The notes beneath the pieces are model-generated. The model made no database searches. It had not been told where the DNA came from and worked only from the letters and a program-made list of their open reading frames with translations. Positions 1-64,000 of a DNA stretch of 64,000 nucleotides are shown in pieces (the stretch's first letter is position 1; each line of letters begins with the position of its first letter). This DNA comes from Mycobacteriales bacterium (lineage in GTDB: Bacteria; Actinomycetota; Actinomycetes; Mycobacteriales; CADCTP01): the NCBI GenBank assembly GCA_036558285.1, contig DATBFW010000137.1, positions 8,697-72,696 on the forward strand, written 5' to 3'. The translations under genes and the position numbers were made by a program.

Positions 1-239
1 GCCGACACATACCCGGTGCCGCAGCCGAGCTCCAGCACGTCCAGGCCGGTGACGTCGTCCGGCAGCAGCCTCAGCTGCGCCTCGGGGACGCTCCAGTCAC
101 CCCAGACCGGCGCCGGCTCGGCCCACCGCTGCCGGCCGTGCGCGAGCTGGTCGCCGTAGGCTCCGACGTCCGGCGCGAGCCCCTCCCAGAACGCCCGGTT
201 CGCGGTCAGGTACTCCTCGGCAGCTGCCACACCAGACAT
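1..239 (-). CDS. class I SAM-dependent methyltransferase (5' part only; gene continues past the left edge)
   Basis: Reverse-complement translation from ATG at 239 gives MSGVAAAEEYLTANRAFWEGL...DDVTGLDVLELGCGTGYVSA. LELGCGTG is SAM-binding motif I. It is absent from the ORF track because it is open at the window edge. Confidence 0.75.
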   Translation of the reverse strand, partial: MSGVAAAEEYLTANRAFWEGLAPDVGAYGDQLAHGRQRWAEPAPVWGDWSVPEAQLRLLPDDVTGLDVLELGCGTGYVS

Positions 240-454
240 CAGACGTCAAAACCGGCACGCCGGTCAACCGGACGCTGCCGCTGGCGGTCAGGTGCGGAGG
301 TAGGAGCCGCGTCCAGGTCGTCGACGAGGCCGGGGTGGGTCGGCCTCCAGTCCAGCCGCCGCCGGGTGAGTGCGCTCGAGGCCGGCGTGTCGACGGCGCA
401 GAACGCCCCGGACCGCCGCGGTCTGGCGATCTCATCCGGGCGGGCTGAGGACAT
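239..454 (-). pseudogene. possible 3' remnant of an NAD(P)H-binding NmrA/SDR-like oxidoreductase
   Basis: The tail of track ORF 239..982(-) reads ...FCAVDTPASSALTRRRLDWRPTHPGLVDDLDAA. This resembles the conserved C-terminus of NmrA/SDR-like proteins as I recall it. The body of such a gene is missing, because the space is occupied by the + strand gene 512..1024. Its stop overlaps the methyltransferase ATG (TGATG). Confidence 0.3.
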
Positions 455-511
455 CGCGTGCCGATCCGGGCTGTGCTGGAGCCGGCCCGCCCAGGTGCGA
501 AGGAGCGCGAC

Positions 512-1024
512 ATGGCAGACCAGGAGGAGACCGTCTTCCTCTACGTCGGTACCTACGGCGACGAGGCAACGGCTCAGAACGACTACCAGCTGGTCAAGGA
601 GCTGCACGCAGCGAAGGCGGTCGGGTCGTACGACGCCGTCGTCGTCCTCCGGGACGTCCAGGGCAAGATCCACGTCAACAAGGACGAGACCGCGTTCCGC
701 CGCGGAGGCTGGGGCGGCGCGGCCGCCGGCGCGGTGGTCGGGCTGATCTTCCCGCCGGCAATCCTGGGCGCGGCTGCTGTCGGGGCGGCCGCCGGTGCCG
801 TCGGCGGGCACCTGCGCCGCGGCCTGTCCCGCAAGGACGCCGACGAGCTGGGCGACCTGCTCGCGCTCGGCGAGGCCGCGCTCATCGTGGTGGGCCACAG
901 CAAGCTGGCCGACGTCCTCGACCACGGCCGGCTGAACGCCGCCCGCCACGTCTACAAGCAGCTGGGCGTCGACCCCAAGCACATCGACGACGCGGTCCGC
1001 GACGCCGTCCGCGAGATGGGCTGA
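512..1024 (+). CDS. DUF1269-family membrane protein (general-stress type)
   Basis: Track ORF 458..1024. I place the start at ATG 512 (MADQEETVFLYVGTYGDEATAQNDY...), 6 nt after AAGGAG at 500-505. A soluble N-domain is followed by the glycine-zipper segment GGWGGAAAGAVVGLIFPPAILGAAAVGAAAGAVGG. Confidence 0.8.
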   Translation: MADQEETVFLYVGTYGDEATAQNDYQLVKELHAAKAVGSYDAVVVLRDVQGKIHVNKDETAFRRGGWGGAAAGAVVGLIFPPAILGAAAVGAAAGAVGGHLRRGLSRKDADELGDLLALGEAALIVVGHSKLADVLDHGRLNAARHVYKQLGVDPKHIDDAVRDAVREMG

Positions 1025-1040
1025 CCCGCCGGGTCAGCCC
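1018..1040. terminator. bidirectional stem-loop spanning both convergent stop codons
   Basis: GGGCTGACCC (1018-1027) and GGGTCAGCCC (1031-1040) form a 10-bp perfect stem with a 3-nt loop. It contains TGA 1022-1024 (+ gene) and TCA 1034-1036 (- gene stop). Confidence 0.4.
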
Positions 1041-1330
1041 GCGGCCGGATGCGGCACCGGGTCGAGGATGCTGGTCCGCGGGGCACCGGCGAGCGCGGGG
1101 GCGCTGCCGGGCGCCGTCCACACCTGGGTCTGCAGGAAGTGCAGGAACGACTCGGCCTGACCGGCCGTGTCGAAGTCGAGGTCCAGCACGACGTAGTGCC
1201 GGTTGCCGGCCGGCTGCCAGATGCGCTGCGCGGTCACGCCGGCCGCCGCGCGCCGGTCGGCGAACCGGTCGAACGCGGCGAGCCAGGTGTCGAGGTCGGT
1301 GATCGGGTGCTCGATGTGCAGGGTGGGCAC
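1034..1330 (-). CDS. small conserved hypothetical protein (about 98 aa)
   Basis: Only the C-terminal part of track ORF 1034..1714(-) looks protein-like: VPTLHIEHPITDLDTWLAAFDRFADRRAAAGVTAQRIWQPAGNRHYVVLDLDFDTAGQAESFLHFLQTQVW... It starts at GTG 1330 preceded by AGGAGG. Upstream residues are Ser/Arg-rich shadow sequence. Confidence 0.6.
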   Translation of the reverse strand: MPTLHIEHPITDLDTWLAAFDRFADRRAAAGVTAQRIWQPAGNRHYVVLDLDFDTAGQAESFLHFLQTQVWTAPGSAPALAGAPRTSILDPVPHPAAG

Positions 1331-1427
1331 GGCGTCCTCCTGGTCTGCTCGGCCGGCTGCGTCGCTGGTCGAGGCTAGGGATCGCCCGCTGCCGGCCGGT
1401 ATCCCAACTTGCTGGGATGCTTCGCCG

Positions 1428-2480
1428 ATGGGGCGTGCGGCAGCGGTGCAGGACCGGGTGGTCCGGCTCTGCTCGCCCGGAGCCGACGCCCGCACGCTCC
1501 GGCTGGAGCTGCTCACCGAGATCCGCCGCGCGGTCGGCTTCGACGCGTACGCCTGGCTGCTCACCGACCCGGAGACGTCCGTCGGGTCGGACCCGCTCGC
1601 GGACGTGCCGTGCCTGCCGGAGCTGCCGCGGCTGATCCGGCTGAAGTACCTGACGCCGGTGGCCCGGTGGACGGCGCTGCCGGCGGTCGGTGTGACCACG
1701 CTGCTGGCGGCCACCGGCGGCGAACCGGCCCGCAGCCGGCTCTGGCGCGAGCTGCTGGCCGCGTACGGGGTGGTGGACCTGGCGTCGGCGGTGTTCCGGG
1801 ATGCCTACGGCTGCTGGGGCTTCCTCGACCTGTGGCGGGTCGGGCCGGGCGCGCGGGCGTTCACCCCGGACGAGACCGGGCTGCTGGCCGAGCTCGCTCC
1901 GGCCGTCACCGGCGGGCTGCGGCGGGCGCAGGCCGCGACCTTCGCCGCCTCGCCCGGTAGCGGCGCCGAGGGCCCGGTCGTGCTGCTGCTCTCGCCCGAG
2001 CTGACGCCGCTGGCCCAGACGCCGCAGACGGACGCGTACCTGCGGGCGCTGGTGCCGCCGGAGGGCGATGCCCGGCCGGTCCCGGCCGCCGCCTACAACG
2101 TCGGCGCGCAGCTGCTCGCCGTGGAGGAGGGGGTGGACGGCAACCCTCCGGTGGCGCGGGTGCACCTGTCCGGCGGGCAGTGGCTCGGCGTGCGGGCGGC
2201 GCGGATGGACGAGGCGCCGGCGACGGCGCGCGGCACCATCGCGGTGACGATCGAGCCCGCGTCGCCGGCCGAGCGGCTGGGCCTGTTCGCCCGCGCCTGC
2301 GGGCTGACGCGGCGGGAGGCCGAGCTGCTGCGGCACCTGGCCACCGGCAGCGACACCCGCGGGCTGGCCCGGCGGATGGGGCTGTCCGAGCACACGGTCC
2401 AGGACCACCTGAAGTCGGTCTTCGTGAAGACCGGGACCCGGTCCCGCCGTGACCTGCTCGCCCGGGCCCTGGGAGGGTGA
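1428..2480 (+). CDS. LuxR-family transcriptional regulator with N-terminal GAF-like sensory region
   Basis: Track ORF 1203..2480, started at ATG 1428 (MGRAAAVQDRVVRLCS...). The C-terminus carries a LuxR HTH: LTRREAELLRHLATGSDTRGLARRMGLSEHTVQDHLKSVFVKTGTRSRRDLLA. Confidence 0.85.
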   Translation: MGRAAAVQDRVVRLCSPGADARTLRLELLTEIRRAVGFDAYAWLLTDPETSVGSDPLADVPCLPELPRLIRLKYLTPVARWTALPAVGVTTLLAATGGEPARSRLWRELLAAYGVVDLASAVFRDAYGCWGFLDLWRVGPGARAFTPDETGLLAELAPAVTGGLRRAQAATFAASPGSGAEGPVVLLLSPELTPLAQTPQTDAYLRALVPPEGDARPVPAAAYNVGAQLLAVEEGVDGNPPVARVHLSGGQWLGVRAARMDEAPATARGTIAVTIEPASPAERLGLFARACGLTRREAELLRHLATGSDTRGLARRMGLSEHTVQDHLKSVFVKTGTRSRRDLLARALGG

Positions 2481-2863
2481 GCGGGTCGGATCGAGCGAGC
2501 AGCGTGAGGAGGAGTGGCGTGGGCCTGCACATCCGGAACACGGACCTGCCGGGGAGCGACGTCTCGCGGACGTTCCTGGGGCGCGACCACGGTGGCGTGC
2601 CGGTGTCGTTCTTCATCCAGGCCAGCCCGCCGGGCCACGGTCCCGGACCGCACACCCACCCGTACGCCGAGGTGTTCGTGCTGCACGAGGGCTCGGGCTC
2701 GTTCCTGGCCGGCGACCGGACGATCGAGGCGACCGGCGGCTCGGTGGTGGTCGTGCCGCCCGGCGAGCTGCACGGGTTCACCGCGTCCGGCGACGGTCCG
2801 CTGCGGATGACCTGCATCCACGTGAACGACCGGATGATCACCGAGTGGGCGGCGACCGACTGA
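2477..2863 (+). CDS. cupin domain protein
   Basis: 128-aa ORF whose GTG start overlaps the LuxR stop (GTGA). The cupin metal motif is GPGPHTHPYAEVFVLHEG...GELHGF. Confidence 0.8.
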   Translation: MSGSDRASSVRRSGVGLHIRNTDLPGSDVSRTFLGRDHGGVPVSFFIQASPPGHGPGPHTHPYAEVFVLHEGSGSFLAGDRTIEATGGSVVVVPPGELHGFTASGDGPLRMTCIHVNDRMITEWAATD

Positions 2864-2948
2864 GCCGGCAAGGTGTCGATCCGGTCGGCCGGCGTTCGTG
2901 GTGTCGGTGTGGGGCGGCACTGGGCGGCCCCGGACGGAGGACACCGAG

Positions 2949-3551
2949 ATGCGCACGGTGATCGTGAACACCTTCCTCACCCTCGACGGGGTCATGCAGG
3001 CCCCGGGTGGGCCGGAGGAGGACGGGGAGGGCGGCTTCGCCTACGGCGGCTGGTCGGCGAACTACTGGGACGACCGGATGGGCGAGGTCATGGGCGAGGC
3101 GATGAGCCGGCCGTTCGACCTGCTGCTCGGCCGCAAGACGTACGACATCTTCGCCGGCTACTGGCCGACGTCGACCGAGGAGGGGGCCAAGCCGCTCAAC
3201 GACGCGACCAAGTACGTCGCGTCCCGCGGCCGCCCGGCGCTGGACTGGGCGACCTCGGTCCAGATCGAGGGCGACGCGGCCGAGGGCGTGGCCGCGCTGA
3301 AGCGGACCGACGGGCCGGAGCTGCAGGTGCACGGCAGCGGCGACCTGCTGCAGACGCTGATCCGGCACAACCTGGTCGACCGCTACCGGCTGTGGGTGTT
3401 CCCGGTCGTGGTCGGCTCGGGCAAGCGGCTGTTCGCCGGCGGGACGATCCCGGGCAAGCTGCGGCTGGTCGACGGCGTCGTGTCGACGACCGGCGTCATG
3501 ATCGGCACGTACGAACCGGCCGGCGAGATCGAGACCGGCTCGTTCGGCTGA
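2949..3551 (+). CDS. dihydrofolate reductase family protein (RibD C-terminal domain type)
   Basis: Track ORF 2898..3551, started at ATG 2949 after GGAGGA. MRTVIVNTFLTLDGVMQAPGGPEED...YRLWVFPVVVGSGKRLF is the characteristic pattern of this family. Confidence 0.85.
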   Translation: MRTVIVNTFLTLDGVMQAPGGPEEDGEGGFAYGGWSANYWDDRMGEVMGEAMSRPFDLLLGRKTYDIFAGYWPTSTEEGAKPLNDATKYVASRGRPALDWATSVQIEGDAAEGVAALKRTDGPELQVHGSGDLLQTLIRHNLVDRYRLWVFPVVVGSGKRLFAGGTIPGKLRLVDGVVSTTGVMIGTYEPAGEIETGSFG

Positions 3552-3558
3552 CGGCTCC

Positions 3559-3593
3559 AGCGCGCCGGCGGCCCGCGCGGTCGCCGGCGCGCT
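3559..3593 (+). terminator. stem-loop downstream of the DHFR-family gene
   Basis: AGCGCGCCGGCG (3559-3570) pairs with CGCCGGCGCGCT (3582-3593), giving a 12-bp perfect stem and an 11-nt loop. It is followed by TGATCGGTGTTGTTCCG (T-enriched). Confidence 0.45.
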
Positions 3594-3678
3594 TGATCGG
3601 TGTTGTTCCGTATCGATTCAGCACGACACGGTGAGCGGGCCGATCTCCGGCAGACGAGAGGACGTGCACGGGGTGGAC

Positions 3679-4287
3679 ATGAAACTCGAGGTCGTCGTCG
3701 TACCGGTGTCCGACGTCGACCGGGCGAAGGCCTTCTACACGGGGCTCGGCTGGCGGCAGGACGCCGACGTGGTCGGCGGACCCGATTTCCGGGTCGTGCA
3801 GGTGACCCCGCCCGGCTCCGACTGCTCGGTCATCTTCGGCACCGGGCTCACCACCGCCGCGCCGGGCTCCGCCGACGGGCTGCACCTGGTGGTCACCGAC
3901 ATCGAGACGGCCAGGGCCGACCTGGTCGCGCACGGCACGGACGCCGGCGAGGTCTTCCACGACACCGGCGGGGTGTTCCACCACGCCGGGACCACCGACC
4001 GCGCGCCCGGCCCCGACCCCGACCGGCGCAGCTATTCCTCGTTCGTGTCGTTCAGCGACCCGGACGGCAACGGCTGGGTGCTGCAGGAGATCACGACCAG
4101 GCTGCCCGGCCGGGTGACCACGCCCACCACGTACCAGTCGGCGGCCGAGCTGGCCGACGCGATGCGGCGGGCATCCCAGGCGCACGGCAAGCACGAGGAG
4201 CGGATCGGCAGGGCCGACCCGGACTGGCCGGACTGGTACGCCGACTACATGGTGCGCGAGCAGGCCGGGCAGGAGCTGCCGACGTGA
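3679..4287 (+). CDS. VOC (glyoxalase/bleomycin-resistance/dioxygenase) family protein
   Basis: Track ORF 3631..4287, started at ATG 3679: MKLEVVVVPVSDVDRAKAFYTGLGWRQDAD...SFSDPDGNGWVLQEI. Confidence 0.85.
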   Translation: MKLEVVVVPVSDVDRAKAFYTGLGWRQDADVVGGPDFRVVQVTPPGSDCSVIFGTGLTTAAPGSADGLHLVVTDIETARADLVAHGTDAGEVFHDTGGVFHHAGTTDRAPGPDPDRRSYSSFVSFSDPDGNGWVLQEITTRLPGRVTTPTTYQSAAELADAMRRASQAHGKHEERIGRADPDWPDWYADYMVREQAGQELPT

Positions 4288-5630
4288 GCGACTTCGACGT
4301 CATCGTGATGGGCGCCGGCGCACCGGGCGAGCACTGCGCCGGCGAGCTGGTCGACGGCGGCCTGCGGGTCGCGGTGGTCGAGCGCGAGCTGGTCGGCGGC
4401 GAGTGCTCCTACTACGCCTGCATCCCGTCCAAGACCCTGCTGCGCCCCGGCGAGGCCGTGTACGACGCCCGCGAGGCGGCCGCCACGGCGGAGGTGAACG
4501 TCCCGGCGGCGCTGGCCTGGCGGGACTTCATGGTCTCGGACTACTCCGACACCGGCGCCGAGGGTTGGCTGAAGACCAAGGGCATCCGGCTGCTGCGCGG
4601 CACCGGCCGGCTGGCCGGCACCGGCGTCGTCGAGGTCGCCGGCGAGCGGCACACCGCCCGGCACGTCGTCCTCGCCACCGGCGCCGACGCGGTCATCCCG
4701 CCCGTCCCGGGGCTGCGGGAGCTGGCCGGGGTGTGGACCAACCGCGAGGTGACCGGGATGAAGGCGGTCCCGCGCCGGCTGCTGGTGCTCGGCGGCGGCC
4801 CGGTCGGCACCGAGATGGCGCAGGCCGTCCGCCGGCTCGGCGGCGAGGTGGCGCTGGTGGCCGGCGGCGACCGGGTGCTGCCGCGCGAGCCGGCGCCGCT
4901 CGGTGAGGCGCTCGGCGAGGTGCTGCGCCGGGACGGGGTCGAGCTCGCCTTCGGCGCGAAGGCCACCGCCGCCCGCCGCGACGGCGAGGACTACGTGCTG
5001 GTCCTGGACGACGGGCGGGAGCTCCGCGGCGACCGGCTGCTGGTGGCGACCGGCCGCCGGCCCCGGACAACCGGGCTCGGCCTGGAGACGGTCGGCGTCG
5101 AGGCCGGGCCGCGCGGCATCCCGGTGGATGCGCAGCTGCGGGCGGGCGAGCGGCTGTGGGCGATCGGCGACGCCACCGGCATCTTCCAGCTCACCCACGT
5201 CGGCAAGTACCAGGGCGAGGTGGTCGCGGCCAACATCCTCGGCGCGTCGCGGGAGGCCAACTACGAGGCGGTGCCGCGGGTGGTCTACACCGACCCGGAG
5301 GCGGCCGCGGTCGGGTCCGGCGAGGGCCGGTTCACGGCGACCGTGCCGATCTCGGAGGTGGCCAGGACCGCGACGTACACCCGGGCGTACGCGGAGTCGA
5401 CCGGGTTCCTCACCCTGCTCAGCGACGGCGAGCGGCTCACCGGTGCGTACGCGCTGGGGCCGGCGGCGGGGGAGTGGCTGCAGCAGGCCACGCTGGCCAT
5501 CCGCGCCCGCGTCCCGATCGGCGTGCTGCGGGACACGATCCAGCCGTTCCCGACGTTCTCCGAGATCTACGTCGCCGCGCTGAAGGCGCTGCACGCGACG
5601 GTCGCGGCGGCCGGCGGGGAAGCGGGGTGA
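4284..5630 (+). CDS. class I pyridine nucleotide-disulfide oxidoreductase (dihydrolipoamide dehydrogenase / mycothione reductase-like flavoprotein)
   Basis: This is the real part of track ORF 3600..5630. It starts at GTG 4284, overlapping the VOC stop (GTGA). VSDFDVIVMGAGAPGEHCAG is the FAD dinucleotide fold. GGECSYYACIPSK is the redox-active CxxxxC. A second GGGPVGTE fold and a C-terminal dimerisation region follow. Confidence 0.9.
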   Translation: MSDFDVIVMGAGAPGEHCAGELVDGGLRVAVVERELVGGECSYYACIPSKTLLRPGEAVYDAREAAATAEVNVPAALAWRDFMVSDYSDTGAEGWLKTKGIRLLRGTGRLAGTGVVEVAGERHTARHVVLATGADAVIPPVPGLRELAGVWTNREVTGMKAVPRRLLVLGGGPVGTEMAQAVRRLGGEVALVAGGDRVLPREPAPLGEALGEVLRRDGVELAFGAKATAARRDGEDYVLVLDDGRELRGDRLLVATGRRPRTTGLGLETVGVEAGPRGIPVDAQLRAGERLWAIGDATGIFQLTHVGKYQGEVVAANILGASREANYEAVPRVVYTDPEAAAVGSGEGRFTATVPISEVARTATYTRAYAESTGFLTLLSDGERLTGAYALGPAAGEWLQQATLAIRARVPIGVLRDTIQPFPTFSEIYVAALKALHATVAAAGGEAG

Positions 5631-6361
5631 GCGGCGAGCCGACGCTGGCCGGCCAGACCGTCGTCGTGATCGGCGGCAGCTCCGGCATCGGGCTGGAGAC
5701 GGCCAGGCTGGCCCGGGCGGAAGGCGCCGAGGTCGTGCTCACCGGCCGCGACGCGGACCGGCTGGAGCGCGCGGCGGCCGAGGTCGGGGCGGTGCGGACC
5801 GAGGCGTTCGACGCGACCGACTTCGACCGGCTGGGGCGGTTCTTCGCCGACCTGCCGGGGCCGGTCGACCACGTGGTGGTCACGGCCGGCAGTCCGTACT
5901 ACGCGCCGCTGGCCGAGATGGACGTCGCCCAGGCGCGCCGGGACACCGACACGCACCTGTGGCTGCCGGTCTACGTCGCCAAGCTCGCGATCGGCCGGGT
6001 CCGGGCGGGCGGGTCGCTGCTGTTGTTCAGCGGCACCGGCGGCCGGCGTACCGCCGTGGGGTTGTCGCTGGTGTCCACCCTGACTGCCGGGCTGCCGGCG
6101 CTGACGAAGAGCCTGGCGCTGGAGGTCGCCCCGATCAGGGTCAACCTCATCGCGCCCGGGTTCGTGGACACGCCGCTGTCCGCGTCGCTGCTCGGCGACC
6201 AGCTGGAGGAGCGGCGGGCGCAGCTGCGCTCGACGCTGCCGATCCGGCGGGTGGTCGGGCCGGCGGACGTCGCCGCGCTGTCCGTGCACGTCATGGTCAA
6301 CACCGCGCTCACCGGCGCCACGTTCGACGTCGACGGCGGCCAGCAACTGGTCCCCGGCTGA
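5627..6361 (+). CDS. SDR family oxidoreductase
   Basis: This is the real part of track ORF 5156..6361, with GTG 5627 overlapping the preceding stop (GTGA). It has LAGQTVVVIGGSSGIGLETARLA (TGxxxGxG) and NLIAPGFVDTPL. Confidence 0.9.
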   Translation: MSGEPTLAGQTVVVIGGSSGIGLETARLARAEGAEVVLTGRDADRLERAAAEVGAVRTEAFDATDFDRLGRFFADLPGPVDHVVVTAGSPYYAPLAEMDVAQARRDTDTHLWLPVYVAKLAIGRVRAGGSLLLFSGTGGRRTAVGLSLVSTLTAGLPALTKSLALEVAPIRVNLIAPGFVDTPLSASLLGDQLEERRAQLRSTLPIRRVVGPADVAALSVHVMVNTALTGATFDVDGGQQLVPG

Positions 6362-6407
6362 CCGGCACCGTCGCGGCGGCCTGGCCGTGGCGCCCTGCCC
6401 GCGCCGG

Positions 6408-6566
6408 GCGGCCTGGTCAGGCCGTGGCGCGCTGGCCGGGCCGGCGGTCAGGCTGTGACAGCCTGGCTGGGGCGGCGGTCAGGCTGTGGCAGCCTGGCTG
6501 GGGCGGCGGTCAGGCTGTGGCAGCCTGGCTGGGGCGGCGGTCAGGCTGTGGCAGCCTGGTCGGGGC
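6408..6566. repeat. tandem array of a 31-bp unit, each unit containing a 7-bp-stem hairpin
   Basis: The unit is GGCGGTCAGGCTGTGRCAGCCTGGCTGGGGC, at 6443-6473, 6474-6504, 6505-6535 and 6536-6566. A degenerate copy lies at about 6408-6442. Each unit carries CAGGCTG-TGR-CAGCCTG. Confidence 0.9.
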
Positions 6567-7131
6567 GGCGGTCCCAGCCGTGGAAGAGGGAGCGGTCGCC
6601 GGAGTCCCACGCCTCGCGCAGTCCCGCCCGGCTCAGATCCCAGTCCGGCCGGACCTCGCTGCTCGCCACCCGTAGGTCCCGCCAGAGGTCGTCGATCGTC
6701 GGGCGACCCCAGAACCAGTAGCCGTTGTAGACGCTGTGCACGACCAACCCCGGCTTCAGCACGAGCGTGTGCGGGATCATCGGGTCGTTCTCGGGGTCGG
6801 TGTATTCCTGGATGTCGAGGTCCTTCTGCACGATCCGGCCCGGGTCGGCGAGGAAGGTCCAGAAGGCACCCACCGACGCCCGGAACTCCTGCAGCGTGTG
6901 GTGCTCGTCCGTCGCGATCGTGACGATCTGCGTGTACGCGACCGCCAGCTTCGGCTGGAACGCGGCGAGCTCAAGGTGCTGCTGGTGTTCCTTCGGGCAG
7001 TAGTGCCCGCGGGCGAGCGTGAGGATCAGCGGGTCGCGGCCTTGCAGCTCGCTGAGCGTGCGCACGGTGCCGGTGTGGTCGGGCAGCGCGTAGTCCGGGA
7101 AGACGCCGCCGGGGACGATGTCGGGACGCAT
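6541..7131 (-). CDS. redoxin/peroxiredoxin-like thioredoxin-fold protein
   Basis: 196-aa ORF: MRPDIVPGGVFPDYALPDHTGTVRTLSELQGRDPLILTLARGHYCPKEHQQH...NGYWFWGRPTIDDLWRDLR. The last 8 codons and the stop lie inside the last 31-bp repeat unit. Confidence 0.75.
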   Translation of the reverse strand: MRPDIVPGGVFPDYALPDHTGTVRTLSELQGRDPLILTLARGHYCPKEHQQHLELAAFQPKLAVAYTQIVTIATDEHHTLQEFRASVGAFWTFLADPGRIVQKDLDIQEYTDPENDPMIPHTLVLKPGLVVHSVYNGYWFWGRPTIDDLWRDLRVASSEVRPDWDLSRAGLREAWDSGDRSLFHGWDRRPDQAATA

Positions 7132-7201
7132 GAGGTCTCCACTGGGCCGGGTCTGCTGGCGTCCCAGCGTCCCGCACCCGCGCGACCGCGGCAGAGCCGG
7201 G

Positions 7202-7495
7202 TCAGTCGACGGCTTCGACGATGCGGATGTCGCGCTCGGCGGCGTCGCCGAGCACGGTCAGCGCCTGCTGGTAGGCCGGGCTCTCGTACGCCGCGACGGC
7301 CGCCTCGACGCTGGGGTACTCGATCAGCGACGTGCGCAGGGTGATGCCGTGCTCGAACGCGGCTGCCGGCACGCCGCGGGCCAGGAACCGCCCGCCGGCC
7401 GCCTCCATCGCCGGCCCGGCCAGCCGCGCGTACGAGGCCAGCCGCTCCTCGTCGTGGATGGCGGTGAACATGTTGATCCAGTACGCCTTGGCCAT
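7202..7495 (-). CDS. DUF1330 domain protein
   Basis: C-terminal 97 aa of track ORF 7202..7876(-), from ATG 7495: MAKAYWINMFTAIHDEERLASYARLAGPAMEAAGGRFLARG... Confidence 0.8.
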   Translation of the reverse strand: MAKAYWINMFTAIHDEERLASYARLAGPAMEAAGGRFLARGVPAAAFEHGITLRTSLIEYPSVEAAVAAYESPAYQQALTVLGDAAERDIRIVEAVD

Positions 7496-7553
7496 CGACC
7501 GATGGTACGGACGGCGACGGCCGGGGGCGGACGGCGCGGGTAGGGTCGGGATC

Positions 7554-8414
7554 ATGTCCGAGTCGCGACCTCTGCACGCCGGGCAGGCCGGCACCATCGA
7601 CGTCGGCGGCGACCTCACGGTCAACCGCCTCGGCTTCGGGGCGATGCGGATCACCGGGCGCGGCATCTGGGGTCCGCCGCCGGACCGCGACGAGGCGAAG
7701 GCGGTCGTCCGGCGGGCGGTCGAGCTCGGCGTGAACTTCATCGACACCGCCGACTCGTACGGGCCGCAGGTGAGCGAGGAGATCCTCGCCGAGGCGCTGC
7801 ACCCGTACCCGGAGGATCTGGTCATCGCGACCAAGGGCGGACTGGAGCGCACCGGGCCCGGGAAGTGGCCGGCCAACGGCCGGCCGGAGCACCTGGTCGA
7901 GGCCTGCGAGGGCAGCCTGCGCCGGCTCCGGCTGGAGCAGATCCCGCTCTACCAGTTCCACCGGCCCGACCCTGAGGTGCCGCTGGAGGACTCCATCGGC
8001 GCGCTGGTCGGTCTCAAGGAGCAGGGCAAGATCCGGCACATCGGGGTGTCCAACGTCAGCGAGGAACAGCTGCGCCGGGCGCAGAAGCTGACGCCGGTGG
8101 TGTCCGTCCAGAACCGCTACAACCTCGACGACCGCCAGTCCGAGTCGCTGGTCGACCTGTGCGAGCAGGAGGCGCTGGCGTTCCTGCCGTGGGCGCCGAT
8201 CCGGGACCTCGGGGCCAACCCGCTTCTGCAGGAGGTCGCCGACCGGCACGGCGCCACCCCGCGGCAGGTCGTGCTGGCCTGGCTGCTCGCCCGGTCGCCG
8301 GCGGCGCTGCCGATCCCCGGCACCGGCTCGGTCGCGCACCTCGAGGAGAACGTCGCGGCCGCGGCGATCGAGCTGACCCGGGCCGAGGTCGCCGCGCTGA
8401 CCGGCGCGGCGTAG
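7554..8414 (+). CDS. aldo/keto reductase
   Basis: Track ORF 7332..8414, started at ATG 7554 (MSESRPLHAG...). Motifs: LGFGAMRITG, FIDTADSYG, HIGVSNV and the C-terminal PIPGTGSVAHLEEN. Confidence 0.9.
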   Translation: MSESRPLHAGQAGTIDVGGDLTVNRLGFGAMRITGRGIWGPPPDRDEAKAVVRRAVELGVNFIDTADSYGPQVSEEILAEALHPYPEDLVIATKGGLERTGPGKWPANGRPEHLVEACEGSLRRLRLEQIPLYQFHRPDPEVPLEDSIGALVGLKEQGKIRHIGVSNVSEEQLRRAQKLTPVVSVQNRYNLDDRQSESLVDLCEQEALAFLPWAPIRDLGANPLLQEVADRHGATPRQVVLAWLLARSPAALPIPGTGSVAHLEENVAAAAIELTRAEVAALTGAA

Positions 8415-8419
8415 CCCGG

Positions 8420-9190
8420 TCAGGCGGCCTGGAGCGCCTGCTGGTAGAGGTGCTGCACGTCGGCGCCGAAGTACGGGCTGTAGCTCACGTCGTCGGTGTC
8501 GCCGCCCTGCTGGTAGCCGCCGATCACGCCGACCACCGCCCAGGTGTGGGTGTCCCGGTCGAAGTCGGTGAGCCACGGCGTCCCGCTGGTGCCGGGGGCG
8601 TAGCCGGTGCAGGCGACGCGCAGCTGGCCGTCGGCGCGCCGGGTCATGGTGCCGAGGCAGGTGAGCGGGTCGTCGGCGCCGTCCGGGTAGCCCGTCAGCC
8701 GCACGGTGCCGCTGCCCGGCGCGCCGAACGCGATCCGCTCGGCGCCGACCACGTCGGTCACCCGCTGCCCGTTGCGGGGCGCCAGCTCGATGAACGCGAC
8801 GTCGAGGTCGGGGTCGGCGCCGTCGGTCCAGCGCGGGTCGACGGTGACCCTGGCCGCCTTCCACACCCCGTACGGCGCGGTCCCGTTCCGGTACGCCGGC
8901 GCGTACTCCAGGTCGGCGTACGCGGCCAGGCCGGGGCCGGAGGTGACGCAGTGCGCGGCGGTGACGACCAGGTCGGCGTCGCCACCGGAGACGACCGTGC
9001 CGGAGCAGAAGTGGCCGCCGGTGCCGGCCCGGAACAGCGTCCCGGCGTGCCGGGCGGCCTTCTCCGACGCGACCCGGCCGATGCCGTCAGGGGAGGGCGA
9101 GGGTGCGGCCGGTGCGGCTGCCGACGACGTGCACGCGGCCAGCACCAGCGCGGACAGCATCGCCGCGGCTGCCGGCCACCGTCGCGTCAC
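8420..9190 (-). CDS. secreted trypsin-like serine protease (lipoprotein signal)
   Basis: 256-aa ORF with lipobox LVLAAC. It has the His motif VVTAAHCV, an Asp in DVAFIEL, and the Ser motif PGTSGTPW. Confidence 0.8.
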   Translation of the reverse strand: MTRRWPAAAAMLSALVLAACTSSAAAPAAPSPSPDGIGRVASEKAARHAGTLFRAGTGGHFCSGTVVSGGDADLVVTAAHCVTSGPGLAAYADLEYAPAYRNGTAPYGVWKAARVTVDPRWTDGADPDLDVAFIELAPRNGQRVTDVVGAERIAFGAPGSGTVRLTGYPDGADDPLTCLGTMTRRADGQLRVACTGYAPGTSGTPWLTDFDRDTHTWAVVGVIGGYQQGGDTDDVSYSPYFGADVQHLYQQALQAA

Positions 9191-9200
9191 CCGACGGACG

Positions 9201-9914
9201 CTAGCCGGGTCGGCTGTGTGGCGGCTGGGCGACGGCGGACTCGTACCGGTAGCCGTACCCGCGCAGGGTGTGGATCGGGTCGCCGGGCAGGCCCGCGGCG
9301 GCGAGCTTGCGGCGCAGCGCGAGCACGTGCATGTCCAGCGTCTTGGTCGAGCCGGACCAGTTCTCGTCCCAGACCTCGGCCATCAGCCGGTCCCGGGTCA
9401 GTGCCTCGCCGGCGTTGCGGACGAGCATCGCCAGCAGGTCGAACTCCTTTGGCCGCAGCGCCACCTCGGCGCCGTCGACGGTCACCCGCCGGCTGCGCGG
9501 GTCGAGCCGCAGCGGGCCGACCGCGGTCGGCGGCTCGGACCCGGACCCGCCGCCTCGGCGCAGGTGCGCGCGGACCCGGGACAGCAGCTCCAGCAGCCGG
9601 AACGGCTTGGTCAGGTAGTCATCGGCGCCGGCGTCGAGGCCGAGCACCACGTCGATCTCGTCGGTGCGGGCGGTGAGCATGACGATGATCGTGTCGGCCA
9701 GCCGGGCCCGCAGCCGCCGGCACAGCGCGGTGCCGTCGATGTCCGGCAGGCCGAGGTCGAGCAGCACCAGGTCGATCCGCTGGCCCCGGCCGACGTGGTC
9801 CAGCGCGGCCCGTCCGGTGCGGGCCCAGCGCACCTGGTGACCCTGGCCGGCCAGCGCCGCGGCGAGCTGGTCGCCGATGTCCGGGTCGTCCTCGACCAGG
9901 AGCAGCTCAGCCAC
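9201..9914 (-). CDS. OmpR-family response regulator
   Basis: MAELLLVEDDPDIG...DLVLLDLGLPDIDG is the receiver domain. The C-terminal winged helix is LRPKEFDLLAMLVRNAGEALTRDRLMAEVW...LRGYGYRY. Confidence 0.9.
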   Translation of the reverse strand: MAELLLVEDDPDIGDQLAAALAGQGHQVRWARTGRAALDHVGRGQRIDLVLLDLGLPDIDGTALCRRLRARLADTIIVMLTARTDEIDVVLGLDAGADDYLTKPFRLLELLSRVRAHLRRGGGSGSEPPTAVGPLRLDPRSRRVTVDGAEVALRPKEFDLLAMLVRNAGEALTRDRLMAEVWDENWSGSTKTLDMHVLALRRKLAAAGLPGDPIHTLRGYGYRYESAVAQPPHSRPG

Positions 9915-11337
9915 CGGAGGAGTATCCCGCCGGCGACCACTGCGGCAGCAGCAACGTGACTGTCGGGTGCGGGCCGGGGTCCGCGACGGTCAGCCGGGCG
10001 CCGATCGACTCGGCCAGGTCCCGGGCCAGGGCGAGGCCGATCCCGTGGCCGCGGGCGCGCGGGTTGCGGCGCCGGAACGCGCCGGCGAGCACGGCCGGGT
10101 CGAACCCGCCGCCCTCGTCGCGGACGTCGACCGCCACCCCGCCGCCGGCCGTGCGGGCGGCGACGGTGACCGTGCCGGCGCCGTGCTCCAGGGCGTTGCT
10201 GACCAGCACGTCGAGCACCTGGTCGAGCACGGCCGTGGTCGCGGCGGCGGCCGGCAGGCCCGGCTCGATCACCAGGTCGAGGGTGCGCCGGCGGTCCCGG
10301 GCCAGCTCGCCCCAGCGGCCTGCGCGGGCGGCGACCATGACCGCGCCGACGTCGATCGGCTCGACCGGGGCGAGCGGGTCCCGGGACCGGGTGAGCACCT
10401 CGGTGACGGTCGCCTCGACCCGCTCGGCCCGCCGGAGCGCCTCCCGGATGGCCGTGTCCCGGTCCGCGTCCGGCGTGAGGAGCACCCGCTCCAGGCCGAG
10501 GCGCAGCGCCGTGAGCGGGGTCCGCACCTGGTGCGAGGCGTCCGCGGCAGCCGAGCGGGCCTGCTCCAGCAGCGCGCCGAGGCGGCGGGCGGTCGCCTGC
10601 AGCGCGCGGCCGGCCTCGGCCGCCTCGTAGATCGCGGCCGGGCGGGGCTCGATCGCGAAGTCACCGGCTCCGAGCGCATGCGCGGCCCGGGTCATCTCCT
10701 CCAGCGGGGCCGCGATCCGGGCCGCCCGCCGGCGGGCCAGTGCCCACGAGAACGCGAGCACGGCGACGGCGAGGCCGGCCATCACCGCGAAGGTGAGCCA
10801 GGTGCGATCGAGCACGTTCGAGTACGGCAGGGCGGCGCGGACGACGACGTCCTGGCCGTCGGCCCGGACCGGAACCGCGACCTCGAGGTCGCCGCCGGCC
10901 AGGTCCTGTTCCTCGTCCCGGTCGGCGGCCACCCGCACGGCCAGGCCGCTGCGCTCCGGGCCCGAGCCGACCAGCCGGGTGCCGTCGGCCCGGTACGCGG
11001 CCAGCCGGATGCCGGCGTGCCGCACCGGCGGGAGGGCGTACCCGGCGCCGGGTGGCCGGCCGGGGCGCAGCGCGTCGCCGGACAGGTAGCCGGCGCCGCG
11101 GCTGGCCTCGGCCGACAACCGGCCGAACGCCTCGTCCTCGTACAGCCGGGCGGCGGCGACCGCGAGCGGGACGGCGAACAGGGTGACCGCGACGATCGCG
11201 ACCAGCATGATCGCCGAGCCGACCGCGCGGCGGACCGGCACCGTCCTCCCGCGCGCCGGGGCGGGCGGTCGGGTCTGGTCGGGCCCCGGCTCGGGCTCGG
11301 GCTCCTCGACGGCGAGCAGGGTGTCGTTCACGCTCAC
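9907..11337 (-). CDS. sensor histidine kinase (HAMP + HisKA + HATPase)
   Basis: Real part of track ORF 9907..11685(-). It has two TM segments, the H-box SHQVRTPLTAL and ATP-lid GHGIGLALARDLA. The start is uncertain (GTG 11337, or 11331/11346). The 3' end overlaps the regulator start by 8 nt. Confidence 0.8.
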   Translation of the reverse strand: MSVNDTLLAVEEPEPEPGPDQTRPPAPARGRTVPVRRAVGSAIMLVAIVAVTLFAVPLAVAAARLYEDEAFGRLSAEASRGAGYLSGDALRPGRPPGAGYALPPVRHAGIRLAAYRADGTRLVGSGPERSGLAVRVAADRDEEQDLAGGDLEVAVPVRADGQDVVVRAALPYSNVLDRTWLTFAVMAGLAVAVLAFSWALARRRAARIAAPLEEMTRAAHALGAGDFAIEPRPAAIYEAAEAGRALQATARRLGALLEQARSAAADASHQVRTPLTALRLGLERVLLTPDADRDTAIREALRRAERVEATVTEVLTRSRDPLAPVEPIDVGAVMVAARAGRWGELARDRRRTLDLVIEPGLPAAAATTAVLDQVLDVLVSNALEHGAGTVTVAARTAGGGVAVDVRDEGGGFDPAVLAGAFRRRNPRARGHGIGLALARDLAESIGARLTVADPGPHPTVTLLLPQWSPAGYSSGG

Positions 11338-11494
11338 GCCGTCCACGGTGGCACGGGTTGCGCAGGTCGGCGCCGCCGTTGACCGTCCGTTGACCGAGGA
11401 CTGCCCCGCCGTTGGCCGGGTCCTTCGTACAGTCGGGCCGTCCGACGCCGGGCCGGGTCGCCCCGGCGACCCCGCACCGCAGGAGGACCACGAC

Positions 11495-13420
11495 GTGACC
11501 CGGTCGACCGTGACCCGCGACCCGACCCGCCACCCCCGGCCGTCGGCCCGGTGGCTGCTGGCGTGGTGGTCGGGGGCGGCGTCGCGGGGGGCGTCGGTGG
11601 TGGCGGGCGCGACGTGGGTGCTGGGGATCATCACGGTGGCGAGCGCGTTGGTGCCGCCGGACGGAGCCCGGCTGCGGCTGCTCACCGAGCTGCTGCCGTA
11701 CCAGGTCGCCGACGCGGCGGCGGCGGTCGCCGCCGCGCTCGGGGTGCTGCTGCTCTACCTGGCCGGCGGGCTGCGCCGGCGCAAGCACCGGGCCTGGGTG
11801 GCTGCGGTCGTGGTGACCGCGGTGGTGGCGCTGTCCCACCTGGCGAAGGGGCTCGACGTCGAGGAGGCCACCGCCTCGGCGCTGGTGCTCGCGCTGCTGC
11901 TGGGCTGCCGGCGCGAGTTCGGTGCCGAGGCCGACCCGGTCGGGCGGCGACTGGCGGTGCGGCGGTTCGTGCAGCTGGCGGGCTTGGGCGTGGCGCTCGG
12001 GATGCTGCTGCTGCGGGCGTACTCCGGCCAGCTCGTCGGCCGGCCCTCGTTGCGGGCGCAGCTGAGCGAGGTGCTGGTCGGGCTGGTCGGCGTCACCGGC
12101 CCGATCGGGTTCGCCTCGGACCGGGCGGCGGACCTGGTCGGGTCGACGCTGCTCGGCTTCGGCCTGCTCACCGCGTTCGTCACGGCGTACTTCGCGCTGC
12201 GCCCGGCCGAGCCGCCGGCCCTGCTGGACCCGAGCGACGAGCAGCGGCTGCGCGGCCTGCTCGACCGGCACGGCCGGCGCGACTCGCTCGGCTACTTCGC
12301 GCTGCGCCGGGACAAGAGCGTGGTGTTCTCGCCGTCCGGCAAGGCGGCGGTGACCTACCGGGTGCTGCACGGGGTGCTGCTGGCCAGCGGCGACCCGGTC
12401 GGCGACCCGGAGGCGTGGCCCGGGGCGATCGAGGCGACGCTGCGGTTGGCCCGCCGGTATGCCTGGACCCCGGCGGTGATCGGCTGCGGTGAGCGCGGCG
12501 CGACCGTGTGGACCCGGTCCGGCCTCGGCGCGTACGAGCTCGGCGACGAGGCGGTCCTCGAGGTGCCGGCGTTCAGCCTGGACGGGCGGCCGATGCGGGG
12601 GATCCGGCAGGCCGTCGCCCGGGTGCAGCGCGCCGGCGTCACGTCGTCGGTCCGGCGGGCCCGTGACGTCCCACCGGCCGAGCTGGCCGAGCTGGCGGCG
12701 GCGGCGGACGCCTGGCGCGGCGGCGGGGTCGAGCGCGGCTTCTCGATGGCGCTGTCCCGGCTCGGCGATCCCACCGACCCGGACTGCGTGCTGGTCACGG
12801 CCCGGCGGCCGGACGGGTCGCTGTGCGGCCTGCTGCACTTCGTGCCGTGGGGGACCCACGGCCTGTCGCTCGACCTGATGCGCCGGGCCCGGGACGCCGA
12901 CAACGGGATCAACGAGTTCATGGTCGTCGCGCTGGCCGGCCGGTGCGGCGGGCTCGGCGTCACCCGGATCTCGCTGAACTTCGCGGTCATGCGGGCGGCG
13001 CTGGAGAACGGCGAGCGCATCGGTGCCGGTCCGGTCGCGCGACTGTGGCGTTCGACGCTGCTGCTCGCCTCCCGCTGGTGGCAGATCGAGACGCTGCACC
13101 GCTTCAACGCCAAGTTCCAGCCCGGCTGGCAGCCGCGCTACGTCTGCTACGAGTCCGGCCGGCAGCTGCCCCGGGTCGCGCTGGCCGCGCTGGAGGCGGA
13201 GGCGTTCCTCGTCCCGCCCGGGATCGTCGGGCGGGCGCTGCGGCGCGGCTCAGCGCAGCCGCGGGTCGACGTGGATCTTGGGCCCGGGGCCGGCGCCCGC
13301 GGGCCGCTCGCCGGCCAGCACGGCGCCGACCCGGTCGAGTCCGACGGTGGCGGCCACGAGCGGGCGCGGGTTGACGGCGCCGGCCGCGTACGCCGCGATG
13401 GTGGCGTCCAGACCCGGTGA
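11495..13420 (+). CDS. MprF-like phosphatidylglycerol lysyltransferase (multi-TM N-domain + DUF2156 synthase domain)
   Basis: Real part of track ORF 11183..13420. GTG 11495 lies 8 nt after AGGAGG 11481-11486. Several TM helices are followed by SLGYFALRRDK...GVERGFSMALSRLGD...FNAKFQPGWQPRYVCYE. The last roughly 68 codons (after AEAFLVPP) run antisense into the convergent dehydrogenase gene. Confidence 0.8.
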   Translation: MTRSTVTRDPTRHPRPSARWLLAWWSGAASRGASVVAGATWVLGIITVASALVPPDGARLRLLTELLPYQVADAAAAVAAALGVLLLYLAGGLRRRKHRAWVAAVVVTAVVALSHLAKGLDVEEATASALVLALLLGCRREFGAEADPVGRRLAVRRFVQLAGLGVALGMLLLRAYSGQLVGRPSLRAQLSEVLVGLVGVTGPIGFASDRAADLVGSTLLGFGLLTAFVTAYFALRPAEPPALLDPSDEQRLRGLLDRHGRRDSLGYFALRRDKSVVFSPSGKAAVTYRVLHGVLLASGDPVGDPEAWPGAIEATLRLARRYAWTPAVIGCGERGATVWTRSGLGAYELGDEAVLEVPAFSLDGRPMRGIRQAVARVQRAGVTSSVRRARDVPPAELAELAAAADAWRGGGVERGFSMALSRLGDPTDPDCVLVTARRPDGSLCGLLHFVPWGTHGLSLDLMRRARDADNGINEFMVVALAGRCGGLGVTRISLNFAVMRAALENGERIGAGPVARLWRSTLLLASRWWQIETLHRFNAKFQPGWQPRYVCYESGRQLPRVALAALEAEAFLVPPGIVGRALRRGSAQPRVDVDLGPGAGARGPLAGQHGADPVESDGGGHERARVDGAGRVRRDGGVQTR

Positions 13421-14272
13421 CGCGGACAGGATCCCGACCGCGGTGACGTCCTTGAGCACGAGCGCACGGGTGTCGAGCCGGCTCGGCTGGCCGGACAGTC
13501 CGATGTAGACGACCCGGCCGGCCGGCTCGACCAGGTCGAGCGCGCGAGCCGGCAGGTGGCCCGCGTTCGAGGCGTCGACCACCGCGTCGAACGGCAGTGC
13601 CGGCAGGGTGTCCTCGGTCCACACGTGCTCGAAGCCGAGCGACCGGGCGAAGCCGGGGTCGGCGTCCGACCGGCCGAGCAGGTGCACCTCGGCGCCGGCG
13701 GCCCGCGCGAACAGCGCGACCAGCAGGCCGATCGTGCCCGGCCCGAGCACCAGCGCCCGGTCGCCCGGCCCGAGCTCGGCCGCCTCGACGCAGCGCAGCG
13801 CGTTGCCGCCGGGCTCGACCAGCGCGCCGAGCGTGGCGTCCACGTCGTCCGGGAGCGGCCGCAGCGAACCGGCCGGCACCGCGAGCTGGTCGGCCAGCGC
13901 ACCAGGTCGGCCGCCGCGGATGCCGACCTCTTGGCGGCGCTCGCAGACGTGCTGGTGCCCGCGCCGGCAGCGGCGGCAGCTGCCGTCGCCGAGCATGGTG
14001 TCGCCGGTGACCCGACGGCCGACCCAGCCGGGGTCGACCCCGGGGCCGACCGCCGACACCGTGCCGGCCCACTCGTGCCCGAGCCGCATCGGGTAGTGGG
14101 CGTGGCCCTGGTGCAGGTAGGCCATCTCGCCGGTGAAGAACTCCACGTCCGTGCCGCACACCCCGACCCGCTCGACGTCGACGACCACCTCGCCGGGGGT
14201 CGTGACCGGTGCCGGCACCCGTTGCACGCCACCCTGCCCCGGCCCGGTCAGCACGTACGCGCGGATGCGCAT
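13250..14272 (-). CDS. zinc-binding alcohol dehydrogenase (MDR family)
   Basis: 340-aa ORF with VGVCGTDVEF, GHEWAG, the structural-zinc CRRCRRGHQHVC and the NAD fold LVLGPGTIGLL. Confidence 0.9.
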   Translation of the reverse strand: MRIRAYVLTGPGQGGVQRVPAPVTTPGEVVVDVERVGVCGTDVEFFTGEMAYLHQGHAHYPMRLGHEWAGTVSAVGPGVDPGWVGRRVTGDTMLGDGSCRRCRRGHQHVCERRQEVGIRGGRPGALADQLAVPAGSLRPLPDDVDATLGALVEPGGNALRCVEAAELGPGDRALVLGPGTIGLLVALFARAAGAEVHLLGRSDADPGFARSLGFEHVWTEDTLPALPFDAVVDASNAGHLPARALDLVEPAGRVVYIGLSGQPSRLDTRALVLKDVTAVGILSASPGLDATIAAYAAGAVNPRPLVAATVGLDRVGAVLAGERPAGAGPGPKIHVDPRLR

Positions 14273-14348
14273 CAGGCGACTCCCGGTGTCGGCGGCACGG
14301 ACAGCGGGAGTAGACCATCCATGGGGACGACAGGAAGGGACGGCGCCC

Positions 14349-16058
14349 GTGGAGCTCCGCAGCGCGCAGTGGTACGCCGGCGATGGACGGAGCGCCTACA
14401 TCCATCGGGCCTGGATGCGCCGCGGCGTGCCGGGCGACGCGTTCGGGCGGCCGCAGATCGCGATCGCGAACACCGCGTCGGATCTGACGCCGTGCAACCG
14501 GCACCTGACCGAGGTGGCCGTCTCGGTGCGGGACGGCGTGCTGGCGGCCGGCGGCGTGCCGCTGGAGCTGCCGGTCATGTCGCTGGGCGAGACCCAGGTG
14601 CGGCCGACCGCGATGCTCTGGCGCAACCTGGCCGCGATGGCCACCGAGGAGATGCTGCGGGCCAACCCGATCGACGGCGTGGTGCTGCTCGGCGGCTGCG
14701 ACAAGACGATCCCGTCCCTGCTGATGGCGGCCGCGTCGGTCGACCTGCCGGCGGTCGTGGTGCCGGGCGGCCCGATGCTGACCGGCACGTTCCGCGGGGT
14801 GCCGCTCGGCTGCGGGACGGACGTGTGGCGACTGTCGGAGGAGGTGCGTGCGGGCACGCTCACGCCGGACGCGTTCGCCCAGTCGGAATCGGCGATGATC
14901 CGCAGCCGCGGGCACTGCAACACGATGGGCACCGCGTCGACGATGGCCCTGGTCGCCGAGGCACTCGGCACGGTCGTGCCCGGTGTCGCCGGCACGCCGG
15001 CGCCGGACAGCCGCTTGCTGGAGGCGGCGCACGGGACCGGGCGGCTGGCGGTCGAGCTGGTCGCGTCCGGCCGGCGACCCCGCTCGTTCCTGACCCGGGC
15101 GTCGTTCCACAACGCGATCGTGGCGCTGGCGGCGATCGGCGGGTCGACCAACGCGGTCGTGCACCTGCTGGCGATCGCGGGCCGGCTCGGCGTCGATCTC
15201 ACGCTCGACGACGTCGACCGGATCGGATCGCGGGTGCCGGTGCTGGTGGACCTGTTGCCGGCCGGGCGGTTCCTGATGGAGGACTTCCACCGGGCCGGCG
15301 GGCTGCTGGCGGTGCTGCGTGAGGTCCGCGACCTGCTCGACCCGACCGCGCTGACGGTCACCGGGCGGCCGCTGGTCGACCACCTGGACGACGCGCCGAT
15401 CTGGGACACGGAGGTGATCCGTCCTCGCTCGGCGCCGCTGGTGGCCGAGGGCGGGATCGCCGTGCTCCGCGGCAACCTCGCGCCGGACGGTGCGGTGGTC
15501 AAGCCGGCGGCGGCGTCGCCGCACCTGCTCCGGCACCGCGGTCGGGCGATGGTGTTCGACTCGATCGAGGACTTCAACGCCCGGATCGACGACCCGGACC
15601 TGGACGTCGACGCCGACTCGGTGCTGGTGCTGCGCGGCTGCGGGCCGAAGGGATATCCCGGGATGCCGGAGGTATCGAACCTGCCGCTGCCGCCCAAGCT
15701 GCTCGCGCAGGGCGTGCGGGACATGGTGCGGGTCTGCGACGGGCGGATGAGCGGCACCGCGTACGGCACGGTGGTGCTGCACGTGGCGCCGGAGGCGGCC
15801 GCCGGCGGGCCGCTTGCCCGGATCCGGACCGGAGACGTGATCAGCCTCGACGTCGCCGCCCGCCGCATCGACGTCGAGCTGCCGGACGAGGAGCTGGCGG
15901 CACGCACGCCGAGCGAGGCGGCGGTGGCGGGCTATGCGCGGCCGACCCGCGGCTGGGAGCGCCTCTACATCGACCACGTCGGCCAGGCCGACACCGGAGC
16001 CGACCTCGACTTCCTCCGCGGGTCCAGCGGCTCGGCCGTGACCCGCGACTCGCACTGA
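14349..16058 (+). CDS. IlvD/Edd family dehydratase (sugar-acid/dihydroxy-acid dehydratase)
   Basis: Real part of track ORF 14133..16058. GTG 14349 lies 8 nt after AGGAAGGGA 14332-14340. VELRSAQWYAGDGRSAYIHRAWMRR...GGCDKTIPS...GHCNTMGTASTM...CDGRMSGTAYG are family signatures. Confidence 0.9.
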   Translation: MELRSAQWYAGDGRSAYIHRAWMRRGVPGDAFGRPQIAIANTASDLTPCNRHLTEVAVSVRDGVLAAGGVPLELPVMSLGETQVRPTAMLWRNLAAMATEEMLRANPIDGVVLLGGCDKTIPSLLMAAASVDLPAVVVPGGPMLTGTFRGVPLGCGTDVWRLSEEVRAGTLTPDAFAQSESAMIRSRGHCNTMGTASTMALVAEALGTVVPGVAGTPAPDSRLLEAAHGTGRLAVELVASGRRPRSFLTRASFHNAIVALAAIGGSTNAVVHLLAIAGRLGVDLTLDDVDRIGSRVPVLVDLLPAGRFLMEDFHRAGGLLAVLREVRDLLDPTALTVTGRPLVDHLDDAPIWDTEVIRPRSAPLVAEGGIAVLRGNLAPDGAVVKPAAASPHLLRHRGRAMVFDSIEDFNARIDDPDLDVDADSVLVLRGCGPKGYPGMPEVSNLPLPPKLLAQGVRDMVRVCDGRMSGTAYGTVVLHVAPEAAAGGPLARIRTGDVISLDVAARRIDVELPDEELAARTPSEAAVAGYARPTRGWERLYIDHVGQADTGADLDFLRGSSGSAVTRDSH

Positions 16059-16072
16059 GCCCGGCGCGGTGC

Positions 16073-16723
16073 TCATCGGTGGGTGTTGAGGTAGCGGAGG
16101 ACGGCGAGGACCCGGCGGTTGTCGGCGTCGGCGGCCGGGAGGTCGAGCTTGGTGAAGATCGCACTCACGTGCTTCTCCACGCTGCGGCCGGCCAGGTGCA
16201 GCGTCTCGGCGATCGCGACGTTGGACCGGCCTTCGGCGATCAGGCCGAGGATCTCCCGCTCGCGGTCGCTGAGCCGGGCGAGCCCCGCGTCGATCGCCGC
16301 CGCCGAGAGCAGCTGGCGGACCACCTCGGGGTCGAGGACGGTGCCACCGCCGACCAGTCGATGCAGCGCCTCGATGAACGCGTCGGTGCTCACGATGCGG
16401 TCCTTGAGCAGGTAGCCGACCCGGGCGGTGTCGTCGGCCAGCAGCTGGCGCGCGTAGCTGGTCTCGACCCACTGGGAGAAGACGAGCACCGCGGTCTCCG
16501 GCCGGTCGGTCCGGATCCGGATGGCGGCGCGGATGCCCTCGTCGGTGTGCGTCGGCGGCATCCGCACGTCGAGCACCGCGACGTCCGGCCGGTGCTCATA
16601 CACGGCCGCAACCGCGCCGTCGGCGTTGTCGACCGCCCCGACGACGTCGATGCCGTGGTCGGTGAGCAGCAGCGAGATGCCGTCCCGCAGCAGCGGGTTG
16701 TCCTCGGCGATCACCGCACGCAT
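16073..16723 (-). CDS. NarL/LuxR-family response regulator
   Basis: C-terminal 216 aa of track ORF 16073..17425(-), from ATG 16723 after AGGAGG. MRAVIAEDNPLLRDG...VLDVRMPP is the receiver. The LuxR HTH is LSDREREILGLIAEGRSNVAIAETLHLAGRSVEKHVSAIFTKL. Confidence 0.9.
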   Translation of the reverse strand: MRAVIAEDNPLLRDGISLLLTDHGIDVVGAVDNADGAVAAVYEHRPDVAVLDVRMPPTHTDEGIRAAIRIRTDRPETAVLVFSQWVETSYARQLLADDTARVGYLLKDRIVSTDAFIEALHRLVGGGTVLDPEVVRQLLSAAAIDAGLARLSDREREILGLIAEGRSNVAIAETLHLAGRSVEKHVSAIFTKLDLPAADADNRRVLAVLRYLNTHR

Positions 16724-16725
16724 GC

Positions 16726-17949
16726 TCACCCCTCCTTCGGCAGCGTCATCGTCACCGCGGTCGGCCCACCGGGCGGGCTGTCCACCCGCAGGGTGCCGTC
16801 GAGGGCGGCCGCGCGGCAGGCCAGGCCGGCCAGCCCGGTGCCGCCGCCGTCGAGCGTCGCCCCGCCGCGGCCGTCGTCGGTCACCTCGAGCAGGAAGCAC
16901 CCCGGCGCCTCGGCCAGCCGCAGCCGTGCCCTGGTCGCGCCGGCGTGCCGGGTGACGTTGGTCAGCAGCTCGGCGAGGCTGAAGTAGAGCGTGCTCGCGG
17001 TGGCTGCGGGCGGCTCGCTGGTCAGCTCGACGGCGGTCTCGACCGGCACCGGGCTGCGGGCGGCCAGCGTCGCGACCGCGGTCGGCAGCCCGGCGTCGAG
17101 CGCCGGTGGGTGGATGCCGCGGACGATGTCGCGCAGCTCGCCCAGCGCGTCGGCCACCGTCTCCTGGGCGCCGGCGACGAGCGCCCGCACCTCGGGATCG
17201 GTGACTCGGTGGCGGATCCGGCCGAGTGTCACGCCGAGCGAGACCAGCCGGGCCTGGGTGCCGTCGTGCAGGTCGCGCTCCAGCCGGGACAGGACGGTGG
17301 CCGCGTCGGCGGCCAGCAGGGCCCGGCTCGTCTGCAGCTCGGCGATCCGGGTCCGGTCGGGGCTCGGCTCGAGCAGCGCGCGGACCAGCACGCGGTCGAG
17401 GCTGACCAGCAGGCGCAGGAACCACGGCCAGACCAGCAGGACGCCGACCGCCTGCAGCACGTAGAGCCAGGTGCCGGCCCAGCCGGGGTCGTCGATCTCA
17501 CCGAAGCCGGTCGGGGTGAGCCACCACCAGATCGGAGAGGTGAGGAACGCCAGCCCGACGGCGAGCGAGACGGCAGCGATGTAGGCGGCGAGCGCGGTCA
17601 CCGGCAGTGTGACGAAGCAGTAGAGCAGGGCACGCCAGCCCGCGCCGTCGAGCAGGACCGCCCGGGCCCAGCGCAGCCGGCCCTGGTCGCGTCGCACCGG
17701 TGGCGGCAGCGGCCAGTGCCAGCCGACGATTCGCGCCGGCCAGCGGAAGGCCTGGTTGGCCACCCGGGCCAGCAGCAGCACGCCGACCAGCAGTGGCAGC
17801 CCGACGGTGAACAGCGACAGCACCGCCGCGACCGCACCGAGCAGGGCGAGGGCGAACGCCGGCACCGCCGGCAGCAGGCTCGCCAGGACGTAGCCGAACT
17901 CCCGCCAGGTGCGGCCGCCGACCGGCGCCAGCAGGATCCGGCGGATCAC
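16726..17949 (-). CDS. sensor histidine kinase (multi-TM putative-sensor domain + HisKA_3 + HATPase)
   Basis: Real part of track ORF 16726..19245(-). GTG 17949 overlaps the permease stop (GTGA). It has several TM helices, the H-box LERDLHDGTQARL and the C-terminal GTGLAGLACRAAALDGTLRV. Confidence 0.85.
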   Translation of the reverse strand: MIRRILLAPVGGRTWREFGYVLASLLPAVPAFALALLGAVAAVLSLFTVGLPLLVGVLLLARVANQAFRWPARIVGWHWPLPPPVRRDQGRLRWARAVLLDGAGWRALLYCFVTLPVTALAAYIAAVSLAVGLAFLTSPIWWWLTPTGFGEIDDPGWAGTWLYVLQAVGVLLVWPWFLRLLVSLDRVLVRALLEPSPDRTRIAELQTSRALLAADAATVLSRLERDLHDGTQARLVSLGVTLGRIRHRVTDPEVRALVAGAQETVADALGELRDIVRGIHPPALDAGLPTAVATLAARSPVPVETAVELTSEPPAATASTLYFSLAELLTNVTRHAGATRARLRLAEAPGCFLLEVTDDGRGGATLDGGGTGLAGLACRAAALDGTLRVDSPPGGPTAVTMTLPKEG

Positions 17950-19286
17950 GGCTCCACCCCGGCCGCCTCGATCGCCGGCTGGCGCAGCAGCACTGCCGCC
18001 GGCGCCACCATGCCCAGCGCAACCAGCCCGAACACCCCGAGGACGAACGCCGCGAGCCAACCCGCGGGCAGGTAGGGCAGGAAGGTGCCCAGCGCACCGT
18101 GCAGCAGCGGCAGCAGCGTCACCGCCGCCACGCATGCCGCCGCGAGCAGCGCCGTCCCGGTCACGACCACAGCTTCGCAGGTCAGCACGCCGAGCACGCG
18201 GCCACGGGTGGCGCCGGCGAGCCGGAGCGCGGCCAGCTCTCCGCGTCGGCTGAGCACCACGGTGATCAGCGCGTTGACGGCCGCGACTGCGGCGAACGCC
18301 ACGAAGACCCCGCTGCCCGAGTAGTCCAGCCAGACGTCGGCGGCCGGGTCCGCGATGCCCCGCACGTGCGCGGCGGTGGTGTGCGCGGTGACCTTGATCG
18401 CCGCGAACCCGACCGACAGCACCAGCGGCACCAGCGCCGCGGACAGCGCCCTCGCCCGCACCGCGACGTTGTCGGCGGCCAGCGCGCCGACCCGGCCGAA
18501 CGGCCGCGCCAGCGGCGCGGCGACCCGCAGCAGCGCCGGCCCGAGCAGCCCGGCCCCCACGCACAGCGCCAGCACCACCAGCAGGCCGAGGTCCTCGGCC
18601 TGGTCCGCCGGCAGCGTCGAGGACGCCACGGCCAGCACCGTGCCACCGACCGCGAGCAGCACGCCGATTCCGGTCCGCACCGGCCCGAAGGTCCGGCGCG
18701 GCACCGCCGTCTCGGTCAGCGCCACCGCCGGCCGCACCCGGGCCGGCCGTACGGCCGCGGCGAGCGCGCCGAGCACGCCGGCGCCGAGCGCGACGCCCAG
18801 CGCTGCCGGCCAGGCGACGGCGCTGAACCGGAAGGCCACCGCGGTGGGGACCACGCCGTGCCCGGCGAGGCTGCCGACCCAGGCCTGGCAGGCCAGCGTG
18901 CCGAGCGGGACGCCGGCGAGCGTCGCCGGGATCGCCACGACGGCGGCCTGGATCGCGACCGCGCGCCGGACCCGGCCCGGGGTCGCGCCGGCCGTGCGCA
19001 GCAACGCGATGTCGCGGCCCTGCCGGGCGATCGTCGCGGCCATCGTGACGGTGACGATGAGGATCGACAGATAGATCCCGAGCAGGACGAGCACCGTCGC
19101 GAAGTCGGCCGCATCGGTTGCGGCCAATGCCCGCCGGCCGGCCGCGTCGAGACCGGCGCCGCCGAACGAGGTCTGCGCGCCGATGCCGGCGCTGACCACG
19201 GCCGTGCCGAGGGTCAGCGTCGCGACCGGCCCCGCGAACGACCACGGGTGCTTGCGCAACGCCTGCCGGGTCAGCCCTGCGCTCAT
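17946..19286 (-). CDS. ABC transporter permease (FtsX-like)
   Basis: 446-aa hydrophobic ORF with an ATGA overlap to the upstream ATPase. It has the typical FtsX-type TM pattern. Confidence 0.85.
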   Translation of the reverse strand: MSAGLTRQALRKHPWSFAGPVATLTLGTAVVSAGIGAQTSFGGAGLDAAGRRALAATDAADFATVLVLLGIYLSILIVTVTMAATIARQGRDIALLRTAGATPGRVRRAVAIQAAVVAIPATLAGVPLGTLACQAWVGSLAGHGVVPTAVAFRFSAVAWPAALGVALGAGVLGALAAAVRPARVRPAVALTETAVPRRTFGPVRTGIGVLLAVGGTVLAVASSTLPADQAEDLGLLVVLALCVGAGLLGPALLRVAAPLARPFGRVGALAADNVAVRARALSAALVPLVLSVGFAAIKVTAHTTAAHVRGIADPAADVWLDYSGSGVFVAFAAVAAVNALITVVLSRRGELAALRLAGATRGRVLGVLTCEAVVVTGTALLAAACVAAVTLLPLLHGALGTFLPYLPAGWLAAFVLGVFGLVALGMVAPAAVLLRQPAIEAAGVEP

Positions 19287-20017
19287 GCCGGCACCGTGAC
19301 GGCCGAGGTGGAGACCGCGCGCAACCGGGCGGCGATCTCGGCGGCGTCGGGGGTGGGGGAGTCGGCGACGAGCCGGCCGTCGCGCAGCAGCACCAGCCGG
19401 TCGCTCACCGCCGCCGCGAGCGGGTCGTGGGTCACCATCACCACGGTCAGCCCGTCCCGGTCGACCGCGTCCCGCAGCAGCCGCAGCACCTGCCCGCCGG
19501 TGGTCGGGTCGAGCGCACCGGTCGGCTCGTCGGCGAACACCACGGCCGGTGCGGTGACCAGGGCGCGGGCGATCGCCACCCGCTGCCGCTGACCGCCGGA
19601 CAGCTCGCCGACCGGGCGCCGCTCCAGCCCGGTGAGGCCTACCCGCGCCAGGACCTCCGCCAGCGGCCGGCCGCGCGGGCCGCCCAACCGGAACGGGAGC
19701 AGCACGTTCTGTCGGACGGTCAGCTCGGACAGCAGGTTGTAGGACTGGAAGACGAACCCGATCCGGTCCCGGCGCAGCCGGGTGAGCGTGCGCTCGCGCA
19801 TCCGGGAGATGTCCCGGCCGGCGAGGCGGACGGCGCCGGCGGTGGGCCGGTCGAGCCCGGCCGCACAGTGCAGCAACGTGCTCTTGCCCGAGCCGGTCGC
19901 GCCCATTACCGAGACGAACGAGCCGGCCGGCACCCGCAGCGAGACGCCCCGCAGTGCGACCGGGCCCGCTCGTCCGAACTGCCGGGTCACGCCGGTCAGC
20001 TCCAGCACGTCATCCAT
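19283..20017 (-). CDS. ABC transporter ATP-binding protein (MacB/LolD type)
   Basis: Walker A GATGSGKST, signature LSGGQRQRVAIARAL, Walker B VVFADEPTGALD. Confidence 0.9.
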   Translation of the reverse strand: MDDVLELTGVTRQFGRAGPVALRGVSLRVPAGSFVSVMGATGSGKSTLLHCAAGLDRPTAGAVRLAGRDISRMRERTLTRLRRDRIGFVFQSYNLLSELTVRQNVLLPFRLGGPRGRPLAEVLARVGLTGLERRPVGELSGGQRQRVAIARALVTAPAVVFADEPTGALDPTTGGQVLRLLRDAVDRDGLTVVMVTHDPLAAAVSDRLVLLRDGRLVADSPTPDAAEIAARLRAVSTSAVTVPA

Positions 20018-20071
20018 GGCGTCGAGCCTCGTCGCGGCGACGATCGCCGGCAGCAGGGCTGACCGCCCGAT

Positions 20072-20093
20072 CGTGGTGCGGTTATCCGCACCA
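20072..20093 (-). terminator. short stem-loop downstream of the P450 gene
   Basis: GTGGTGCGG-TTAT-CCGCACCAC gives a 9-bp perfect stem and a 4-nt loop. There is no U-tract. Confidence 0.3.
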
Positions 20094-20110
20094 CCAGCGG
20101 GCCGGCGGCG

Positions 20111-21295
20111 TCATGGCGCCACCGCGAGCGGAAGCCGGCGCAGCGCCCGCAGCGTGTTGTTGAGCTGCGGTTCCGGCGCCCCCGCCAGGCTGATCGTCGC
20201 GTACCGGCGGGCCAGCTCGGCCAGCACCGCGCTGCCCTCGGCCCGGGCCAGGGCACCGCCGACGCAGGCGTGGATCCCGGCACCGAAGGCGACGTGACCG
20301 CTGGCCTTGCGGGCGATGTCGAACCGGTGCGGGTCCGGCCAGCGGCGGCGGTCCCGGTTGGCCGCGCCGAGGAACAGCAGCACCTTCTCGCCGGCCGGGA
20401 TCTCGACGTCGCCGACCACGACCGGGCGCGTGGTCGTGCGGAAGAACGTCTGCACCGCCGACTCGTACCGCAGCGCCTCCTCGAACGCCGCCCCGGCCCG
20501 GGACGGATCGGAGCGCAGCAGCGCGTACTGGTCGGGGTTCGCGGCCAGGCACCACAACGCGTTGCCGATCGCGTGCACGGTCGTGTCCAGCCCGGCGGAC
20601 AGCAGCGAGCGCATCAGCAGCGCCGACTGGTCCGGCGAGAACCCGTCCTCCGCCGCGTACTCGTGCAGCCGGGCGCCCATCCCGCCCGGCGCGAGACTCC
20701 CGGCCCGGCAGGCCTTCGCCACCCACTCCTGGACCGGTGGCGCGCCGGCCATCGCCTCGACGAACAGCCGGTTGCGCGGGCCGAACCCGTTGAACACCAG
20801 GTCCCCGTACGGCAGCAGGTGCTCCCGCCCCTCCGCCGGCATGCCGACGATGTCCGGGAAGACCGCCAGCGGGTACGGGATCGCGATGTCGCCGATGCCG
20901 TCGATCTCGTCCCGACCGGCGAGCCGGTCGAACAGCGAGGTCGCCTCCGTCACGAGCGAATCCTCGTGCCGGCGCACGGTTCCCGGTGACATCGCCCGGG
21001 TGACCGGCCGGCGGGCCCGGGCGTGCGCCGGCGGGTCGGCCTCGAGCAGCAGGCTCGGCGGCCGCCACGGCGTCTCCTTCCGGAAGTCGCTGAGCCCGAC
21101 GCCGGCCGACGAGCAGAACGTGTCGTGGTCGACCAGCGCCGCCTGCACCTGCTCGTACCGGGCCATCGCCCAGATCCCGTACGCGGAGAGCCGGACCACC
21201 GGTCCGAGCTCGCGCAGCTGGTCGTGCATCGGGTACGGGTCGGCCAGCACCGCCTCGTCGAACGGGTCGACCGAGCTCACCGGCGCGTCGCTCAT
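20111..21295 (-). CDS. cytochrome P450
   Basis: Track ORF 20111..21442(-), started at ATG 21295 (MSDAPVSSVDPFDEAVLADPYPMH). It has the I-helix AGLDTT, ExxR in EEALRYE and the haem-Cys loop FGAGIHACVG. Confidence 0.9.
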   Translation of the reverse strand: MSDAPVSSVDPFDEAVLADPYPMHDQLRELGPVVRLSAYGIWAMARYEQVQAALVDHDTFCSSAGVGLSDFRKETPWRPPSLLLEADPPAHARARRPVTRAMSPGTVRRHEDSLVTEATSLFDRLAGRDEIDGIGDIAIPYPLAVFPDIVGMPAEGREHLLPYGDLVFNGFGPRNRLFVEAMAGAPPVQEWVAKACRAGSLAPGGMGARLHEYAAEDGFSPDQSALLMRSLLSAGLDTTVHAIGNALWCLAANPDQYALLRSDPSRAGAAFEEALRYESAVQTFFRTTTRPVVVGDVEIPAGEKVLLFLGAANRDRRRWPDPHRFDIARKASGHVAFGAGIHACVGGALARAEGSAVLAELARRYATISLAGAPEPQLNNTLRALRRLPLAVAP

Positions 21296-21327
21296 CCGCC
21301 CAGTCTGCCGTCCCGGACGCGACCGAA

Positions 21328-22050
21328 CTACCTTCCCCGGCTTGAGGCGGCGGGGATCCGACCGGCGATCCCGTCGAGCAGGAAGTCCAACCCGCGGGTG
21401 AGCTGCTGCTCGGGCGTGGGCCCGACCGGCGCCGCCATCCACCGGCCGAGCAGCGGATGTCTGGCCGCCACCGTCTCGCGCAGGTCCTGGATGGCCGTGG
21501 TGAGCTCGCCGTCGTCGTCGACGCCGTAGGTTCGCAGCATCGCCCGCTCCTCGGCGTCGGCCAGCGCCGCCGCGTACACGTGCCGGTCGAGCAGCTGCAC
21601 GTAGCTCAGCGCCTCGGGCAGGTCGAGGCCGGTCGCGGACAGCGTCCGCAGCAGTGCCTCGGTGCGGCGCAGCAGGTTCGGTCCCAGTGGCGGGCGGGTG
21701 TGCACCAGCTGCGCATACCAGACGTGCCGGCGGGCCATCGCCCAGCTGTCCAGGGCGACCCGGCGCAGCTGGGGCCGCCAGTCGCCGGCACCGGCGTCGG
21801 GCAGCGGGACCTCGGCGACCACGTCGTCGAGCATCAGGTCGACCAGCCCGTCCTTGCTGTCCACGTACCGGTAGAGCGCCATCGCGCTGTATTCGCCTAG
21901 CCGGCCGGCGACCGCCGTCATCGTCAGGCCCGCTGCCCCGGTCTCGTCGGCGACCGAGACCGCGGCCCGCACGACCGCGGCCCGGGTGAGCCGGCGACCG
22001 TCCGCCGGCTCCGGCGAGAGCCAGACGAGCGAGAGATAGGGCTTGACCAC
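21328..22050 (-). CDS. TetR-family transcriptional regulator
   Basis: C-terminal 240 aa of track ORF 21328..23109(-). The HTH is LTMTAVAGRLGEYSAMALYRYVDSKDGL. The GTG 22050 start is probably leaderless, because TACACT ends 7 nt upstream. Confidence 0.85.
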   Translation of the reverse strand: MVKPYLSLVWLSPEPADGRRLTRAAVVRAAVSVADETGAAGLTMTAVAGRLGEYSAMALYRYVDSKDGLVDLMLDDVVAEVPLPDAGAGDWRPQLRRVALDSWAMARRHVWYAQLVHTRPPLGPNLLRRTEALLRTLSATGLDLPEALSYVQLLDRHVYAAALADAEERAMLRTYGVDDDGELTTAIQDLRETVAARHPLLGRWMAAPVGPTPEQQLTRGLDFLLDGIAGRIPAASSRGR

Positions 22051-22095
22051 GGCGGCTAGTGTATGGCTTAAATTCGAGTTTAGGAGATAAATCAG
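22051..22095. promoter_or_regulatory. AT-rich divergent promoter/operator region (TetR-P450 versus aldo/keto reductase)
   Basis: The 45-bp gap GGCGGCTAGTGTATGGCTTAAATTCGAGTTTAGGAGATAAATCAG has 19 G+C by my count, far below the surrounding sequence. It contains AGGAG 9 nt before ATG 22096 and a TANNNT box (rc of 22058-22063) for the leaderless TetR start. Confidence 0.45.
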
Positions 22096-23079
22096 ATGCA
22101 GTACGGACGGCTCGGCCGGACCGGGCTCGTCGTCTCGCGGATCGGCCTCGGCATGATGAGCATCGGCGACACCAGCCGCCGGGCCTGGCACCTCACGGCC
22201 GACCAGGCCGAGCCGCTGGTCCGGCACGCCGTGGAGGCCGGCGTCACGCTGTTCGACACCGCCGACATGTACGACCTCGGCGCCAGCGAGGAGGCGACCG
22301 GCACCCTGCTGCGCCGGCTGTTCGCGCACCGGGACGACTACGTGCTGGCGACCAAGGTCTACTTCCCGCTGCGGGAAGGTGTGACCAACGCCGGCGGCCT
22401 TTCCCGCAAGCACCTGCTCAGCGCGATCGACGACTCGCTGCGCCGCCTCGGCGTCGACTACGTCGACCTCTACCAGATCCACCGGTACGACCCGCTGACG
22501 CCGATCGAGGAGACGATGCAGGCCCTCGACGAGGTGGTGCGCGCCGGCAAGGCCCGCTACCTCGGCGCCTCGGCCATGTACGCCTGGCAGTTCGTGCAGG
22601 CCCAGGAGCGGGCGCGGGCGGCCGGCTGGACGCCGTTCGTGTCGATGCAGGACCACTACAACCTCGCCTACCGCGAGGAGGAGCGGGAGATGCTGCCGTA
22701 CTGCCGGGAGACCGGGGTCGGCGTGCTCCCGTTCAGCCCGCTCGCCCGTGGACTGCTCGCCGGCACCCACAGCCGCGCCGACCGGACCGCGACCGTCCGC
22801 GGACGGTCCGATCCGCTGGCCGACGCGACGTACGGCGAGGGCGACTTCGACGTGGTCGACGCGCTCGTCGACGTGGCCGCCGCGCGCGGGCTGCCGCCGG
22901 CGCAGGTCGCGCTCGCCTGGCTGTCCAGCCGGCCGGGTGTGACCGCGCCGATCGTCGGCGCGACGAAGATCGAGCACGTCGCCGGCGCGATCGCCTCGGT
23001 CGACGTCACGCTGGACCAGGACGAGGTCGCCCGGCTGGAGGCGCCGTACCGGCCGCATCCGGTGCTCGGCCACGACTGA
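22096..23079 (+). CDS. aldo/keto reductase
   Basis: 327-aa ORF: MQYGRLGRTGLVVSRIGLGMMSIG..., LFDTADMYD, YVDLYQIHRYD, YLGASAMYAWQF. Confidence 0.9.
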   Translation: MQYGRLGRTGLVVSRIGLGMMSIGDTSRRAWHLTADQAEPLVRHAVEAGVTLFDTADMYDLGASEEATGTLLRRLFAHRDDYVLATKVYFPLREGVTNAGGLSRKHLLSAIDDSLRRLGVDYVDLYQIHRYDPLTPIEETMQALDEVVRAGKARYLGASAMYAWQFVQAQERARAAGWTPFVSMQDHYNLAYREEEREMLPYCRETGVGVLPFSPLARGLLAGTHSRADRTATVRGRSDPLADATYGEGDFDVVDALVDVAAARGLPPAQVALAWLSSRPGVTAPIVGATKIEHVAGAIASVDVTLDQDEVARLEAPYRPHPVLGHD

Positions 23080-24082
23080 GCGACGGCTCGGCGACCAGGT
23101 AGTGGTCAAGGTCCCGGGCGGCGTCCGGGGCGGCGTCTCGGGCGGTGTCCTGGACGCCGTCGGCGGCGGCGTCCCCGGTGGTGTCCTGGACGCCGTCGGC
23201 GGCTGCGTCCCGGGCGGTCTGGTGGGCGGCGAGGCCGGCGATCACCAGCGCGATGCCGGCCAGGTCCCGTCCGGTCGGCACCTGGGCCAGCACGAGCAGG
23301 CCGATCACGGTCGCGGCCGCCGGCAGCAGCGCCAGCATCAGCGCGAACGTCGCCCGCGCCAGCCTGGCCATCGCCAGCTGGTCGGTCACGTACGGGATGA
23401 CCGACGAGCACACGCCGACGCCGACGCCCCAGGCGAGCCACAGCGGGTGCCCGAACGCCGCCACGGCCTGGTGCAGGCCGAACGGGGTGGCGACGACGGC
23501 GGCGATCAGCATCGCCGCGCCGAGCTGGTCGATCCCGCCGAGCGGACCGGCCCCGCTGCGGGCGACGCGGTGACCGAGGACCACGTAGAGCACGAAGCCG
23601 GCGCAGTTGGCGAACGCGAACGCGAAGCCGAGCGGCTCGCCGGCCAGGCGGACGTCGGTCAGCACGGCGACGCCGCCGACGGCGAGGGCGAGCGCGAGCA
23701 GGTTGCGCGGAGTGCGGGCGCCGGCCGCGGCCAGCACGATCGTGCCGAGGAACTCGACCGCGCCGACCGTGGCCAGCGGCAGCCGGTCGACCGCCAGGTA
23801 GAACAGCGAGTTCATGGCGGCGAGCACGGCACCGAGCGCGAGCAGCACCCGGCGCCGTTCCGGCGTGGCGCCGCGCAGCACCCGCCACGGTCGCCGCCAG
23901 AGTGCGAACACCACGGCCGCGGCGGCGATCCGGAGCCAGGCAACGCCGAGCACCTCGACGTGCGCGAACAGCAGCACCGCCAGCGACGGGCCGAGGTAGT
24001 GGAAGACCGCGCTGGTGAGGAAGAACGAGCTCGGCGGAAGCGCCGCGACGGCGCCGGCCACCCGCCCGGTCGGTACGGACAC
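23006..24082 (-). CDS. EamA/DMT-family transporter with repetitive acidic C-terminal tail
   Basis: 358-aa ORF with about 10 TM helices. The tail is ...DAAADGVQDTTGDAAADGVQDTARDAAPDAARD... The 3' end overlaps the convergent reductase by 74 nt. Confidence 0.85.
   Translation of the reverse strand: MSVPTGRVAGAVAALPPSSFFLTSAVFHYLGPSLAVLLFAHVEVLGVAWLRIAAAAVVFALWRRPWRVLRGATPERRRVLLALGAVLAAMNSLFYLAVDRLPLATVGAVEFLGTIVLAAAGARTPRNLLALALAVGGVAVLTDVRLAGEPLGFAFAFANCAGFVLYVVLGHRVARSGAGPLGGIDQLGAAMLIAAVVATPFGLHQAVAAFGHPLWLAWGVGVGVCSSVIPYVTDQLAMARLARATFALMLALLPAAATVIGLLVLAQVPTGRDLAGIALVIAGLAAHQTARDAAADGVQDTTGDAAADGVQDTARDAAPDAARDLDHYLVAEPSLSRGRAPDAAGTAPPAGRPRPGPA
23120..23225. repeat. 36-bp tandem repeat (2 full copies plus partial flanks) encoding the EamA tail
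   Basis: GGCGTCTCGGGCGGTGTCCTGGACGCCGTCGGCGGC (23132-23167) is followed by GGCGTCCCCGGTGGTGTCCTGGACGCCGTCGGCGGC (23168-23203). Degenerate copies lie on both sides. Confidence 0.8.
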
Positions 24083-24117
24083 CTGGACTATCGTCCAAGG
24101 CGGAACGGCGTACGACC

Positions 24118-24774
24118 ATGGCTGATCAACGGTCGAATGGGCCGATTGCCGAGGATGTGCAGGTGAGATCGATGTCTGAGCTTCAGAGCCGGTCCGAGCT
24201 GCTGGATGCGGTCAACACCCGGTTGCTGCGGGAGCTGCACGACGACCCGAGGATCACGATGTCCGCGCTGGCCCGCCGGGTCGGCATGTCGGCTCCTGCG
24301 GTCACCGAGCGGGTGCAGCGGCTGCAGCGGTCCGGGGTGATCGCCGGCTTCCGGATGGAGGTCGACCCGGCCGCGCTCGGGCTGCCGGTCACCGCCTTCG
24401 CCCGGATCCGCCCGACCGCCGGGCAGCTGGACAGGATCGCGGCGCTGGCCCGGGAGATCGGCCAGGTCAGCGAGTGCCACCGGATCACCGGCGAGGACTG
24501 CTTCCTGGTCAAGGTGCACGTGGCCCGGATCCAGGACCTGGAGGAGGTGCTGGACCGCTTCCTGCTGTACGGGCAGACGGTCAGCTCGATCGTGGTGTCC
24601 ACCCCGGTGCCACCGCGGCCCCTCCCGCTGCCCGGCGATATGCCGCCGGACAACGCGGCACCGGGCAAGACCGCACCGGGCAAGGCGGCGTCGGGCAAAG
24701 CGTCAGGTACGGCGGCGCAGGACGGGAGCGTGCCGGGCGGGGCGGTGTCGCGCGAGCCGGGGTCGGGCGGCTAG
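24118..24774 (+). CDS. Lrp/AsnC-family transcriptional regulator with Pro/Gly/Ala-rich tail
   Basis: LLDAVNTRLLRELHDDPRITMSALARRVGMSAPAVTERVQRLQRSGVI is the HTH, followed by an AsnC-type ligand domain. Start is ATG 24118 or ATG 24172 (MSELQS..., preceded by AGGTGA). It is divergent from the EamA gene. Confidence 0.85.
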   Translation: MADQRSNGPIAEDVQVRSMSELQSRSELLDAVNTRLLRELHDDPRITMSALARRVGMSAPAVTERVQRLQRSGVIAGFRMEVDPAALGLPVTAFARIRPTAGQLDRIAALAREIGQVSECHRITGEDCFLVKVHVARIQDLEEVLDRFLLYGQTVSSIVVSTPVPPRPLPLPGDMPPDNAAPGKTAPGKAASGKASGTAAQDGSVPGGAVSREPGSGG

Positions 24775-24778
24775 CACG

Positions 24779-25663
24779 GTGCATCCCGACCAGCTGACGG
24801 TGCCGGCGGCCACGGTGCGCGCGCTGGTGGACGCGCAGTTCCCGGCCTGGCGGGACCTGCCGGTCACCAGGGTCGCCGCGCACGGCACGGTCAACGCGAT
24901 CTTCCGGCTCGGCGACCGGCTCGCGGCCCGGTTCCCGCTCGTCCCGCGGGACGTGGCCGGGGCCCGGGCGTGGCTGGCGGCCGAGGCGGACGCGGCCCGC
25001 GAGCTGGCCGGGCGCACCCGGTTCCGGACGCCCGAGCCGGTCGCTCTGGGCGAGCCGGGCGCCGGCTACCCGCTGCCCTGGTCGGTGCAGACCTGGCTGC
25101 CCGGCACGGTCGCGACCGACGCCGACCCGGGGGAGTCGGCGGGGTTCGCCCACGACCTGGCCGAGTTCATCCGAGGAGTGCGTGCGATCGACACCCGCGG
25201 GCGGGTGTTCGCCGGCACCGGCCGCGGCGGCGACCTGCGCGACCACGACGCCTGGCTGGCGACCTGCTTCGAGCGCAGCGACGGCCTGCTGGACGTGCCG
25301 CGGCTACGCCGGCTGTGGACGCGGCTGCGGGAGCTGCCGCGGGGACCGGCGCCGGACGTGATGAGCCACGGCGACCTCATCCCCGGCAACGTCCTCGTCG
25401 ACCGCGGGCGGCTGGCGGGCGTGCTCGACGTCGGCGGGCTGGGTGCAGCCGATCCCGCGCTGGACCTGGTCGCGGCCTGGCACCTGCTCGGGGCCGGCCC
25501 GCGGCAGGTGCTGCGGGACGACCTCGGCCCGTCCGACCTGGCGTGGGAGCGCGGTCGGGCCTGGGCGTTCGTCCAGGCGATGGGGGCGGTCTGGTACTAC
25601 GTGGACAGCAACCCGCCGATGAGCCGGATGGGCCGGCGCACCCTGGAGCGGGTGCTCACCTAG
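24779..25663 (+). CDS. aminoglycoside phosphotransferase (APH) family kinase
   Basis: 294-aa ORF with a GTG start. The catalytic loop is VMSHGDLIPGNVLV, followed by GVLDVGGLGAADPALD. Confidence 0.85.
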   Translation: MHPDQLTVPAATVRALVDAQFPAWRDLPVTRVAAHGTVNAIFRLGDRLAARFPLVPRDVAGARAWLAAEADAARELAGRTRFRTPEPVALGEPGAGYPLPWSVQTWLPGTVATDADPGESAGFAHDLAEFIRGVRAIDTRGRVFAGTGRGGDLRDHDAWLATCFERSDGLLDVPRLRRLWTRLRELPRGPAPDVMSHGDLIPGNVLVDRGRLAGVLDVGGLGAADPALDLVAAWHLLGAGPRQVLRDDLGPSDLAWERGRAWAFVQAMGAVWYYVDSNPPMSRMGRRTLERVLT

Positions 25664-26868
25664 GCCGGCGCGGCCAGCCGGGCGGTGACGATCTGCCAGG
25701 CGCGGTCGAGGCCGGCGGCCAGGCACCCGTCGACGACCGCATCGGTGCCGAGCGCGCTCACCCGCAGCTCGGGCAGCACCGGCGCCATCCGCCGCACCTC
25801 GCGGGCGACCGCGGCGAGGAAGCCGGCGGCCTGGCCGACGCCGCCGCCGAGCACGACCAGCTCCGGGTCGGCGACCGCGACCACCGTGCACAGCGCCCTG
25901 GCGATCAGCTGGGCTTCGGTGGCGACCACCGTGCCGGCCCGCGGGTCGCCGGTCTCGGCGGCCGCGAACACCGACCGCGCGGTCAGCCGGCCGCGCAGGC
26001 CCGCCCGGCGGGCCGAGCGGACGATGCCGGCGGCGGACGCGGCGGCCTCGAACGGCCCGCGCCGCCGGGCGTCCCTGGCGTCGCCGGGGTGGCCGCTGGG
26101 CAGCGGCAGGAAGCCGATCTCGCCGGCCGCTCCGTGCGCGCCGCGGTGCAGCTGTCCGCCGATGACCAGGCCGAGGCCGATGCCGGTGCCGATGGAGACG
26201 AAGGCGAAGTCGGGCACGTCGCGGCCGTGCCCATGCGCCTGCTCGGCCAGCGCGGCCGCGTTCACGTCGTTCTCCAGCCGCAGCGCCGGCCCGAACGCCG
26301 CCCGCAGCTCGGCCAGCACCGACGGCTGGTCCCACTGCGGCAGCGCACCGGCCATCCGCAGCGCGTCCCGCTTCGGGTCGTAGACGCCGGGGCTGCCGAG
26401 CACCGTCTGGGTGACGTCGGCCAGGTCGAGACCGGCGTCCGCGCACAGGCTCTTGGCCAGCCGGTGCAGCTCGGCGACCCGCTCGTGCCCGGTGGTGGCG
26501 GCGGTCCGCACCGTCGAGCGGGCCCGGACCGCGCCGGACAGGTCGCTGACCGCGCCGCGCAGGAACTCGCTGCCGGCATCGAGGGCGAGCACCGAGCCGG
26601 TTTCCGGGCGGACCTCGTAAAGCAGCGCGGCCCGGCCCGGTGCACCCGTTTTCAGCCCGGAGGTGCGGATCAGGCCGGCCCGCTCCAGGTTGGCCAGCGC
26701 CAGCGAGACGGTCGGCTTGGACAGCCGGGACATCCGGGCCAGATCCGGCCGGGAGATCTTGCCGGCCCCGCGGATGTAGTCCAGCAGCAGCTGCTCGTTG
26801 AGGGAGCGGATCAACTGCTGCCGCGCCGGCGCGCCCCCCGCCGCCTCAACCGCCACGAGTCCTCCCAC
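25660..26868 (-). CDS. ROK-family transcriptional regulator
   Basis: The N-terminal wHTH is ISRPDLARMSRLSKPTVSLALANLERAGLI, followed by a ROK sugar-kinase-like domain (LALDAGSEF..., VSIGTGIGLGLVIGGQLHRGAHGAAGEIG). Confidence 0.9.
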   Translation of the reverse strand: MGGLVAVEAAGGAPARQQLIRSLNEQLLLDYIRGAGKISRPDLARMSRLSKPTVSLALANLERAGLIRTSGLKTGAPGRAALLYEVRPETGSVLALDAGSEFLRGAVSDLSGAVRARSTVRTAATTGHERVAELHRLAKSLCADAGLDLADVTQTVLGSPGVYDPKRDALRMAGALPQWDQPSVLAELRAAFGPALRLENDVNAAALAEQAHGHGRDVPDFAFVSIGTGIGLGLVIGGQLHRGAHGAAGEIGFLPLPSGHPGDARDARRRGPFEAAASAAGIVRSARRAGLRGRLTARSVFAAAETGDPRAGTVVATEAQLIARALCTVVAVADPELVVLGGGVGQAAGFLAAVAREVRRMAPVLPELRVSALGTDAVVDGCLAAGLDRAWQIVTARLAAPA

Positions 26869-26918
26869 CGGAGAGTTCTACCACCGGCCGGCGAACAGCC
26901 CCTTGCCGCCGGTTGAAT

Positions 26919-26932
26919 GAAAGTCTAGTTTC
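26919..26932. promoter_or_regulatory. candidate operator (imperfect palindrome GAAA-N6-TTTC) in the ROK/ABC divergent region
   Basis: GAAAGTCTAGTTTC lies inside the only AT-rich stretch (TTGAATGAAAGTCTAGTTTCCTAACAATCAGG) of the 100-bp divergent intergenic region. Confidence 0.3.
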
Positions 26933-26968
26933 CTAACAATCAGGCGTCCATCGAATCAGGGGGCCGCG

Positions 26969-28690
26969 ATGAAGACGACCCGCATCACGATCGCCGCCGC
27001 AGCCCTGTCGGTCAGCCTGCTGGCCGCCGCCTGCAGCGGAACGGCGACGAACACCTCCACCGACAACGGGAGTGGCGGCGGCACCGGCGCCCGCGAGGGC
27101 AGCAGCACCGACAAGGCCGTACACAAGCAGGGCGGCTCGGTCACGATCGCCAACGTGCAGGGCCAGACCTGGACCTGCCAGTTCAACCCGTTCAACCCGG
27201 CGGTCAACACGACCGCGCTCGGCTTCGTCTACGAGCCGCTGGTCTACGTCAACCTGCTGCAGGACCAGAAGGAGACGCCGATGCTGGCGTCCTCCTACCA
27301 GTGGAACGCGGACAAGACCTCCATCGTCTTCACGATCCGCCCGAACGTGAAGTGGAACGACGGCCAGCCGCTGTCCGCCGAGGACGTCGCATACACGTTC
27401 GACATCATGAAGCGGGTGCCGGCGACCGACCTCTACGCGCTGTGGACCGGGGCCGGCCTGCGCAGCGTCACCGCCGCCGGCGACAAGGTGACGATGAGCT
27501 TCGGCCAGCCCGCGGGGCCGTACTTCTTCAACTTCGCCAACCAGATCGGCATCGTCCCCAAGCACATCTTCTCCACCGGTGAGGCGGCGCAGCACCCGGA
27601 CACCTGGGCCGACCCGGCGCCGGTCGGCACCGGGCCGTACAAGGTCGACCCGTGCAGCGCGAACAACATCCAGTACGTGGCGAACACGAGCTACTGGCAG
27701 CCCGGCAAGCCCTACCTGCAGAAGATCCAGTATCCGGCGTACCTGGACAACGGGCCGGCGAACCTCGACCTGGCCAGCGGCAAGGCCCAGTGGGGCAGCC
27801 AGTTCATCCCGAACATCAAGGCGCTCTACCTCAACAAGTCCAAGGACAACCACACCTGGTCGCCGCCGGTGACCAACGTCGAGATCGTGCCGAACCTCGA
27901 CCCGTCGCACGCGGCGACGAGCAAGCTCGAGGTGCGGCAGGCGATCTCGCTGGCCCTCGACCGGCAGAAGATCGCATTGATCGGTGAGGGCGGCCAGCAG
28001 CCGCCGGGCAACCAGACCGGCGTGGTGGTGCCGACCTTCCAGAAGTACTACGACCAGGCCGCGGTGGCGGCGGCCGGCTACGACAAGCCCAACCCGGACA
28101 AGGCCAAGAGCCTGATGAGCGGGCTCGGCTACACCGAGGCCAACCCGCTCAAGCTCACGATCATCACGATCACCGGCTACACCGACTGGGACGCCTCGCT
28201 GGCGGTGGTCAAGCAGCAGCTCAAGCCGATCGGCATCGACCTGAGCGTCTCCGACCTGGCCCAGCAGACCTTCGACAACCGGCTCTACACCGGCGACTTC
28301 GACCTCGCCTACTACGGCCAGGCCGGCGGTCCAACGCCGTACTACGAGCTGCGGCAGATGCTCTACTCGAAGAACACGGCGCCGATCGGCAAGCCGGCCA
28401 GCACGAACTACGAGCGGTACATCAACAAGGACGTCGACGCGCTGTTCGACCAGTACCCGACGGCCGACGACGCCGGCCAGGTCGACATCGTCAAGAAGGT
28501 CGGCGCCGCGATGATGAAGGACATCCCGATCATCCCGACCACGGAGTCGGTCAACTGGTTCCAGTACAACACCGAGGACCTCGCCGGCTGGCCGACCGAG
28601 GCCGACCCGTACGCGCAGCCGGCGGCGTTCAACGTGCCGGACGTCGAGCAGGTGCTGCTGCACGTCTACTCGAAGTCCGCTCAGAACTAG
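26969..28690 (+). CDS. ABC transporter substrate-binding lipoprotein (family 5, Opp/Dpp type)
   Basis: 573-aa ORF with signal and lipobox LLAAAC. Its length and pattern are typical of peptide/oligosaccharide-binding family 5 SBPs. Confidence 0.9.
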   Translation: MKTTRITIAAAALSVSLLAAACSGTATNTSTDNGSGGGTGAREGSSTDKAVHKQGGSVTIANVQGQTWTCQFNPFNPAVNTTALGFVYEPLVYVNLLQDQKETPMLASSYQWNADKTSIVFTIRPNVKWNDGQPLSAEDVAYTFDIMKRVPATDLYALWTGAGLRSVTAAGDKVTMSFGQPAGPYFFNFANQIGIVPKHIFSTGEAAQHPDTWADPAPVGTGPYKVDPCSANNIQYVANTSYWQPGKPYLQKIQYPAYLDNGPANLDLASGKAQWGSQFIPNIKALYLNKSKDNHTWSPPVTNVEIVPNLDPSHAATSKLEVRQAISLALDRQKIALIGEGGQQPPGNQTGVVVPTFQKYYDQAAVAAAGYDKPNPDKAKSLMSGLGYTEANPLKLTIITITGYTDWDASLAVVKQQLKPIGIDLSVSDLAQQTFDNRLYTGDFDLAYYGQAGGPTPYYELRQMLYSKNTAPIGKPASTNYERYINKDVDALFDQYPTADDAGQVDIVKKVGAAMMKDIPIIPTTESVNWFQYNTEDLAGWPTEADPYAQPAAFNVPDVEQVLLHVYSKSAQN

Positions 28691-28698
28691 GCGGCCTC

Positions 28699-29700
28699 GT
28701 GCGTTACCTGCTGCGGCGGCTGGGCTTCTTCCTGCTCACGCTCTGGGCGGCGCTCACGCTGAACTTCATCATCCCGAGGTTCATGCCGGGCAGCCCGCTG
28801 CAGGCGCTGCGGGACCGTACGCACAACAAGCTGTCCCCGGCCGCGCTGGAGCAGATGCTCACCTCGTACGGGTTCAAGCCGAACGAGAACGTGGTCGTGC
28901 AGTACCTCGACTACCTGAAGAACATGGTCACCGGGCAGTGGGGGATCTCCATCGGGGCCACGCTGGGCGAGCCGGTGACCCGGATCGTCCGGCAGGCCCT
29001 GCCCTGGACGCTCGGGCTGGTCGGGGTGACCACCGTGCTGGCGTTCCTGCTCGGCTCGCTGATCGGCATCGTCGCCGGCTGGCGGCGCGGCAGCCGGCTG
29101 GACTCGCTGCTGCCGCCGGCGTTCGTGGTCACCTCGGCACTGCCGTACTTCTGGGTCGGCCTGCTGCTGATCCTGGTGTTCTCGGTGTGGACCGGCGGCC
29201 TGCTGCCCAGCGACTTCAACTACGACAGCGGGCTGCAGCCGGCGTTCACCCCGGCCTTCGTGTTCAGCGTGTTCTCGCACGCGCTGCTGCCGGCCGCCAC
29301 GATCCTCATCACCTCGATCGGCGGCTGGATCCTCACCATGCGGAACAACATGATCACCACGCTGGCCGAGGACTACGTCCGGATGGGTCGGGCGAAGGGG
29401 CTGTCCGACCGGCGGATCATGACCGCATACGCGGCCCGCAACGCGATGCTGCCGAACCTGTCCGGGTTCGCCATGTCGCTCGGCTTCGTGATCGCCGGCT
29501 CGATCCTGGTCGAGTACGTCTTCAACTACCCGGGCCTCGGCTACCTGCTCTACAACTCCGTCCAGAACACCGACTACCCGCTCATGCAGGCGCTGTTCAT
29601 GCTGTTCACGGTGGCTGTGCTGGTCGCCGTGCTGGTCTGTGACATCGCGATCGCCTTCCTCGACCCGCGCTCCCGGGAGCGGGATCGGAGCGGTCGATGA
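28699..29700 (+). CDS. ABC transporter permease (DppB/OppB type)
   Basis: MRYLLRRLGFFLLTLWAALTLNFIIPRFMPGSP is the canonical N-terminus. The EAA-loop region is EDYVRMGRAKGL. Confidence 0.9.
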   Translation: MRYLLRRLGFFLLTLWAALTLNFIIPRFMPGSPLQALRDRTHNKLSPAALEQMLTSYGFKPNENVVVQYLDYLKNMVTGQWGISIGATLGEPVTRIVRQALPWTLGLVGVTTVLAFLLGSLIGIVAGWRRGSRLDSLLPPAFVVTSALPYFWVGLLLILVFSVWTGGLLPSDFNYDSGLQPAFTPAFVFSVFSHALLPAATILITSIGGWILTMRNNMITTLAEDYVRMGRAKGLSDRRIMTAYAARNAMLPNLSGFAMSLGFVIAGSILVEYVFNYPGLGYLLYNSVQNTDYPLMQALFMLFTVAVLVAVLVCDIAIAFLDPRSRERDRSGR

Positions 29701-30653
29701 CCGCGCTGCTCGTCGACTCCAGCACGTCCACCGCCGCGCCGGTCCGGCGCCGGGGCGGCGGTCTGTGGGGCGCGATCCGCGGCAGCCGCAAGGCGATGAT
29801 CGGCCTGGCGATCTTCGGTGTGTTCGCCGTGCTGGCCGCGGTGCCGCAGCTGTTCACGTCGGTGCGCGACCCCAACGCGCTGGAGTTCCAGCCAGGTCTC
29901 GGCTCGTCCCGCGAGCACCTGCTCGGCACCACCGCACTCGGCCAGGACATCTTCGCCCAGCTGGTCTACGGCACCCGGCAGTCGCTGGTGATCGCGCTGG
30001 TCGCCGGGTTCTTCGCCACCGTGCTGTCGGTGCTGGTCGGCGTCTCGGCCGCGTACCTGGGCGGGCTCTCGGACGAGGCACTGACCATGCTGACCAACGT
30101 CTTCCTGGTCCTGCCGACGTTCCCGCTGATCATCATCCTGGCCACGTACGCGGGGAAGGGCACGCTGACGGTCGTGCTCGTCGTGCTGATCGTGACGGGC
30201 TGGTCGTACGGGGCGAACCAGCTGCGCGCGCAGACGCTGTCGCTGCGCAACCGGGACTTCGTCGAGTCGGCGAAGGTCCGCGGCGAGCGCCGGTCGTACG
30301 TGATCTTCAAGGAAGTGCTGCCCACGATGACCTCGCTCATCGTGGCCAACTTCCTCGGCGCCGCGCTCTACTCGGTGCTGACCGCCGCCGGGCTGCAGTT
30401 CCTCGGGCTCGGCGATCCGAACTCGATCAGCTGGGGCACGATGCTCTACTGGGCGCAGAGCCAGCAGGCGCTGCAGACCGGCCTGCCGCAGTGGTCGCTC
30501 GCGCCCGGCCTCTGCGTCGCCCTGCTCGGCGTCTCGTTCGCCCTGCTCAACTATGCCTTCGACGAGATCAGCAACCCGGCACTGCGACCGGTCCGGGGGG
30601 CCAGGAGAAGGAGGAGGTTGCGTGCCCGCCGCGCCCGTGCTGGAGGTCCGTGA
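29697..30653 (+). CDS. ABC transporter permease (DppC/OppC type)
   Basis: ATGA overlap with the previous gene. It has six TM segments and FVESAKVRGERRSYVIFKEVLP. The 3' end overlaps the next start by 32 nt. Confidence 0.9.
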   Translation: MTALLVDSSTSTAAPVRRRGGGLWGAIRGSRKAMIGLAIFGVFAVLAAVPQLFTSVRDPNALEFQPGLGSSREHLLGTTALGQDIFAQLVYGTRQSLVIALVAGFFATVLSVLVGVSAAYLGGLSDEALTMLTNVFLVLPTFPLIIILATYAGKGTLTVVLVVLIVTGWSYGANQLRAQTLSLRNRDFVESAKVRGERRSYVIFKEVLPTMTSLIVANFLGAALYSVLTAAGLQFLGLGDPNSISWGTMLYWAQSQQALQTGLPQWSLAPGLCVALLGVSFALLNYAFDEISNPALRPVRGARRRRRLRARRARAGGP

Positions 30654-31710
30654 CCTCCGGGTCGAGTACGTCACCACCCGCGGCGCCGTCGCCGCCGTGG
30701 ACGGCGTCGACCTCGACGTGCACGAGGGCGAGTTCGTCGGCCTGGTCGGCGAGTCGGCCTGCGGCAAGTCCACGCTGCTGTTCGCGATCGCGCAGCTGCT
30801 CAGCCCGCCGGCCACCGTGCGCGGCGGCAGCGTCGTGTTCCGCGGCCACGACCTGGTCACCATGACCGACCGGCAGCTGCAGTCGCTGCGCTGGCGGGAC
30901 TACTCGGTGGTCATGCAGAGCGCGATGAACGCGCTCAACCCGGTCATGTCGATCGGCGCCCAGTTCGAGGACGTGCTGGCGGCGCACACCCGGATGACCG
31001 GCCGGCAGATGACCGAACGCTCGGTCGAGGTGCTCCGGCTGGTCGGCATCGACCCGATCCACCTGCGCAGCTACCCGCACCAGCTGTCCGGCGGGATGCG
31101 GCAGCGGGCGATGATCGCGATGGCGCTGCTGTTCACGCCGGACCTGGTGATCATGGACGAGCCGACCTCGGCCCTCGACGTCGTCGCCCAGCGCTCGCTG
31201 ATGGTGCAGATCAAGGACCTGCAGCGGCGGCTGGGGTTCGCGGTCGTGTTCGTCACCCACGACATGTCGCTGGTCAGCCACTTCTCCGACCAGCTGCTGG
31301 TCATGTACGCCGGGCAGGTGGTGGAGGCCGGGCCGACCCGGACCGTGTTCGACCGGCCGGCGCACCCGTACAGCCGCGGGCTGCTGGACGCGTTCCCGTC
31401 GGTGCGCGGGCCGCGGGTGCCGCTGACCGGGATCCCCGGGGCGCCACCCGACCTGGCCCGCCCGCCGGCCGGCTGCCGGTTCCACCCGCGCTGCCCGGTC
31501 GCGTTCGACGACTGCTCGCACGTCGCGCCGGAGCTCTACCGGGTGGGGGACGCCCAGGCACGGTGCCTGCTGCACGCGCCGGACCGGCCGGTCCCGACCG
31601 CGCCGGCCGTCGGGGCGCAGGCCGTCGAGGACGCGGCCGTCGAGGACGCGGCTGTCGAGGACGCGGCTGTCGAGGACGCGGTGGTCCAGGAAGAGGAGGT
31701 GCGCAGGTGA
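30622..31710 (+). CDS. ABC transporter ATP-binding protein (DppD/OppD type) with AVEDA-repeat tail
   Basis: Track ORF 30553..31710, started at GTG 30622 after GGAGGAGG. Walker A GESACGKST, signature LSGGMRQRAMIA, Walker B VIMDEPTSALD. The tail is AVEDAAVEDAAVEDAAVEDAVVQEEE. Confidence 0.9.
   Translation: MPAAPVLEVRDLRVEYVTTRGAVAAVDGVDLDVHEGEFVGLVGESACGKSTLLFAIAQLLSPPATVRGGSVVFRGHDLVTMTDRQLQSLRWRDYSVVMQSAMNALNPVMSIGAQFEDVLAAHTRMTGRQMTERSVEVLRLVGIDPIHLRSYPHQLSGGMRQRAMIAMALLFTPDLVIMDEPTSALDVVAQRSLMVQIKDLQRRLGFAVVFVTHDMSLVSHFSDQLLVMYAGQVVEAGPTRTVFDRPAHPYSRGLLDAFPSVRGPRVPLTGIPGAPPDLARPPAGCRFHPRCPVAFDDCSHVAPELYRVGDAQARCLLHAPDRPVPTAPAVGAQAVEDAAVEDAAVEDAAVEDAVVQEEEVRR
31621..31695. repeat. 15-bp tandem repeat x4-5 (in-frame, encodes AVEDA pentapeptides)
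   Basis: GCCGTCGAGGACGCG occurs twice, then GCTGTCGAGGACGCG twice, then a degenerate copy. Confidence 0.8.
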
Positions 31711-32693
31711 CCACCCCGCTGATCGAGACGCGCGGGCTGACCAAGCACTTCAAGGTCGGCGGCGTCTTCTCGCACACCATGCTGCACGCGGTCGACGACG
31801 CCGAGTTCACCATCGGCACCGGCGAGATCGTCGCGCTGGTGGGGGAGAGCGGCAGCGGCAAGAGCACGGTCGCCCGGCTGCTGGCCAAGGTGCACCGCCC
31901 GACCAGCGGCGAGATCCTCTACCAGGGCCGCCCGCTGTCCTCGACGCGCTCGCGCCGGCAGGTCCTGGCCTACCGGGGCGACGTGCCGATGGTCTTCCAG
32001 GACCCGTTCAGCTCGCTCAACCCGGCCTACCGGGTCTCGCACGGGATCCTGCGCGGGCTCATCCTGCACCGGCCGGAGCTCGGCCGGGCCGAGCGGGCGG
32101 CCGAGGCCGAGCGGGTGGTCGAGGCGGTCGGGCTGACCCCGGCCGCCGACGTCCTCGACCGCTACCCGTACGAGTTGTCCGGCGGGCAGCGGCAGCGGAT
32201 CGGCTTCGCGCAGGCGCTGGCGTACCGGCCGAAGCTGATCCTGGCCGACGAGCCGGTCTCCATGCTGGACGTCTCGATCCGCATCGGGCTGCTCAACCTG
32301 ATGGCCTCGCTGCGCGAACGGGAGGGCGTCTCGTTCCTCTACATCACCCACGACATCGCCAGCGCCCGGTACGTCTCCGACCGGCTGCTGGTCATGTACG
32401 CCGGGCACATCGTCGAGTCCGGGCCTACCGAGAGCGTGCTGGCCGACCCGAAGCACCCGTACACGCAGCTGTTGCTGTCGGCGGTGCCGGACCCGCGGGC
32501 GCCGCTGGAGGTGCAGGCGGCCGAGGTGAGCGAGCCGCCGCTGATGATCGAGCCGGGTGAGGGCTGCCGGTTCCGCGGCCGCTGCCCGCTGGCGACCGAA
32601 CAGTGCATCGAGGTCACGCCGCTGCCGCGGGAGCTGGCGCCCGGGCACAGCGCGGCCTGCCACGAGGCCGATCGGGTGGAGGCGGGCCGGTGA
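31707..32693 (+). CDS. ABC transporter ATP-binding protein (DppF/OppF type)
   Basis: Real part of track ORF 31563..32693. GTG 31707 overlaps the previous stop (GTGA). Walker A GESGSGKST, signature LSGGQRQRIGFA, Walker B ILADEPVSMLD. Confidence 0.9.
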   Translation: MTTPLIETRGLTKHFKVGGVFSHTMLHAVDDAEFTIGTGEIVALVGESGSGKSTVARLLAKVHRPTSGEILYQGRPLSSTRSRRQVLAYRGDVPMVFQDPFSSLNPAYRVSHGILRGLILHRPELGRAERAAEAERVVEAVGLTPAADVLDRYPYELSGGQRQRIGFAQALAYRPKLILADEPVSMLDVSIRIGLLNLMASLREREGVSFLYITHDIASARYVSDRLLVMYAGHIVESGPTESVLADPKHPYTQLLLSAVPDPRAPLEVQAAEVSEPPLMIEPGEGCRFRGRCPLATEQCIEVTPLPRELAPGHSAACHEADRVEAGR

Positions 32694-33964
32694 AGATCGC
32701 GGTCGTCGGCGGCGGCAGCACCTACACGCCGGAGCTGATCGAGGGCTTCGCCCGCCGGGCCGGCGTGCTCGCCGTCGACGAGCTGGTGCTGCACGACGTG
32801 TCCGCCGACCGGCTGGACGTGGTCGGCGGCCTGGCCCGGCGGATCATGGCCGCGCAGCAGTTCCCCGGCCGGCTGGTCACCACCACCTCGCTGGAGTCCG
32901 CTGTGGACGGTGCCGTGGCCGTGCTGGTGCAGCTGCGGGTCGGCGGCCAGCGCGCCCGGCTGCTGGACGAGACGCTGCCCGGCCGGTTCGGGCTGCTGGG
33001 GCAGGAGACCACCGGCCCGGGCGGCTTCGCGAAGGCGCTGCGGACCGTGCCGGTCGTGCTCGACATCGCCGACACGGTCGCGAAGCTGGCCCGGCCGGAC
33101 GCGTGGATCGTCGACTTCACCAACCCGGTCGGCATCGTCACCCGCGCGCTGCTCGACGCCGGGCACCGGGCGGTCGGGCTGTGCAACTCCGCGATCGGCT
33201 TCCAGCGCCGGCTGGCCGGATACTTCGGCGTCGAGCCGGACCGGGTCCGGCTCGACCACGCCGGCCTCAACCACCTGACCTGGATCCGCACGGTGGAGGT
33301 GGACGGGGTGGACCGGCTGCCCGAGCTGCTCGATTCGCCGGCGCTGGCGGAGGTGGCGGCCGGCTCCGGCCTGCCGCCCGACCTGCTGCGCACGCTGCGC
33401 GCGATCCCGTCGTACTACCTGCACTACTTCTACCGCACCGACGAGGCCGTACGGGCCCAGGCGAGCGGGCCGAAGCGGGCCGAGGAGGTGCTGGCGATCG
33501 AGCGCACCCTGCTGGACATGTACGCCGACCCGGCCCTTGACCACAAGCCGGCGCTGCTCGAACAGCGCGGCGGCGCCTACTACAGCGAGGCGGCCGCGGC
33601 GCTCGTCACCTCCCTGCTGACCGGCGACGGCGCGCACCACTACGTAGACGTGCGCAACGACGGCACCCTCGCCGGGCTGCCGGCCGAGGCGGTGGTCGAG
33701 GTGCCCGCGCTGGTCGACACGGCCGGACCGCACCCGGTGCCGGTCGACCCGCTGCCGCCGGAGATGCTCGGCCTCGTCCAGGCGGTGACCGCGTACGAGG
33801 TGCTGACCATCGAGGCGGCCCGGAGCGGGGACCGCCGCACCGCGCTGCGCGCGCTGCTGGCCAACCCGCTGGTGCGGCAGTGGGACCTCGCGGTGCCGCT
33901 GCTGGAGGCGCTGCTGGACGCCAACCGCCCGCACCTGCCGCGGTTCTTCGCCGCCGATGCCTGA
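32690..33964 (+). CDS. glycoside hydrolase family 4 enzyme (6-phospho-beta-glucosidase type)
   Basis: Real part of track ORF 32603..33964. GTG 32690 overlaps the previous stop. VKIAVVGGGSTYTPELIEG is the GH4 NAD fold. It also has GLCNSAIG and LNHLTW. Confidence 0.9.
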   Translation: MKIAVVGGGSTYTPELIEGFARRAGVLAVDELVLHDVSADRLDVVGGLARRIMAAQQFPGRLVTTTSLESAVDGAVAVLVQLRVGGQRARLLDETLPGRFGLLGQETTGPGGFAKALRTVPVVLDIADTVAKLARPDAWIVDFTNPVGIVTRALLDAGHRAVGLCNSAIGFQRRLAGYFGVEPDRVRLDHAGLNHLTWIRTVEVDGVDRLPELLDSPALAEVAAGSGLPPDLLRTLRAIPSYYLHYFYRTDEAVRAQASGPKRAEEVLAIERTLLDMYADPALDHKPALLEQRGGAYYSEAAAALVTSLLTGDGAHHYVDVRNDGTLAGLPAEAVVEVPALVDTAGPHPVPVDPLPPEMLGLVQAVTAYEVLTIEAARSGDRRTALRALLANPLVRQWDLAVPLLEALLDANRPHLPRFFAADA

Positions 33965-34012
33965 CCGCGACGGCTGACCGTGGTGGCTGACCATGGTGGC
34001 TGACCACGTCGT
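33961..34012. repeat. 13-bp tandem repeat x4 across the GH4 stop / kinase start junction
   Basis: CTGACCGCGACGG, CTGACCGTGGTGG, CTGACCATGGTGG, CTGACCACGTCGT. The repeat contains the GH4 TGA (33962-33964) and the kinase ATG (33993). Confidence 0.6.
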
Positions 34013-34970
34013 CGCCGTCGACGGGGGCAACTCGAAGACCGACGTGGTGATCGCGTCGACCACCGGCCGGGTGCTGGCACGGGTGCGCGGGCCCGGCGTG
34101 CTGTCACCGCTGGCCGATCCGGCCGGCTGGCGGGACGGGCTCGTCTCGCTGGTGGCCGAGGCCCGGCGGGCGGCCGGGGTGCGGACCACGGCGGTGTCCG
34201 CGGCGTACTTCCTGGCCAACGTCGACCTGGCGATCGAGCGCCGGATCGCCCGCCGCGAGCTCGGCCGGGCCGGGCAGGCGGAGGTCACCGTTGTCGGCAA
34301 CGACACGCTGGCCGTGCTGCGCGCCGGCGCCGCCCGGGACTGGGGGGTCGCGGTCGTCTCCGGCGCCGGCATCAACGCGGTCGGGGTGCATCCGTCCGGG
34401 CGGACGGCCGGCTTCCTCGCGCTCGGCGACTACACCGGCGACTCGGGCGGCGGCATCGGGTTGGGCATCGCGGCGCTCGGGGCGGCGGTGCGGGCCCGGG
34501 ACGGCCGCGGGCCGGCGACGCTGTTGGCCACCTCGGTGCCGGCGGCGTTCGGGCTGCGCCGGCCGGCGGAGGTGGCCGTGGCCGTGCACACCGGCGCGAT
34601 CCGGTACGACGGGCTGCACCGGCTGGCGCCGGTGCTGTTCGCGACCGCGGCGGCCGGGGACCCGGTGGCCACCGGCCTGGTGGACGCGTTCGCCGACGAG
34701 GTCGCGGTGATGGCCACCGCGCTGATCCGCCGGCTGCGGCTGACCCGCAGCGACGTCGAGGTGGTGCTCGGCGGCGGTACCCTGCAGACCGGCAACGGCG
34801 TGCTGCACGATCGGGTCGCCGCCGGGATCGCCGCGGTGGCCGCGAAGGCCACGGTCACCGTGCTGGACGCGCCGCCGGTGTTCGGTGCGGTGGTCGAGGC
34901 GATGACCGTCGCGGGCGCGCCGCCGGCCGCGCTCCGGCGGGCGCGCCGCGCCCTGCTCGCCGGCCGGTAG
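33993..34970 (+). CDS. BadF/BadG/BcrA/BcrD-type ATPase (N-acetylglucosamine-kinase-like sugar kinase)
   Basis: MVADHVVAVDGGNSKTDVVIA is the ASKHA phosphate-1 motif. It also has VVSGAGINAVG and VVLGGGTL. Confidence 0.8.
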   Translation: MVADHVVAVDGGNSKTDVVIASTTGRVLARVRGPGVLSPLADPAGWRDGLVSLVAEARRAAGVRTTAVSAAYFLANVDLAIERRIARRELGRAGQAEVTVVGNDTLAVLRAGAARDWGVAVVSGAGINAVGVHPSGRTAGFLALGDYTGDSGGGIGLGIAALGAAVRARDGRGPATLLATSVPAAFGLRRPAEVAVAVHTGAIRYDGLHRLAPVLFATAAAGDPVATGLVDAFADEVAVMATALIRRLRLTRSDVEVVLGGGTLQTGNGVLHDRVAAGIAAVAAKATVTVLDAPPVFGAVVEAMTVAGAPPAALRRARRALLAGR

Positions 34971-34973
34971 CGG

Positions 34974-35156
34974 TCAGCGGGTGGTCCGGGCCAGCCGGGC
35001 GTGTATCCGGGCCAGCAGGTCGAGCGAGAGTACGAACCAGTGCCCGTGCAGGCACCGGATCCGGGCGTGGTCGATCGGGCCGTCGGTGCTCTCCAGCACG
35101 AACCGCTCGAGCACCTCGGCCGGAGCGCTGCAGTCGGGGCAGGAGGTGGTGTCCAT
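34974..35156 (-). CDS. small Cys/His-containing hypothetical protein (60 aa)
   Basis: MDTTSCPDCSAPAEVLERFVLESTDGPIDHARIRCLHGHWFVLSLDLL... has high third-position GC and a non-shadow composition. It lies 14 nt downstream of the PLP-enzyme stop on the same strand. Confidence 0.6.
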   Translation of the reverse strand: MDTTSCPDCSAPAEVLERFVLESTDGPIDHARIRCLHGHWFVLSLDLLARIHARLARTTR

Positions 35157-35169
35157 CGTCGGTCCCCGG

Positions 35170-36822
35170 TCAGCGCAGGCAGCCGGACGGGAGGTGGAAC
35201 TCGCGCAGCGCCTCCAGCTCCGGCGGCAGCCCGCTGGGCCGGTCGGTCAGCTCGTCCGGCCGGGACTGCAGCACCGCCCTGGCCCGCTCCAGCTGGCCGG
35301 CCAGCGCGTCCTCGCCCAGCCGCGCCGGCGCCGGAGCCGGTCCGGCCAGCAGCTCGGCCAGGTCCGGGTCGGCGCCGACCGGGGCGTCGCGGTGCCGCCA
35401 GTGCCCCGAGCGCGGATCGAACACGTAGTCGGGAAGCAACCGGTGCCCGAGCTCGGCCACCAGGTCGACCGCCTCGACCACGTAGTCCACCACCGTCCCC
35501 GACATGAAGTAGGGGAACGTGAGGCGGGCCCAGCCCGGCTTGATCCCGAGGTACCCGCGGGCGGCCTGGCTGCGCAGCGCCGCCGACCGGCGCGGGGTGA
35601 TGCACAGCAGCCGGTGCCCGTACGGGCCGGCGCAGGAACAGCCGCCCCGGGCCTGGATGCCGAACAGGTCGTCGAGCAACGCGACGACGAACTCGTGGTG
35701 CAGCACCCGGCCGGCGCGGTGCACCCGGAGCGAGACGATCGGCAGCCGCGGCGCGTCCGGGTGCCCGAGGATCTCCAGGTGCGGGTTGCCGCCCCACCGG
35801 CTGAACACCCGCAGCCGCCAGCGCCGCTCCAGGTCGAGGATGCGGTCGGCGCCGACCGCCTCCTTGACCGCGACGGCCAGGCCGGCCCGCACCGACTCCA
35901 CGATCGCCGGGGTGCCGCCCTCCTCCCTGGCCACCGGGTCGTCCAGGTAGAGCGCGCCGCCGGGGTCGACGAACGCGATCGTGCCGCCGCCCGGGGTCGT
36001 CGGCACCGGCCGGCGCACCAGCTCCCGGCGCACCACCAGCACGCCGGGGGTCTGCGGGCCGCCGGCGAACTTGTGCGGCGAGAACACGACCGCGTCCTTC
36101 GCGTCGACGCCGCCGGCCGTGCTCTCCCGCATCCGGATCGGCCGGTACGGCGCGGCGGCCGTGTAGTCCCAGACCGCGAGCGCGCCGTGCCGGTGCAGCA
36201 GCGCGGTGATCCCGGCGGTGTCGGACAGGATGCCGGTGACGTTGGAGGCGGCCGAGAAGCAGCCGACCCGCAGCGGCCGGTGCCGGGTCGCGAGCAGCCG
36301 GTCGCGCAGCTCGTCGGCGTCGACCCCGCCGCGCCGGTCCTCGCCGATTGCGACCACCTCGGCCGCCGACTCGCGCCAGGGCAGCTCGCTGGAGTGGTGC
36401 TCGTACGGTCCGACGAAGACCACCGGCCGCGGCCCGGACCGCGGGTCGGACATGCCGAGCAGCCGGGTCAGCTTGTCCACCCCGGCGGTGGAGCCGGAGC
36501 CGCAGAAGATCACCAGGTCGTCCGGCCCGGCGCCGACCGCCCGGGCGATCCGCGCCCTGGCCTGCTCGCGCAGCCGGGTGGTCCGCCGGCCGGTGGTCGA
36601 GCTCTCGCTGTGGGTGTTGGCGTACCCGGGCAGCACCCGGGTCCGGATCGCGTCCTCCACGAAGTCCAGCGCCCGCCCGGACGCGGTGTAGTCCGCGTAC
36701 GTCAGCCGGCGCGGGCCGTACGGGCCCGGCAGCAGGTCGCCCTCGCCGACCAGCCCGGCCCTGATCCGGTCCACCAGGCCTTCGGCGCCGCGCGCCGGCG
36801 CCTCCTCGATCGCTGCGCTCAT
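35170..36822 (-). CDS. aminotransferase class V-fold PLP-dependent enzyme (cysteine-desulfurase-like, long form)
   Basis: Track ORF 35170..36852(-), started at ATG 36822 (MSAAIEE...). It has YADYTASGRAL, FCGSGSTAG, SASNVTG and FSPHKFAGGPQTPG (PLP-Lys), plus a C-terminal extension of about 150 aa. Confidence 0.85.
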   Translation of the reverse strand: MSAAIEEAPARGAEGLVDRIRAGLVGEGDLLPGPYGPRRLTYADYTASGRALDFVEDAIRTRVLPGYANTHSESSTTGRRTTRLREQARARIARAVGAGPDDLVIFCGSGSTAGVDKLTRLLGMSDPRSGPRPVVFVGPYEHHSSELPWRESAAEVVAIGEDRRGGVDADELRDRLLATRHRPLRVGCFSAASNVTGILSDTAGITALLHRHGALAVWDYTAAAPYRPIRMRESTAGGVDAKDAVVFSPHKFAGGPQTPGVLVVRRELVRRPVPTTPGGGTIAFVDPGGALYLDDPVAREEGGTPAIVESVRAGLAVAVKEAVGADRILDLERRWRLRVFSRWGGNPHLEILGHPDAPRLPIVSLRVHRAGRVLHHEFVVALLDDLFGIQARGGCSCAGPYGHRLLCITPRRSAALRSQAARGYLGIKPGWARLTFPYFMSGTVVDYVVEAVDLVAELGHRLLPDYVFDPRSGHWRHRDAPVGADPDLAELLAGPAPAPARLGEDALAGQLERARAVLQSRPDELTDRPSGLPPELEALREFHLPSGCLR

Positions 36823-36910
36823 GTCCCCCGCCCCCTCGCGGCCGGCACGCACCGGTCCGCTGGAGGGATGGTGACGGCGGGCGGATGCGCCCGTCGTGCG
36901 CGGTCGCTAC

Positions 36911-39520
36911 CTACTTTGGGGCAGCGATGTGCTCACGTTTGGCCATCCGGACCGGCAGGCCGAGGTCGGCCGCGGCCGCGGCCACCTCTCGCCGGGACCG
37001 GACGCCGAGCCGGCGCAGCAGCGCGGCGACGTGGTTGTCGACCGTCCGCTGCGAGACGACCAGCCGGGCCGCGATCTCGGCGTTGGTGCGGCCCTCGGCC
37101 AGCAGCGCCAGCACCTCCAGCTGGCGGTCGGTCAGCCGGCCCGGGTTCGACCGCGTCGCCGCCCGTGGCCCGCGCGGCACGGGGACACCGGCCCGCCGCA
37201 GCCGCCGCCGGCACACGGTGGCGGCGGCCGCCGCGCCCAGCCGGTCGAGCATGGCCAGCCCGGCGCGGGCCGGCTCGGGATCCGGTGCCTCGGCCAGCTC
37301 CAGCGCCTGCTCGTACGGGTTGCCGGTGCGCTCCCAGAGTTCGGCCGCGGTCGCCCAGTCGCCCTCGATGCCGGCCGCGAACGGGGCCGGGCAGCCCGGG
37401 AACGGCTCGACCCGCTCGCCGGCCCGGCGCCGGTAGCGCAGCATCTCGGCGCGCAAGAACGGGTGCTGCGCGCGGACGGCGACCTCGAGTAGCCGGCCGC
37501 CCTCGGCCCGCACCTGCGCGGTGTGGCCGGCCAGCCAGAGCCACTCGATGCGCGCCCCGGCCGCCACCGACTTCTTCTGGTCCTCGCCGGTGGCGTCGGC
37601 CAGCCGCCACGCCCGCTCGACGTAGTCGGCCCCGGCCGGGTCGCCGCGGCGGGCCAGCAGCCGGCCGAGGAAGGCAAGCGGGTTGACCGCGTTGGCACCG
37701 GGCTCGTCGCCGGCGTCGAGCAGTGCCCGCAGCCGCCGCTCGGCCTCGTCCCAGTGCCCGCGCAGGATCAGCACGTAGCACTGCTGGGCCTCGATCCGGT
37801 ACGCCGCGGTCTCCAGCCGGTGCTCGCGGGCGATCGTCGCACCGAGCTCGAGGTACGGCTCGGCCTCCACAATCCGGGCCGAGCGCAGCAGCACCACGGC
37901 CAGGTTGTGCGCGGCGACGGTGGCGTAGTCGGCGTGCCCGAGCGCGCGGGCCAGCTCGACCGACTCGCGCAGGTCGGCCAGCCCGGCCTCGTCGCCGAGC
38001 GAGGCCAGCGAGACGCCGCGGTAGTTCAGCGCGTGGGCGACGACGTCGTCGGCACCGGTGCTGCGGGCCAGCTCCAGCGCGGTATCCAACCGGGCCATCG
38101 CGTCGTCGAACCGGGCCTGCAGCGCGTCCTGCGAGCCGAGCGTGCTGTGGGCGAGGGCCAGTTCCCGGGTGGGCCCGAACGGTTCGAGCACCGCGAGCGC
38201 CCGCACGGCCCGGTCCCGGGCGGTCGCCGGGTCGGCCAGCAGGGTGCTCATCCGGGCCGAGATGAGCAGCGCCTCGCCGAGCCCGAGCGGGGTCGTGCCG
38301 GCCTCGTCCCACAGCTCGACGGCCCGCTCGGCGTGCCGGGCGGCGTCCCGGAACCGGTTGAGCGCGTACGCGGCCCGGGCGGCGAGGCCGTGCGCCTCGG
38401 CCGCCTCGGACACGGTCAGCCGGCCGGACCCGATGGCCAGCTCGGCGTACGCCACCGCCTCGCGGTGCCCGTTCGCCGCGGCCGCCTCGCGGGCGGCGGC
38501 CGTCCCGTACCGGGCCACCGCGGCCGCGTCGCCGACCGCCACCGCGTGGTGCACCAGCCGGGACGGCTCGGCGCCGGCCGCGACCAGCGCGTCGAGCACC
38601 CGCCGGTGCAGCGCGGTCCGCCGGGTGCCGGGCAGCGCCTCCTCGACCGCGCGGCGGGCCAGCTCGTGCCGGAACCGCACCGCCCCGTACGAGGACAGCA
38701 GGATGCCGCGCCGCTCGGCCGGCTCCAGCGCGGCCGGGTCCTCGACCAGCTCCGGCAGCAGCGCGGCCGGGACCTCGGTCGGCACCACGGCCAGCCGCTC
38801 GACGGCCTCCCGGCACTCCGCCGGCAGCGTGGACACCCGGGCCAGCACCGCATGCCGGACCGACGTGGGCACCTCGCCGGCGGGCGCCGCGAGCACCTCG
38901 GTGACCAGGAACGGGTTGCCGGCCGCGGCGGCGGCCACCGGCGCCGGGTCGACGCCGGCCTCGGCCGCGAGCACCGCGATCGCCGCGTCGGAGAGCCCGG
39001 ACAGCTCCAGCCGGACCACCGCGGAGCCGGCCAGCCCGCCGACCACCCGCCAGAGCGGGTGGTCGGAGCCCAGCTCCTCCTCCCGGTAGGAGATCACCAG
39101 CAGCGCCGGCAGCTCCGGCACCCGGCGGGCCAGCGCCCGCAGCACGTCAAGGGACGCCTGGTCGGCCCAGTGCGCGTCCTCGACCATGACGACCGCGGGC
39201 CGCTGGGTGAAGGCCATCTCGGCCAGCAGCGCCTCGAGCAGCGCGTCCCGCTCGCCGGGGCCGCCGCCGAGCGGGACCCCCGGCAGCTCCCGGACCATGT
39301 CCCGGAACGGGCCGAGCGTCCGGGCGGTGACCAGGTCCTCGCAGGAGCCTCGGAACAGCCGGGCCTGCCCGGCCGCCCGGTCCGCGAACTCCGCCAGCAG
39401 GCTGGACTTGCCGATCCCGGCCTCGCCGGAGACGAGCACGATGCTGCCCCGGCCCCGCCGCGCCCGCTCCAGGGCGGCGTGCAGAGCGTCGAGGTGCGCA
39501 TCGCGCTCCAGCAGCCTCAC
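36911..39520 (-). CDS. LAL-type regulator (AAA_16 ATPase + TPR-like repeats + C-terminal LuxR HTH)
   Basis: 869-aa ORF. Walker A GEAGIGKSSLL, Walker B VVMVEDAHWADQASL. The C-terminus is LTDRQLEVLALLAEGRTNAEIAARLVVSQRTVDNHVAALLRRLGV. Confidence 0.9.
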   Translation of the reverse strand: MRLLERDAHLDALHAALERARRGRGSIVLVSGEAGIGKSSLLAEFADRAAGQARLFRGSCEDLVTARTLGPFRDMVRELPGVPLGGGPGERDALLEALLAEMAFTQRPAVVMVEDAHWADQASLDVLRALARRVPELPALLVISYREEELGSDHPLWRVVGGLAGSAVVRLELSGLSDAAIAVLAAEAGVDPAPVAAAAAGNPFLVTEVLAAPAGEVPTSVRHAVLARVSTLPAECREAVERLAVVPTEVPAALLPELVEDPAALEPAERRGILLSSYGAVRFRHELARRAVEEALPGTRRTALHRRVLDALVAAGAEPSRLVHHAVAVGDAAAVARYGTAAAREAAAANGHREAVAYAELAIGSGRLTVSEAAEAHGLAARAAYALNRFRDAARHAERAVELWDEAGTTPLGLGEALLISARMSTLLADPATARDRAVRALAVLEPFGPTRELALAHSTLGSQDALQARFDDAMARLDTALELARSTGADDVVAHALNYRGVSLASLGDEAGLADLRESVELARALGHADYATVAAHNLAVVLLRSARIVEAEPYLELGATIAREHRLETAAYRIEAQQCYVLILRGHWDEAERRLRALLDAGDEPGANAVNPLAFLGRLLARRGDPAGADYVERAWRLADATGEDQKKSVAAGARIEWLWLAGHTAQVRAEGGRLLEVAVRAQHPFLRAEMLRYRRRAGERVEPFPGCPAPFAAGIEGDWATAAELWERTGNPYEQALELAEAPDPEPARAGLAMLDRLGAAAAATVCRRRLRRAGVPVPRGPRAATRSNPGRLTDRQLEVLALLAEGRTNAEIAARLVVSQRTVDNHVAALLRRLGVRSRREVAAAAADLGLPVRMAKREHIAAPK

Positions 39521-39553
39521 GACCCCTCAGCACAGCAGCACGCCGCGCGCTGG

Positions 39554-39876
39554 TCAACGCGATAGCGCGATCTCGTCACCGGCGTACCCGGCGACCTCGG
39601 CGGCGTCGGCGGTGCGCCGAGGTAGCGCAGCAGGCCGACCCGGACCACCTCCGCCGCCGGCCGGGGTCGAGGCCGAGCTGCCCGGCCGGCCCGTCGGCGA
39701 CCAGCGCGCAGCGGATCGCGTGGCCGAGCGGCTTGGCCCATTGCGAGGTCGGTGGCCAGCGCGAGCGCGGCCAGCACCTCGACCAGCCGTACCGGCGCGG
39801 TCGGGCGCCCGGTCGCGTCCACCCCGCCACTCTGCCCCAGCCGCCGCGGGCGGGGTCGCCTACGGTTCGGGGTCAT
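39554..39876 (-). pseudogene. frameshifted 5' fragment of an HD-domain (HD-GYP-like) regulator gene
   Basis: The family-like sequence is only recovered by hopping frames: VRLVEVLAALALATDLAMGQ (frame A), KPLGHAIRCALVADGPAGQLGLDP (frame B), AAEVVRVGLLRYLG (frame A), TADAAEVAGYAGDEIALSR-stop (frame C). That implies at least 3 frameshifts, and the fragment is truncated before the LAL gene. Confidence 0.5.
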
Positions 39877-40450
39877 GACGTCGAGCGGCGACTGGGCCGA
39901 CGCGGTGACCGAGGTGGTCGGCGAGGTGGACGCGGTGCTGGCGGCCGTCCCCGCGCACGGGTGGCACCGCCATGCCGCGTACGTGGACTGGAGCTGCTGG
40001 CGGACGGCCGAGCACGTCGCCGGCGTCCTGGCGCACTACGCCGGGCAGGTCGTCGGCCGGCCGCGGGACCACTACGTCGCCTTCGGCTTCGACACCGGCC
40101 GGGCCCGGACGGCCGCCGAGCTGCGGGAGGTGGTCCAGGTCGCCGGCGGCCTGCTCGCCGCCGCGGTCCGGGTCGCCGACCCGGATGCCCTCGGCTGGCA
40201 CCCGCACGGCATGCTCCGCCCGGCCGGCTTCGCCGCGGTCGGCGCGGCCGAGGCGCTCGTCCATACGTATGACATCGCCGCGGCCCTCGGGCTGCCGTGG
40301 ATCCCGGCCGAGGACCTGACCCGTCTCATCCTCGACGCCGTCTTCCCCGCCGCCGGTCCGGGCCCCACCGCCGACCTGCTGCTGCGCCAGACCGGCCGGG
40401 CCGCCGCCGCCCCGACCTCCTGGACCTACACCGCCGCCACCCGCCTCTAG
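39875..40450 (+). CDS. DinB/mycothiol-dependent maleylpyruvate isomerase N-terminal-domain-like protein
   Basis: Track ORF 39752..40450, started at ATG 39875 (MTSSGDWADAVTEVVGEVDAVLAAV...WSCWRTAEHVAGVLAHYAGQV). The helical-bundle pattern with a conserved His is typical of the DinB_2 type. The name is tentative. Confidence 0.65.
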   Translation: MTSSGDWADAVTEVVGEVDAVLAAVPAHGWHRHAAYVDWSCWRTAEHVAGVLAHYAGQVVGRPRDHYVAFGFDTGRARTAAELREVVQVAGGLLAAAVRVADPDALGWHPHGMLRPAGFAAVGAAEALVHTYDIAAALGLPWIPAEDLTRLILDAVFPAAGPGPTADLLLRQTGRAAAAPTSWTYTAATRL

Positions 40451-40527
40451 GGCATCAGCCGAGCCGCCCGGCGTGCGTGGTGCGGGAGGATGCCCGTGTG
40501 TGACGCGGGTCGCGGAGAGAGGGCGGT

Positions 40528-41940
40528 GTGGGGGGTCGGGCCAAGTCGGCGGTGCTGACCGCCGCGACGGCGGTGCTGGCGCATCCGGTGCTGGTGGCCG
40601 GCGCGCTGGTCACACTCGCCGTCGGCCTGGTGCTGGACGGGCCGGCAGGCGTCCTGCTGCCGGTGGCCTGGGTCGCGGTCGGCGGCGCCGCCGCGCTCGC
40701 CCGCCGGCCGGGGCTGCCCGGCCGGGTGCTGCCGCCCGAGGCCGAGCCCGACCTCGCCGAGCTGGTGGACTCCGTGGCCGAGGCGGTGGGTTTCGGCCGC
40801 GGGCGGGTGGTGGTGCGGGTCGTCCCGGAGCCGACCGCCTCGCTGGCCCGGCCCCGGATCGCCGGCACCCGCACGTACGTCCTGGTGTTGGGCTGGCCGT
40901 TCCTCCGGCTGCTGGCCCGGCCCGAGCTGGAGGCCGTCGTCGCGCACGAGCTCGCGCACCGGGCCGAGCTGGGCTCGGCGACGTTCCGGGCACTGTCGCG
41001 GTCCCGGCAGCGGCTGGCCGACGGGCTGGAGCAGCGGCCGCGGCCGCCGGCCGCCCTGTCCGGCCGGCTGCTGCGGGCCAGCCAGGCGCGGATGTGGGCG
41101 CTGGAGCTGGCCGCCGACCGGGCCAGCGCCGCGGTGGCCGGCCCGGCCGCGGCCGGTGGCGCGCTCACCCGGACCGCGACGCTCGGAGTGCTGTTCGAGC
41201 GGCTCGTGGCCGGCTGGATCGACGTGGCCGCCGGACGCGGCCACTTCCCCGAGGACCTGTACGAGGCGGTCGCCGCCGCGCTGGCCGACCCGCACGTCGA
41301 GCGGCGGGCCCGGCTGCACGTCGCCGACGAGGAGGCGGCCGACCCGTACGCGGCCGCCGATCATCCGCCGCTGCGGGACCGGCTGGCCGCCCTGCCGATG
41401 GTCGCGCCGGCCGGGTACGACCCGGCGCCGGTGTCGATCCGCGACCCGGTCGGGCTGGAGGAGTGGTGCCTGCGCGACCTGGCCGCGCAGCTGGACGCCG
41501 GGCCGGGCGGGCTGGAGCCGTTCGCCCTGCGCGACGCCGAGCCGCACGCCTACCTGCCGCCGGTGTGGGGGGCCTACTCGGCGCTGCGGGTGGCGACCGG
41601 CACGCGGTCCACCGACGCCGCCGCCGTCGCCGCCCTTGACGCCGTCGAGAACGGCGGCTGGGTAGGGCTGGCCGAGTCCGTCGAACCGGCGGTCCGCCGG
41701 CTGCCGCCGCTGCTGCGCCGCCCGGCCGCCCGGGACGTGCTGGCCGCCTGCCTCGGGATGGCCGTCGCCGGGCGGCTGCTCGACCGTGGCTGGCGGCGCG
41801 CCACCCGCTGGCTGACCAGCGTGGTCCGCTCGCCGACCGGTGAGGTGCTGGACCTGCTGGAGATGGTGACCGCGGCGGTCGACTCCGGCGAGGCCGGCCC
41901 GCTGCGCGACCTGCTGGCCACGCCGACCGGGGCGCGCTGA
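40528..41940 (+). CDS. M48-like zinc metallopeptidase, membrane-anchored
   Basis: 470-aa ORF with N-terminal TM helices and an HExxH site (VVAHELAHR). Confidence 0.65.
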   Translation: MGGRAKSAVLTAATAVLAHPVLVAGALVTLAVGLVLDGPAGVLLPVAWVAVGGAAALARRPGLPGRVLPPEAEPDLAELVDSVAEAVGFGRGRVVVRVVPEPTASLARPRIAGTRTYVLVLGWPFLRLLARPELEAVVAHELAHRAELGSATFRALSRSRQRLADGLEQRPRPPAALSGRLLRASQARMWALELAADRASAAVAGPAAAGGALTRTATLGVLFERLVAGWIDVAAGRGHFPEDLYEAVAAALADPHVERRARLHVADEEAADPYAAADHPPLRDRLAALPMVAPAGYDPAPVSIRDPVGLEEWCLRDLAAQLDAGPGGLEPFALRDAEPHAYLPPVWGAYSALRVATGTRSTDAAAVAALDAVENGGWVGLAESVEPAVRRLPPLLRRPAARDVLAACLGMAVAGRLLDRGWRRATRWLTSVVRSPTGEVLDLLEMVTAAVDSGEAGPLRDLLATPTGAR

Positions 41941-41942
41941 GC

Positions 41943-42533
41943 TCAGCCTCCGGCCGGTGTGCGTGGCCTGGCTCGCAGGTGGGCGCGCTCGCCCTGCCGG
42001 CCGAACAGGCTGAGGAACTCGACCGCCTCGCCGTCGGCGGCGCCGAACCAGTGCGGCACCCTGGTGTCGAACTCGGCCGCCTCGCCCGGGGAGAGCACCA
42101 GGTCCTGCTCGCCGAGCAGCACCCGCAACCGTCCATTGAGGACATACAGCCACTCGTAGCCCTCGTGCGTCTGCGGTTCCGGCTTCCGCCGCCGGCCGGC
42201 CGGGATCACCAGCTTGTACGCCTGGATGCCACCGGCGCGGCGGGTCAGCGGCAGCATCGTCATCCCGTTGCGGGTGACCGGCCGGAGGTGGATTCGCGGG
42301 TCGCCGGTGGGCGGCGCGCCGACGAGCTCGTCGAGGGTCACCCCGTGCGCGCGGGCCAGCGGCAGCAGCAGCTCGAGGGTGGGCCTGCGGGCGCCGGACT
42401 CCAGCCGGGACAGCGTGCTCACCGAGATGCCGGTCGCCGCGGACAGCTCGGCCAGCGTGGTCTCCCGCCGTCGGCGCAGCGCCCGCAGCCGGGATCCGGT
42501 CGCGGCGAGCGCGTCGTCCAGGTCGTCGTCCAC
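41943..42533 (-). CDS. XRE-family HTH regulator with C-terminal cupin domain
   Basis: LRALRRRRETTLAELSAATGISVSTLSRLESGARRP is the HTH_3 domain. The cupin is HEGYEWLYVLNGRLRVLLGEQDLVLSPGEAAEFDTRVPHWF. Confidence 0.85.
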   Translation of the reverse strand: MDDDLDDALAATGSRLRALRRRRETTLAELSAATGISVSTLSRLESGARRPTLELLLPLARAHGVTLDELVGAPPTGDPRIHLRPVTRNGMTMLPLTRRAGGIQAYKLVIPAGRRRKPEPQTHEGYEWLYVLNGRLRVLLGEQDLVLSPGEAAEFDTRVPHWFGAADGEAVEFLSLFGRQGERAHLRARPRTPAGG

Positions 42534-42604
42534 GCCGTCCAGCTTGCCAGATTGGCAATAGAGCTTGCCAAGAGTGGCGCCGCCCGGGCACGGTCATCGC
42601 GGAG

Positions 42605-43618
42605 GTGGTCGAGATGGGTGAGCCGGACGTGGTGGTGGTCGGCGGTGGTGCCGCCGGGTTGAGCGGCGCGTTGATGCTGGCGCGGGCGCGCCGGTCGGTG
42701 GTGGTGGTCGACGCGGGCGCGCCGCGCAACGCACCGGCCGACGGCGTGCACGGGCTGCTGGGCCGGGACGGGACGCCGCCGGTCGAGCTGCTCGACCGCG
42801 GCCGCGCGGAGGTCCGGTCGTACGGCGGCGAGATCGTCCGGGGCGAGGTGGAGACGGTCGAGCGGGACGGCGACCGGTTCGCGGTGCGGCTGGCCGGCGG
42901 CGGCCTGCTGCGGGGCCGCCGGCTGCTGGTGACCACCGGGCTCGTCGACGAGCTTCCGGACGTGCCGGGGTTGCGCGAGCGCTGGGGCCGGGACGTCGTG
43001 CACTGCCCGTACTGCCACGGCTGGGAGGTTCGCGACCGGGCCATCGGCGTGCTGGCCACCGGATCGATGTCGATGCACCAGACGCTGCTGTTCAGACAGT
43101 GGAGCCCCGACGTCATGCTGTTCACGCACCGGTCGCCGGTGCCCGAGCCCGAGCAGGCCGAGCGGCTGGCTGCCCGCGGCATCGCCGTGGTCCCCGGCGA
43201 GGTCGCCGCGCTGGAGGTGACCGGCGTGCGGCTGACCGGCGTGCGGCTGGCCGACGGGACGGTGATCGCCCGGGAGGTCGTGGCGGTGGCGCCGCGGATG
43301 GTGGCCCGGGCCGGCCTGCTCGCGTCGCTGGGTCTGCGGGCCGTCGAGCATCCGTCCGGGGCCGGCGAGCACGTCCCGGCCGACCCGACCGGCCGGACCG
43401 AGGTGCCCGGTGTCTGGGTCGCCGGCAACGTCACCGACCTGAGCGCGCAGGTCGGCGCGGCCGCCGCGGCGGGGGCATTCGCGGCCGCGCAGATCAACTT
43501 CGACCTCGTGACCGAGGAGACCGACGCCGCGGTCGCCGCGTACCGGGACCCGTTCTCGGCGCAGGCCGAGGCGCGACTGGCCGAGCTGGCCGGCGGCGAC
43601 CGCCGGCACGGGCTGTGA
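42605..43618 (+). CDS. thioredoxin-reductase-like NAD(P)/FAD-dependent oxidoreductase
   Basis: DVVVVGGGAAGLSGALMLARA is the FAD fold. It has a CPYCHG motif and the C-terminal GVWVAGNV. Start is GTG 42605 or ATG 42614. Confidence 0.85.
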   Translation: MVEMGEPDVVVVGGGAAGLSGALMLARARRSVVVVDAGAPRNAPADGVHGLLGRDGTPPVELLDRGRAEVRSYGGEIVRGEVETVERDGDRFAVRLAGGGLLRGRRLLVTTGLVDELPDVPGLRERWGRDVVHCPYCHGWEVRDRAIGVLATGSMSMHQTLLFRQWSPDVMLFTHRSPVPEPEQAERLAARGIAVVPGEVAALEVTGVRLTGVRLADGTVIAREVVAVAPRMVARAGLLASLGLRAVEHPSGAGEHVPADPTGRTEVPGVWVAGNVTDLSAQVGAAAAAGAFAAAQINFDLVTEETDAAVAAYRDPFSAQAEARLAELAGGDRRHGL

Positions 43619-43620
43619 CG

Positions 43621-43653
43621 CCGGCGATCTGTCCACACCGGACAGATCGCCGG
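43621..43653. terminator. perfect bidirectional hairpin between convergent genes
   Basis: CCGGCGATCTGTCC (43621-43634), loop ACACC, GGACAGATCGCCGG (43640-43653). This is a 14-bp perfect stem. Confidence 0.6.
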
Positions 43654-43662
43654 CGCCGGGCG

Positions 43663-44610
43663 TTACGCGGCCGCCCCGACCGGCACCCCGCCGGTCTGGT
43701 TCAGCACGAAGTTGCCCACCGACCGGTTGCTCAGGTGCGTGTAGACGCCGGGGAACCCGGTCGCGCCGCAGCCGATGCCGAAGCTGGTGATCCCGACCTG
43801 GATGAAGCCGGGGGAGCCGACGGCCTTGACGAACATCGGGCCGCCGCTGTCGCCCTGGCAGGTGTCCAGGTTGGTGCGGCCGGCGCAGATCATGGTCGCG
43901 TCGATCGGCACGTCCGCGGTCGCGTACGCGGTGCGGCACTCGGCCGGGCTGACCACCGGCACCTTGGCCTGCTGCATGCGGTCGGGGAAGTGCACGCCGC
44001 CACCACCAGGGCCGGCCGGCTGGGCGATCGTGTTGCCCCAGCCGGTGACCGTGAGCAGGGTGCCCGGCCGCTCCAGCGCGTCGGTGCCCACCGTCACCAC
44101 CGAGATCGGCCGGATGCCGTTGATCGGCGAGGCCAGCGTGACGATCGCGACGTCGTTGGAGAACGTGTCGGGGTTCCACCGCGGGTGGATGGCGATCGCC
44201 GTGACCCGCCGCTTCTGGCCCTGCGTGCTGGTCAGCACGGTCCGCCCGACGACGACCCGCAGGTCCGAGCGCGGCACCTGGCCGGCACCGTTGCCGAAGA
44301 AGTCGACGCAGTGCGCCGCGGTCATGACCTGGGTCGGCGTGATCAGGCTGCCGCCGCAGAACTGGCGCTGGAAGTCGTTGTTGCCGAAGGACTGAGCCAG
44401 CAGCGCAGCCTGGAACGGGAACTGCCCGTTCGACACCGGGCTGCCGCCGACGACCTTGGGGCTGACCGCCGCCGGTGCCCGGACGACGCCGCCCGGTCCG
44501 GTCTGGCTGGGGAACTTCTGCGGTGCGGCCGACGCCGTCGACGCGGTGGCCAGGGTCATCGCCCCGGCCAGGCACGCGGTGACGGCGGCGAAGAGGATGC
44601 GACGGTGCAT
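43663..44610 (-). CDS. secreted S1 (chymotrypsin/trypsin-family) serine protease
   Basis: A signal peptide ending ASA is followed by VVGGSP...QFPFQA, the His motif MTAAHCV, DVAIVTL and the Ser motif CQGDSGGPM. Confidence 0.9.
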   Translation of the reverse strand: MHRRILFAAVTACLAGAMTLATASTASAAPQKFPSQTGPGGVVRAPAAVSPKVVGGSPVSNGQFPFQAALLAQSFGNNDFQRQFCGGSLITPTQVMTAAHCVDFFGNGAGQVPRSDLRVVVGRTVLTSTQGQKRRVTAIAIHPRWNPDTFSNDVAIVTLASPINGIRPISVVTVGTDALERPGTLLTVTGWGNTIAQPAGPGGGGVHFPDRMQQAKVPVVSPAECRTAYATADVPIDATMICAGRTNLDTCQGDSGGPMFVKAVGSPGFIQVGITSFGIGCGATGFPGVYTHLSNRSVGNFVLNQTGGVPVGAAA

Positions 44611-44677
44611 GCCCTGCCTCCCGATTAGGCTGTGATTGGGAAGGCACAGCGTTGCACAACCGGCACCGGCGGCGGGG

Positions 44678-45355
44678 CTAGTGGCCGTTACCCGAGCGCG
44701 TGTCGGCGAGCCCGGTGCGGTAGGCGTAGCTGACCGCCTGGGCCCGGTCCCGCAACCCGGTCTTGGCCAGGATGTGGTTGACGTGCGTCTTGACCGTGGT
44801 CTCGGCGACGTGGATGCGCGCGGCGATCTCCTGGTTGGACAGGCCGGCCGCGATCAGCGCCAACACCTCGGCCTCCCGGGGCGTCAGCCCGTCCGGCAGC
44901 GGTCCGCGCGGGATGGGGACGTCCGCGTCCGGCGGCGGCGGGCTGAGCGCGTCGACGAGGTGGTGGTGCACGGCCGGGTCGAGCGCGGCCCCGCCGGCCA
45001 GCACGGCATGCAGCGCCCGCTCGATGTCGGCCGCCCCGGCGTCCTTGGTGAGGAACCCGCGGGCGCCGGCCCGCAGCGCGTCCAGCACCGAGCGGTCGTC
45101 CGCGTACGTGGTCAGCGCGATCACCGGTGCCGGGTGCCGCTCGTCCCGCAGCCGGCGGATCGCCTCGACGCCGTCGCAGCGCGGCATCCGCAGGTCCATC
45201 AGGATCACGTCCGGGCGCAGCCGGTCGGCCAGCGCCAGCGCGTCCTCGCCGTCCACGGCGGCGCCGACGACCTCGACGTCGGGCAGCCGGCCGAGCAGCA
45301 TGGTCAGGCCGTCCCGGACGATCCGCTGGTCGTCGGCCAGCAGGACCCGGATCAC
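44678..45355 (-). CDS. NarL/LuxR-family response regulator
   Basis: Real part of track ORF 44678..46468(-). GTG 45355 overlaps the kinase stop (GTGA). VIRVLLADDQRIVRDG...ILMDLRMPRCDG is the receiver. The HTH is LTPREAEVLALIAAGLSNQEIAARIHVAETTVKTHVNHIL. Confidence 0.9.
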   Translation of the reverse strand: MIRVLLADDQRIVRDGLTMLLGRLPDVEVVGAAVDGEDALALADRLRPDVILMDLRMPRCDGVEAIRRLRDERHPAPVIALTTYADDRSVLDALRAGARGFLTKDAGAADIERALHAVLAGGAALDPAVHHHLVDALSPPPPDADVPIPRGPLPDGLTPREAEVLALIAAGLSNQEIAARIHVAETTVKTHVNHILAKTGLRDRAQAVSYAYRTGLADTRSGNGH

Positions 45356-46503
45356 GCCGGGACCCACAGCTCGACTGTGAACCCGCGGTCGGTCGCCGTC
45401 GCGGTGAGCGTGCCGCCGAGCAGCTCGGCCCGCTCCCGCATCCCGCTCAAGCCGTATCCGGGGCAGGCGGGTCCGCCGGCGCGCGCCGGGTCGTCGGCGA
45501 GGTCCGCCACGGTGAGCCGGGCGCCGGCCGCGCAGTGGTCGAGCGCCAGCTCGACCCGCTGCGCCGCCGCGTGCCGCCGGACGTTGGTCAGCGCCTCCTG
45601 GGCGACCCGGTAGAGCGCCAGCCGGGCCTGCGGACCGTACGGGCGCGGCCTGCCGGACACGACCAGCCGGCAGGGCACGCCGGTGTCCCGCTCGAAGTCC
45701 CGGACCAGCGCCGGCAGCGACTCCGGCCCGGGCAGCTGTTCGTCGCGCAGCATGCCGATCGCCCGCCGGGTCTCCAGCAGCCCGGACCGGGCCAGTCCGT
45801 GCGCGTGCTCCAGGGTCGCCGCCAGCTCGGGGCTGCCCTCCTGCTCGGCCACCAGCCGGGCGCCCTCCAGCTGGACCAGCAGCCCGGACAGCGTGTGCGC
45901 GAGCACATCGTGCACCTCGCGGGCCAGCCGCTGCCGCTCGGCCAGCGCGGCCGCCTCGGCCTGCGCGGCCCGCGACTCGCGCAGCTCGACCACCAGCCGC
46001 TCGGCCTCGGCGGTGCGCTCCCGCAGCCGGCGCGCGTACCGGCCGGCCGAGTAGAACGCGACCAGCCCGGTCTCCGCGACGAGCACCGAGGTGAGCGGGC
46101 GGTCCGCGGCGACCCCCGCCACGGTGAACGCGACCAGGGTGACGCCGGTCAGCACCGCCCCGGCCCGGGTGGGCAGCCGCGAGCCGGCAGTGCTGGCCGC
46201 GACGAACCCGCCGAGGAAACCGGCGCCGGCCGGCTCGAGCCAGACCAGCACAGTCGAACCCGCGACCAGCAGGCAGGCAAGCACCGGCAGCGCCGGCGGC
46301 CGGCGCAGCCGCTCCGGCCCGGCGCCGAGCAGGCCGAGCGTGCCGACGACGACCGCGGCGAGCGCCAGCAGGACGGGCGCCCGGTCCGGCTCGTTCCGCC
46401 CGTCCGCGCCGAGCAGGAGCACCGCGACGGCCAGCACCGCCGGCCGCAGCGTCCGGAGCAGGTCCCACCGGCTGCGCGCCGGCGGCACCGGGACAGCGCC
46501 CAC
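45352..46503 (-). CDS. sensor histidine kinase (HisKA_3 type)
   Basis: Track ORF 45352..46638(-). It has 4-5 TM helices, the H-box LAREVHDVLAHTLS and GYGLSGMRERAELLGG. The start is uncertain; I chose GTG 46503. Confidence 0.8.
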   Translation of the reverse strand: MGAVPVPPARSRWDLLRTLRPAVLAVAVLLLGADGRNEPDRAPVLLALAAVVVGTLGLLGAGPERLRRPPALPVLACLLVAGSTVLVWLEPAGAGFLGGFVAASTAGSRLPTRAGAVLTGVTLVAFTVAGVAADRPLTSVLVAETGLVAFYSAGRYARRLRERTAEAERLVVELRESRAAQAEAAALAERQRLAREVHDVLAHTLSGLLVQLEGARLVAEQEGSPELAATLEHAHGLARSGLLETRRAIGMLRDEQLPGPESLPALVRDFERDTGVPCRLVVSGRPRPYGPQARLALYRVAQEALTNVRRHAAAQRVELALDHCAAGARLTVADLADDPARAGGPACPGYGLSGMRERAELLGGTLTATATDRGFTVELWVPA

Positions 46504-46685
46504 GTCTCGCAACCTACCCGGGCGCCCGCGGCCGGTCCTCGGCCCGGCGGTGGATCCGCCGCCTCCACCCACCGGTGGACGCCGTGCGCCCCGGGACGTA
46601 CGCGCGGAAATCGATCCGGGCGCCGACGACGCGACCACCCCCGCCGCCGCACGCTCGACGGGCCTGGAGACGAAGGAGGAACGGC

Positions 46686-46865
46686 ATGCTGAGACTGTTC
46701 GGAGTGCGGGTCAACCCGGTCGTCGGGTTGCTGCTCGGCCTGGCTGCGCTCGCCGTCGGCATCGGCACCGGCCGGGTCGGCGTGACGCTGGCCGGCGTGG
46801 TCATGCTGCTGGTCGCCGCCACCGGTGCGGTGCAGCGCCGCCAGCGGCCGGACGACCGGCGGTGA
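46686..46865 (+). CDS. small membrane protein (59 aa) translationally coupled to the ABC-2 exporter
   Basis: MLRLFGVRVNPVVGLLLGLAALAVGIGTGRVGVTLAGVVMLLVAATGAVQRRQRPDDRR has two predicted TM helices. GAAGGAGGA lies 6 nt upstream of ATG 46686. The stop overlaps the next GTG (GTGA at 46862-46865). Confidence 0.55.
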   Translation: MLRLFGVRVNPVVGLLLGLAALAVGIGTGRVGVTLAGVVMLLVAATGAVQRRQRPDDRR

Positions 46866-47794
46866 CCGCGCTGGTGGCCGACCGGCTGGGCAAGCGGTAC
46901 GGGTCCACGGTCGCGCTGGACGAGGTGAGCTTCCGGATCGGCGCCGGCCAGCTGGTGGCGGTGCTCGGCCCGAACGGGTCCGGGAAGACCACGCTGGTCG
47001 AGCTGCTGGCCGGGTTCAGCGCGCCGACCGGCGGGACGGTCCGGGTGCTGGGCGCCGACCCGCGCCGCGGCGGGCCGGCCTGGCGGGCCCGGATCGGGCT
47101 CGTGCCGCAGGAGACCAGCCTGGACCTGCGGCTCACGGTGGCCGAGGTGCTGCGCGCGTTCGCCGCCGCGTACCCGAGGGCGCTGCCGGTCGGCGACGTG
47201 CTCGCGCTGATCGACCTCGCCGCCGAGGCCGGCACCAGGATCGGCGCGCTGTCCGGCGGCCAGCGCCGCCGGGTCGACCTCGGGCTCGGCCTGATCGGCC
47301 GGCCGGAGGTGCTGTTCCTGGACGAGCCGACGACCGGGCTCGACCCGCGCGCCCGGCGGCGGGTGTGGGCCTGCGTGCGCGACCTGACCGCCGGCGACAC
47401 CGCGGTCGTGCTCACCACCCACTACCTGGACGAGGCCCAGCAGCTGGCCGACCGGGTGCTGGTGCTGGCCGGCGGCCGGCTGGCGGCGGACGCGACCCCG
47501 GACGAGCTGCGCGCGCACGCCGCCGCGCCGACGATCCGGCTGCCCGTCCCGCCGGCCGCGGCCGCCGACCTGCCACCGGCGTTCCGGGGCCACCTCGACC
47601 GCGACGAGCTGGTGCTGCGCTCGGCCGACGTCGGCGTCGACCTGGCTGGGCTGCTCGGCTGGGCCGCACGCGCCGGCGTCGACCTGTCCGGGCTGCAGGT
47701 CGGCCCGCCCAGCCTGGAGGAGGCGTACCTGGTGCTGACCGGGCAGACCGACCCGCTGCGGACGGAGCGTCGAGGTGAGCCGAGCCATGCCTGA
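46862..47794 (+). CDS. ABC transporter ATP-binding protein (DrrA/ABC-2 type)
   Basis: Real part of track ORF 46091..47794. Walker A GPNGSGKTT, signature LSGGQRRRVDLGLGL, Walker B LFLDEPTTGLD. Confidence 0.9.
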   Translation: MTALVADRLGKRYGSTVALDEVSFRIGAGQLVAVLGPNGSGKTTLVELLAGFSAPTGGTVRVLGADPRRGGPAWRARIGLVPQETSLDLRLTVAEVLRAFAAAYPRALPVGDVLALIDLAAEAGTRIGALSGGQRRRVDLGLGLIGRPEVLFLDEPTTGLDPRARRRVWACVRDLTAGDTAVVLTTHYLDEAQQLADRVLVLAGGRLAADATPDELRAHAAAPTIRLPVPPAAAADLPPAFRGHLDRDELVLRSADVGVDLAGLLGWAARAGVDLSGLQVGPPSLEEAYLVLTGQTDPLRTERRGEPSHA

Positions 47795-48515
47795 CGTACC
47801 GGCCCTGCGCGCGCACGTGCACTACCAGCTGCTGCTGCTGGTCCGCACCCCGCGGGCGGCGTTCGCCGGCCTGCTGCTCCCGCTCGGGCTGCTCCTGCTG
47901 CGCGGCGACGGCCATCCCGGCGTCGATCTCGTCGCCGGCCTGACCGTGCTGGGCGCGCTGTCCACCGGCTACCTCACCCACGCCGCCGGGCTGGTCACCG
48001 CGCGGGAGAGCGGCGTGCTGCGCCGCTGGCGGGCCAGCCCGCTGCCGCCGTGGGCGTTCTTCGGCGGCCGGATGGTCGCCACCACCCTGGTCGCGGTCGC
48101 CGGCGCGGCCACCACGCTGGCCGTCGCCGCTGCCGCGTACCACGTCCGGCCGGACCCGGCCGGTGCGGTCGGCCTGCTCGTGGCGGTCGTCCTCGGCACG
48201 CTGTGCGTGGCCGCGCTGGGCACCGCGGCGACCGCCGTCGTCCCGACCGCGGAGAGCGCGCAGCCCGTGCTGTCGCTGACCTTCTACCCGCTGGTGCTGC
48301 TGTCCGGCGCCCTCGGCGGTACGGCCGGCGGCTCCGGCCGGCTCGGCGAGGTGCTGAGCCGGCTGCCGGTCGAGCCGATGATCGACGCGGTCACCCGCGC
48401 GCTGCGCCCGGGCGCGGGCGTGCTGCCGCCGGCCGCGGACCTCGCCGTCCTCGCCGGCTGGGCGGTGGCCGGCGTGATCGTCTCGCTCGTCAGCTTCCGC
48501 TGGCAGCCGAGCTGA
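47775..48515 (+). CDS. ABC-2 type transporter permease
   Basis: 246-aa ORF with six hydrophobic segments. It overlaps the ATPase 3' end. An alternative start is ATG 47787. Confidence 0.8.
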   Translation: MSRAMPDVPALRAHVHYQLLLLVRTPRAAFAGLLLPLGLLLLRGDGHPGVDLVAGLTVLGALSTGYLTHAAGLVTARESGVLRRWRASPLPPWAFFGGRMVATTLVAVAGAATTLAVAAAAYHVRPDPAGAVGLLVAVVLGTLCVAALGTAATAVVPTAESAQPVLSLTFYPLVLLSGALGGTAGGSGRLGEVLSRLPVEPMIDAVTRALRPGAGVLPPAADLAVLAGWAVAGVIVSLVSFRWQPS

Positions 48516-49125
48516 GACCGCCCGGAGGCGCCGGCGCAACCGCTGCGTCGGCCGGCGCCCCGGCCGGGTCGGTCCCGCCGGCAGGGTCGGTCCCGCCGGC
48601 AGGGTCGGTCCCGCGGGCAGGGTCGGTCCCGCGGGCAGGGTCGGTTCTGCCGGCCGGGTCGGCGCCGTAGCTTCGTCCGGTGGTCGAGCCGGCCTCGTCC
48701 GGCGACGCCTGCCCGCCGTCGGACTTCGACTGCAGGGCGACCCACTGGGTCGCCTCGCGACTGGTCAGGTCCTCGATACGGAGCGCGAGCAGCGCGTCCG
48801 GGCGGTCGGCGTCGGCGTAGTCGCCGGCCCCGGCGGTCCACAGGGCCTTCTCCCGTTCCATCGCCGCGTTCGTCCACCGGTAGCGCACCCAGTTGTCGTG
48901 GAAACGGTAGAGCTGCTGGATGCCCTCGAGCACGACGATGAGCCCGCCGAGCGAGCCGGTGATCAGCGTGGGCAGGTCGAGCCCGGCGGCGACCGGGACG
49001 GCGGCGGCCAGCACGATCTGGGCGACCTTGATCCCGCAGTACCAGATGCGCGCCGTCGTCGCGTGCCGGTCGTACCACTGGATCTGGCGGTTCACCCGCC
49101 GCAGGACCTGCGTCTCATCGGACAT
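48490..49125 (-). CDS. DUF4231 (SLATT-like 2-TM) protein with repetitive GTDPAG tail
   Basis: VLRRVNRQIQWYDRHATTARIWYCGIKVAQIVLAAAVPVAAGL...LGGLIVVLEGIQQLYRFHDNWVRYRWTNAAMEREKALW matches the DUF4231 pattern (WY..., two TM helices, then the xW..YR.TaE.L.rEk motif). The tail is ...GADPAGRTDPARGTDPARGTDPAGGTDPAGGTDPAGAP... Confidence 0.75.
   Translation of the reverse strand: MSDETQVLRRVNRQIQWYDRHATTARIWYCGIKVAQIVLAAAVPVAAGLDLPTLITGSLGGLIVVLEGIQQLYRFHDNWVRYRWTNAAMEREKALWTAGAGDYADADRPDALLALRIEDLTSREATQWVALQSKSDGGQASPDEAGSTTGRSYGADPAGRTDPARGTDPARGTDPAGGTDPAGGTDPAGAPADAAVAPAPPGGLSSAASGS
48561..48668. repeat. 18-bp tandem repeat x6 (in-frame hexapeptide repeat of the DUF4231 tail)
   Basis: The unit CGGCAGGGTCGGTCCCGC starts at 48561, 48579, 48597, 48615, 48633 and 48651. 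The outer copies are diverged. Confidence 0.85.
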
Positions 49126-49287
49126 GGCACCCTCCAGGTCGATCGGGCCACGAAGCTACCGACTCATGGACGCCACGCGCAGACAGTGCCGTGATCCCGG
49201 GCACGGGCGGGAACACGAGGGTGTCGGGGTGGCTGCCGCCAGCGTGGAGCGCGGGTAGACGGCCAGCCGGAGGGTCAGGCTCGTTCG

Positions 49288-49600
49288 ATGACGTTTCAGC
49301 AATTCCACGCGGCCGACTGGTTGGCGCACTTCGTCCAGGTCGGATACCCGGCGGCGCGGCCACTGGCGGCCGGCGTGGAGGGAGCGGTCTATGACCTCGG
49401 TGACGAGACGGTAGCGAATGGGCCGCCGGCGCCCGACCGAGCTGCTGTCGTGGCAGGCTTTCTACGCAGACCTAGCAGCCGGCGGCCCGCCGTTCGACAC
49501 GCCGGAGATTCTGCGCGTGGACGAGATCCCCGGCGTGGCTGGGCATCACCGCCGCTTTAGACCTCTGACGCCACCACCAGCCGCATGGGCGGACGTCACG
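49288..49600 (+). pseudogene. frameshifted and 3'-truncated APH-family (phosphotransferase) gene fragment
   Basis: Frame 1 (49288..) reads MTFQQFHAADWLAHFVQVGYPAARPLAAGVEGAVYDLGDETVA. The family-like continuation RRRPTELLSWQAFYADLAAGGPPFDTPEILRVDEIPGV is in another frame (track ORF 49418..). The kinase catalytic region is absent, because the HIT gene 3' end begins at 49642. Confidence 0.55.
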
Positions 49601-49641
49601 TCGCTGCACCGGCGGCGGTTGCCTGGGTGCGAGCTCGTGGT

Positions 49642-50151
49642 TCAGCTACCGCTCACAGAATCCAGATTCATGCGGATGCGAAGCCGGCTCGCCAGGTCGG
49701 CCTGCGCCTGGTCCGGGATGTCAAGGTGGCCGCGCTCGGGGGCCAAAGCGGTGACCTGCTGCTGCTCGTACGGCACACCCGGCGGCAGCGGCACCAGATG
49801 CCAATGGACGTGCCGGTTGCCCTGCAGGCTGCCCAGACTCAGCACGTAGAGCCGTTCGGTCTCCACCTCGGCGACCAGCGCCCGCCCGGCGGCATGTACG
49901 ACTCGCTGCACGGCCAGATACTGGGCCACGTCCACTGCGACGACGTCCTCGACGTGTGTCGCCGGCGCGACGAGCAGGTGGCCCGGCCACAACGGGAAGC
50001 GGCTGAGAAACGCCACCGCGACCCCGTCCCGGTGGACAACGTGGTGCGCGTAGTTCGGCTTGTCAGCCAGCAACTCGCAGACGAAACACGCCCGCCGGAC
50101 CAGCCGGTGGTACGCCTGCCAGTCCATCTCGACCCGCCGCGCGTCCGCCAT
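49642..50151 (-). CDS. HIT (histidine triad) family protein
   Basis: C-terminal 169 aa of track ORF 49642..50760(-), from ATG 50151: MADARRVEMDWQAYHRLVRRACFVCELL...NRHVHWHLVPLPPGVPY (HxHxHxx triad). Confidence 0.8.
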   Translation of the reverse strand: MADARRVEMDWQAYHRLVRRACFVCELLADKPNYAHHVVHRDGVAVAFLSRFPLWPGHLLVAPATHVEDVVAVDVAQYLAVQRVVHAAGRALVAEVETERLYVLSLGSLQGNRHVHWHLVPLPPGVPYEQQQVTALAPERGHLDIPDQAQADLASRLRIRMNLDSVSGS

Positions 50152-50311
50152 GGCCGTGAGTATCACCAACCCGCGGTCCTCCTCACGGACCGTGGCGTCC
50201 TGCTCGCCGGCGACATGCTCCAACGTCCTGATCCTCTTGCGGCGGTGGGCTGCGCGGGGTTGTGGCCTGTCCGGGCTCCCGCTGGGCCGTAGGTCGGCGT
50301 CGACTGGGTGG

Positions 50312-50951
50312 TCAGGATTCCGCTGGGGCGGTGGGTAGCCAGAAGCGAGTTGGCCGTTGCCGCAGTTCTCGAGAATGCCACGCGCGCGTTCGATGACCGC
50401 GCGGGAACCGAGGTTGGTAGGGTCGCACGTGAGCAGCGCAGGGTTGATGCCCAACGCCTGGGCGACAGGAAGGGCGCGGGCCAGCATCAGCGTGGCGTGG
50501 CCTCGTCGGCGCGCCGAAGGTCGGACGTCGTAGCCGAGGTGGCCGCCGGTGATCCGAAGGCGCGCGTTCAGCCGGTGGCGGATCGCGATTCGTCCCAGGT
50601 ACCGGGCGCCGTCGACCCACCGCAAGGTCGTGCACAGCACATAGCCGTCGGGTCGGGGCCAGTTCTCCGATGCCTGCCCGCGCAGCTCCCGCACGTACCG
50701 GGCGAACCCCTCCGGTGTCGACCAGGAATCGGAGAAGCCACGGATCTCAGCACCGATCATGGTGTGGTCATCGGCGACCCGCGGCCTTCGGCACGGAACT
50801 CGGCCATCGCTGCGAGGAACGACGCATGCACCTCGAGGACCGGCGGGGCCAGTGCAGCGACCACGCGCTGTGTCTTACCCAGCAGCACCTGGATGCACGA
50901 CCCGCCAGTGCTGCGGGCTGAATCATGGATCGGGTCGCCGTCCATGGACAT
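50312..50951 (-). pseudogene. GNAT acetyltransferase (COG3981-like) disrupted by at least two frameshifts
   Basis: The N-part ...LAPPVLEVHASFLAAMAEFRAEGRG is in track ORF 50757..50951(-). The middle DDHTMIGAEIRGFSDSW...YLGRIAIRHRLNARLRITGGHLGYDVRPSARRRGHATLML...SRAVIERARGILE is in ORF 49642..50760(-). The family-like end LRQRPTRFWLPT...stop is in ORF 50312..50635(-). Confidence 0.6.
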
Positions 50952-50968
50952 GCCGAAGGGCGAACGGT

Positions 50969-51430
50969 CTAGCCAGGCGGGGACGCGGACGGCTCGTCCA
51001 GGGTGGCGTGCACACTGATCTCTACGTTCCCCTGGAGGGCTCGCGAGACCACGCAGCCCCGTTCGGCGTCGTGGGCGGCCCGATCGAAGGTTGCGGCGTC
51101 CGCCCGGGGGACCACGCCGTGCACGTCGAGATGGCTCGAGGCGATCGCCGGCGTCGCAGACGTCTCCAGTGTCACAGTTGCGGTGACCTGCAGGCGCTCA
51201 GGAGGCGTTCCCTGTCCGGCAAGGATCGACCCGAGGGCCATCGTGAAGCATCCGGCGTGCGCGGCCGCGATGAGCTCCTCCGGGCTCGTCTTGCCCTCAG
51301 GCTCACCGAACCGCGATGCGAGCGTGATGGGCAGAGGGCCGATAGCACCGCTGCCCCCGGACGCGACCCCGGAGCCGCGTGCGATGCTTCCGGTCCATTC
51401 GACCTGCGCCGTTCGGTGTACAGCCGCCAT
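50969..51430 (-). CDS. osmC: OsmC-family peroxiredoxin
   Basis: C-terminal 153 aa of track ORF 50969..52108(-). ATG 51430 lies 6 nt after AAGGAG. MAAVHRTAQVEWTGSIARGSG...KTSPEELIAAAHAGCFTMAL...ERGCVVSRALQGNVEISV carries both conserved Cys. Confidence 0.9.
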   Translation of the reverse strand: MAAVHRTAQVEWTGSIARGSGVASGGSGAIGPLPITLASRFGEPEGKTSPEELIAAAHAGCFTMALGSILAGQGTPPERLQVTATVTLETSATPAIASSHLDVHGVVPRADAATFDRAAHDAERGCVVSRALQGNVEISVHATLDEPSASPPG

Positions 51431-51499
51431 TGGCTTCTCCTTCGTCCGTCGGTTGAGCTTAGACCCGGGCGGTGCCGGCGAGCAGAGCGTACGAGCCGG

Positions 51500-51516
51500 A
51501 TGTCCACAGTGGACAT
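51500..51516. promoter_or_regulatory. 17-bp perfect palindrome upstream of osmC
   Basis: ATGTCCAC-A-GTGGACAT lies 70-86 nt upstream of the osmC start codon. Confidence 0.3.
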
Positions 51517-51604
51517 GGCCGCACGGAGCGCCTGTCAGGAAGGTGGCGACGTGCGCCGAACTGGCCGCTGATGTGCGGGACAGCTGGGAGCGGCTGCTGC
51601 ATCC

Positions 51605-51916
51605 GTGAACAACCGGCGCGACTGTGCGGTGACCATCCCCAATGGCAACGGCCCGCCCGGCGAGGCGCCCAGCCCCAACCAGCACGGCACCGGCGCACTG
51701 TGGACCGTGCTCCCGCCTGACGGCATCGACACAGGAGGCGAAGCGGAACCCAACGGCTCGACCAGCAAGAAGTACCCGTGGTGGACGGTCGGCACCGCAG
51801 GCCAGCTCACCATCAACGGCCGGCGGCTGGACACGCCGGCACCGCCGCTGCGCGCCCGGACCAACAGGGGAACACCGGAAGCCGGCTTCGCCGAAGTCGC
51901 TGACGGTCGCTTCTAG
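51605..51916 (+). pseudogene. probable 5'-truncated fragment of a secreted hypothetical protein gene
   Basis: The 103-aa ORF has real-protein composition and good third-position GC: ...CAVTIPNGNGPPGEAPSPNQHGTGALWTVLPPDG...KKYPWWTVGTAGQLTINGRRLDTPAPPLRA... No signal peptide is present, and an in-frame TGA lies 12 codons upstream of the only start (GTG). It could alternatively be an intact small gene. Confidence 0.35.
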
Positions 51917-52130
51917 TCCATTGCGCGGGCCGCCTGTTGGTCGACTCGCGGGTACGGAGCCGGCTCGCGAGCCGAGGCCGAGTCCGTCGATCTCGACCTG
52001 CTCGCCCACGCTGCCGCGCCGCCGCGGCCGTAGCGCTGGCTCGGCTTGCCTGGCCGACCGCGGATCGGCGGCGGTATGCAGGTCGGCCATCGGCGGCGTC
52101 GGCTCCACGAGCGCCCGCAGAACCGCTTCG

Positions 52131-54725
52131 TCAGCGGGCAGCGCCCGTGGTGTCCTGGGCGTAGGCGAGTGCGTCGGCTGGTCGCAGCCGCGCGCCAGCG
52201 GCCCACTCTTGCTCGAAGCTGGACTTCTCGAGCGCGGACCGGGCGGCGGCTACCCACTCGCCGAGAAGTGGTTGCAGTTCAGGCCAGGCGGTGATGCCGA
52301 CGACGTTCCGCCGGTGTGCCGCCGCCGCGTGCAGCCGTACCGCCGCTTGCGGGTTGCCCTCGGCCCGGGCGACGGCGGCGAACCCGTCGAGGCAGTATGC
52401 AAGCCCCTCCTGGTCCAGGAGGTTGAAGTTCGCGGCGACGCTGGCTCGGAAGTATTCGCGGGCCCCGGCGGGGTTCCCGGCGAGGAGCGCGGTGAATCCG
52501 AGCTGGTGGAGGACGAGCGTCTGCAGGTGCTCGTTGTCCACCTGCTCAGCAGCCCGCAGGCACTCCTCGTACACGGCGGTCGCGCGCGAGAGGTCACCGG
52601 ATCTCCTGGCCAGCTGAGCGAGCGTCGCCAGGGCGTAGGCCGTGTTGGCGAGATCGCCGCTGGCGCGGAGCTGGCTGACGCTCTTCTCCAGCGTCTGGCG
52701 TGCCTCCGGTGCGTCGTCGACGCCGGCGAGATAGGCGAGGCCGGTGCTGGCCCGGACCACCAGCTCCAGGTCCCCGAGGCGACCGCCGATGCGCAAGGCC
52801 TCCGCCAGCATCGGCTGCACACCCTCGACCCGCCCCACCGTAAGGTTCGCGACGGCCCGAGCCCACAGCAGCCTCCCACGCGCCGCCTCGCCGAGCCGGG
52901 ATGCGGACGGCAGCGCGACGAGTTGGCCGGCGAACGCCACCGACTCGGGGAGGAGGCTGCGTGACCACAAGTAGAAGGCCAGTGGGATGAAGATCCGGTA
53001 CGCGGTCTCGGCTTGGTCGCGGGCGATGGTGTGCTGCCACGCCACCCGCAGATTGCCCAGCTCATCGTCGATGCGGGCGGCCCACGGCCGGTGGGCGGTT
53101 CGCATGCCGTCCGCGGCTTCCTCGACGAGGTGACCGACGAACACGACCAGGCGATCCGCCGCCGCCTCTCGCTCGCCGCGTTCGTCCAGCCGCTCCGCCG
53201 CGTACTCGGCGACGGCACCAAGCATCCGGAACCGGGGACCCGCCGATCCGCCGTCCTCGACCGTGACGAGGCTCTTGTCCACCAACGAGGACAGCGTGGT
53301 CATGACGTCCGGGTGCGACCGTCCGGGTTCGGTGCCGGCGCCGACCACCTCGGCGGCCTGGACCGTCCAACCGCCGACGAAGACCGACAGCCAAGCGAGG
53401 AGGGCGCGTTCACCGGCATCCAGCAGCCGGTAACTCCAGTCCACAGTGGACCGGAGGGTGCGCTGCCGCTCGGGCAGGTCAGCGTAGTCGCCACCCAGAT
53501 CGAGCCGGTCGCCGAGCCGCTCCAGCAGCATCGCCGGCGGCAACACCCGGATCCGGGCAGCCACCAGCTCGATCGCCAGCGGGACGCCGTCGAGGCGGCG
53601 GCAGATCTCGGCCACAGCCGCGGCGTTCTCGCCCGTCAGCGAGAAACCCGGTCGCGACTCGGCGGCCCGCGCGAGGAACAGCTGCACGGCCGGCGAGACC
53701 GTTGCCTCCTCCGGCTTGATCTCACCGTCCTGTTCCGGCACCGCCAGCGGTCGGAGCGACCACTCCTGCTCGCCCCGCACGCGCAGCACCGTCCGGCTCG
53801 TGGCCAGCACCTTCAGGTCGGAGACCATCGCCAGCAGTCGGGCGACATCACGGGCGGCGGCCGGAAGCAGGTGTTCCAGGTTGTCCAGGACCAGCAGTAC
53901 CCGGCGGCCGGCGAGCCGGTCGGCCAGCACGTCGAGCTCCCGGCCGCGGCCAGGCGTCTGGACTCCCAACTGCGCCGCGATGGCGCCCAGCATCCGAGCA
54001 GGCTCCGGCACCGGGGCGAGATCGACGAACCACACCGCCTCGGCCGTGCCCTTCGCGAGTGCAGCGGCCACATCGAGGGCCAGCCGCGTCTTCCCGACGC
54101 CGCCCGGCCCGGTCACGGTGACCAGCCGTGCGTCCCCGCGGAGCCGAGCGACCAGCTCCTCCCGGTCGCCGTCGCGCCCGATCATCGCCGTCGGCGGCAC
54201 CGGCAGCCTGGCCGGACGCAACCCCGCCGGCGTCTCCGGACCGCGGGCGGTGAAGCGCTCGGTGAGCAGGACCGCGAGGTCGTCCGAAAGCAGGCTCGTC
54301 AACTCGTCAGCGTCGGCGAACACCTTGTAGGACGCGCGATCATCAGCCTGGACGCGGTGCAACAGCTCCGTCAGCCGCGGCTCCCGATCGACCGCCGGCG
54401 CCTTCACGTAGATCAACTTTGGCCGGTCCCCGGAGAGCAGATACTCGTCCTCCAGTCCCGACACCGACTCTCCCGGCGCCACCCACCCGTACCGCTGCCA
54501 GTAGATCCCGACGAACACATCGCTCTGCGCCAGGTAGGCCCGGTAGAGCTCTCGCGGCGGGTGTGGACGAGCACCCAACTCGAACATCACCGGGGTCAGC
54601 CGCAATCCGCTGATCGCCGCCCGCGCTGCCCGCCGCTCCTGCGCCAGCTCTTCCAGGGTCGACGAGACGAACACCCGCACCCGCCGATCCGGCGTCGCGA
54701 TCCTGCCCCTTTCCGCCTCTGACAC
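52131..54725 (-). CDS. STAND NTPase: N-terminal DUF4062 domain + NB-ARC ATPase + C-terminal TPR repeats
   Basis: 864-aa ORF. DUF4062 pattern at aa 16-150 (RVFVSSTLEELAQERRAARAAISGLRLTPVMFE...DVFVGIYWQRYGW...KLIYVK). Walker A GPGGVGKTRLA (aa 206-216), Walker B RVLLVLDNLEH (aa 275-285), LATSR and GVPLAIELVAA follow. A winged-helix-like RTLRSTVDWSYRLL...LSVFVGGW comes next, then about 400 aa of TPR-like repeats. Confidence 0.9.
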   Translation of the reverse strand: MSEAERGRIATPDRRVRVFVSSTLEELAQERRAARAAISGLRLTPVMFELGARPHPPRELYRAYLAQSDVFVGIYWQRYGWVAPGESVSGLEDEYLLSGDRPKLIYVKAPAVDREPRLTELLHRVQADDRASYKVFADADELTSLLSDDLAVLLTERFTARGPETPAGLRPARLPVPPTAMIGRDGDREELVARLRGDARLVTVTGPGGVGKTRLALDVAAALAKGTAEAVWFVDLAPVPEPARMLGAIAAQLGVQTPGRGRELDVLADRLAGRRVLLVLDNLEHLLPAAARDVARLLAMVSDLKVLATSRTVLRVRGEQEWSLRPLAVPEQDGEIKPEEATVSPAVQLFLARAAESRPGFSLTGENAAAVAEICRRLDGVPLAIELVAARIRVLPPAMLLERLGDRLDLGGDYADLPERQRTLRSTVDWSYRLLDAGERALLAWLSVFVGGWTVQAAEVVGAGTEPGRSHPDVMTTLSSLVDKSLVTVEDGGSAGPRFRMLGAVAEYAAERLDERGEREAAADRLVVFVGHLVEEAADGMRTAHRPWAARIDDELGNLRVAWQHTIARDQAETAYRIFIPLAFYLWSRSLLPESVAFAGQLVALPSASRLGEAARGRLLWARAVANLTVGRVEGVQPMLAEALRIGGRLGDLELVVRASTGLAYLAGVDDAPEARQTLEKSVSQLRASGDLANTAYALATLAQLARRSGDLSRATAVYEECLRAAEQVDNEHLQTLVLHQLGFTALLAGNPAGAREYFRASVAANFNLLDQEGLAYCLDGFAAVARAEGNPQAAVRLHAAAAHRRNVVGITAWPELQPLLGEWVAAARSALEKSSFEQEWAAGARLRPADALAYAQDTTGAAR

Positions 54726-54764
54726 GCCGCCATCGCCGCCGATCTTCGGTCCGGGAGCGTTGCC

Positions 54765-54804
54765 CTGCCCACCGGATTATGGTCCGCCATAGTCCGGTGG
54801 GCAG
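54765..54804. promoter_or_regulatory. 18-bp-stem inverted repeat 40-80 nt upstream of the STAND start codon
   Basis: CTGCCCACCGGATTATGG (54765-54782), spacer TCCG, CCATAGTCCGGTGGGCAG (54787-54804). 17 of 18 positions are complementary. Confidence 0.5.
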
Positions 54805-54899
54805 CGGCGTGCCGTCCGCCCTCGACGTGTGGGCACGGGCTGGCCCGGGGTTGCCGTCGACGCGAGTAGACCCGAGGCCGCCGGCGGACCACAGTGCGT

Positions 54900-55240
54900 G
54901 GTGTCGAACCACGCATAGTGTCGCCCTCCTCCGGCCGCGCGCACGGCTGGGTGCCGGAGGTGGCGACGACCACCAACCCGAGCGGCGGGAGGCCGACCGG
55001 GTGCGGTCCGGCGAGGCCTGGTCGCCGTCCCGCTCCAGCAGGGTCGCCGAGGTCATCCCGAACGTCTGCCGGGACCCGGTCGAGGATCGCCGGCAGCGCC
55101 CGTTCGCCGCGCAGCACGTCGCCGGCCGCGACGGAGAGCACCTCGGCCGCGGCGGTGATCCTGGCCGCCTGGCCGGTACGCCGGGCCGCGATGCCGCAGA
55201 TCGCGACCGGCGCGGCCAGCGCCGGAATCGCGAGGAACCC
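54900..55240 (-). pseudogene. remnant of a KdpD-like (DUF4118/GAF) sensor histidine kinase
   Basis: Frame-hopping gives ...FLAIPALAAPVAICGIAARRTGQAARITAAAEVLSVAAGDVLRGERALPAILDRV, then RQTFGMTSATLLERDGDQ in another frame, then GLVVVATSGTQPCARPEEGD in the first frame. This resembles the TM-end/linker/GAF start of KdpD-type kinases as I recall them. No HisKA or HATPase part is present. Confidence 0.35.
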
Positions 55241-55634
55241 GCCCGGTCGCCGCGGGGCGCCCTGCACCCGACCGTCCTGCACCGTTCGCTCGTTCGCCTG
55301 CTGGACCTGTTCGCAGGCGAGGTTGCTCCTGACGCGGAGCGCGGGACAACGGTTCTCACGGCACGCTAACGGCGCCTCGGGCATGTCTCACAGGCCGCCA
55401 ACGCCACCTGGGGCGGTGCTAGAGGCGCGTGAGAAGCGTCCCCGGCGGCGTGAGCGCGATGTGATAACCGCGGCCGGCCGGGTGGGTGGCACCGGGGCAT
55501 CGTGATCGGTATCGGGCTCGGCGGAGGCCACGGAAAGGAATCGGCGTGTCACTGGCGAGGGGCCGGCGGTCGCGTGTGGACCATCGGACTGTCCGGAGTG
55601 GACGGTGACGGCGATCACGCCGGCCAGCCGCGGC

Positions 55635-56345
55635 GTGCGCACCTGGCTGCTCGCCGGCGCCGACCAGCGGCCGACCCGCGAGCCCGGCCCGTACGCGAGC
55701 CCGCCGTCGGCGCATCGGCGTCACCAGTGGTGGCAGGTGATGTGACTGACCGGCGTGGACTACTTCTCCACCCTCGGCTACCAGCCGGGTATCGCGGCGC
55801 TGGCCGCCGGCGTGCTCTCGCCGATCGCGACGCTGGTGCTGGTTCGCCGTCACGCTGGCCGGCGCGCTGCCGGTGTACCGGCGGGTGGCCCGGGAGAGCC
55901 CGCGCGGCGAGGCTCGATCGCCATGCTGGAGCGGCTGCTGCCGTTCTGGCGGGGCAAGCTGTTCGTGCTGGTGCTGCTGGGTTTCGCGGCGACCGACTTC
56001 CTCATCACGATGACGCTGTCCGCGGCAGACGCGACCGCGCACGTGGTGGAGAACCCGGACTTCGAGACCGACCTGCACGTCCGCGGGGAGATCCACCAGG
56101 ACCAGCGGGTGCTCACGGTCGCCGGCTCGTCGGTGCCGAACACGCTCGCCGCGCTGGTGCTGCACGTGCGCGACCTGACCGGCCGGCGCCCGCATCTCTA
56201 CTTCGGCTGGACGGAGGGCAGCCCGGTCGCGAACTTCCTCCGCTACCTGGTGCTCGGCCAGGGCGAGGTCGCCCCAGTCACCCGGGAGGTCCTGCGCCGC
56301 GCCGAGCCGGACCGAACCCGCCGCCCGCACGTCCACGTCGGCTGA
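55635..56345 (+). pseudogene. remnant of a large APC-like permease gene (in-frame stop, local frameshift pair, internal deletion)
   Basis: VRTWLLAGADQRPT...HRRHQWWQVM-TGA(55743-55745)[22 protein letters not shown]... Between about 55841 and 55912 the TM-like reading [23 protein letters not shown] is in another frame. After about 100 aa the sequence jumps to a hydrophilic C-terminus (...[48 protein letters not shown]). Confidence 0.5.
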
Positions 56346-56349
56346 GGCG

Positions 56350-57177
56350 TCACTGGCGCGCTCCCGCGGTCTGCTCGGCATACCAGGCGTCGAGCGCGGT
56401 GAAGAACTCGGCCGGCTGGTCGTACCAGGGGAAGTGGGCGCTGCCGGCCAGCTCGACCAGGTGCGCACCGGCCACCCGGCGGGCGATCCGGCGCGCCTGC
56501 GCCGGCGGGAGCAGCACGTCGTACGAGCCGGCGACGACCAGGGTGGGCGCGGTGATCGCGGCCAGCCGGTCGACCGCGCTCCAGCCGGCCAGCTCGTCCA
56601 TCGACCGGGCCGTCGCCTCCGGCGCCGGGACGACCGCCATCATCCGCCGGGTCAGCTCGTCCACCGGGTAGCGGTGCACGTAGTAGTGCAGCACCGGCAG
56701 CATCGCGGCGGCCGCCTCGGCGACCGAGCCCGGGGCGGACGCGAGCGCCGCGGCCAGGTCGGCCGGCACCGGGGCGCCGAGGTCGGCCGGGTCCTCGCCG
56801 GCACCGAGCCCGCCTGGCCCGGTCGAGACCAGGACCAGGCTGCGGACCCGGTCCGGATGCCGGATGGCCAGCTCCTGCCCGATGAACCCGCCGTACGAGT
56901 GGCCGATCACGTGCACCCGCTCGGCGCCGAGGTGGTCGGCCATGGCGACCGCGTCGTCGGCCAGCTGCGGCATGGTCAGCGTGGCCAGCGGCGGCCGGCC
57001 GGACCGGCCGTTGCCGCGGTGGTCGTAGCGGACCACCCGCAGCCGATCGCCGAGCCGGTCGAACTCCCGGTAGAGCGACTGGTCCAGGCCGAGCCCGCCG
57101 TGCAGGACCAGGCAGACCGGGCCGGACCCGACCTCGTCGTACCAGAGCGTGGTGCCGTTGATCGTCGCGGTGCTCAT
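56350..57177 (-). CDS. alpha/beta hydrolase
   Basis: C-terminal 275 aa of track ORF 56350..57450(-), from ATG 57177. It has the oxyanion LVLHGGLG, the nucleophile elbow GHSYGG and the C-terminal His in GSAHFPW. Confidence 0.9.
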   Translation of the reverse strand: MSTATINGTTLWYDEVGSGPVCLVLHGGLGLDQSLYREFDRLGDRLRVVRYDHRGNGRSGRPPLATLTMPQLADDAVAMADHLGAERVHVIGHSYGGFIGQELAIRHPDRVRSLVLVSTGPGGLGAGEDPADLGAPVPADLAAALASAPGSVAEAAAAMLPVLHYYVHRYPVDELTRRMMAVVPAPEATARSMDELAGWSAVDRLAAITAPTLVVAGSYDVLLPPAQARRIARRVAGAHLVELAGSAHFPWYDQPAEFFTALDAWYAEQTAGARQ

Positions 57178-57283
57178 CGCGTCCTCCGTCCGCCGGTGTC
57201 GACCGGAGGGCGCCAGACCGGATCTGGCGGGCCGCCAGACCGGATCGCGCGCCCATCGGGTGTCCCGACGACGGAGGTGGACC

Positions 57284-58339
57284 ATGACGACCGACAGGAG
57301 CCCGGACGACGTGCTGGAGCAGCTGACCGCCGAGCTGGGCGGCTCGCTGGGGACGGTGCTGACCGGTCTGGGCATCCGCTGCGGCCTGTGGCAGGCGCTC
57401 GCCGGTGCCGGGCCGCTGACCGCGGCCGAGGTGGGCCAGCGCGCCGGCATCGTCGAGCCGTACGCGCGGGAGTGGCTGCGGGCCCAGGCGGCCGGTGGCT
57501 ACCTCGACTACGAGCCGGCGACCGACCGGTTCACGCTGCCGGAGCCGGTCGCGGTGGCGCTGCTGCAGGCGCCCGGCGGCGCGATGGCGGACGCGTGCCT
57601 GTCGATGTTCGCCTCGATGGGTGCCGGGTTCGCCGAGTTCGAGCGGGCGTTCCGGGCCGGGCAGGGGTACGGCTGGGACCGGCGCGACGCGACGTACTGG
57701 CAGGGCACGGACGGGCTGACCAGGGCCGTGCTGCCGCCGGCGGTGCTGGCCGGCGCGATCGAGCAGCTGCCCGGGATCGCCGACCGGCTGCGCGCCGGCG
57801 GGCGGGTCGCCGACGTCGGCTGCGGGTACGGCGCGCCGACGATCATGCTGGCCCAGGCGTTCCCGGCGGCTCAGGTCACCGGGTTCGACTACCACGACGC
57901 GTCGGTGGCGGCGGCCCGCAAGGCGGCGGCCGAGGCCGGCGTCGGGCCGCGGGTCGGGTTCGAGGTCGCGGCCGCGAGCGAGCTGCCGGGCGGCGGGTAC
58001 GACCTGGTCACCTTCGTCGACTCGCTGCACGACCTCGGCGACCCGGTCGGCGCGCTGACCCGCGCCCGCGCCGCGCTCGCTCCCGGCGGTGCGGTGTTGC
58101 TGGTCGAGCCGCCCGGGGCCGACGGCGTGGCCGGCAACCTCACCCCGGTCGGGCGGATGTTCTACGCGGTCTCGACGTTGGTGTGCACCCCGAACGCGCT
58201 GTCGCAGGGCAGCTCGGCGTTGGGCACGCTGGCCGGACCGGCCCGGCTCACCGAGACGGCCCGGGCGGCCGGGTTCGGCACGGTCCACCCGGTCGACACC
58301 GACGCCCCGATGAACCTCATGCTCGAGCTGCGGGACTGA
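57284..58339 (+). CDS. class I SAM-dependent methyltransferase with N-terminal winged-helix-like domain
   Basis: Track ORF 57149..58339, started at ATG 57284 after GGAGGTGG. Motif I is VADVGCGYGAPT, and the post-I acidic residue is in GFDYH. Confidence 0.9.
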   Translation: MTTDRSPDDVLEQLTAELGGSLGTVLTGLGIRCGLWQALAGAGPLTAAEVGQRAGIVEPYAREWLRAQAAGGYLDYEPATDRFTLPEPVAVALLQAPGGAMADACLSMFASMGAGFAEFERAFRAGQGYGWDRRDATYWQGTDGLTRAVLPPAVLAGAIEQLPGIADRLRAGGRVADVGCGYGAPTIMLAQAFPAAQVTGFDYHDASVAAARKAAAEAGVGPRVGFEVAAASELPGGGYDLVTFVDSLHDLGDPVGALTRARAALAPGGAVLLVEPPGADGVAGNLTPVGRMFYAVSTLVCTPNALSQGSSALGTLAGPARLTETARAAGFGTVHPVDTDAPMNLMLELRD

Positions 58340-58363
58340 GCCGACTCAGGGCACCATCGCGCT

Positions 58364-61300
58364 GTGGCGACGCTGGAGGGGCGCGCCGACGCGCTCCGTA
58401 CCGCCCGGGCCGCGCTGGACGCCGCGCTGGCCGGTGACGGCCGGCTGGTGCTCGTCGCCGGCGAGCCGGGCATCGGCAAGAGCGCGCTGCTCGGCGAGTT
58501 GGCCCGGGAGGCCGGCGAGCGCGGCGCGCTGGTGCTGGCCGCGGTCTGCTGGGACGGGCCGGCGGTGCCCGCGTACTGGCCGTGGATCCAGCTGCTGCGC
58601 GCCGTCCGGGCCGCGGGCGTCGAGCTGGGAGCGGCGGCCGACCTGGTCGACCGGTCGGCCGCGCCGGAACCGGCGATGACGGCGGCGGACGCGCGGTTCC
58701 GGCTGGCCGAGTCGGTGGTGGCGGCGCTCGCCGGGCTGGCCGCGCGCCACCCGCTGGCCGTGGTCGTCGACGACCTGCAGTGGGCGGACGAGCAGTCGCT
58801 GCGGCTGCTCGAGTTCGCCGCCGCCCACCTGCGGTACGCGCGGGTGCTGCTGCTCGGGGCGTACCGGGACACCGAGCTGGCGACGCCGCCGACCGACCGC
58901 GGGACGGTGCTGCCGCTTTCCGGGCTCGACCCGGCCGGCGTGGCGGCGGTCGTCGCCGAAGTCACCGGCGAGCCGGCCGACCCCGGGCTGGTGGCCCGGC
59001 TGCACCGGCGCACCGGCGGGAACCCGTTCTTCGTCCGCGAGCTGGCCCGGCTCGGCGCCGCGGCCGCGGCGCCGGGGACCGTGCGGGACGCGCTGGAGCG
59101 GCGGCTGGCCCGGCTGTCCGCCCCGTGTGCCGAGCTGGTCACCGCGGCGGCGGTCGGCGGGCCGCGGATCCGGCCGGCGGTGCTCGGCCGGGTGCTGCCG
59201 GCCGGCTACGACCTCGGTGCGCTGGTCGACGAGGCGGTGCGGGCCAGGGTCCTGGCCGGTACGGCGGACGGGCCGCGGTTCGCGCACGATCTGTTCCGGG
59301 AGACCGCGGCCGACCTGCCGGCGGCGCGGGCGCAGCAGCTGCACGCGCGGATCGGGGCCGCGCTGGCCACGCTGCCCGGCGTCGAGCCGGGGGAGGTGGC
59401 CGCGCACCTGGTCGCCGCCCGGCCGACCGACCCGGCCGCCGTCGCCGACGCGGTCGGCTGGTGCGAGCGGGCTGCGGCCGCGGCGAGCACCCGGCTCGGG
59501 CACGCCGAAGCCGCCACCCACCTCGCCGCCGCCCTCGCCCTGGTGGTCGAGGCCGGCCAGGCCGTCGGCGCGGGGGAGGGGCGGCGGTTGCTGGGAGCCC
59601 TGGCCGAGGCGCAGGACCGGGCCGGCGAGACCGGGCCCGCGCGGGAGAGCTTCCGGCGGCTGGCCGCCGACGCCGCGGGCGCGGGGGACACGGCGGGGCT
59701 GGTCCGGGCGGCGCTCGGCGTGCACCGGCTCGGCTCCCGCACGGCGGCCGAGTTCGCCGAGTCGCTCGGCCTGCTGGCCGACGCCGAGGTCGCGCTGCCG
59801 GCCGGCACCGACCGGGACCGCTGCGTCCTGCTCGCCGCCCGGGCCAGCGACCTGGTGCACGCGGGCTGGAACAGCGGCCTGCACACCGGCTCCGCCACCG
59901 ACGTCGCCGGCCGGGCACTCGAGCTGGCCCGCCGGGTCGGCGACCCCGCGCTGCTGGCGACCGCGCTGCTCGCGGCCCACAACGCCCGCTGGCGGCCGGG
60001 CACCGCGGCCGACCGGCTGCCGATCGCCGACGAGATGGCGGATGCGGCGGCCGGCGACCCCGAACTGCTGGCCCAGGCCCTGCTGCTGCGGGCGACCGCC
60101 CTGGTCGAGCTGGGCCACCCGGCCGCGTCGGCGGAGCTTCGGGCGTACGCGGAGGCGTCCGCCCGGCTGGGGCACGCCCGCGGCCGGCACGCGGCGCTGA
60201 CCCGCAGCGCCACCGCCGAGCTGCTCGCCGGCGACCTCGACGCCGCCGTCCGGCTGGCCGGCGACGGCCTGACCCTCGGGCTGGCGATGGGGGCGCCGGA
60301 GGCGATGCCGGTCTTCCTCACGCTGCGCACCGCCGTCGCCCTGGTCGGCGGGCCACCGCCGCCGGACGGGCCGCCGGCCATCCCGCCGGACGATCCGGCC
60401 TGGCCGCTGCGCCCGCTCTGGGAAGCCGCCGCGGCCGCCGGTGCCGGCCGGGTCGCCGACGCCCGCGCGGCGCTGTCCGGCTGGCGGATGTCGGCGCTGC
60501 CCGAGCTGCACGACCTGGAGTGGGTGGTGGTCGCCGCCGTCGGCATCGCCGCCGCCGGCACCGAGCAGCAGCGGGCCGACTGCTACGCGCGGTTCGCCCC
60601 GTACGCGGGCACGCACGTCGTGGTCGGCGGCTGCGCTGCCTACTACGGTCCGGTCGACCACCACCTCGGCCTGCTCGCCGCCGCGCTCGGCCGCACCGCC
60701 GACGCCGCCGCCCACCAGCGGGCCGCGCTGGCCGCGAGCGAGCGCCTCGGCACGCCGGCCTGGACCGCCGCGATCCGCGCCGCCCTGGATGGCGCACCGG
60801 TCCCGCCGGCCGTGCCGCCGGCCGCGCCGGCCGCGCCGCCGGGCGTGCCGTCGGGCGTGCCGCCGGCCGCGTTCCGGCGGGACGGCGAAACCTGGACGCT
60901 CGGGTACGCGGGCCGCGAGGTGCACCTCGCCGACGCCAAGGGACTGCACGACCTGGCCACCCTGCTGGCGAACCCCGGCGCCGAGGTCACCGCGTACCGG
61001 CTGTGGGGCGGGCCGGGCGAGCCGCCGGGTGCTGACCCGGTGCTGGACGAGCCGGCCCGCGCCGCGTACCGGCGGCGGCTGGGGGAGCTGGACGAGCTGC
61101 TGGACGCGGCCGACGCCCGCGGTGACCCGGCGGCATCGGACCGGGCCCGGGCCGAGCGGTCGGCGCTGCTGGCCGAGCTGTCGGCCGCGACGGGGCTCGG
61201 CGGCCGGCGGCGCCGGCTCGGCGACGAGGACGAGCGCGCCCGCAAGGCGGTGACCGCCCGGATCCGGGACGTGCTGCGGCGCATCCGTGCCGTCCACCCC

Positions 61301-61390
61301 GAGCTGGCCGATCACCTGGACGCTTCGGTGTCGACCGGTACGGCCTGCCGCTACACGCCGGCCGAGCCGACCAGGTGGCGCCTGAACTAG
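58364..61390 (+). CDS. large AAA_16 ATPase with TPR-like repeats and a non-HTH C-terminal module
   Basis: 1008-aa ORF with a GTG start. Walker A GEPGIGKSALL, Walker B AVVVDDLQWADEQSL, GGNPFFVREL, and long helical repeats. The C-terminus is FRRDGETWTLGYAGREVHLADAKGLHDLATLLANPGAEVTAYRL, followed by a coiled-coil-like ARAAYRRRLGELDELLD...ARKAVTARIRDVLRRIRAVHPELADHL. No LuxR HTH is present. Confidence 0.85.
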   Translation: MATLEGRADALRTARAALDAALAGDGRLVLVAGEPGIGKSALLGELAREAGERGALVLAAVCWDGPAVPAYWPWIQLLRAVRAAGVELGAAADLVDRSAAPEPAMTAADARFRLAESVVAALAGLAARHPLAVVVDDLQWADEQSLRLLEFAAAHLRYARVLLLGAYRDTELATPPTDRGTVLPLSGLDPAGVAAVVAEVTGEPADPGLVARLHRRTGGNPFFVRELARLGAAAAAPGTVRDALERRLARLSAPCAELVTAAAVGGPRIRPAVLGRVLPAGYDLGALVDEAVRARVLAGTADGPRFAHDLFRETAADLPAARAQQLHARIGAALATLPGVEPGEVAAHLVAARPTDPAAVADAVGWCERAAAAASTRLGHAEAATHLAAALALVVEAGQAVGAGEGRRLLGALAEAQDRAGETGPARESFRRLAADAAGAGDTAGLVRAALGVHRLGSRTAAEFAESLGLLADAEVALPAGTDRDRCVLLAARASDLVHAGWNSGLHTGSATDVAGRALELARRVGDPALLATALLAAHNARWRPGTAADRLPIADEMADAAAGDPELLAQALLLRATALVELGHPAASAELRAYAEASARLGHARGRHAALTRSATAELLAGDLDAAVRLAGDGLTLGLAMGAPEAMPVFLTLRTAVALVGGPPPPDGPPAIPPDDPAWPLRPLWEAAAAAGAGRVADARAALSGWRMSALPELHDLEWVVVAAVGIAAAGTEQQRADCYARFAPYAGTHVVVGGCAAYYGPVDHHLGLLAAALGRTADAAAHQRAALAASERLGTPAWTAAIRAALDGAPVPPAVPPAAPAAPPGVPSGVPPAAFRRDGETWTLGYAGREVHLADAKGLHDLATLLANPGAEVTAYRLWGGPGEPPGADPVLDEPARAAYRRRLGELDELLDAADARGDPAASDRARAERSALLAELSAATGLGGRRRRLGDEDERARKAVTARIRDVLRRIRAVHPELADHLDASVSTGTACRYTPAEPTRWRLN

Positions 61391-61399
61391 TTTCGCCCG

Positions 61400-61927
61400 A
61401 TGGAGCTGAGGGTCGCGCTGACCGCCGATCTCGACCCGGCGACGCTGGGGGCGGCCAGGGCGCTGCTGGACGCCGCCTTCGGCGGGTTCGCCGACGAGGA
61501 CTGGGAGCACTGCCTCGGCGGCGTGCACGCGCTCGCCGTGGTCGACGGCGAACTGGTCGGGCACGCGGCACTGGTCCAGCGGCGGCTGATGTACGCCGGG
61601 CGGGCGTTGCGGACCGGGTTCGTCGAGGGCGTCGGTGTCCGGACCGGCCAGCGTCGCCGGGGGCACGCCGGCGCGATGATGGCCGCGCTGGAGCGGGTCG
61701 TGCGCGGCGGGTACGACCTCGGCGCGCTGAGCGCGTCGGATGCGGGCGCCGCCGTCTACACCGCCCGCGGCTGGCTGCCGTGGACCGGCCCGACGTACGC
61801 GCTCACCCCGGACGGCGTCCGGCGTACGGCCGACGACGACGGCACCGTGCACGTCCTCCCGGTCACCGTGCCACTCGACCTGACCGCCGCGCTCACCTGT
61901 GACTGGCGCGACGGCGACGTCTGGTAG
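61400..61927 (+). CDS. aac(2'): aminoglycoside 2'-N-acetyltransferase (AAC(2')-I family GNAT)
   Basis: The 175-aa ORF aligns along its whole length with my recollection of mycobacterial AAC(2')-Ic: DWEHCLGGVHAL, HAALVQRRLMYAGRALRTGFVEGVGVR, GALSASDAGAAVYTARGWLPWTGPT, DDDGTVHVLP, and the C-terminal CDWRDGDVW. Confidence 0.9.
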   Translation: MELRVALTADLDPATLGAARALLDAAFGGFADEDWEHCLGGVHALAVVDGELVGHAALVQRRLMYAGRALRTGFVEGVGVRTGQRRRGHAGAMMAALERVVRGGYDLGALSASDAGAAVYTARGWLPWTGPTYALTPDGVRRTADDDGTVHVLPVTVPLDLTAALTCDWRDGDVW

Positions 61928-62003
61928 CCGGCCCGGCTCTCCCCTGCCACGGGTGAGCCGCGCCGGCCGCCGGCCGGGAGATCCTCCGGCCGGGAGGGCT
62001 GCC

Positions 62004-62319
62004 ATGGGTGCCGTGATCGGAGATCTGCTTCCGCTGGTTCAACCCGAAGAACCTGCTGCTGTGCCTGGCCGCCGGCACCACGATCGGCGCCGCGCACCTG
62101 CCGGCCGGCCAGGTCGTGGTGGCGATGGTGATCTTCACCCTGGTCGCCGCCAGCACCGTCGCGGTCCCGGTCCTCGGCTACCTGGCGGCCCGGGACCGGA
62201 TGGCCGCGCCGCTGGACCGGCTGCGGGCGTGGCTGACCCAGCACAACGCCGCGGTCATGGCGGTGCTGCTGCTCGTCATCGGCGCCGCGCTGATCGGGAA
62301 GGGCATCGCCGGGTTCTGA
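62004..62319 (+). pseudogene. GAP-family membrane protein gene with an out-of-frame internal deletion
   Basis: ATG 62004 gives MGAVIGDLLPL, the family N-terminus. At about 62034 the reading frame changes and the sequence continues as FNPKNLLLCLAAGTTIGAAHLPAGQVVVAMVIFTLVAASTVAVPVLGYLAARDRMAAPLDRLRAWLTQHNAAVMAVLLLVIGAALIGKGIAGF, the family C-terminal third. Only the last 67 aa form a track ORF (62116..62319). Confidence 0.55.
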
Positions 62320-62408
62320 GCGCATCACCCCCAGAGGGTGAAGACCGGGGTTCCGGGTAAGGCCCAACCTGGGATGACGGACGACACACCGGCGGGTGCG
62401 GAGGCGGG

Positions 62409-63368
62409 ATGACGGGGCTGACGAGTACGGATCCACGCGGGCCCGGGGCCGGGCCGGAGGGCATGGTCTGGATCCCGGGTGGCACGTTCGTGATGGGCTC
62501 AGACCACCACTACGCCGAGGAGGCGCCGGCGCACCCGGTCACCGTCGACGGCTTCTGGATCGACCCGCACCCGGTGACCAACGCCGAGTTCACCCGGTTC
62601 GTCCGGGCCACCCGGCACGTCACGGTCGCCGAGCGCCCCGCCGACCCGGCCCGCTACCCGGATGCCCGGCCGGAGCTGCTGATGCCGGCCTCGTCGGTGT
62701 TCCGCAGCCCCGACCACCCGGTGCCGCTGACCGACCCGTACCAGTGGTGGACGTACGTGCCGGGCGCCGACTGGCGGCACCCGGACGGTCCGGGCAGCTC
62801 GATCAAGCGCAGGCCGGACCACCCGGTGGTGCACGTCGCCTGGGCCGACGTCGAGGCGTACGCGGCCTGGGCCGGCAAGGCGGTGCCGAGCGAGGCCGAG
62901 TGGGAGTTCGCCGCCCGGGGCGGGCTGGACGGCGCCGAGTTCGCCTGGGGTGACGAGCTCACCCCGGGTGGCCGCTGGATGGCCAACACCTGGCAGGGAG
63001 ACTTCCCGCTGCACAACACCGCGGAGGACGGGTACGTCGGGACCGCGCCGGTTGGTCGCTACCCGGCCAACGGCTACGGCCTGGTCGACATGATCGGCAA
63101 CGTCTGGGAGTGGACCGCCGACTGGTACCAGGCGCACGCCGAGACCTCGCACGCCTGCTGCACGGTGACCAACCCGCGCGGCGGCGACCGGGACCGCAGC
63201 GTCTACCTGCGCGACCCGGCCAGGGTCCCGCGCCGGGTGATGAAGGGCGGCTCGCACCTGTGCGCGCCGAACTACTGCCGCCGATACCGGCCGGCGGCGC
63301 GGATGGCCCAGCCGGTGGACACCTCGACCAGCCACCTCGGTTTCCGGCTGATCGTCCGCCCCGGCTAG
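62409..63368 (+). CDS. formylglycine-generating enzyme family protein (SUMF1/EgtB/PvdO fold)
   Basis: MVWIPGGTFVMGSD...HPVTVDGFWIDPHPVTNAEF..., GNVWEWTADWY and KGGSHLCAPNYCRRYRPAAR (active-site Cys pair region). Confidence 0.9.
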   Translation: MTGLTSTDPRGPGAGPEGMVWIPGGTFVMGSDHHYAEEAPAHPVTVDGFWIDPHPVTNAEFTRFVRATRHVTVAERPADPARYPDARPELLMPASSVFRSPDHPVPLTDPYQWWTYVPGADWRHPDGPGSSIKRRPDHPVVHVAWADVEAYAAWAGKAVPSEAEWEFAARGGLDGAEFAWGDELTPGGRWMANTWQGDFPLHNTAEDGYVGTAPVGRYPANGYGLVDMIGNVWEWTADWYQAHAETSHACCTVTNPRGGDRDRSVYLRDPARVPRRVMKGGSHLCAPNYCRRYRPAARMAQPVDTSTSHLGFRLIVRPG

Positions 63369-63938
63369 CTAACGCTCGCCCGCCCGGACCGCCTTCGGGA
63401 ACAGGCGCAGCTGGGTCTGCCGGCCGAGCAGCGCGAGCGCCAGCCAGGCCCCGAACGAGAGCACGCCCTCAAGCGCCGTGTCCGGGTGGCGGAGGAAGTC
63501 CAGCGCGTCCGGGGCGATCCGACCAAGCCCGGCCAGGGCCAGCCCCGCCCCGCCGAGCGCGGTCGCCCACATGAGGAACCGGCCCCGGTAGCGGGCGGCG
63601 AGCAGCCCGCTCACGCCCGCGAACGCGACCACGAACACGGTGGTGAGCAGCGCCTTGTTGGTGCCGGTGACCAGTAACTGGAAGACCCGGGCGCCGATGA
63701 CCCCGCCCGCGACCGCACCGACGAAGAAGGCTCCGAACCGGAACACCAGCGAGACGAGGACCCAGGCCACGATCGCGCAACCGATCCCGACCAGCACGGT
63801 CGTCGTGTTGTTGGCGTTGAACAGCCCGGAGATCAGCCAGCCGAGCGCGAAGCCGGACCCCAGCACCGCCAGGTGCAGCGAGCCGACGCCGAAGAAGCAC
63901 AGCACGAGCCCGACAACGATGCCCAGGACGCCGGTCAT
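63369..63938 (-). CDS. multi-pass membrane protein (DUF4203/TM7S3-like)
   Basis: 189-aa ORF with six Gly/Ala/Val-rich hydrophobic segments. Its stop abuts the FGE stop (TAGCTA). Confidence 0.75.
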   Translation of the reverse strand: MTGVLGIVVGLVLCFFGVGSLHLAVLGSGFALGWLISGLFNANNTTTVLVGIGCAIVAWVLVSLVFRFGAFFVGAVAGGVIGARVFQLLVTGTNKALLTTVFVVAFAGVSGLLAARYRGRFLMWATALGGAGLALAGLGRIAPDALDFLRHPDTALEGVLSFGAWLALALLGRQTQLRLFPKAVRAGER

Positions 63939-64000
63939 CGGGCGATCATCGGCCGGCTCGGCGCGCGTCGCCTCACACCCCAGGGGTGAGGCGCGCGGCC

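Follow-up and report, generated by a model that had tools for sequence, protein, structure and literature searches.

Analysis of the window, a 64,000-nucleotide stretch of a Mycobacteriales bacterium contig, indicates that the region at 48490-56349 is very probably the scar of a lost Kdp potassium-uptake locus that has turned into a dumping ground for foreign and decaying DNA. The Kdp operon and a neighboring gene are deleted and a patchwork of imported DNA now occupies the site, one part of which is an intact immune-receptor-like gene acquired by recent transfer. The ancestral locus that was replaced appears to be the whole kdpFABC-kdpD potassium pump together with a divergent APC-like transporter. 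A first-pass annotation had listed four intact genes (DUF4231, HIT, OsmC and STAND) and five broken genes in this region, all of which were found at the positions claimed. It had further described the region as variable and recombination-prone rather than as a classical mobile element, a reading supported by four related loci that differ here and by the lack of mobility signals.

Ancestral gene order and loss of the kdp genes

The left stable flank (46860-48515, plus strand) consists of an ABC ATPase (frame of ORF 46091-47794, start near 46860), whose translation contains Walker A (GPNGSGKTT), signature (LSGGQ) and Walker B (LFLDEP) motifs, and an ABC-2 type permease (47775-48515) with weak DrrB/ABC-2 NCBIfam matches. 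It is collinear with the related loci L001 (92% identity) and L002 (88%). The adjacent SLATT/DUF4231 gene (48490-49125, minus strand; PF14015, 63 bits; NF033634 SLATT_1, 101.9 bits), the C-terminal tail of which is encoded by an 18-nt tandem repeat (48560-48662), is intact as first described. However, its assignment to the variable patch did not hold: since L001 and L002 both retain it beside the ABC exporter, it belongs to the stable flank. The right stable flank (56350-58339), identified by Pfam matches and 91% identical to L003, encodes an alpha/beta hydrolase (56350-57177, minus strand, 275 aa) and an Rv2258c-like methyltransferase (57284-58339, plus strand, 351 aa), both of the same length in L003 and L084.

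Comparison with relatives shows an ancestral order of ABC exporter, SLATT, a DUF3995-like gene, kdpD-kdpC-kdpB-kdpA-kdpF, a small ORF, an APC-like transporter, hydrolase and methyltransferase. KdpD, KdpC, KdpB and KdpA were found by Pfam in L001, while gene calls in L003 give kdpC-B-A-F in intact order followed by the ORF, transporter, hydrolase and methyltransferase. L001, L002, L003 and L091 differ in content or lesions at the locus while their flanks are collinear at 88-95% DNA identity, and relatives do not carry the genes of the window intact in place. In L001, kdpB contains two +1 indels and kdpD is frameshifted, L003 has a TAG within the transporter, and L091 has a fragmented transporter and an independent kdpFABC deletion with other end points. 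Long-read assembly may underlie L001, L088-L091 and possibly the window, in which case certain 1-bp lesions in relatives could be errors. Since independent lesions strike the same locus in L001, L003 and L091, we infer that selection on Kdp is relaxed in this clade, and the site would therefore tolerate one insertion or deletion after another through illegitimate recombination, with no dedicated recombinase involved. None of the relatives compared shows an intermediate state and the order of events is not reconstructible.

What is left of kdp in the window is a 276-bp piece of the kdpD sensor kinase (54917-55192, minus strand), located between the DUF4118 and HisKA segments and carrying a 21-bp deletion and 1-bp indels. 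It is 83% identical to L001 12938-13232, which sits within the L001 kdpD gene (PF02702, Usp, DUF4118, HisKA), and narrows the KdpD-like remnant first placed at about 54900-55240. At junction J2 (55190-55195), mid-kdpD abuts the small ORF located upstream of kdpF, at the 5' end of that ORF: window 54918-55191 corresponds to L001 12938-13232 and window 55183-55940 to L001 19991-20738. About 6.76 kb are absent at this point, comprising the N-terminal part of kdpD, kdpC, kdpB, kdpA and kdpF, a loss that is ascribed to one illegitimate-recombination deletion at a short imperfect microhomology. The junction lies 275 bp from imported DNA. Between it and the transporter, at 55193-55634, there remain the first ~31 codons of a 162-aa ORF (minus strand) and the former intergenic region from which kdp and the transporter diverged, which align to L001 and L003; the L003 162-aa ORF gives a tblastn match at 55282-55115.

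The APC-like transporter itself is reduced to a remnant (55635-56345, plus strand), as defined by alignments to L001 and L003. The in-frame TGA already seen in this permease remnant is a Cys codon change (TGC to TGA, 55743-55745). The remnant also carries +1 and -1 indels (at 55843 and 55911, respectively) and lacks 1,204 bp internally at 56057/56058.

A mosaic of lower-GC DNA

On the other side of the kdpD piece, the alignments show that 5.6 kb of lower-GC DNA has taken the place of about 1.5 kb comprising the DUF3995 gene and the 3' end of kdpD. The drop in composition noted at first reading is borne out: the core (49280-54916) has 70.8% GC compared with 77.9% and 78.4% in the flanks, the whole region has 71.7% compared with 75.0% for the entire window, and the 60-nt line 49621-49680, with 36 G+C as originally counted, falls in the 1st percentile among 60-nt lines. 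Codon-position composition likewise departs strongly from the flanks, with GC3 of 0.80-0.87 in the core versus 0.96-0.97 in the flanks and best-frame GC3 of 0.826 inside the region versus 0.930 outside (Mann-Whitney p = 2e-21). Foreign origin of the block, for which GC, GC3 and the recurrence and low dS of the STAND unit all count, is judged highly probable as part of the explanation as a whole.

The 5.6 kb are shown by these comparisons to be a mosaic of at least four pieces with break points inside genes, namely an aminoglycoside phosphotransferase (APH) family remnant, a HIT/GNAT pseudogene/OsmC segment, a lipoprotein internal fragment and a 2.9-kb STAND unit. Synteny with L001 and L002 stops at junction J1 (49255-49287), directly upstream of the APH start codon; blastn matches end at 49251-49253 and the three-way alignment diverges at ~49275-49285. 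The APH remnant (49288-49568, plus strand), first read in two frames, proved to extend into a third: according to the tblastn frame map, residues 1-42 are encoded at 49294-49416, a second frame holds residues 46-85 (49421-49540), and a third frame contains the final 8 residues with the stop (49542-49568). The N-terminal 85 codons are thus joined to the last 8 codons and stop, with ~220 codons missing from a family whose intact members have 313-314 aa (PF01636; 73-85% identity across the fragment).

The second piece begins with an intact HIT-family hydrolase gene (49642-50160, minus strand; PF01230, 31 bits, cut-off 21.5; GC3 0.87), whose product can be aligned with HIT proteins from the PDB across the HxHxH triad (HVHWH) as well. 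The GNAT acetyltransferase pseudogene that follows (50312-50864, minus strand) is indeed read in three frames, as tblastn of the homologues P0217, P0219 and P0220, from a family of ~180 aa, demonstrates: residues 3-30 are in frame -3, residues 32-165 in frame -2 and the RFWLPTAP tail in frame -1 (segments 50855-50772, 50769-~50370 and 50347-50324), with two frameshifts near 50770 and 50350-50370. The intact OsmC-family peroxiredoxin (50969-51424, minus strand; TIGR03562, 140.6 bits, cut-off 85.8; GC3 0.80) aligns over its full length to E. coli OsmC (1nye/1qwi) with both Cys motifs kept. HIT and OsmC are undamaged; the selection test covered STAND.

The start-less secreted-protein fragment originally marked at 51605-51916 is refined to an internal fragment of a lipoprotein gene (51618-51916, plus strand; no Pfam model exists for this ~180-aa family). 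Truncation at either side has left it without the first ~50 and last ~33 residues, including the VVGCS lipobox present in the homologues P0121 and P0122 (85-88% identity over residues ~50-147). For both APH and lipoprotein, DNA similarity to the loci of intact homologues is limited to the fragments themselves (51618-51920 in the case of L085). The right-hand cut of the lipoprotein fragment is the boundary of the STAND unit (51917-54829, minus strand), which comprises the STAND gene with 104 bp upstream and 214 bp downstream and is separated from the kdpD remnant by an 87-bp spacer (54830-54916) with no match in L001, L088 or L090. The unit is 95.5% identical in DNA to L088 9912-12826 and 94.4% identical to L090 3755-6664, with identical end points in all three, which have nothing else in common; the L088 and L090 loci have flanks of 66-69% GC and unrelated neighbors. 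A search for terminal repeats of the unit found none. The 94-96% identity and the same end points in two unrelated contexts indicate recent horizontal transfer. The dS of the STAND gene is 0.087, lower than the 0.13-0.27 for core genes between the window and the close relative L001. The earlier suggestion that the STAND gene had replaced most of a kinase/permease locus is essentially right, except that most of the loss is a separate 6.76-kb deletion and STAND is just one 2.9-kb piece of the 5.6-kb mosaic.

The STAND protein

The intact STAND gene (52131-54725, minus strand) encodes an 864-aa protein predicted to consist of a DUF4062 domain (TIR-like NADase, residues ~14-110; PF13271, 68.9 bits), a P-loop NTPase (~180-520) and a TPR sensor region (~520-864), with additional Pfam matches to AAA_22, NACHT, NB-ARC and TPR. 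E92, part of an invariant SGLEDEY motif, is aligned with the catalytic E97 of KpSwz, and the AF2 model (pLDDT 82.7) has TIR-STING, DNPH1 and SARM1 as top Foldseek matches. Conservation declines along the protein from the effector (63-81%) over the NTPase (40-62%) to the TPR region (21-33%). A dN/dS of 0.28 (against L088), highest in the sensor (0.44), points to purifying selection and suggests that the gene is probably still functional. DUF4062 has been shown to be a NADase acting in phage defence (bioRxiv 10.64898/2026.05.01.722283; 10.64898/2026.06.25.731849). The protein is most likely an NLR-like sensor in which, judging by domain homology, a trigger would bind to the variable TPR end, oligomerization would fall to the NTPase and NAD+ hydrolysis to the N-terminal TIR-like domain. 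A regulatory instead of an immune role is possible because members of the family are usually annotated as "ATP-binding protein" or "BTAD regulator" and because 80 more distant homologues lack conserved neighbors.

Alternative explanations and related systems

Could the broken genes in reality be intact, with frameshifts and junctions reflecting indel errors or chimeric joins in a metagenome assembly? The window appears to derive from an uncultured population whose nearest relatives are MAGs, several lesions are 1-bp indels within G/C runs, and searches for the exact STAND, OsmC and SLATT sequences turned up no other recorded copy; read-level errors could in principle mimic the APH frameshift and the two in GNAT, each a change of 1-2 bp. 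However, 5.7 kb of adjacent flank align between the window and L001 with 0 indels, the lesions consist mostly of 0.6-6.8 kb deletions or nonsense substitutions and not of homopolymer slips, and 300-bp internal gene fragments amid unrelated DNA are not expected from chimeric joins. The independent JGI contig L084, 99.8% identical over 55310-59303, reproduces the same TGA, two indels and 1.2-kb deletion of the transporter. Independent assembly support extends only to the 56057/56058 junction and the transporter lesions, the junctions at ~49280, 49540, 51618, 51917, 54829, 54917 and 55192 being based on one assembly. Overall, the lesions are, by this comparison, not assembly noise, and a purely artefactual origin is very improbable.

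Somewhat less improbable, though still unlikely, is that the 5.6-kb block is left over from a single integrative element, which would have entered once, in kdpD or close to it, before deletions removed its integrase and ends. Its distinct and fairly uniform composition would fit, old islands typically hold truncated cargo genes, and the L090 STAND copy adjoins a phage-type integrase, Lsr2 and a restriction-modification cluster. Yet no tRNA was detected in the whole window and no Rfam match within 44-60 kb, a six-frame Pfam scan of 49100-52130 revealed neither integrase nor transposase domains, and there were no meaningful terminal or flanking direct repeats, in line with what the first-pass annotation had reported. 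Further, the genomic surroundings of intact APH and lipoprotein homologues have nothing more in common with the block, and the STAND unit arrived separately from its present neighbors because it has its own sharp end points, one of them cutting the lipoprotein gene, and these recur in two other genomes. It is equally improbable as an artefact that SLATT, HIT, OsmC and STAND form a selected defence or stress module with incidental pseudogenes. STAND is of immune-type architecture and under purifying selection, SLATT is a predicted conflict-system pore effector and HIT has a weak PADLOC ThsC-type match (1.5e-6), but relatives without any of the other genes still keep SLATT beside the ABC exporter, and more than half of the gene-derived segments here are defunct. 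None of these neighbors accompanies the close STAND copies in L088-L090, and 80 more distant homologues have no conserved ones (HIT near 2; OsmC, GNAT and SLATT near none). PADLOC matched no defence model to the STAND protein and recognized no complete system. "Defence-island-like" is the weakest part of the original description, with a single imported gene (DUF4062-STAND-TPR) being of immune type.

The characterized DUF4062 NADases Swarozyc/KpSwz and Evangelion/Eva01 (bioRxiv 2026) share with the STAND protein the N-terminal DUF4062 domain, the catalytic Glu, the TIR-like fold and a patchy distribution with horizontal spread among different neighborhoods. However, tested systems are single small proteins of ~180-330 aa with a short auxiliary domain binding a phage protein (bioRxiv 2026), whereas here a fusion to a STAND NTPase and TPR repeats is predicted. 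This layout is nearer to eukaryotic DUF4062-NACHT proteins (TEP1, NWD1) and bacterial NLR-like proteins. As in the latter and Avs sensors, an N-terminal effector, a central STAND NTPase with Walker A/B and a C-terminal repeat sensor are combined, with conservation falling and dN/dS peaking toward the sensor, but no PADLOC Avs or bNACHT model matches and the effector is DUF4062 and not a nuclease, protease, SIR2 or canonical TIR domain. In soil Actinobacteria the family has a very large membership.

At the level of the locus, the two-component-regulated K+ P-type ATPase operon (kdpFABC-kdpDE) is represented by canonical kdpF-A-B-C-D at this position in L001 and L003, but is deleted in the window and frameshifted or deleted in L001 and L091. 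Stable collinear flanks, content differing per relative, lower GC and GC3, and gene remnants with internal deletions but no dedicated recombinase are features shared with bacterial chromosomal regions of genomic plasticity that show pseudogene decay and scars of illegitimate recombination. Unlike in these, the ancestral occupant can be named here and the same locus is independently damaged in at least three other lineages, which points to clade-wide relaxed selection and not a single accident. Well documented yet ordinary, the region exemplifies genome plasticity in a soil actinobacterium of high GC content.

Ancestral kdp locus and conserved flanks

Comparison with related loci placed the region at 48490-56349 on the former site of a sensor-kinase/pump/transporter locus, in line with the first-pass annotation, which had proposed that the STAND gene replaced most of a kinase/permease locus here. 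Two of the related loci, L001 and L002, were found by an ABC-2 permease scan of species-representative genomes and a third, L003, via a homologue of the transporter remnant. The close relative L001 is collinear with window positions 37001-49253 at about 92% identity and then continues with a DUF3995-like gene followed by kdpD, kdpC, kdpB and kdpA on the minus strand. L003 carries, in this order, kdpC-kdpB-kdpA-kdpF, a small ORF of 162 aa upstream of kdpF, an APC-like transporter gene (about 1.9 kb), an alpha/beta hydrolase and a methyltransferase, and is 91% identical to window positions 56058-59846. From these two gene orders it follows that the right flank of the region is the old right neighbor of the kdp locus. 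The left flank, including the SLATT gene, is its old left neighbor. The DUF3995-like gene itself left no remnant in the window detectable by tblastn, the sole match being an antisense overlap with the SLATT gene.

The DUF4231/SLATT gene (48490-49125, minus strand; Pfam/NCBIfam) is intact and its 3' end overlaps the stop codon of the ABC-2 permease by 26 nt. It contains an 18-nt tandem repeat at 48560-48662 (5.7 copies, 92% identity), encoding C-terminal GTDPAG/R hexapeptide repeats. Compared with L001 the array has expanded (protein of 211 vs 184 aa), and positions 48571-48666 have almost no L001 counterpart by blastn.

Two further single-gene differences from L001 are found within 10 kb left of the region, at 39560-40479 and 43625-44676. 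The first holds a 232-aa ORF (39752-40450) without a Pfam match and the second a secreted trypsin-like serine protease gene (43663-44610; PF00089 at 175 bits); L001 lacks both genes, its flanks meeting within 2-55 bp at either site. An ORF at 46825-47778 was considered as an ABC ATPase and rejected as it has no family match, the true frame being the ORF at 46091-47794. Large AAA_16 ATPase genes bracket the area at 36911-39520 (minus strand, also containing a GerE/LuxR domain) and 58364-61390 (plus strand); they lie outside the patch because they are conserved in relatives and have a core-like GC3 (0.97).

Lesions and decay of the kdp/transporter locus

Broken genes in a single assembly could reflect sequencing or assembly errors. 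For the small frameshifts in the GNAT and APH genes, and for the junctions left of 55310, this assembly is the only source. Against assembly noise, no indels separate the window from L001 over 2,560 and 3,147 bp of flank. Window positions 55310-59303 recur with 99.8% identity in an independent 3,992-bp JGI metagenome contig (L084), which encodes the same 196-aa transporter remnant ORF with one residue different, and most lesions are substitutions or deletions of hundreds to thousands of bases. The broken genes are therefore unlikely to be assembly noise.

Window positions 54917-55192 match L001 12938-13232, a part of kdpD between the DUF4118 and HisKA domains, with a 21-bp deletion and 1-bp indels. 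From the very next base the window matches L001 19991-20738. Since these adjacent matches lie far apart in L001, about 6.76 kb is missing from the window, comprising the N-terminal part of kdpD, kdpC, kdpB, kdpA, kdpF and most of the 162-aa ORF. The deletion junction shows a short imperfect microhomology (GGGCCGCGA / GGCCCGGGA). A Kdp K+ system, which comprises kdpA, kdpB, kdpC and a complete kdpD, is thus no longer encoded at this site: 276 bp of kdpD are left, and nothing in the window corresponds to the kdpA/B/C DNA of L001 and L003. The deletion also created a 262-aa chimeric ORF (54596-55384, minus strand), composed of about 31 first codons of the 162-aa ORF, the kdpD fragment and spacer sequence, which is probably meaningless, though gene callers would annotate it.

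The transporter remnant has four lesions of its own. A TGC to TGA change at 55743-55745 interrupts the start region, where the conserved HxWWQVMCLTGVDYF now reads ...QVM*LTG; 23 codons are garbled between a +1 insertion (55843) and a -1 deletion (55911); and the junction at 56057/56058 joins L003 6537 to L003 7741, corresponding to a 1,204-bp internal deletion.

In a G/C-rich transporter segment of about 70 nt (window 55820-55915; 10100-10180 in the related locus L091), indels occur in sets that restore the frame: the +1/-1 pair in the window and three +1 insertions, at different positions, in L091; the homologue P0041, compared together with P0038, is garbled there too. Because the indel positions differ, the frameshifts in the window and L091 are independent, and common inheritance of a compensated frameshift was rejected. 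The segment may be a hot spot for indels, or else it tolerates scrambling. Many transporter homologues (P0003, P0004, P0009, P0013, P0016, P0032) are single ORFs that join the N-terminal membrane part in frame with the last ~45-125 residues, with a different fusion point in each, one of them from a Streptomyces isolate, and no full-length homologue (~600-650 aa) is found among the best 120 matches. These short fused forms could reflect recurrent internal deletion or search bias.

The relatives are themselves damaged at this locus. In L001, kdpB contains two +1 insertions and kdpD a frameshift between HisKA and HATPase (L001 15583-17744 and 12040-12940). The L003 transporter gene is interrupted by a TAG codon mid-gene (7156-7158), where homologues read ...AMAGLLNLVPRYL. 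L091 (7704-11835), from a genome of 69% GC, has kept kdpE and kdpD remnants and lost kdpFABC with different end points, and three +1 insertions within the 70-nt stretch described above, together with other changes, have broken its transporter gene into three ORFs. As the lesions differ across lineages, the Kdp pump and the divergent transporter decay together and have done so repeatedly, with joint decay seen in four lineages. This suggests clade-wide loss of Kdp; a weaker lead is that the divergent APC-like transporter may be functionally tied to Kdp.

Composition and content of the imported mosaic

Positions 49280-54916 have no DNA counterpart in L001, which carries 1.5 kb there (the DUF3995-like gene and the 3' end of kdpD). 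This block also differs in composition. Overall window G+C is 75.0%, real genes in the window have 93-100% G+C at third codon positions, as in high-GC Actinobacteria, and the flanking genes have their nearest public relatives in uncultured Actinomycetota MAGs. The region as a whole has 71.7% G+C and its core (49280-54916) 70.8%, compared with 77.9% to its left and 78.4% to its right. GC3 is 0.80-0.87 for every gene or fragment of the core vs 0.96-0.97 in flanking genes, and the mean best-frame GC3 of 600-nt windows is 0.826 within the region and 0.930 elsewhere (p = 2e-21). Line 49621-49680, for which 36 G+C had been counted by eye, contains exactly that number and sits at the 1st percentile among the 60-nt lines of the window, so that the composition drop claimed in the first-pass annotation holds by direct count, GC profile and GC3. 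A low-GC stretch at 26-31 kb was examined as a comparable patch and rejected: it holds an operon for a peptide/oligopeptide ABC transporter, with GC3 values of 0.93-0.97. The window's lowest GC (67.6%) falls at 28-30 kb, the genes at 26000-31000 encode a ROK regulator, SBP_bac_5 and BPD_transp_1, and this dip is due to amino-acid composition.

All four intact genes and the broken genes that had been read from the sequence are present at or near their proposed places, the intact ones supported by Pfam/NCBIfam. Besides the SLATT and STAND genes, these are an intact HIT gene (49642-50160, minus strand; Pfam) and an intact OsmC gene (50969-51424, minus strand). The OsmC protein scores 140.6 bits against TIGR03562 (cut-off 85.8), and its AHAGCF and ERGCVVS motifs, containing both catalytic cysteines, align to E. 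coli OsmC. In the APH-like sequence at 49288-49568, codons 1-85 of an APH-family gene of 313 aa, split over two frames, are fused to its last 8 codons (GITAALDL) and stop in a third frame. With no Pfam match to APH (PF01636) and no complete kinase including the catalytic loop, it is a remnant and not a functional member. The GNAT pseudogene (50312-50864) spreads a protein of about 180 aa over three frames, mapped by exhaustive representative search; the re-joined protein gave no phmmer match in the PDB. The lipoprotein fragment (51618-51916) corresponds to residues ~50-147 of a family of about 180 aa and lacks signal peptide, lipobox and C-terminus. Both the APH and lipoprotein fragments were missed by a six-frame Pfam scan (49100-52130, E <= 1) and required full-database homologues for recognition; neither had a tblastn match to plasmids, and loci with intact homologues share no other gene with the block, DNA similarity being confined to the fragments. 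About 24 kb upstream of the APH remnant there may be a further APH-family gene, as hinted by a 120-nt stretch (25343-25461) with 75% identity to the central part of the intact APH homologue that L086 and L087 carry. Exact-sequence look-ups of the STAND, OsmC and SLATT proteins found nothing on record. Of the HIT, GNAT, OsmC, APH and lipoprotein genes, all ordinary accessory genes, three are dead.

The block combines deviant composition with variable presence among relatives, being absent from L001, L002 and L003, as expected of an island. What a classical integrative genomic island would add is missing: there is neither an integrase or recombinase at one end nor a tRNA/tmRNA insertion site bounded by direct repeats. 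The 64 kb of the window contain no tRNA or tmRNA, and 44-60 kb gave no Rfam match. Integrase and transposase domains were not detected, the six-frame Pfam scan of 49100-52130 yielding GNAT, HIT and OsmC only; farther right lie the STAND gene (52131-54725) and DNA that aligns throughout to the relatives' kdp/transporter locus (54917-56349). The region boundaries have no meaningful flanking repeats, merely short low-identity repeats at chance level that are typical of high-GC DNA. Promoter and terminator scans returned nothing, below shuffle expectation, and are uninformative in DNA of 72% GC. The absence of integrase, transposase, tRNA and terminal repeats noted at first pass was thus reproduced by Pfam, tRNA and repeat searches, and a variable, recombination-prone site is favored over a classical mobile element. 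The additional label "defence-island-like" was overstated. One imported gene is of immune type, but the SLATT gene belongs to the conserved flank, the other imports are ordinary accessory genes, and PADLOC recognized no system in the region, let alone several clustered ones; its matches were weak and single-domain (HIT/ThsC-type, 1.5e-6; mad8, 5e-4).

The DUF4062-STAND-TPR unit

The intact STAND gene (52131-54725, minus strand; Pfam) encodes an 864-aa protein composed of DUF4062, a P-loop NTPase and TPRs. As two preprints of 2026 show, DUF4062 is a TIR-like NADase domain that mediates abortive-infection phage defense and spreads horizontally; in the Swarozyc protein KpSwz, the catalytic glutamate is E97 (10.64898/2026.05.01.722283; 10.64898/2026.06.25.731849). 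In the STAND protein, DUF4062 (PF13271) is matched by residues 17-95 with 68.9 bits (gathering score 24.7), and the N-terminal aromatic residue is present as F19 within a VFVSST motif. The best PDB sequence match of residues 1-175 is KpSwz, albeit weak (E = 0.045). A MAFFT alignment that includes 25 homologues pairs E92 in the SGLEDEY motif with KpSwz E97 (the E of SFTE, chain 10wc_A), the phmmer gap being 2 residues off, and SGLEDEY is invariant in 53 homologues. An AF2 model (pLDDT 82.7) has a TIR / nucleoside-deoxyribosyltransferase-like fold, the top Foldseek PDB matches being TIR-STING 9lmq, DNPH1, BcmB, the RPS4 TIR domain and SARM1 (TM ~0.5-0.56). The STAND NTPase is identified by GPGGVGKT and LLVLDNLEH (Walker A/B) and by AAA_22, NACHT, NB-ARC, TPR_12 and TPR_MalT matches, with HTH_77 present in precomputed annotations of close homologues. 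PADLOC matched the protein to no curated Avs/bNACHT model, and the mad8 match covers 58 residues only.

Along the protein, conservation falls from DUF4062 (63-81%) through the NTPase (40-62%) to the TPR part (21-33%), while dN/dS climbs from 0.14 through 0.23 to 0.44 (overall 0.28). By these substitution patterns the gene is maintained, the sensor end being least constrained. Sequence and model fit a predicted NLR-like sensor with an NADase effector. The tested Swarozyc/Evangelion proteins are ~180-330 aa long with a short C-terminal auxiliary domain right after DUF4062, whereas this protein continues with a STAND NTPase and TPRs; it is a non-member with only the effector domain in common.

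Copies of the STAND protein with 95%, 93% and 85% identity were found on long contigs by protein search; its closest named relatives, from Geodermatophilus, are 63-64% identical. At the DNA level, window positions 51917-54829 match L088 9912-12826 (95.5%) and L090 3755-6664 (94.4%) with identical end points in both loci, one being the exact stop of the lipoprotein fragment, and the window shares no other DNA with either locus. The neighbors are entirely different: nitroreductase, AraC, epoxide hydrolase and PemK in L088, and in L090 a phage-type integrase, Lsr2 and a restriction cluster with MmeI, ResIII and Eco57I. The L090 surroundings look like a real defense or mobile island. The L090 copy is called as a truncated 716-aa product, with DNA similarity running on to the unit end. 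The unit has 71.5-71.9% GC in both loci, set in flanks of 66-69% there and 78% in the window, and STAND gene dS between window and L088 is 0.087, below the 0.13-0.27 of core genes between window and L001. These comparisons are best read as a discrete 2.9-kb segment that was recently moved by horizontal transfer. It has no recombinase of its own, and repeat searches at its ends in L088 and L090 gave chance-level matches only, with no terminal inverted or direct repeats. A conserved multi-gene cassette around STAND was rejected: OsmC, GNAT, HIT and SLATT do not lie beside 80 more distant homologues, except for two weak HIT matches, and these homologues have no conserved neighbors.

The first-pass finding is real and its reading as a variable, recombination-scarred site with no classical mobile element is supported. 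The region is a further case of already known genome plasticity and does not overturn current understanding; it shows, fully dissected and with junctions at base level, a dispensable operon site turned into a variable accessory patch without mobile-element machinery, and documents convergent loss of the Kdp pump and adjoining transporter in several uncultured soil actinobacterial lineages. The DUF4062-STAND-TPR unit, which was recently transferred, is the part of greatest interest. We tentatively consider it possible, though somewhat doubtful, that this 2.9-kb unit is a self-contained mobile immune cassette encoding a predicted actinobacterial NLR-like sensor with a DUF4062 TIR-like NADase effector. 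If true, it would travel between genomes of very different GC with sharply reproducible ends and without its own recombinase or terminal repeats, and the DUF4062-NTPase-repeat layout known from the eukaryotic proteins TEP1 and NWD1 would extend to a very large bacterial family with at least 8,000 database relatives. Recently transferred and selectively maintained, the gene is a good candidate for asking whether the newly described DUF4062 NADase effector also works within actinobacterial NLR-like receptors.
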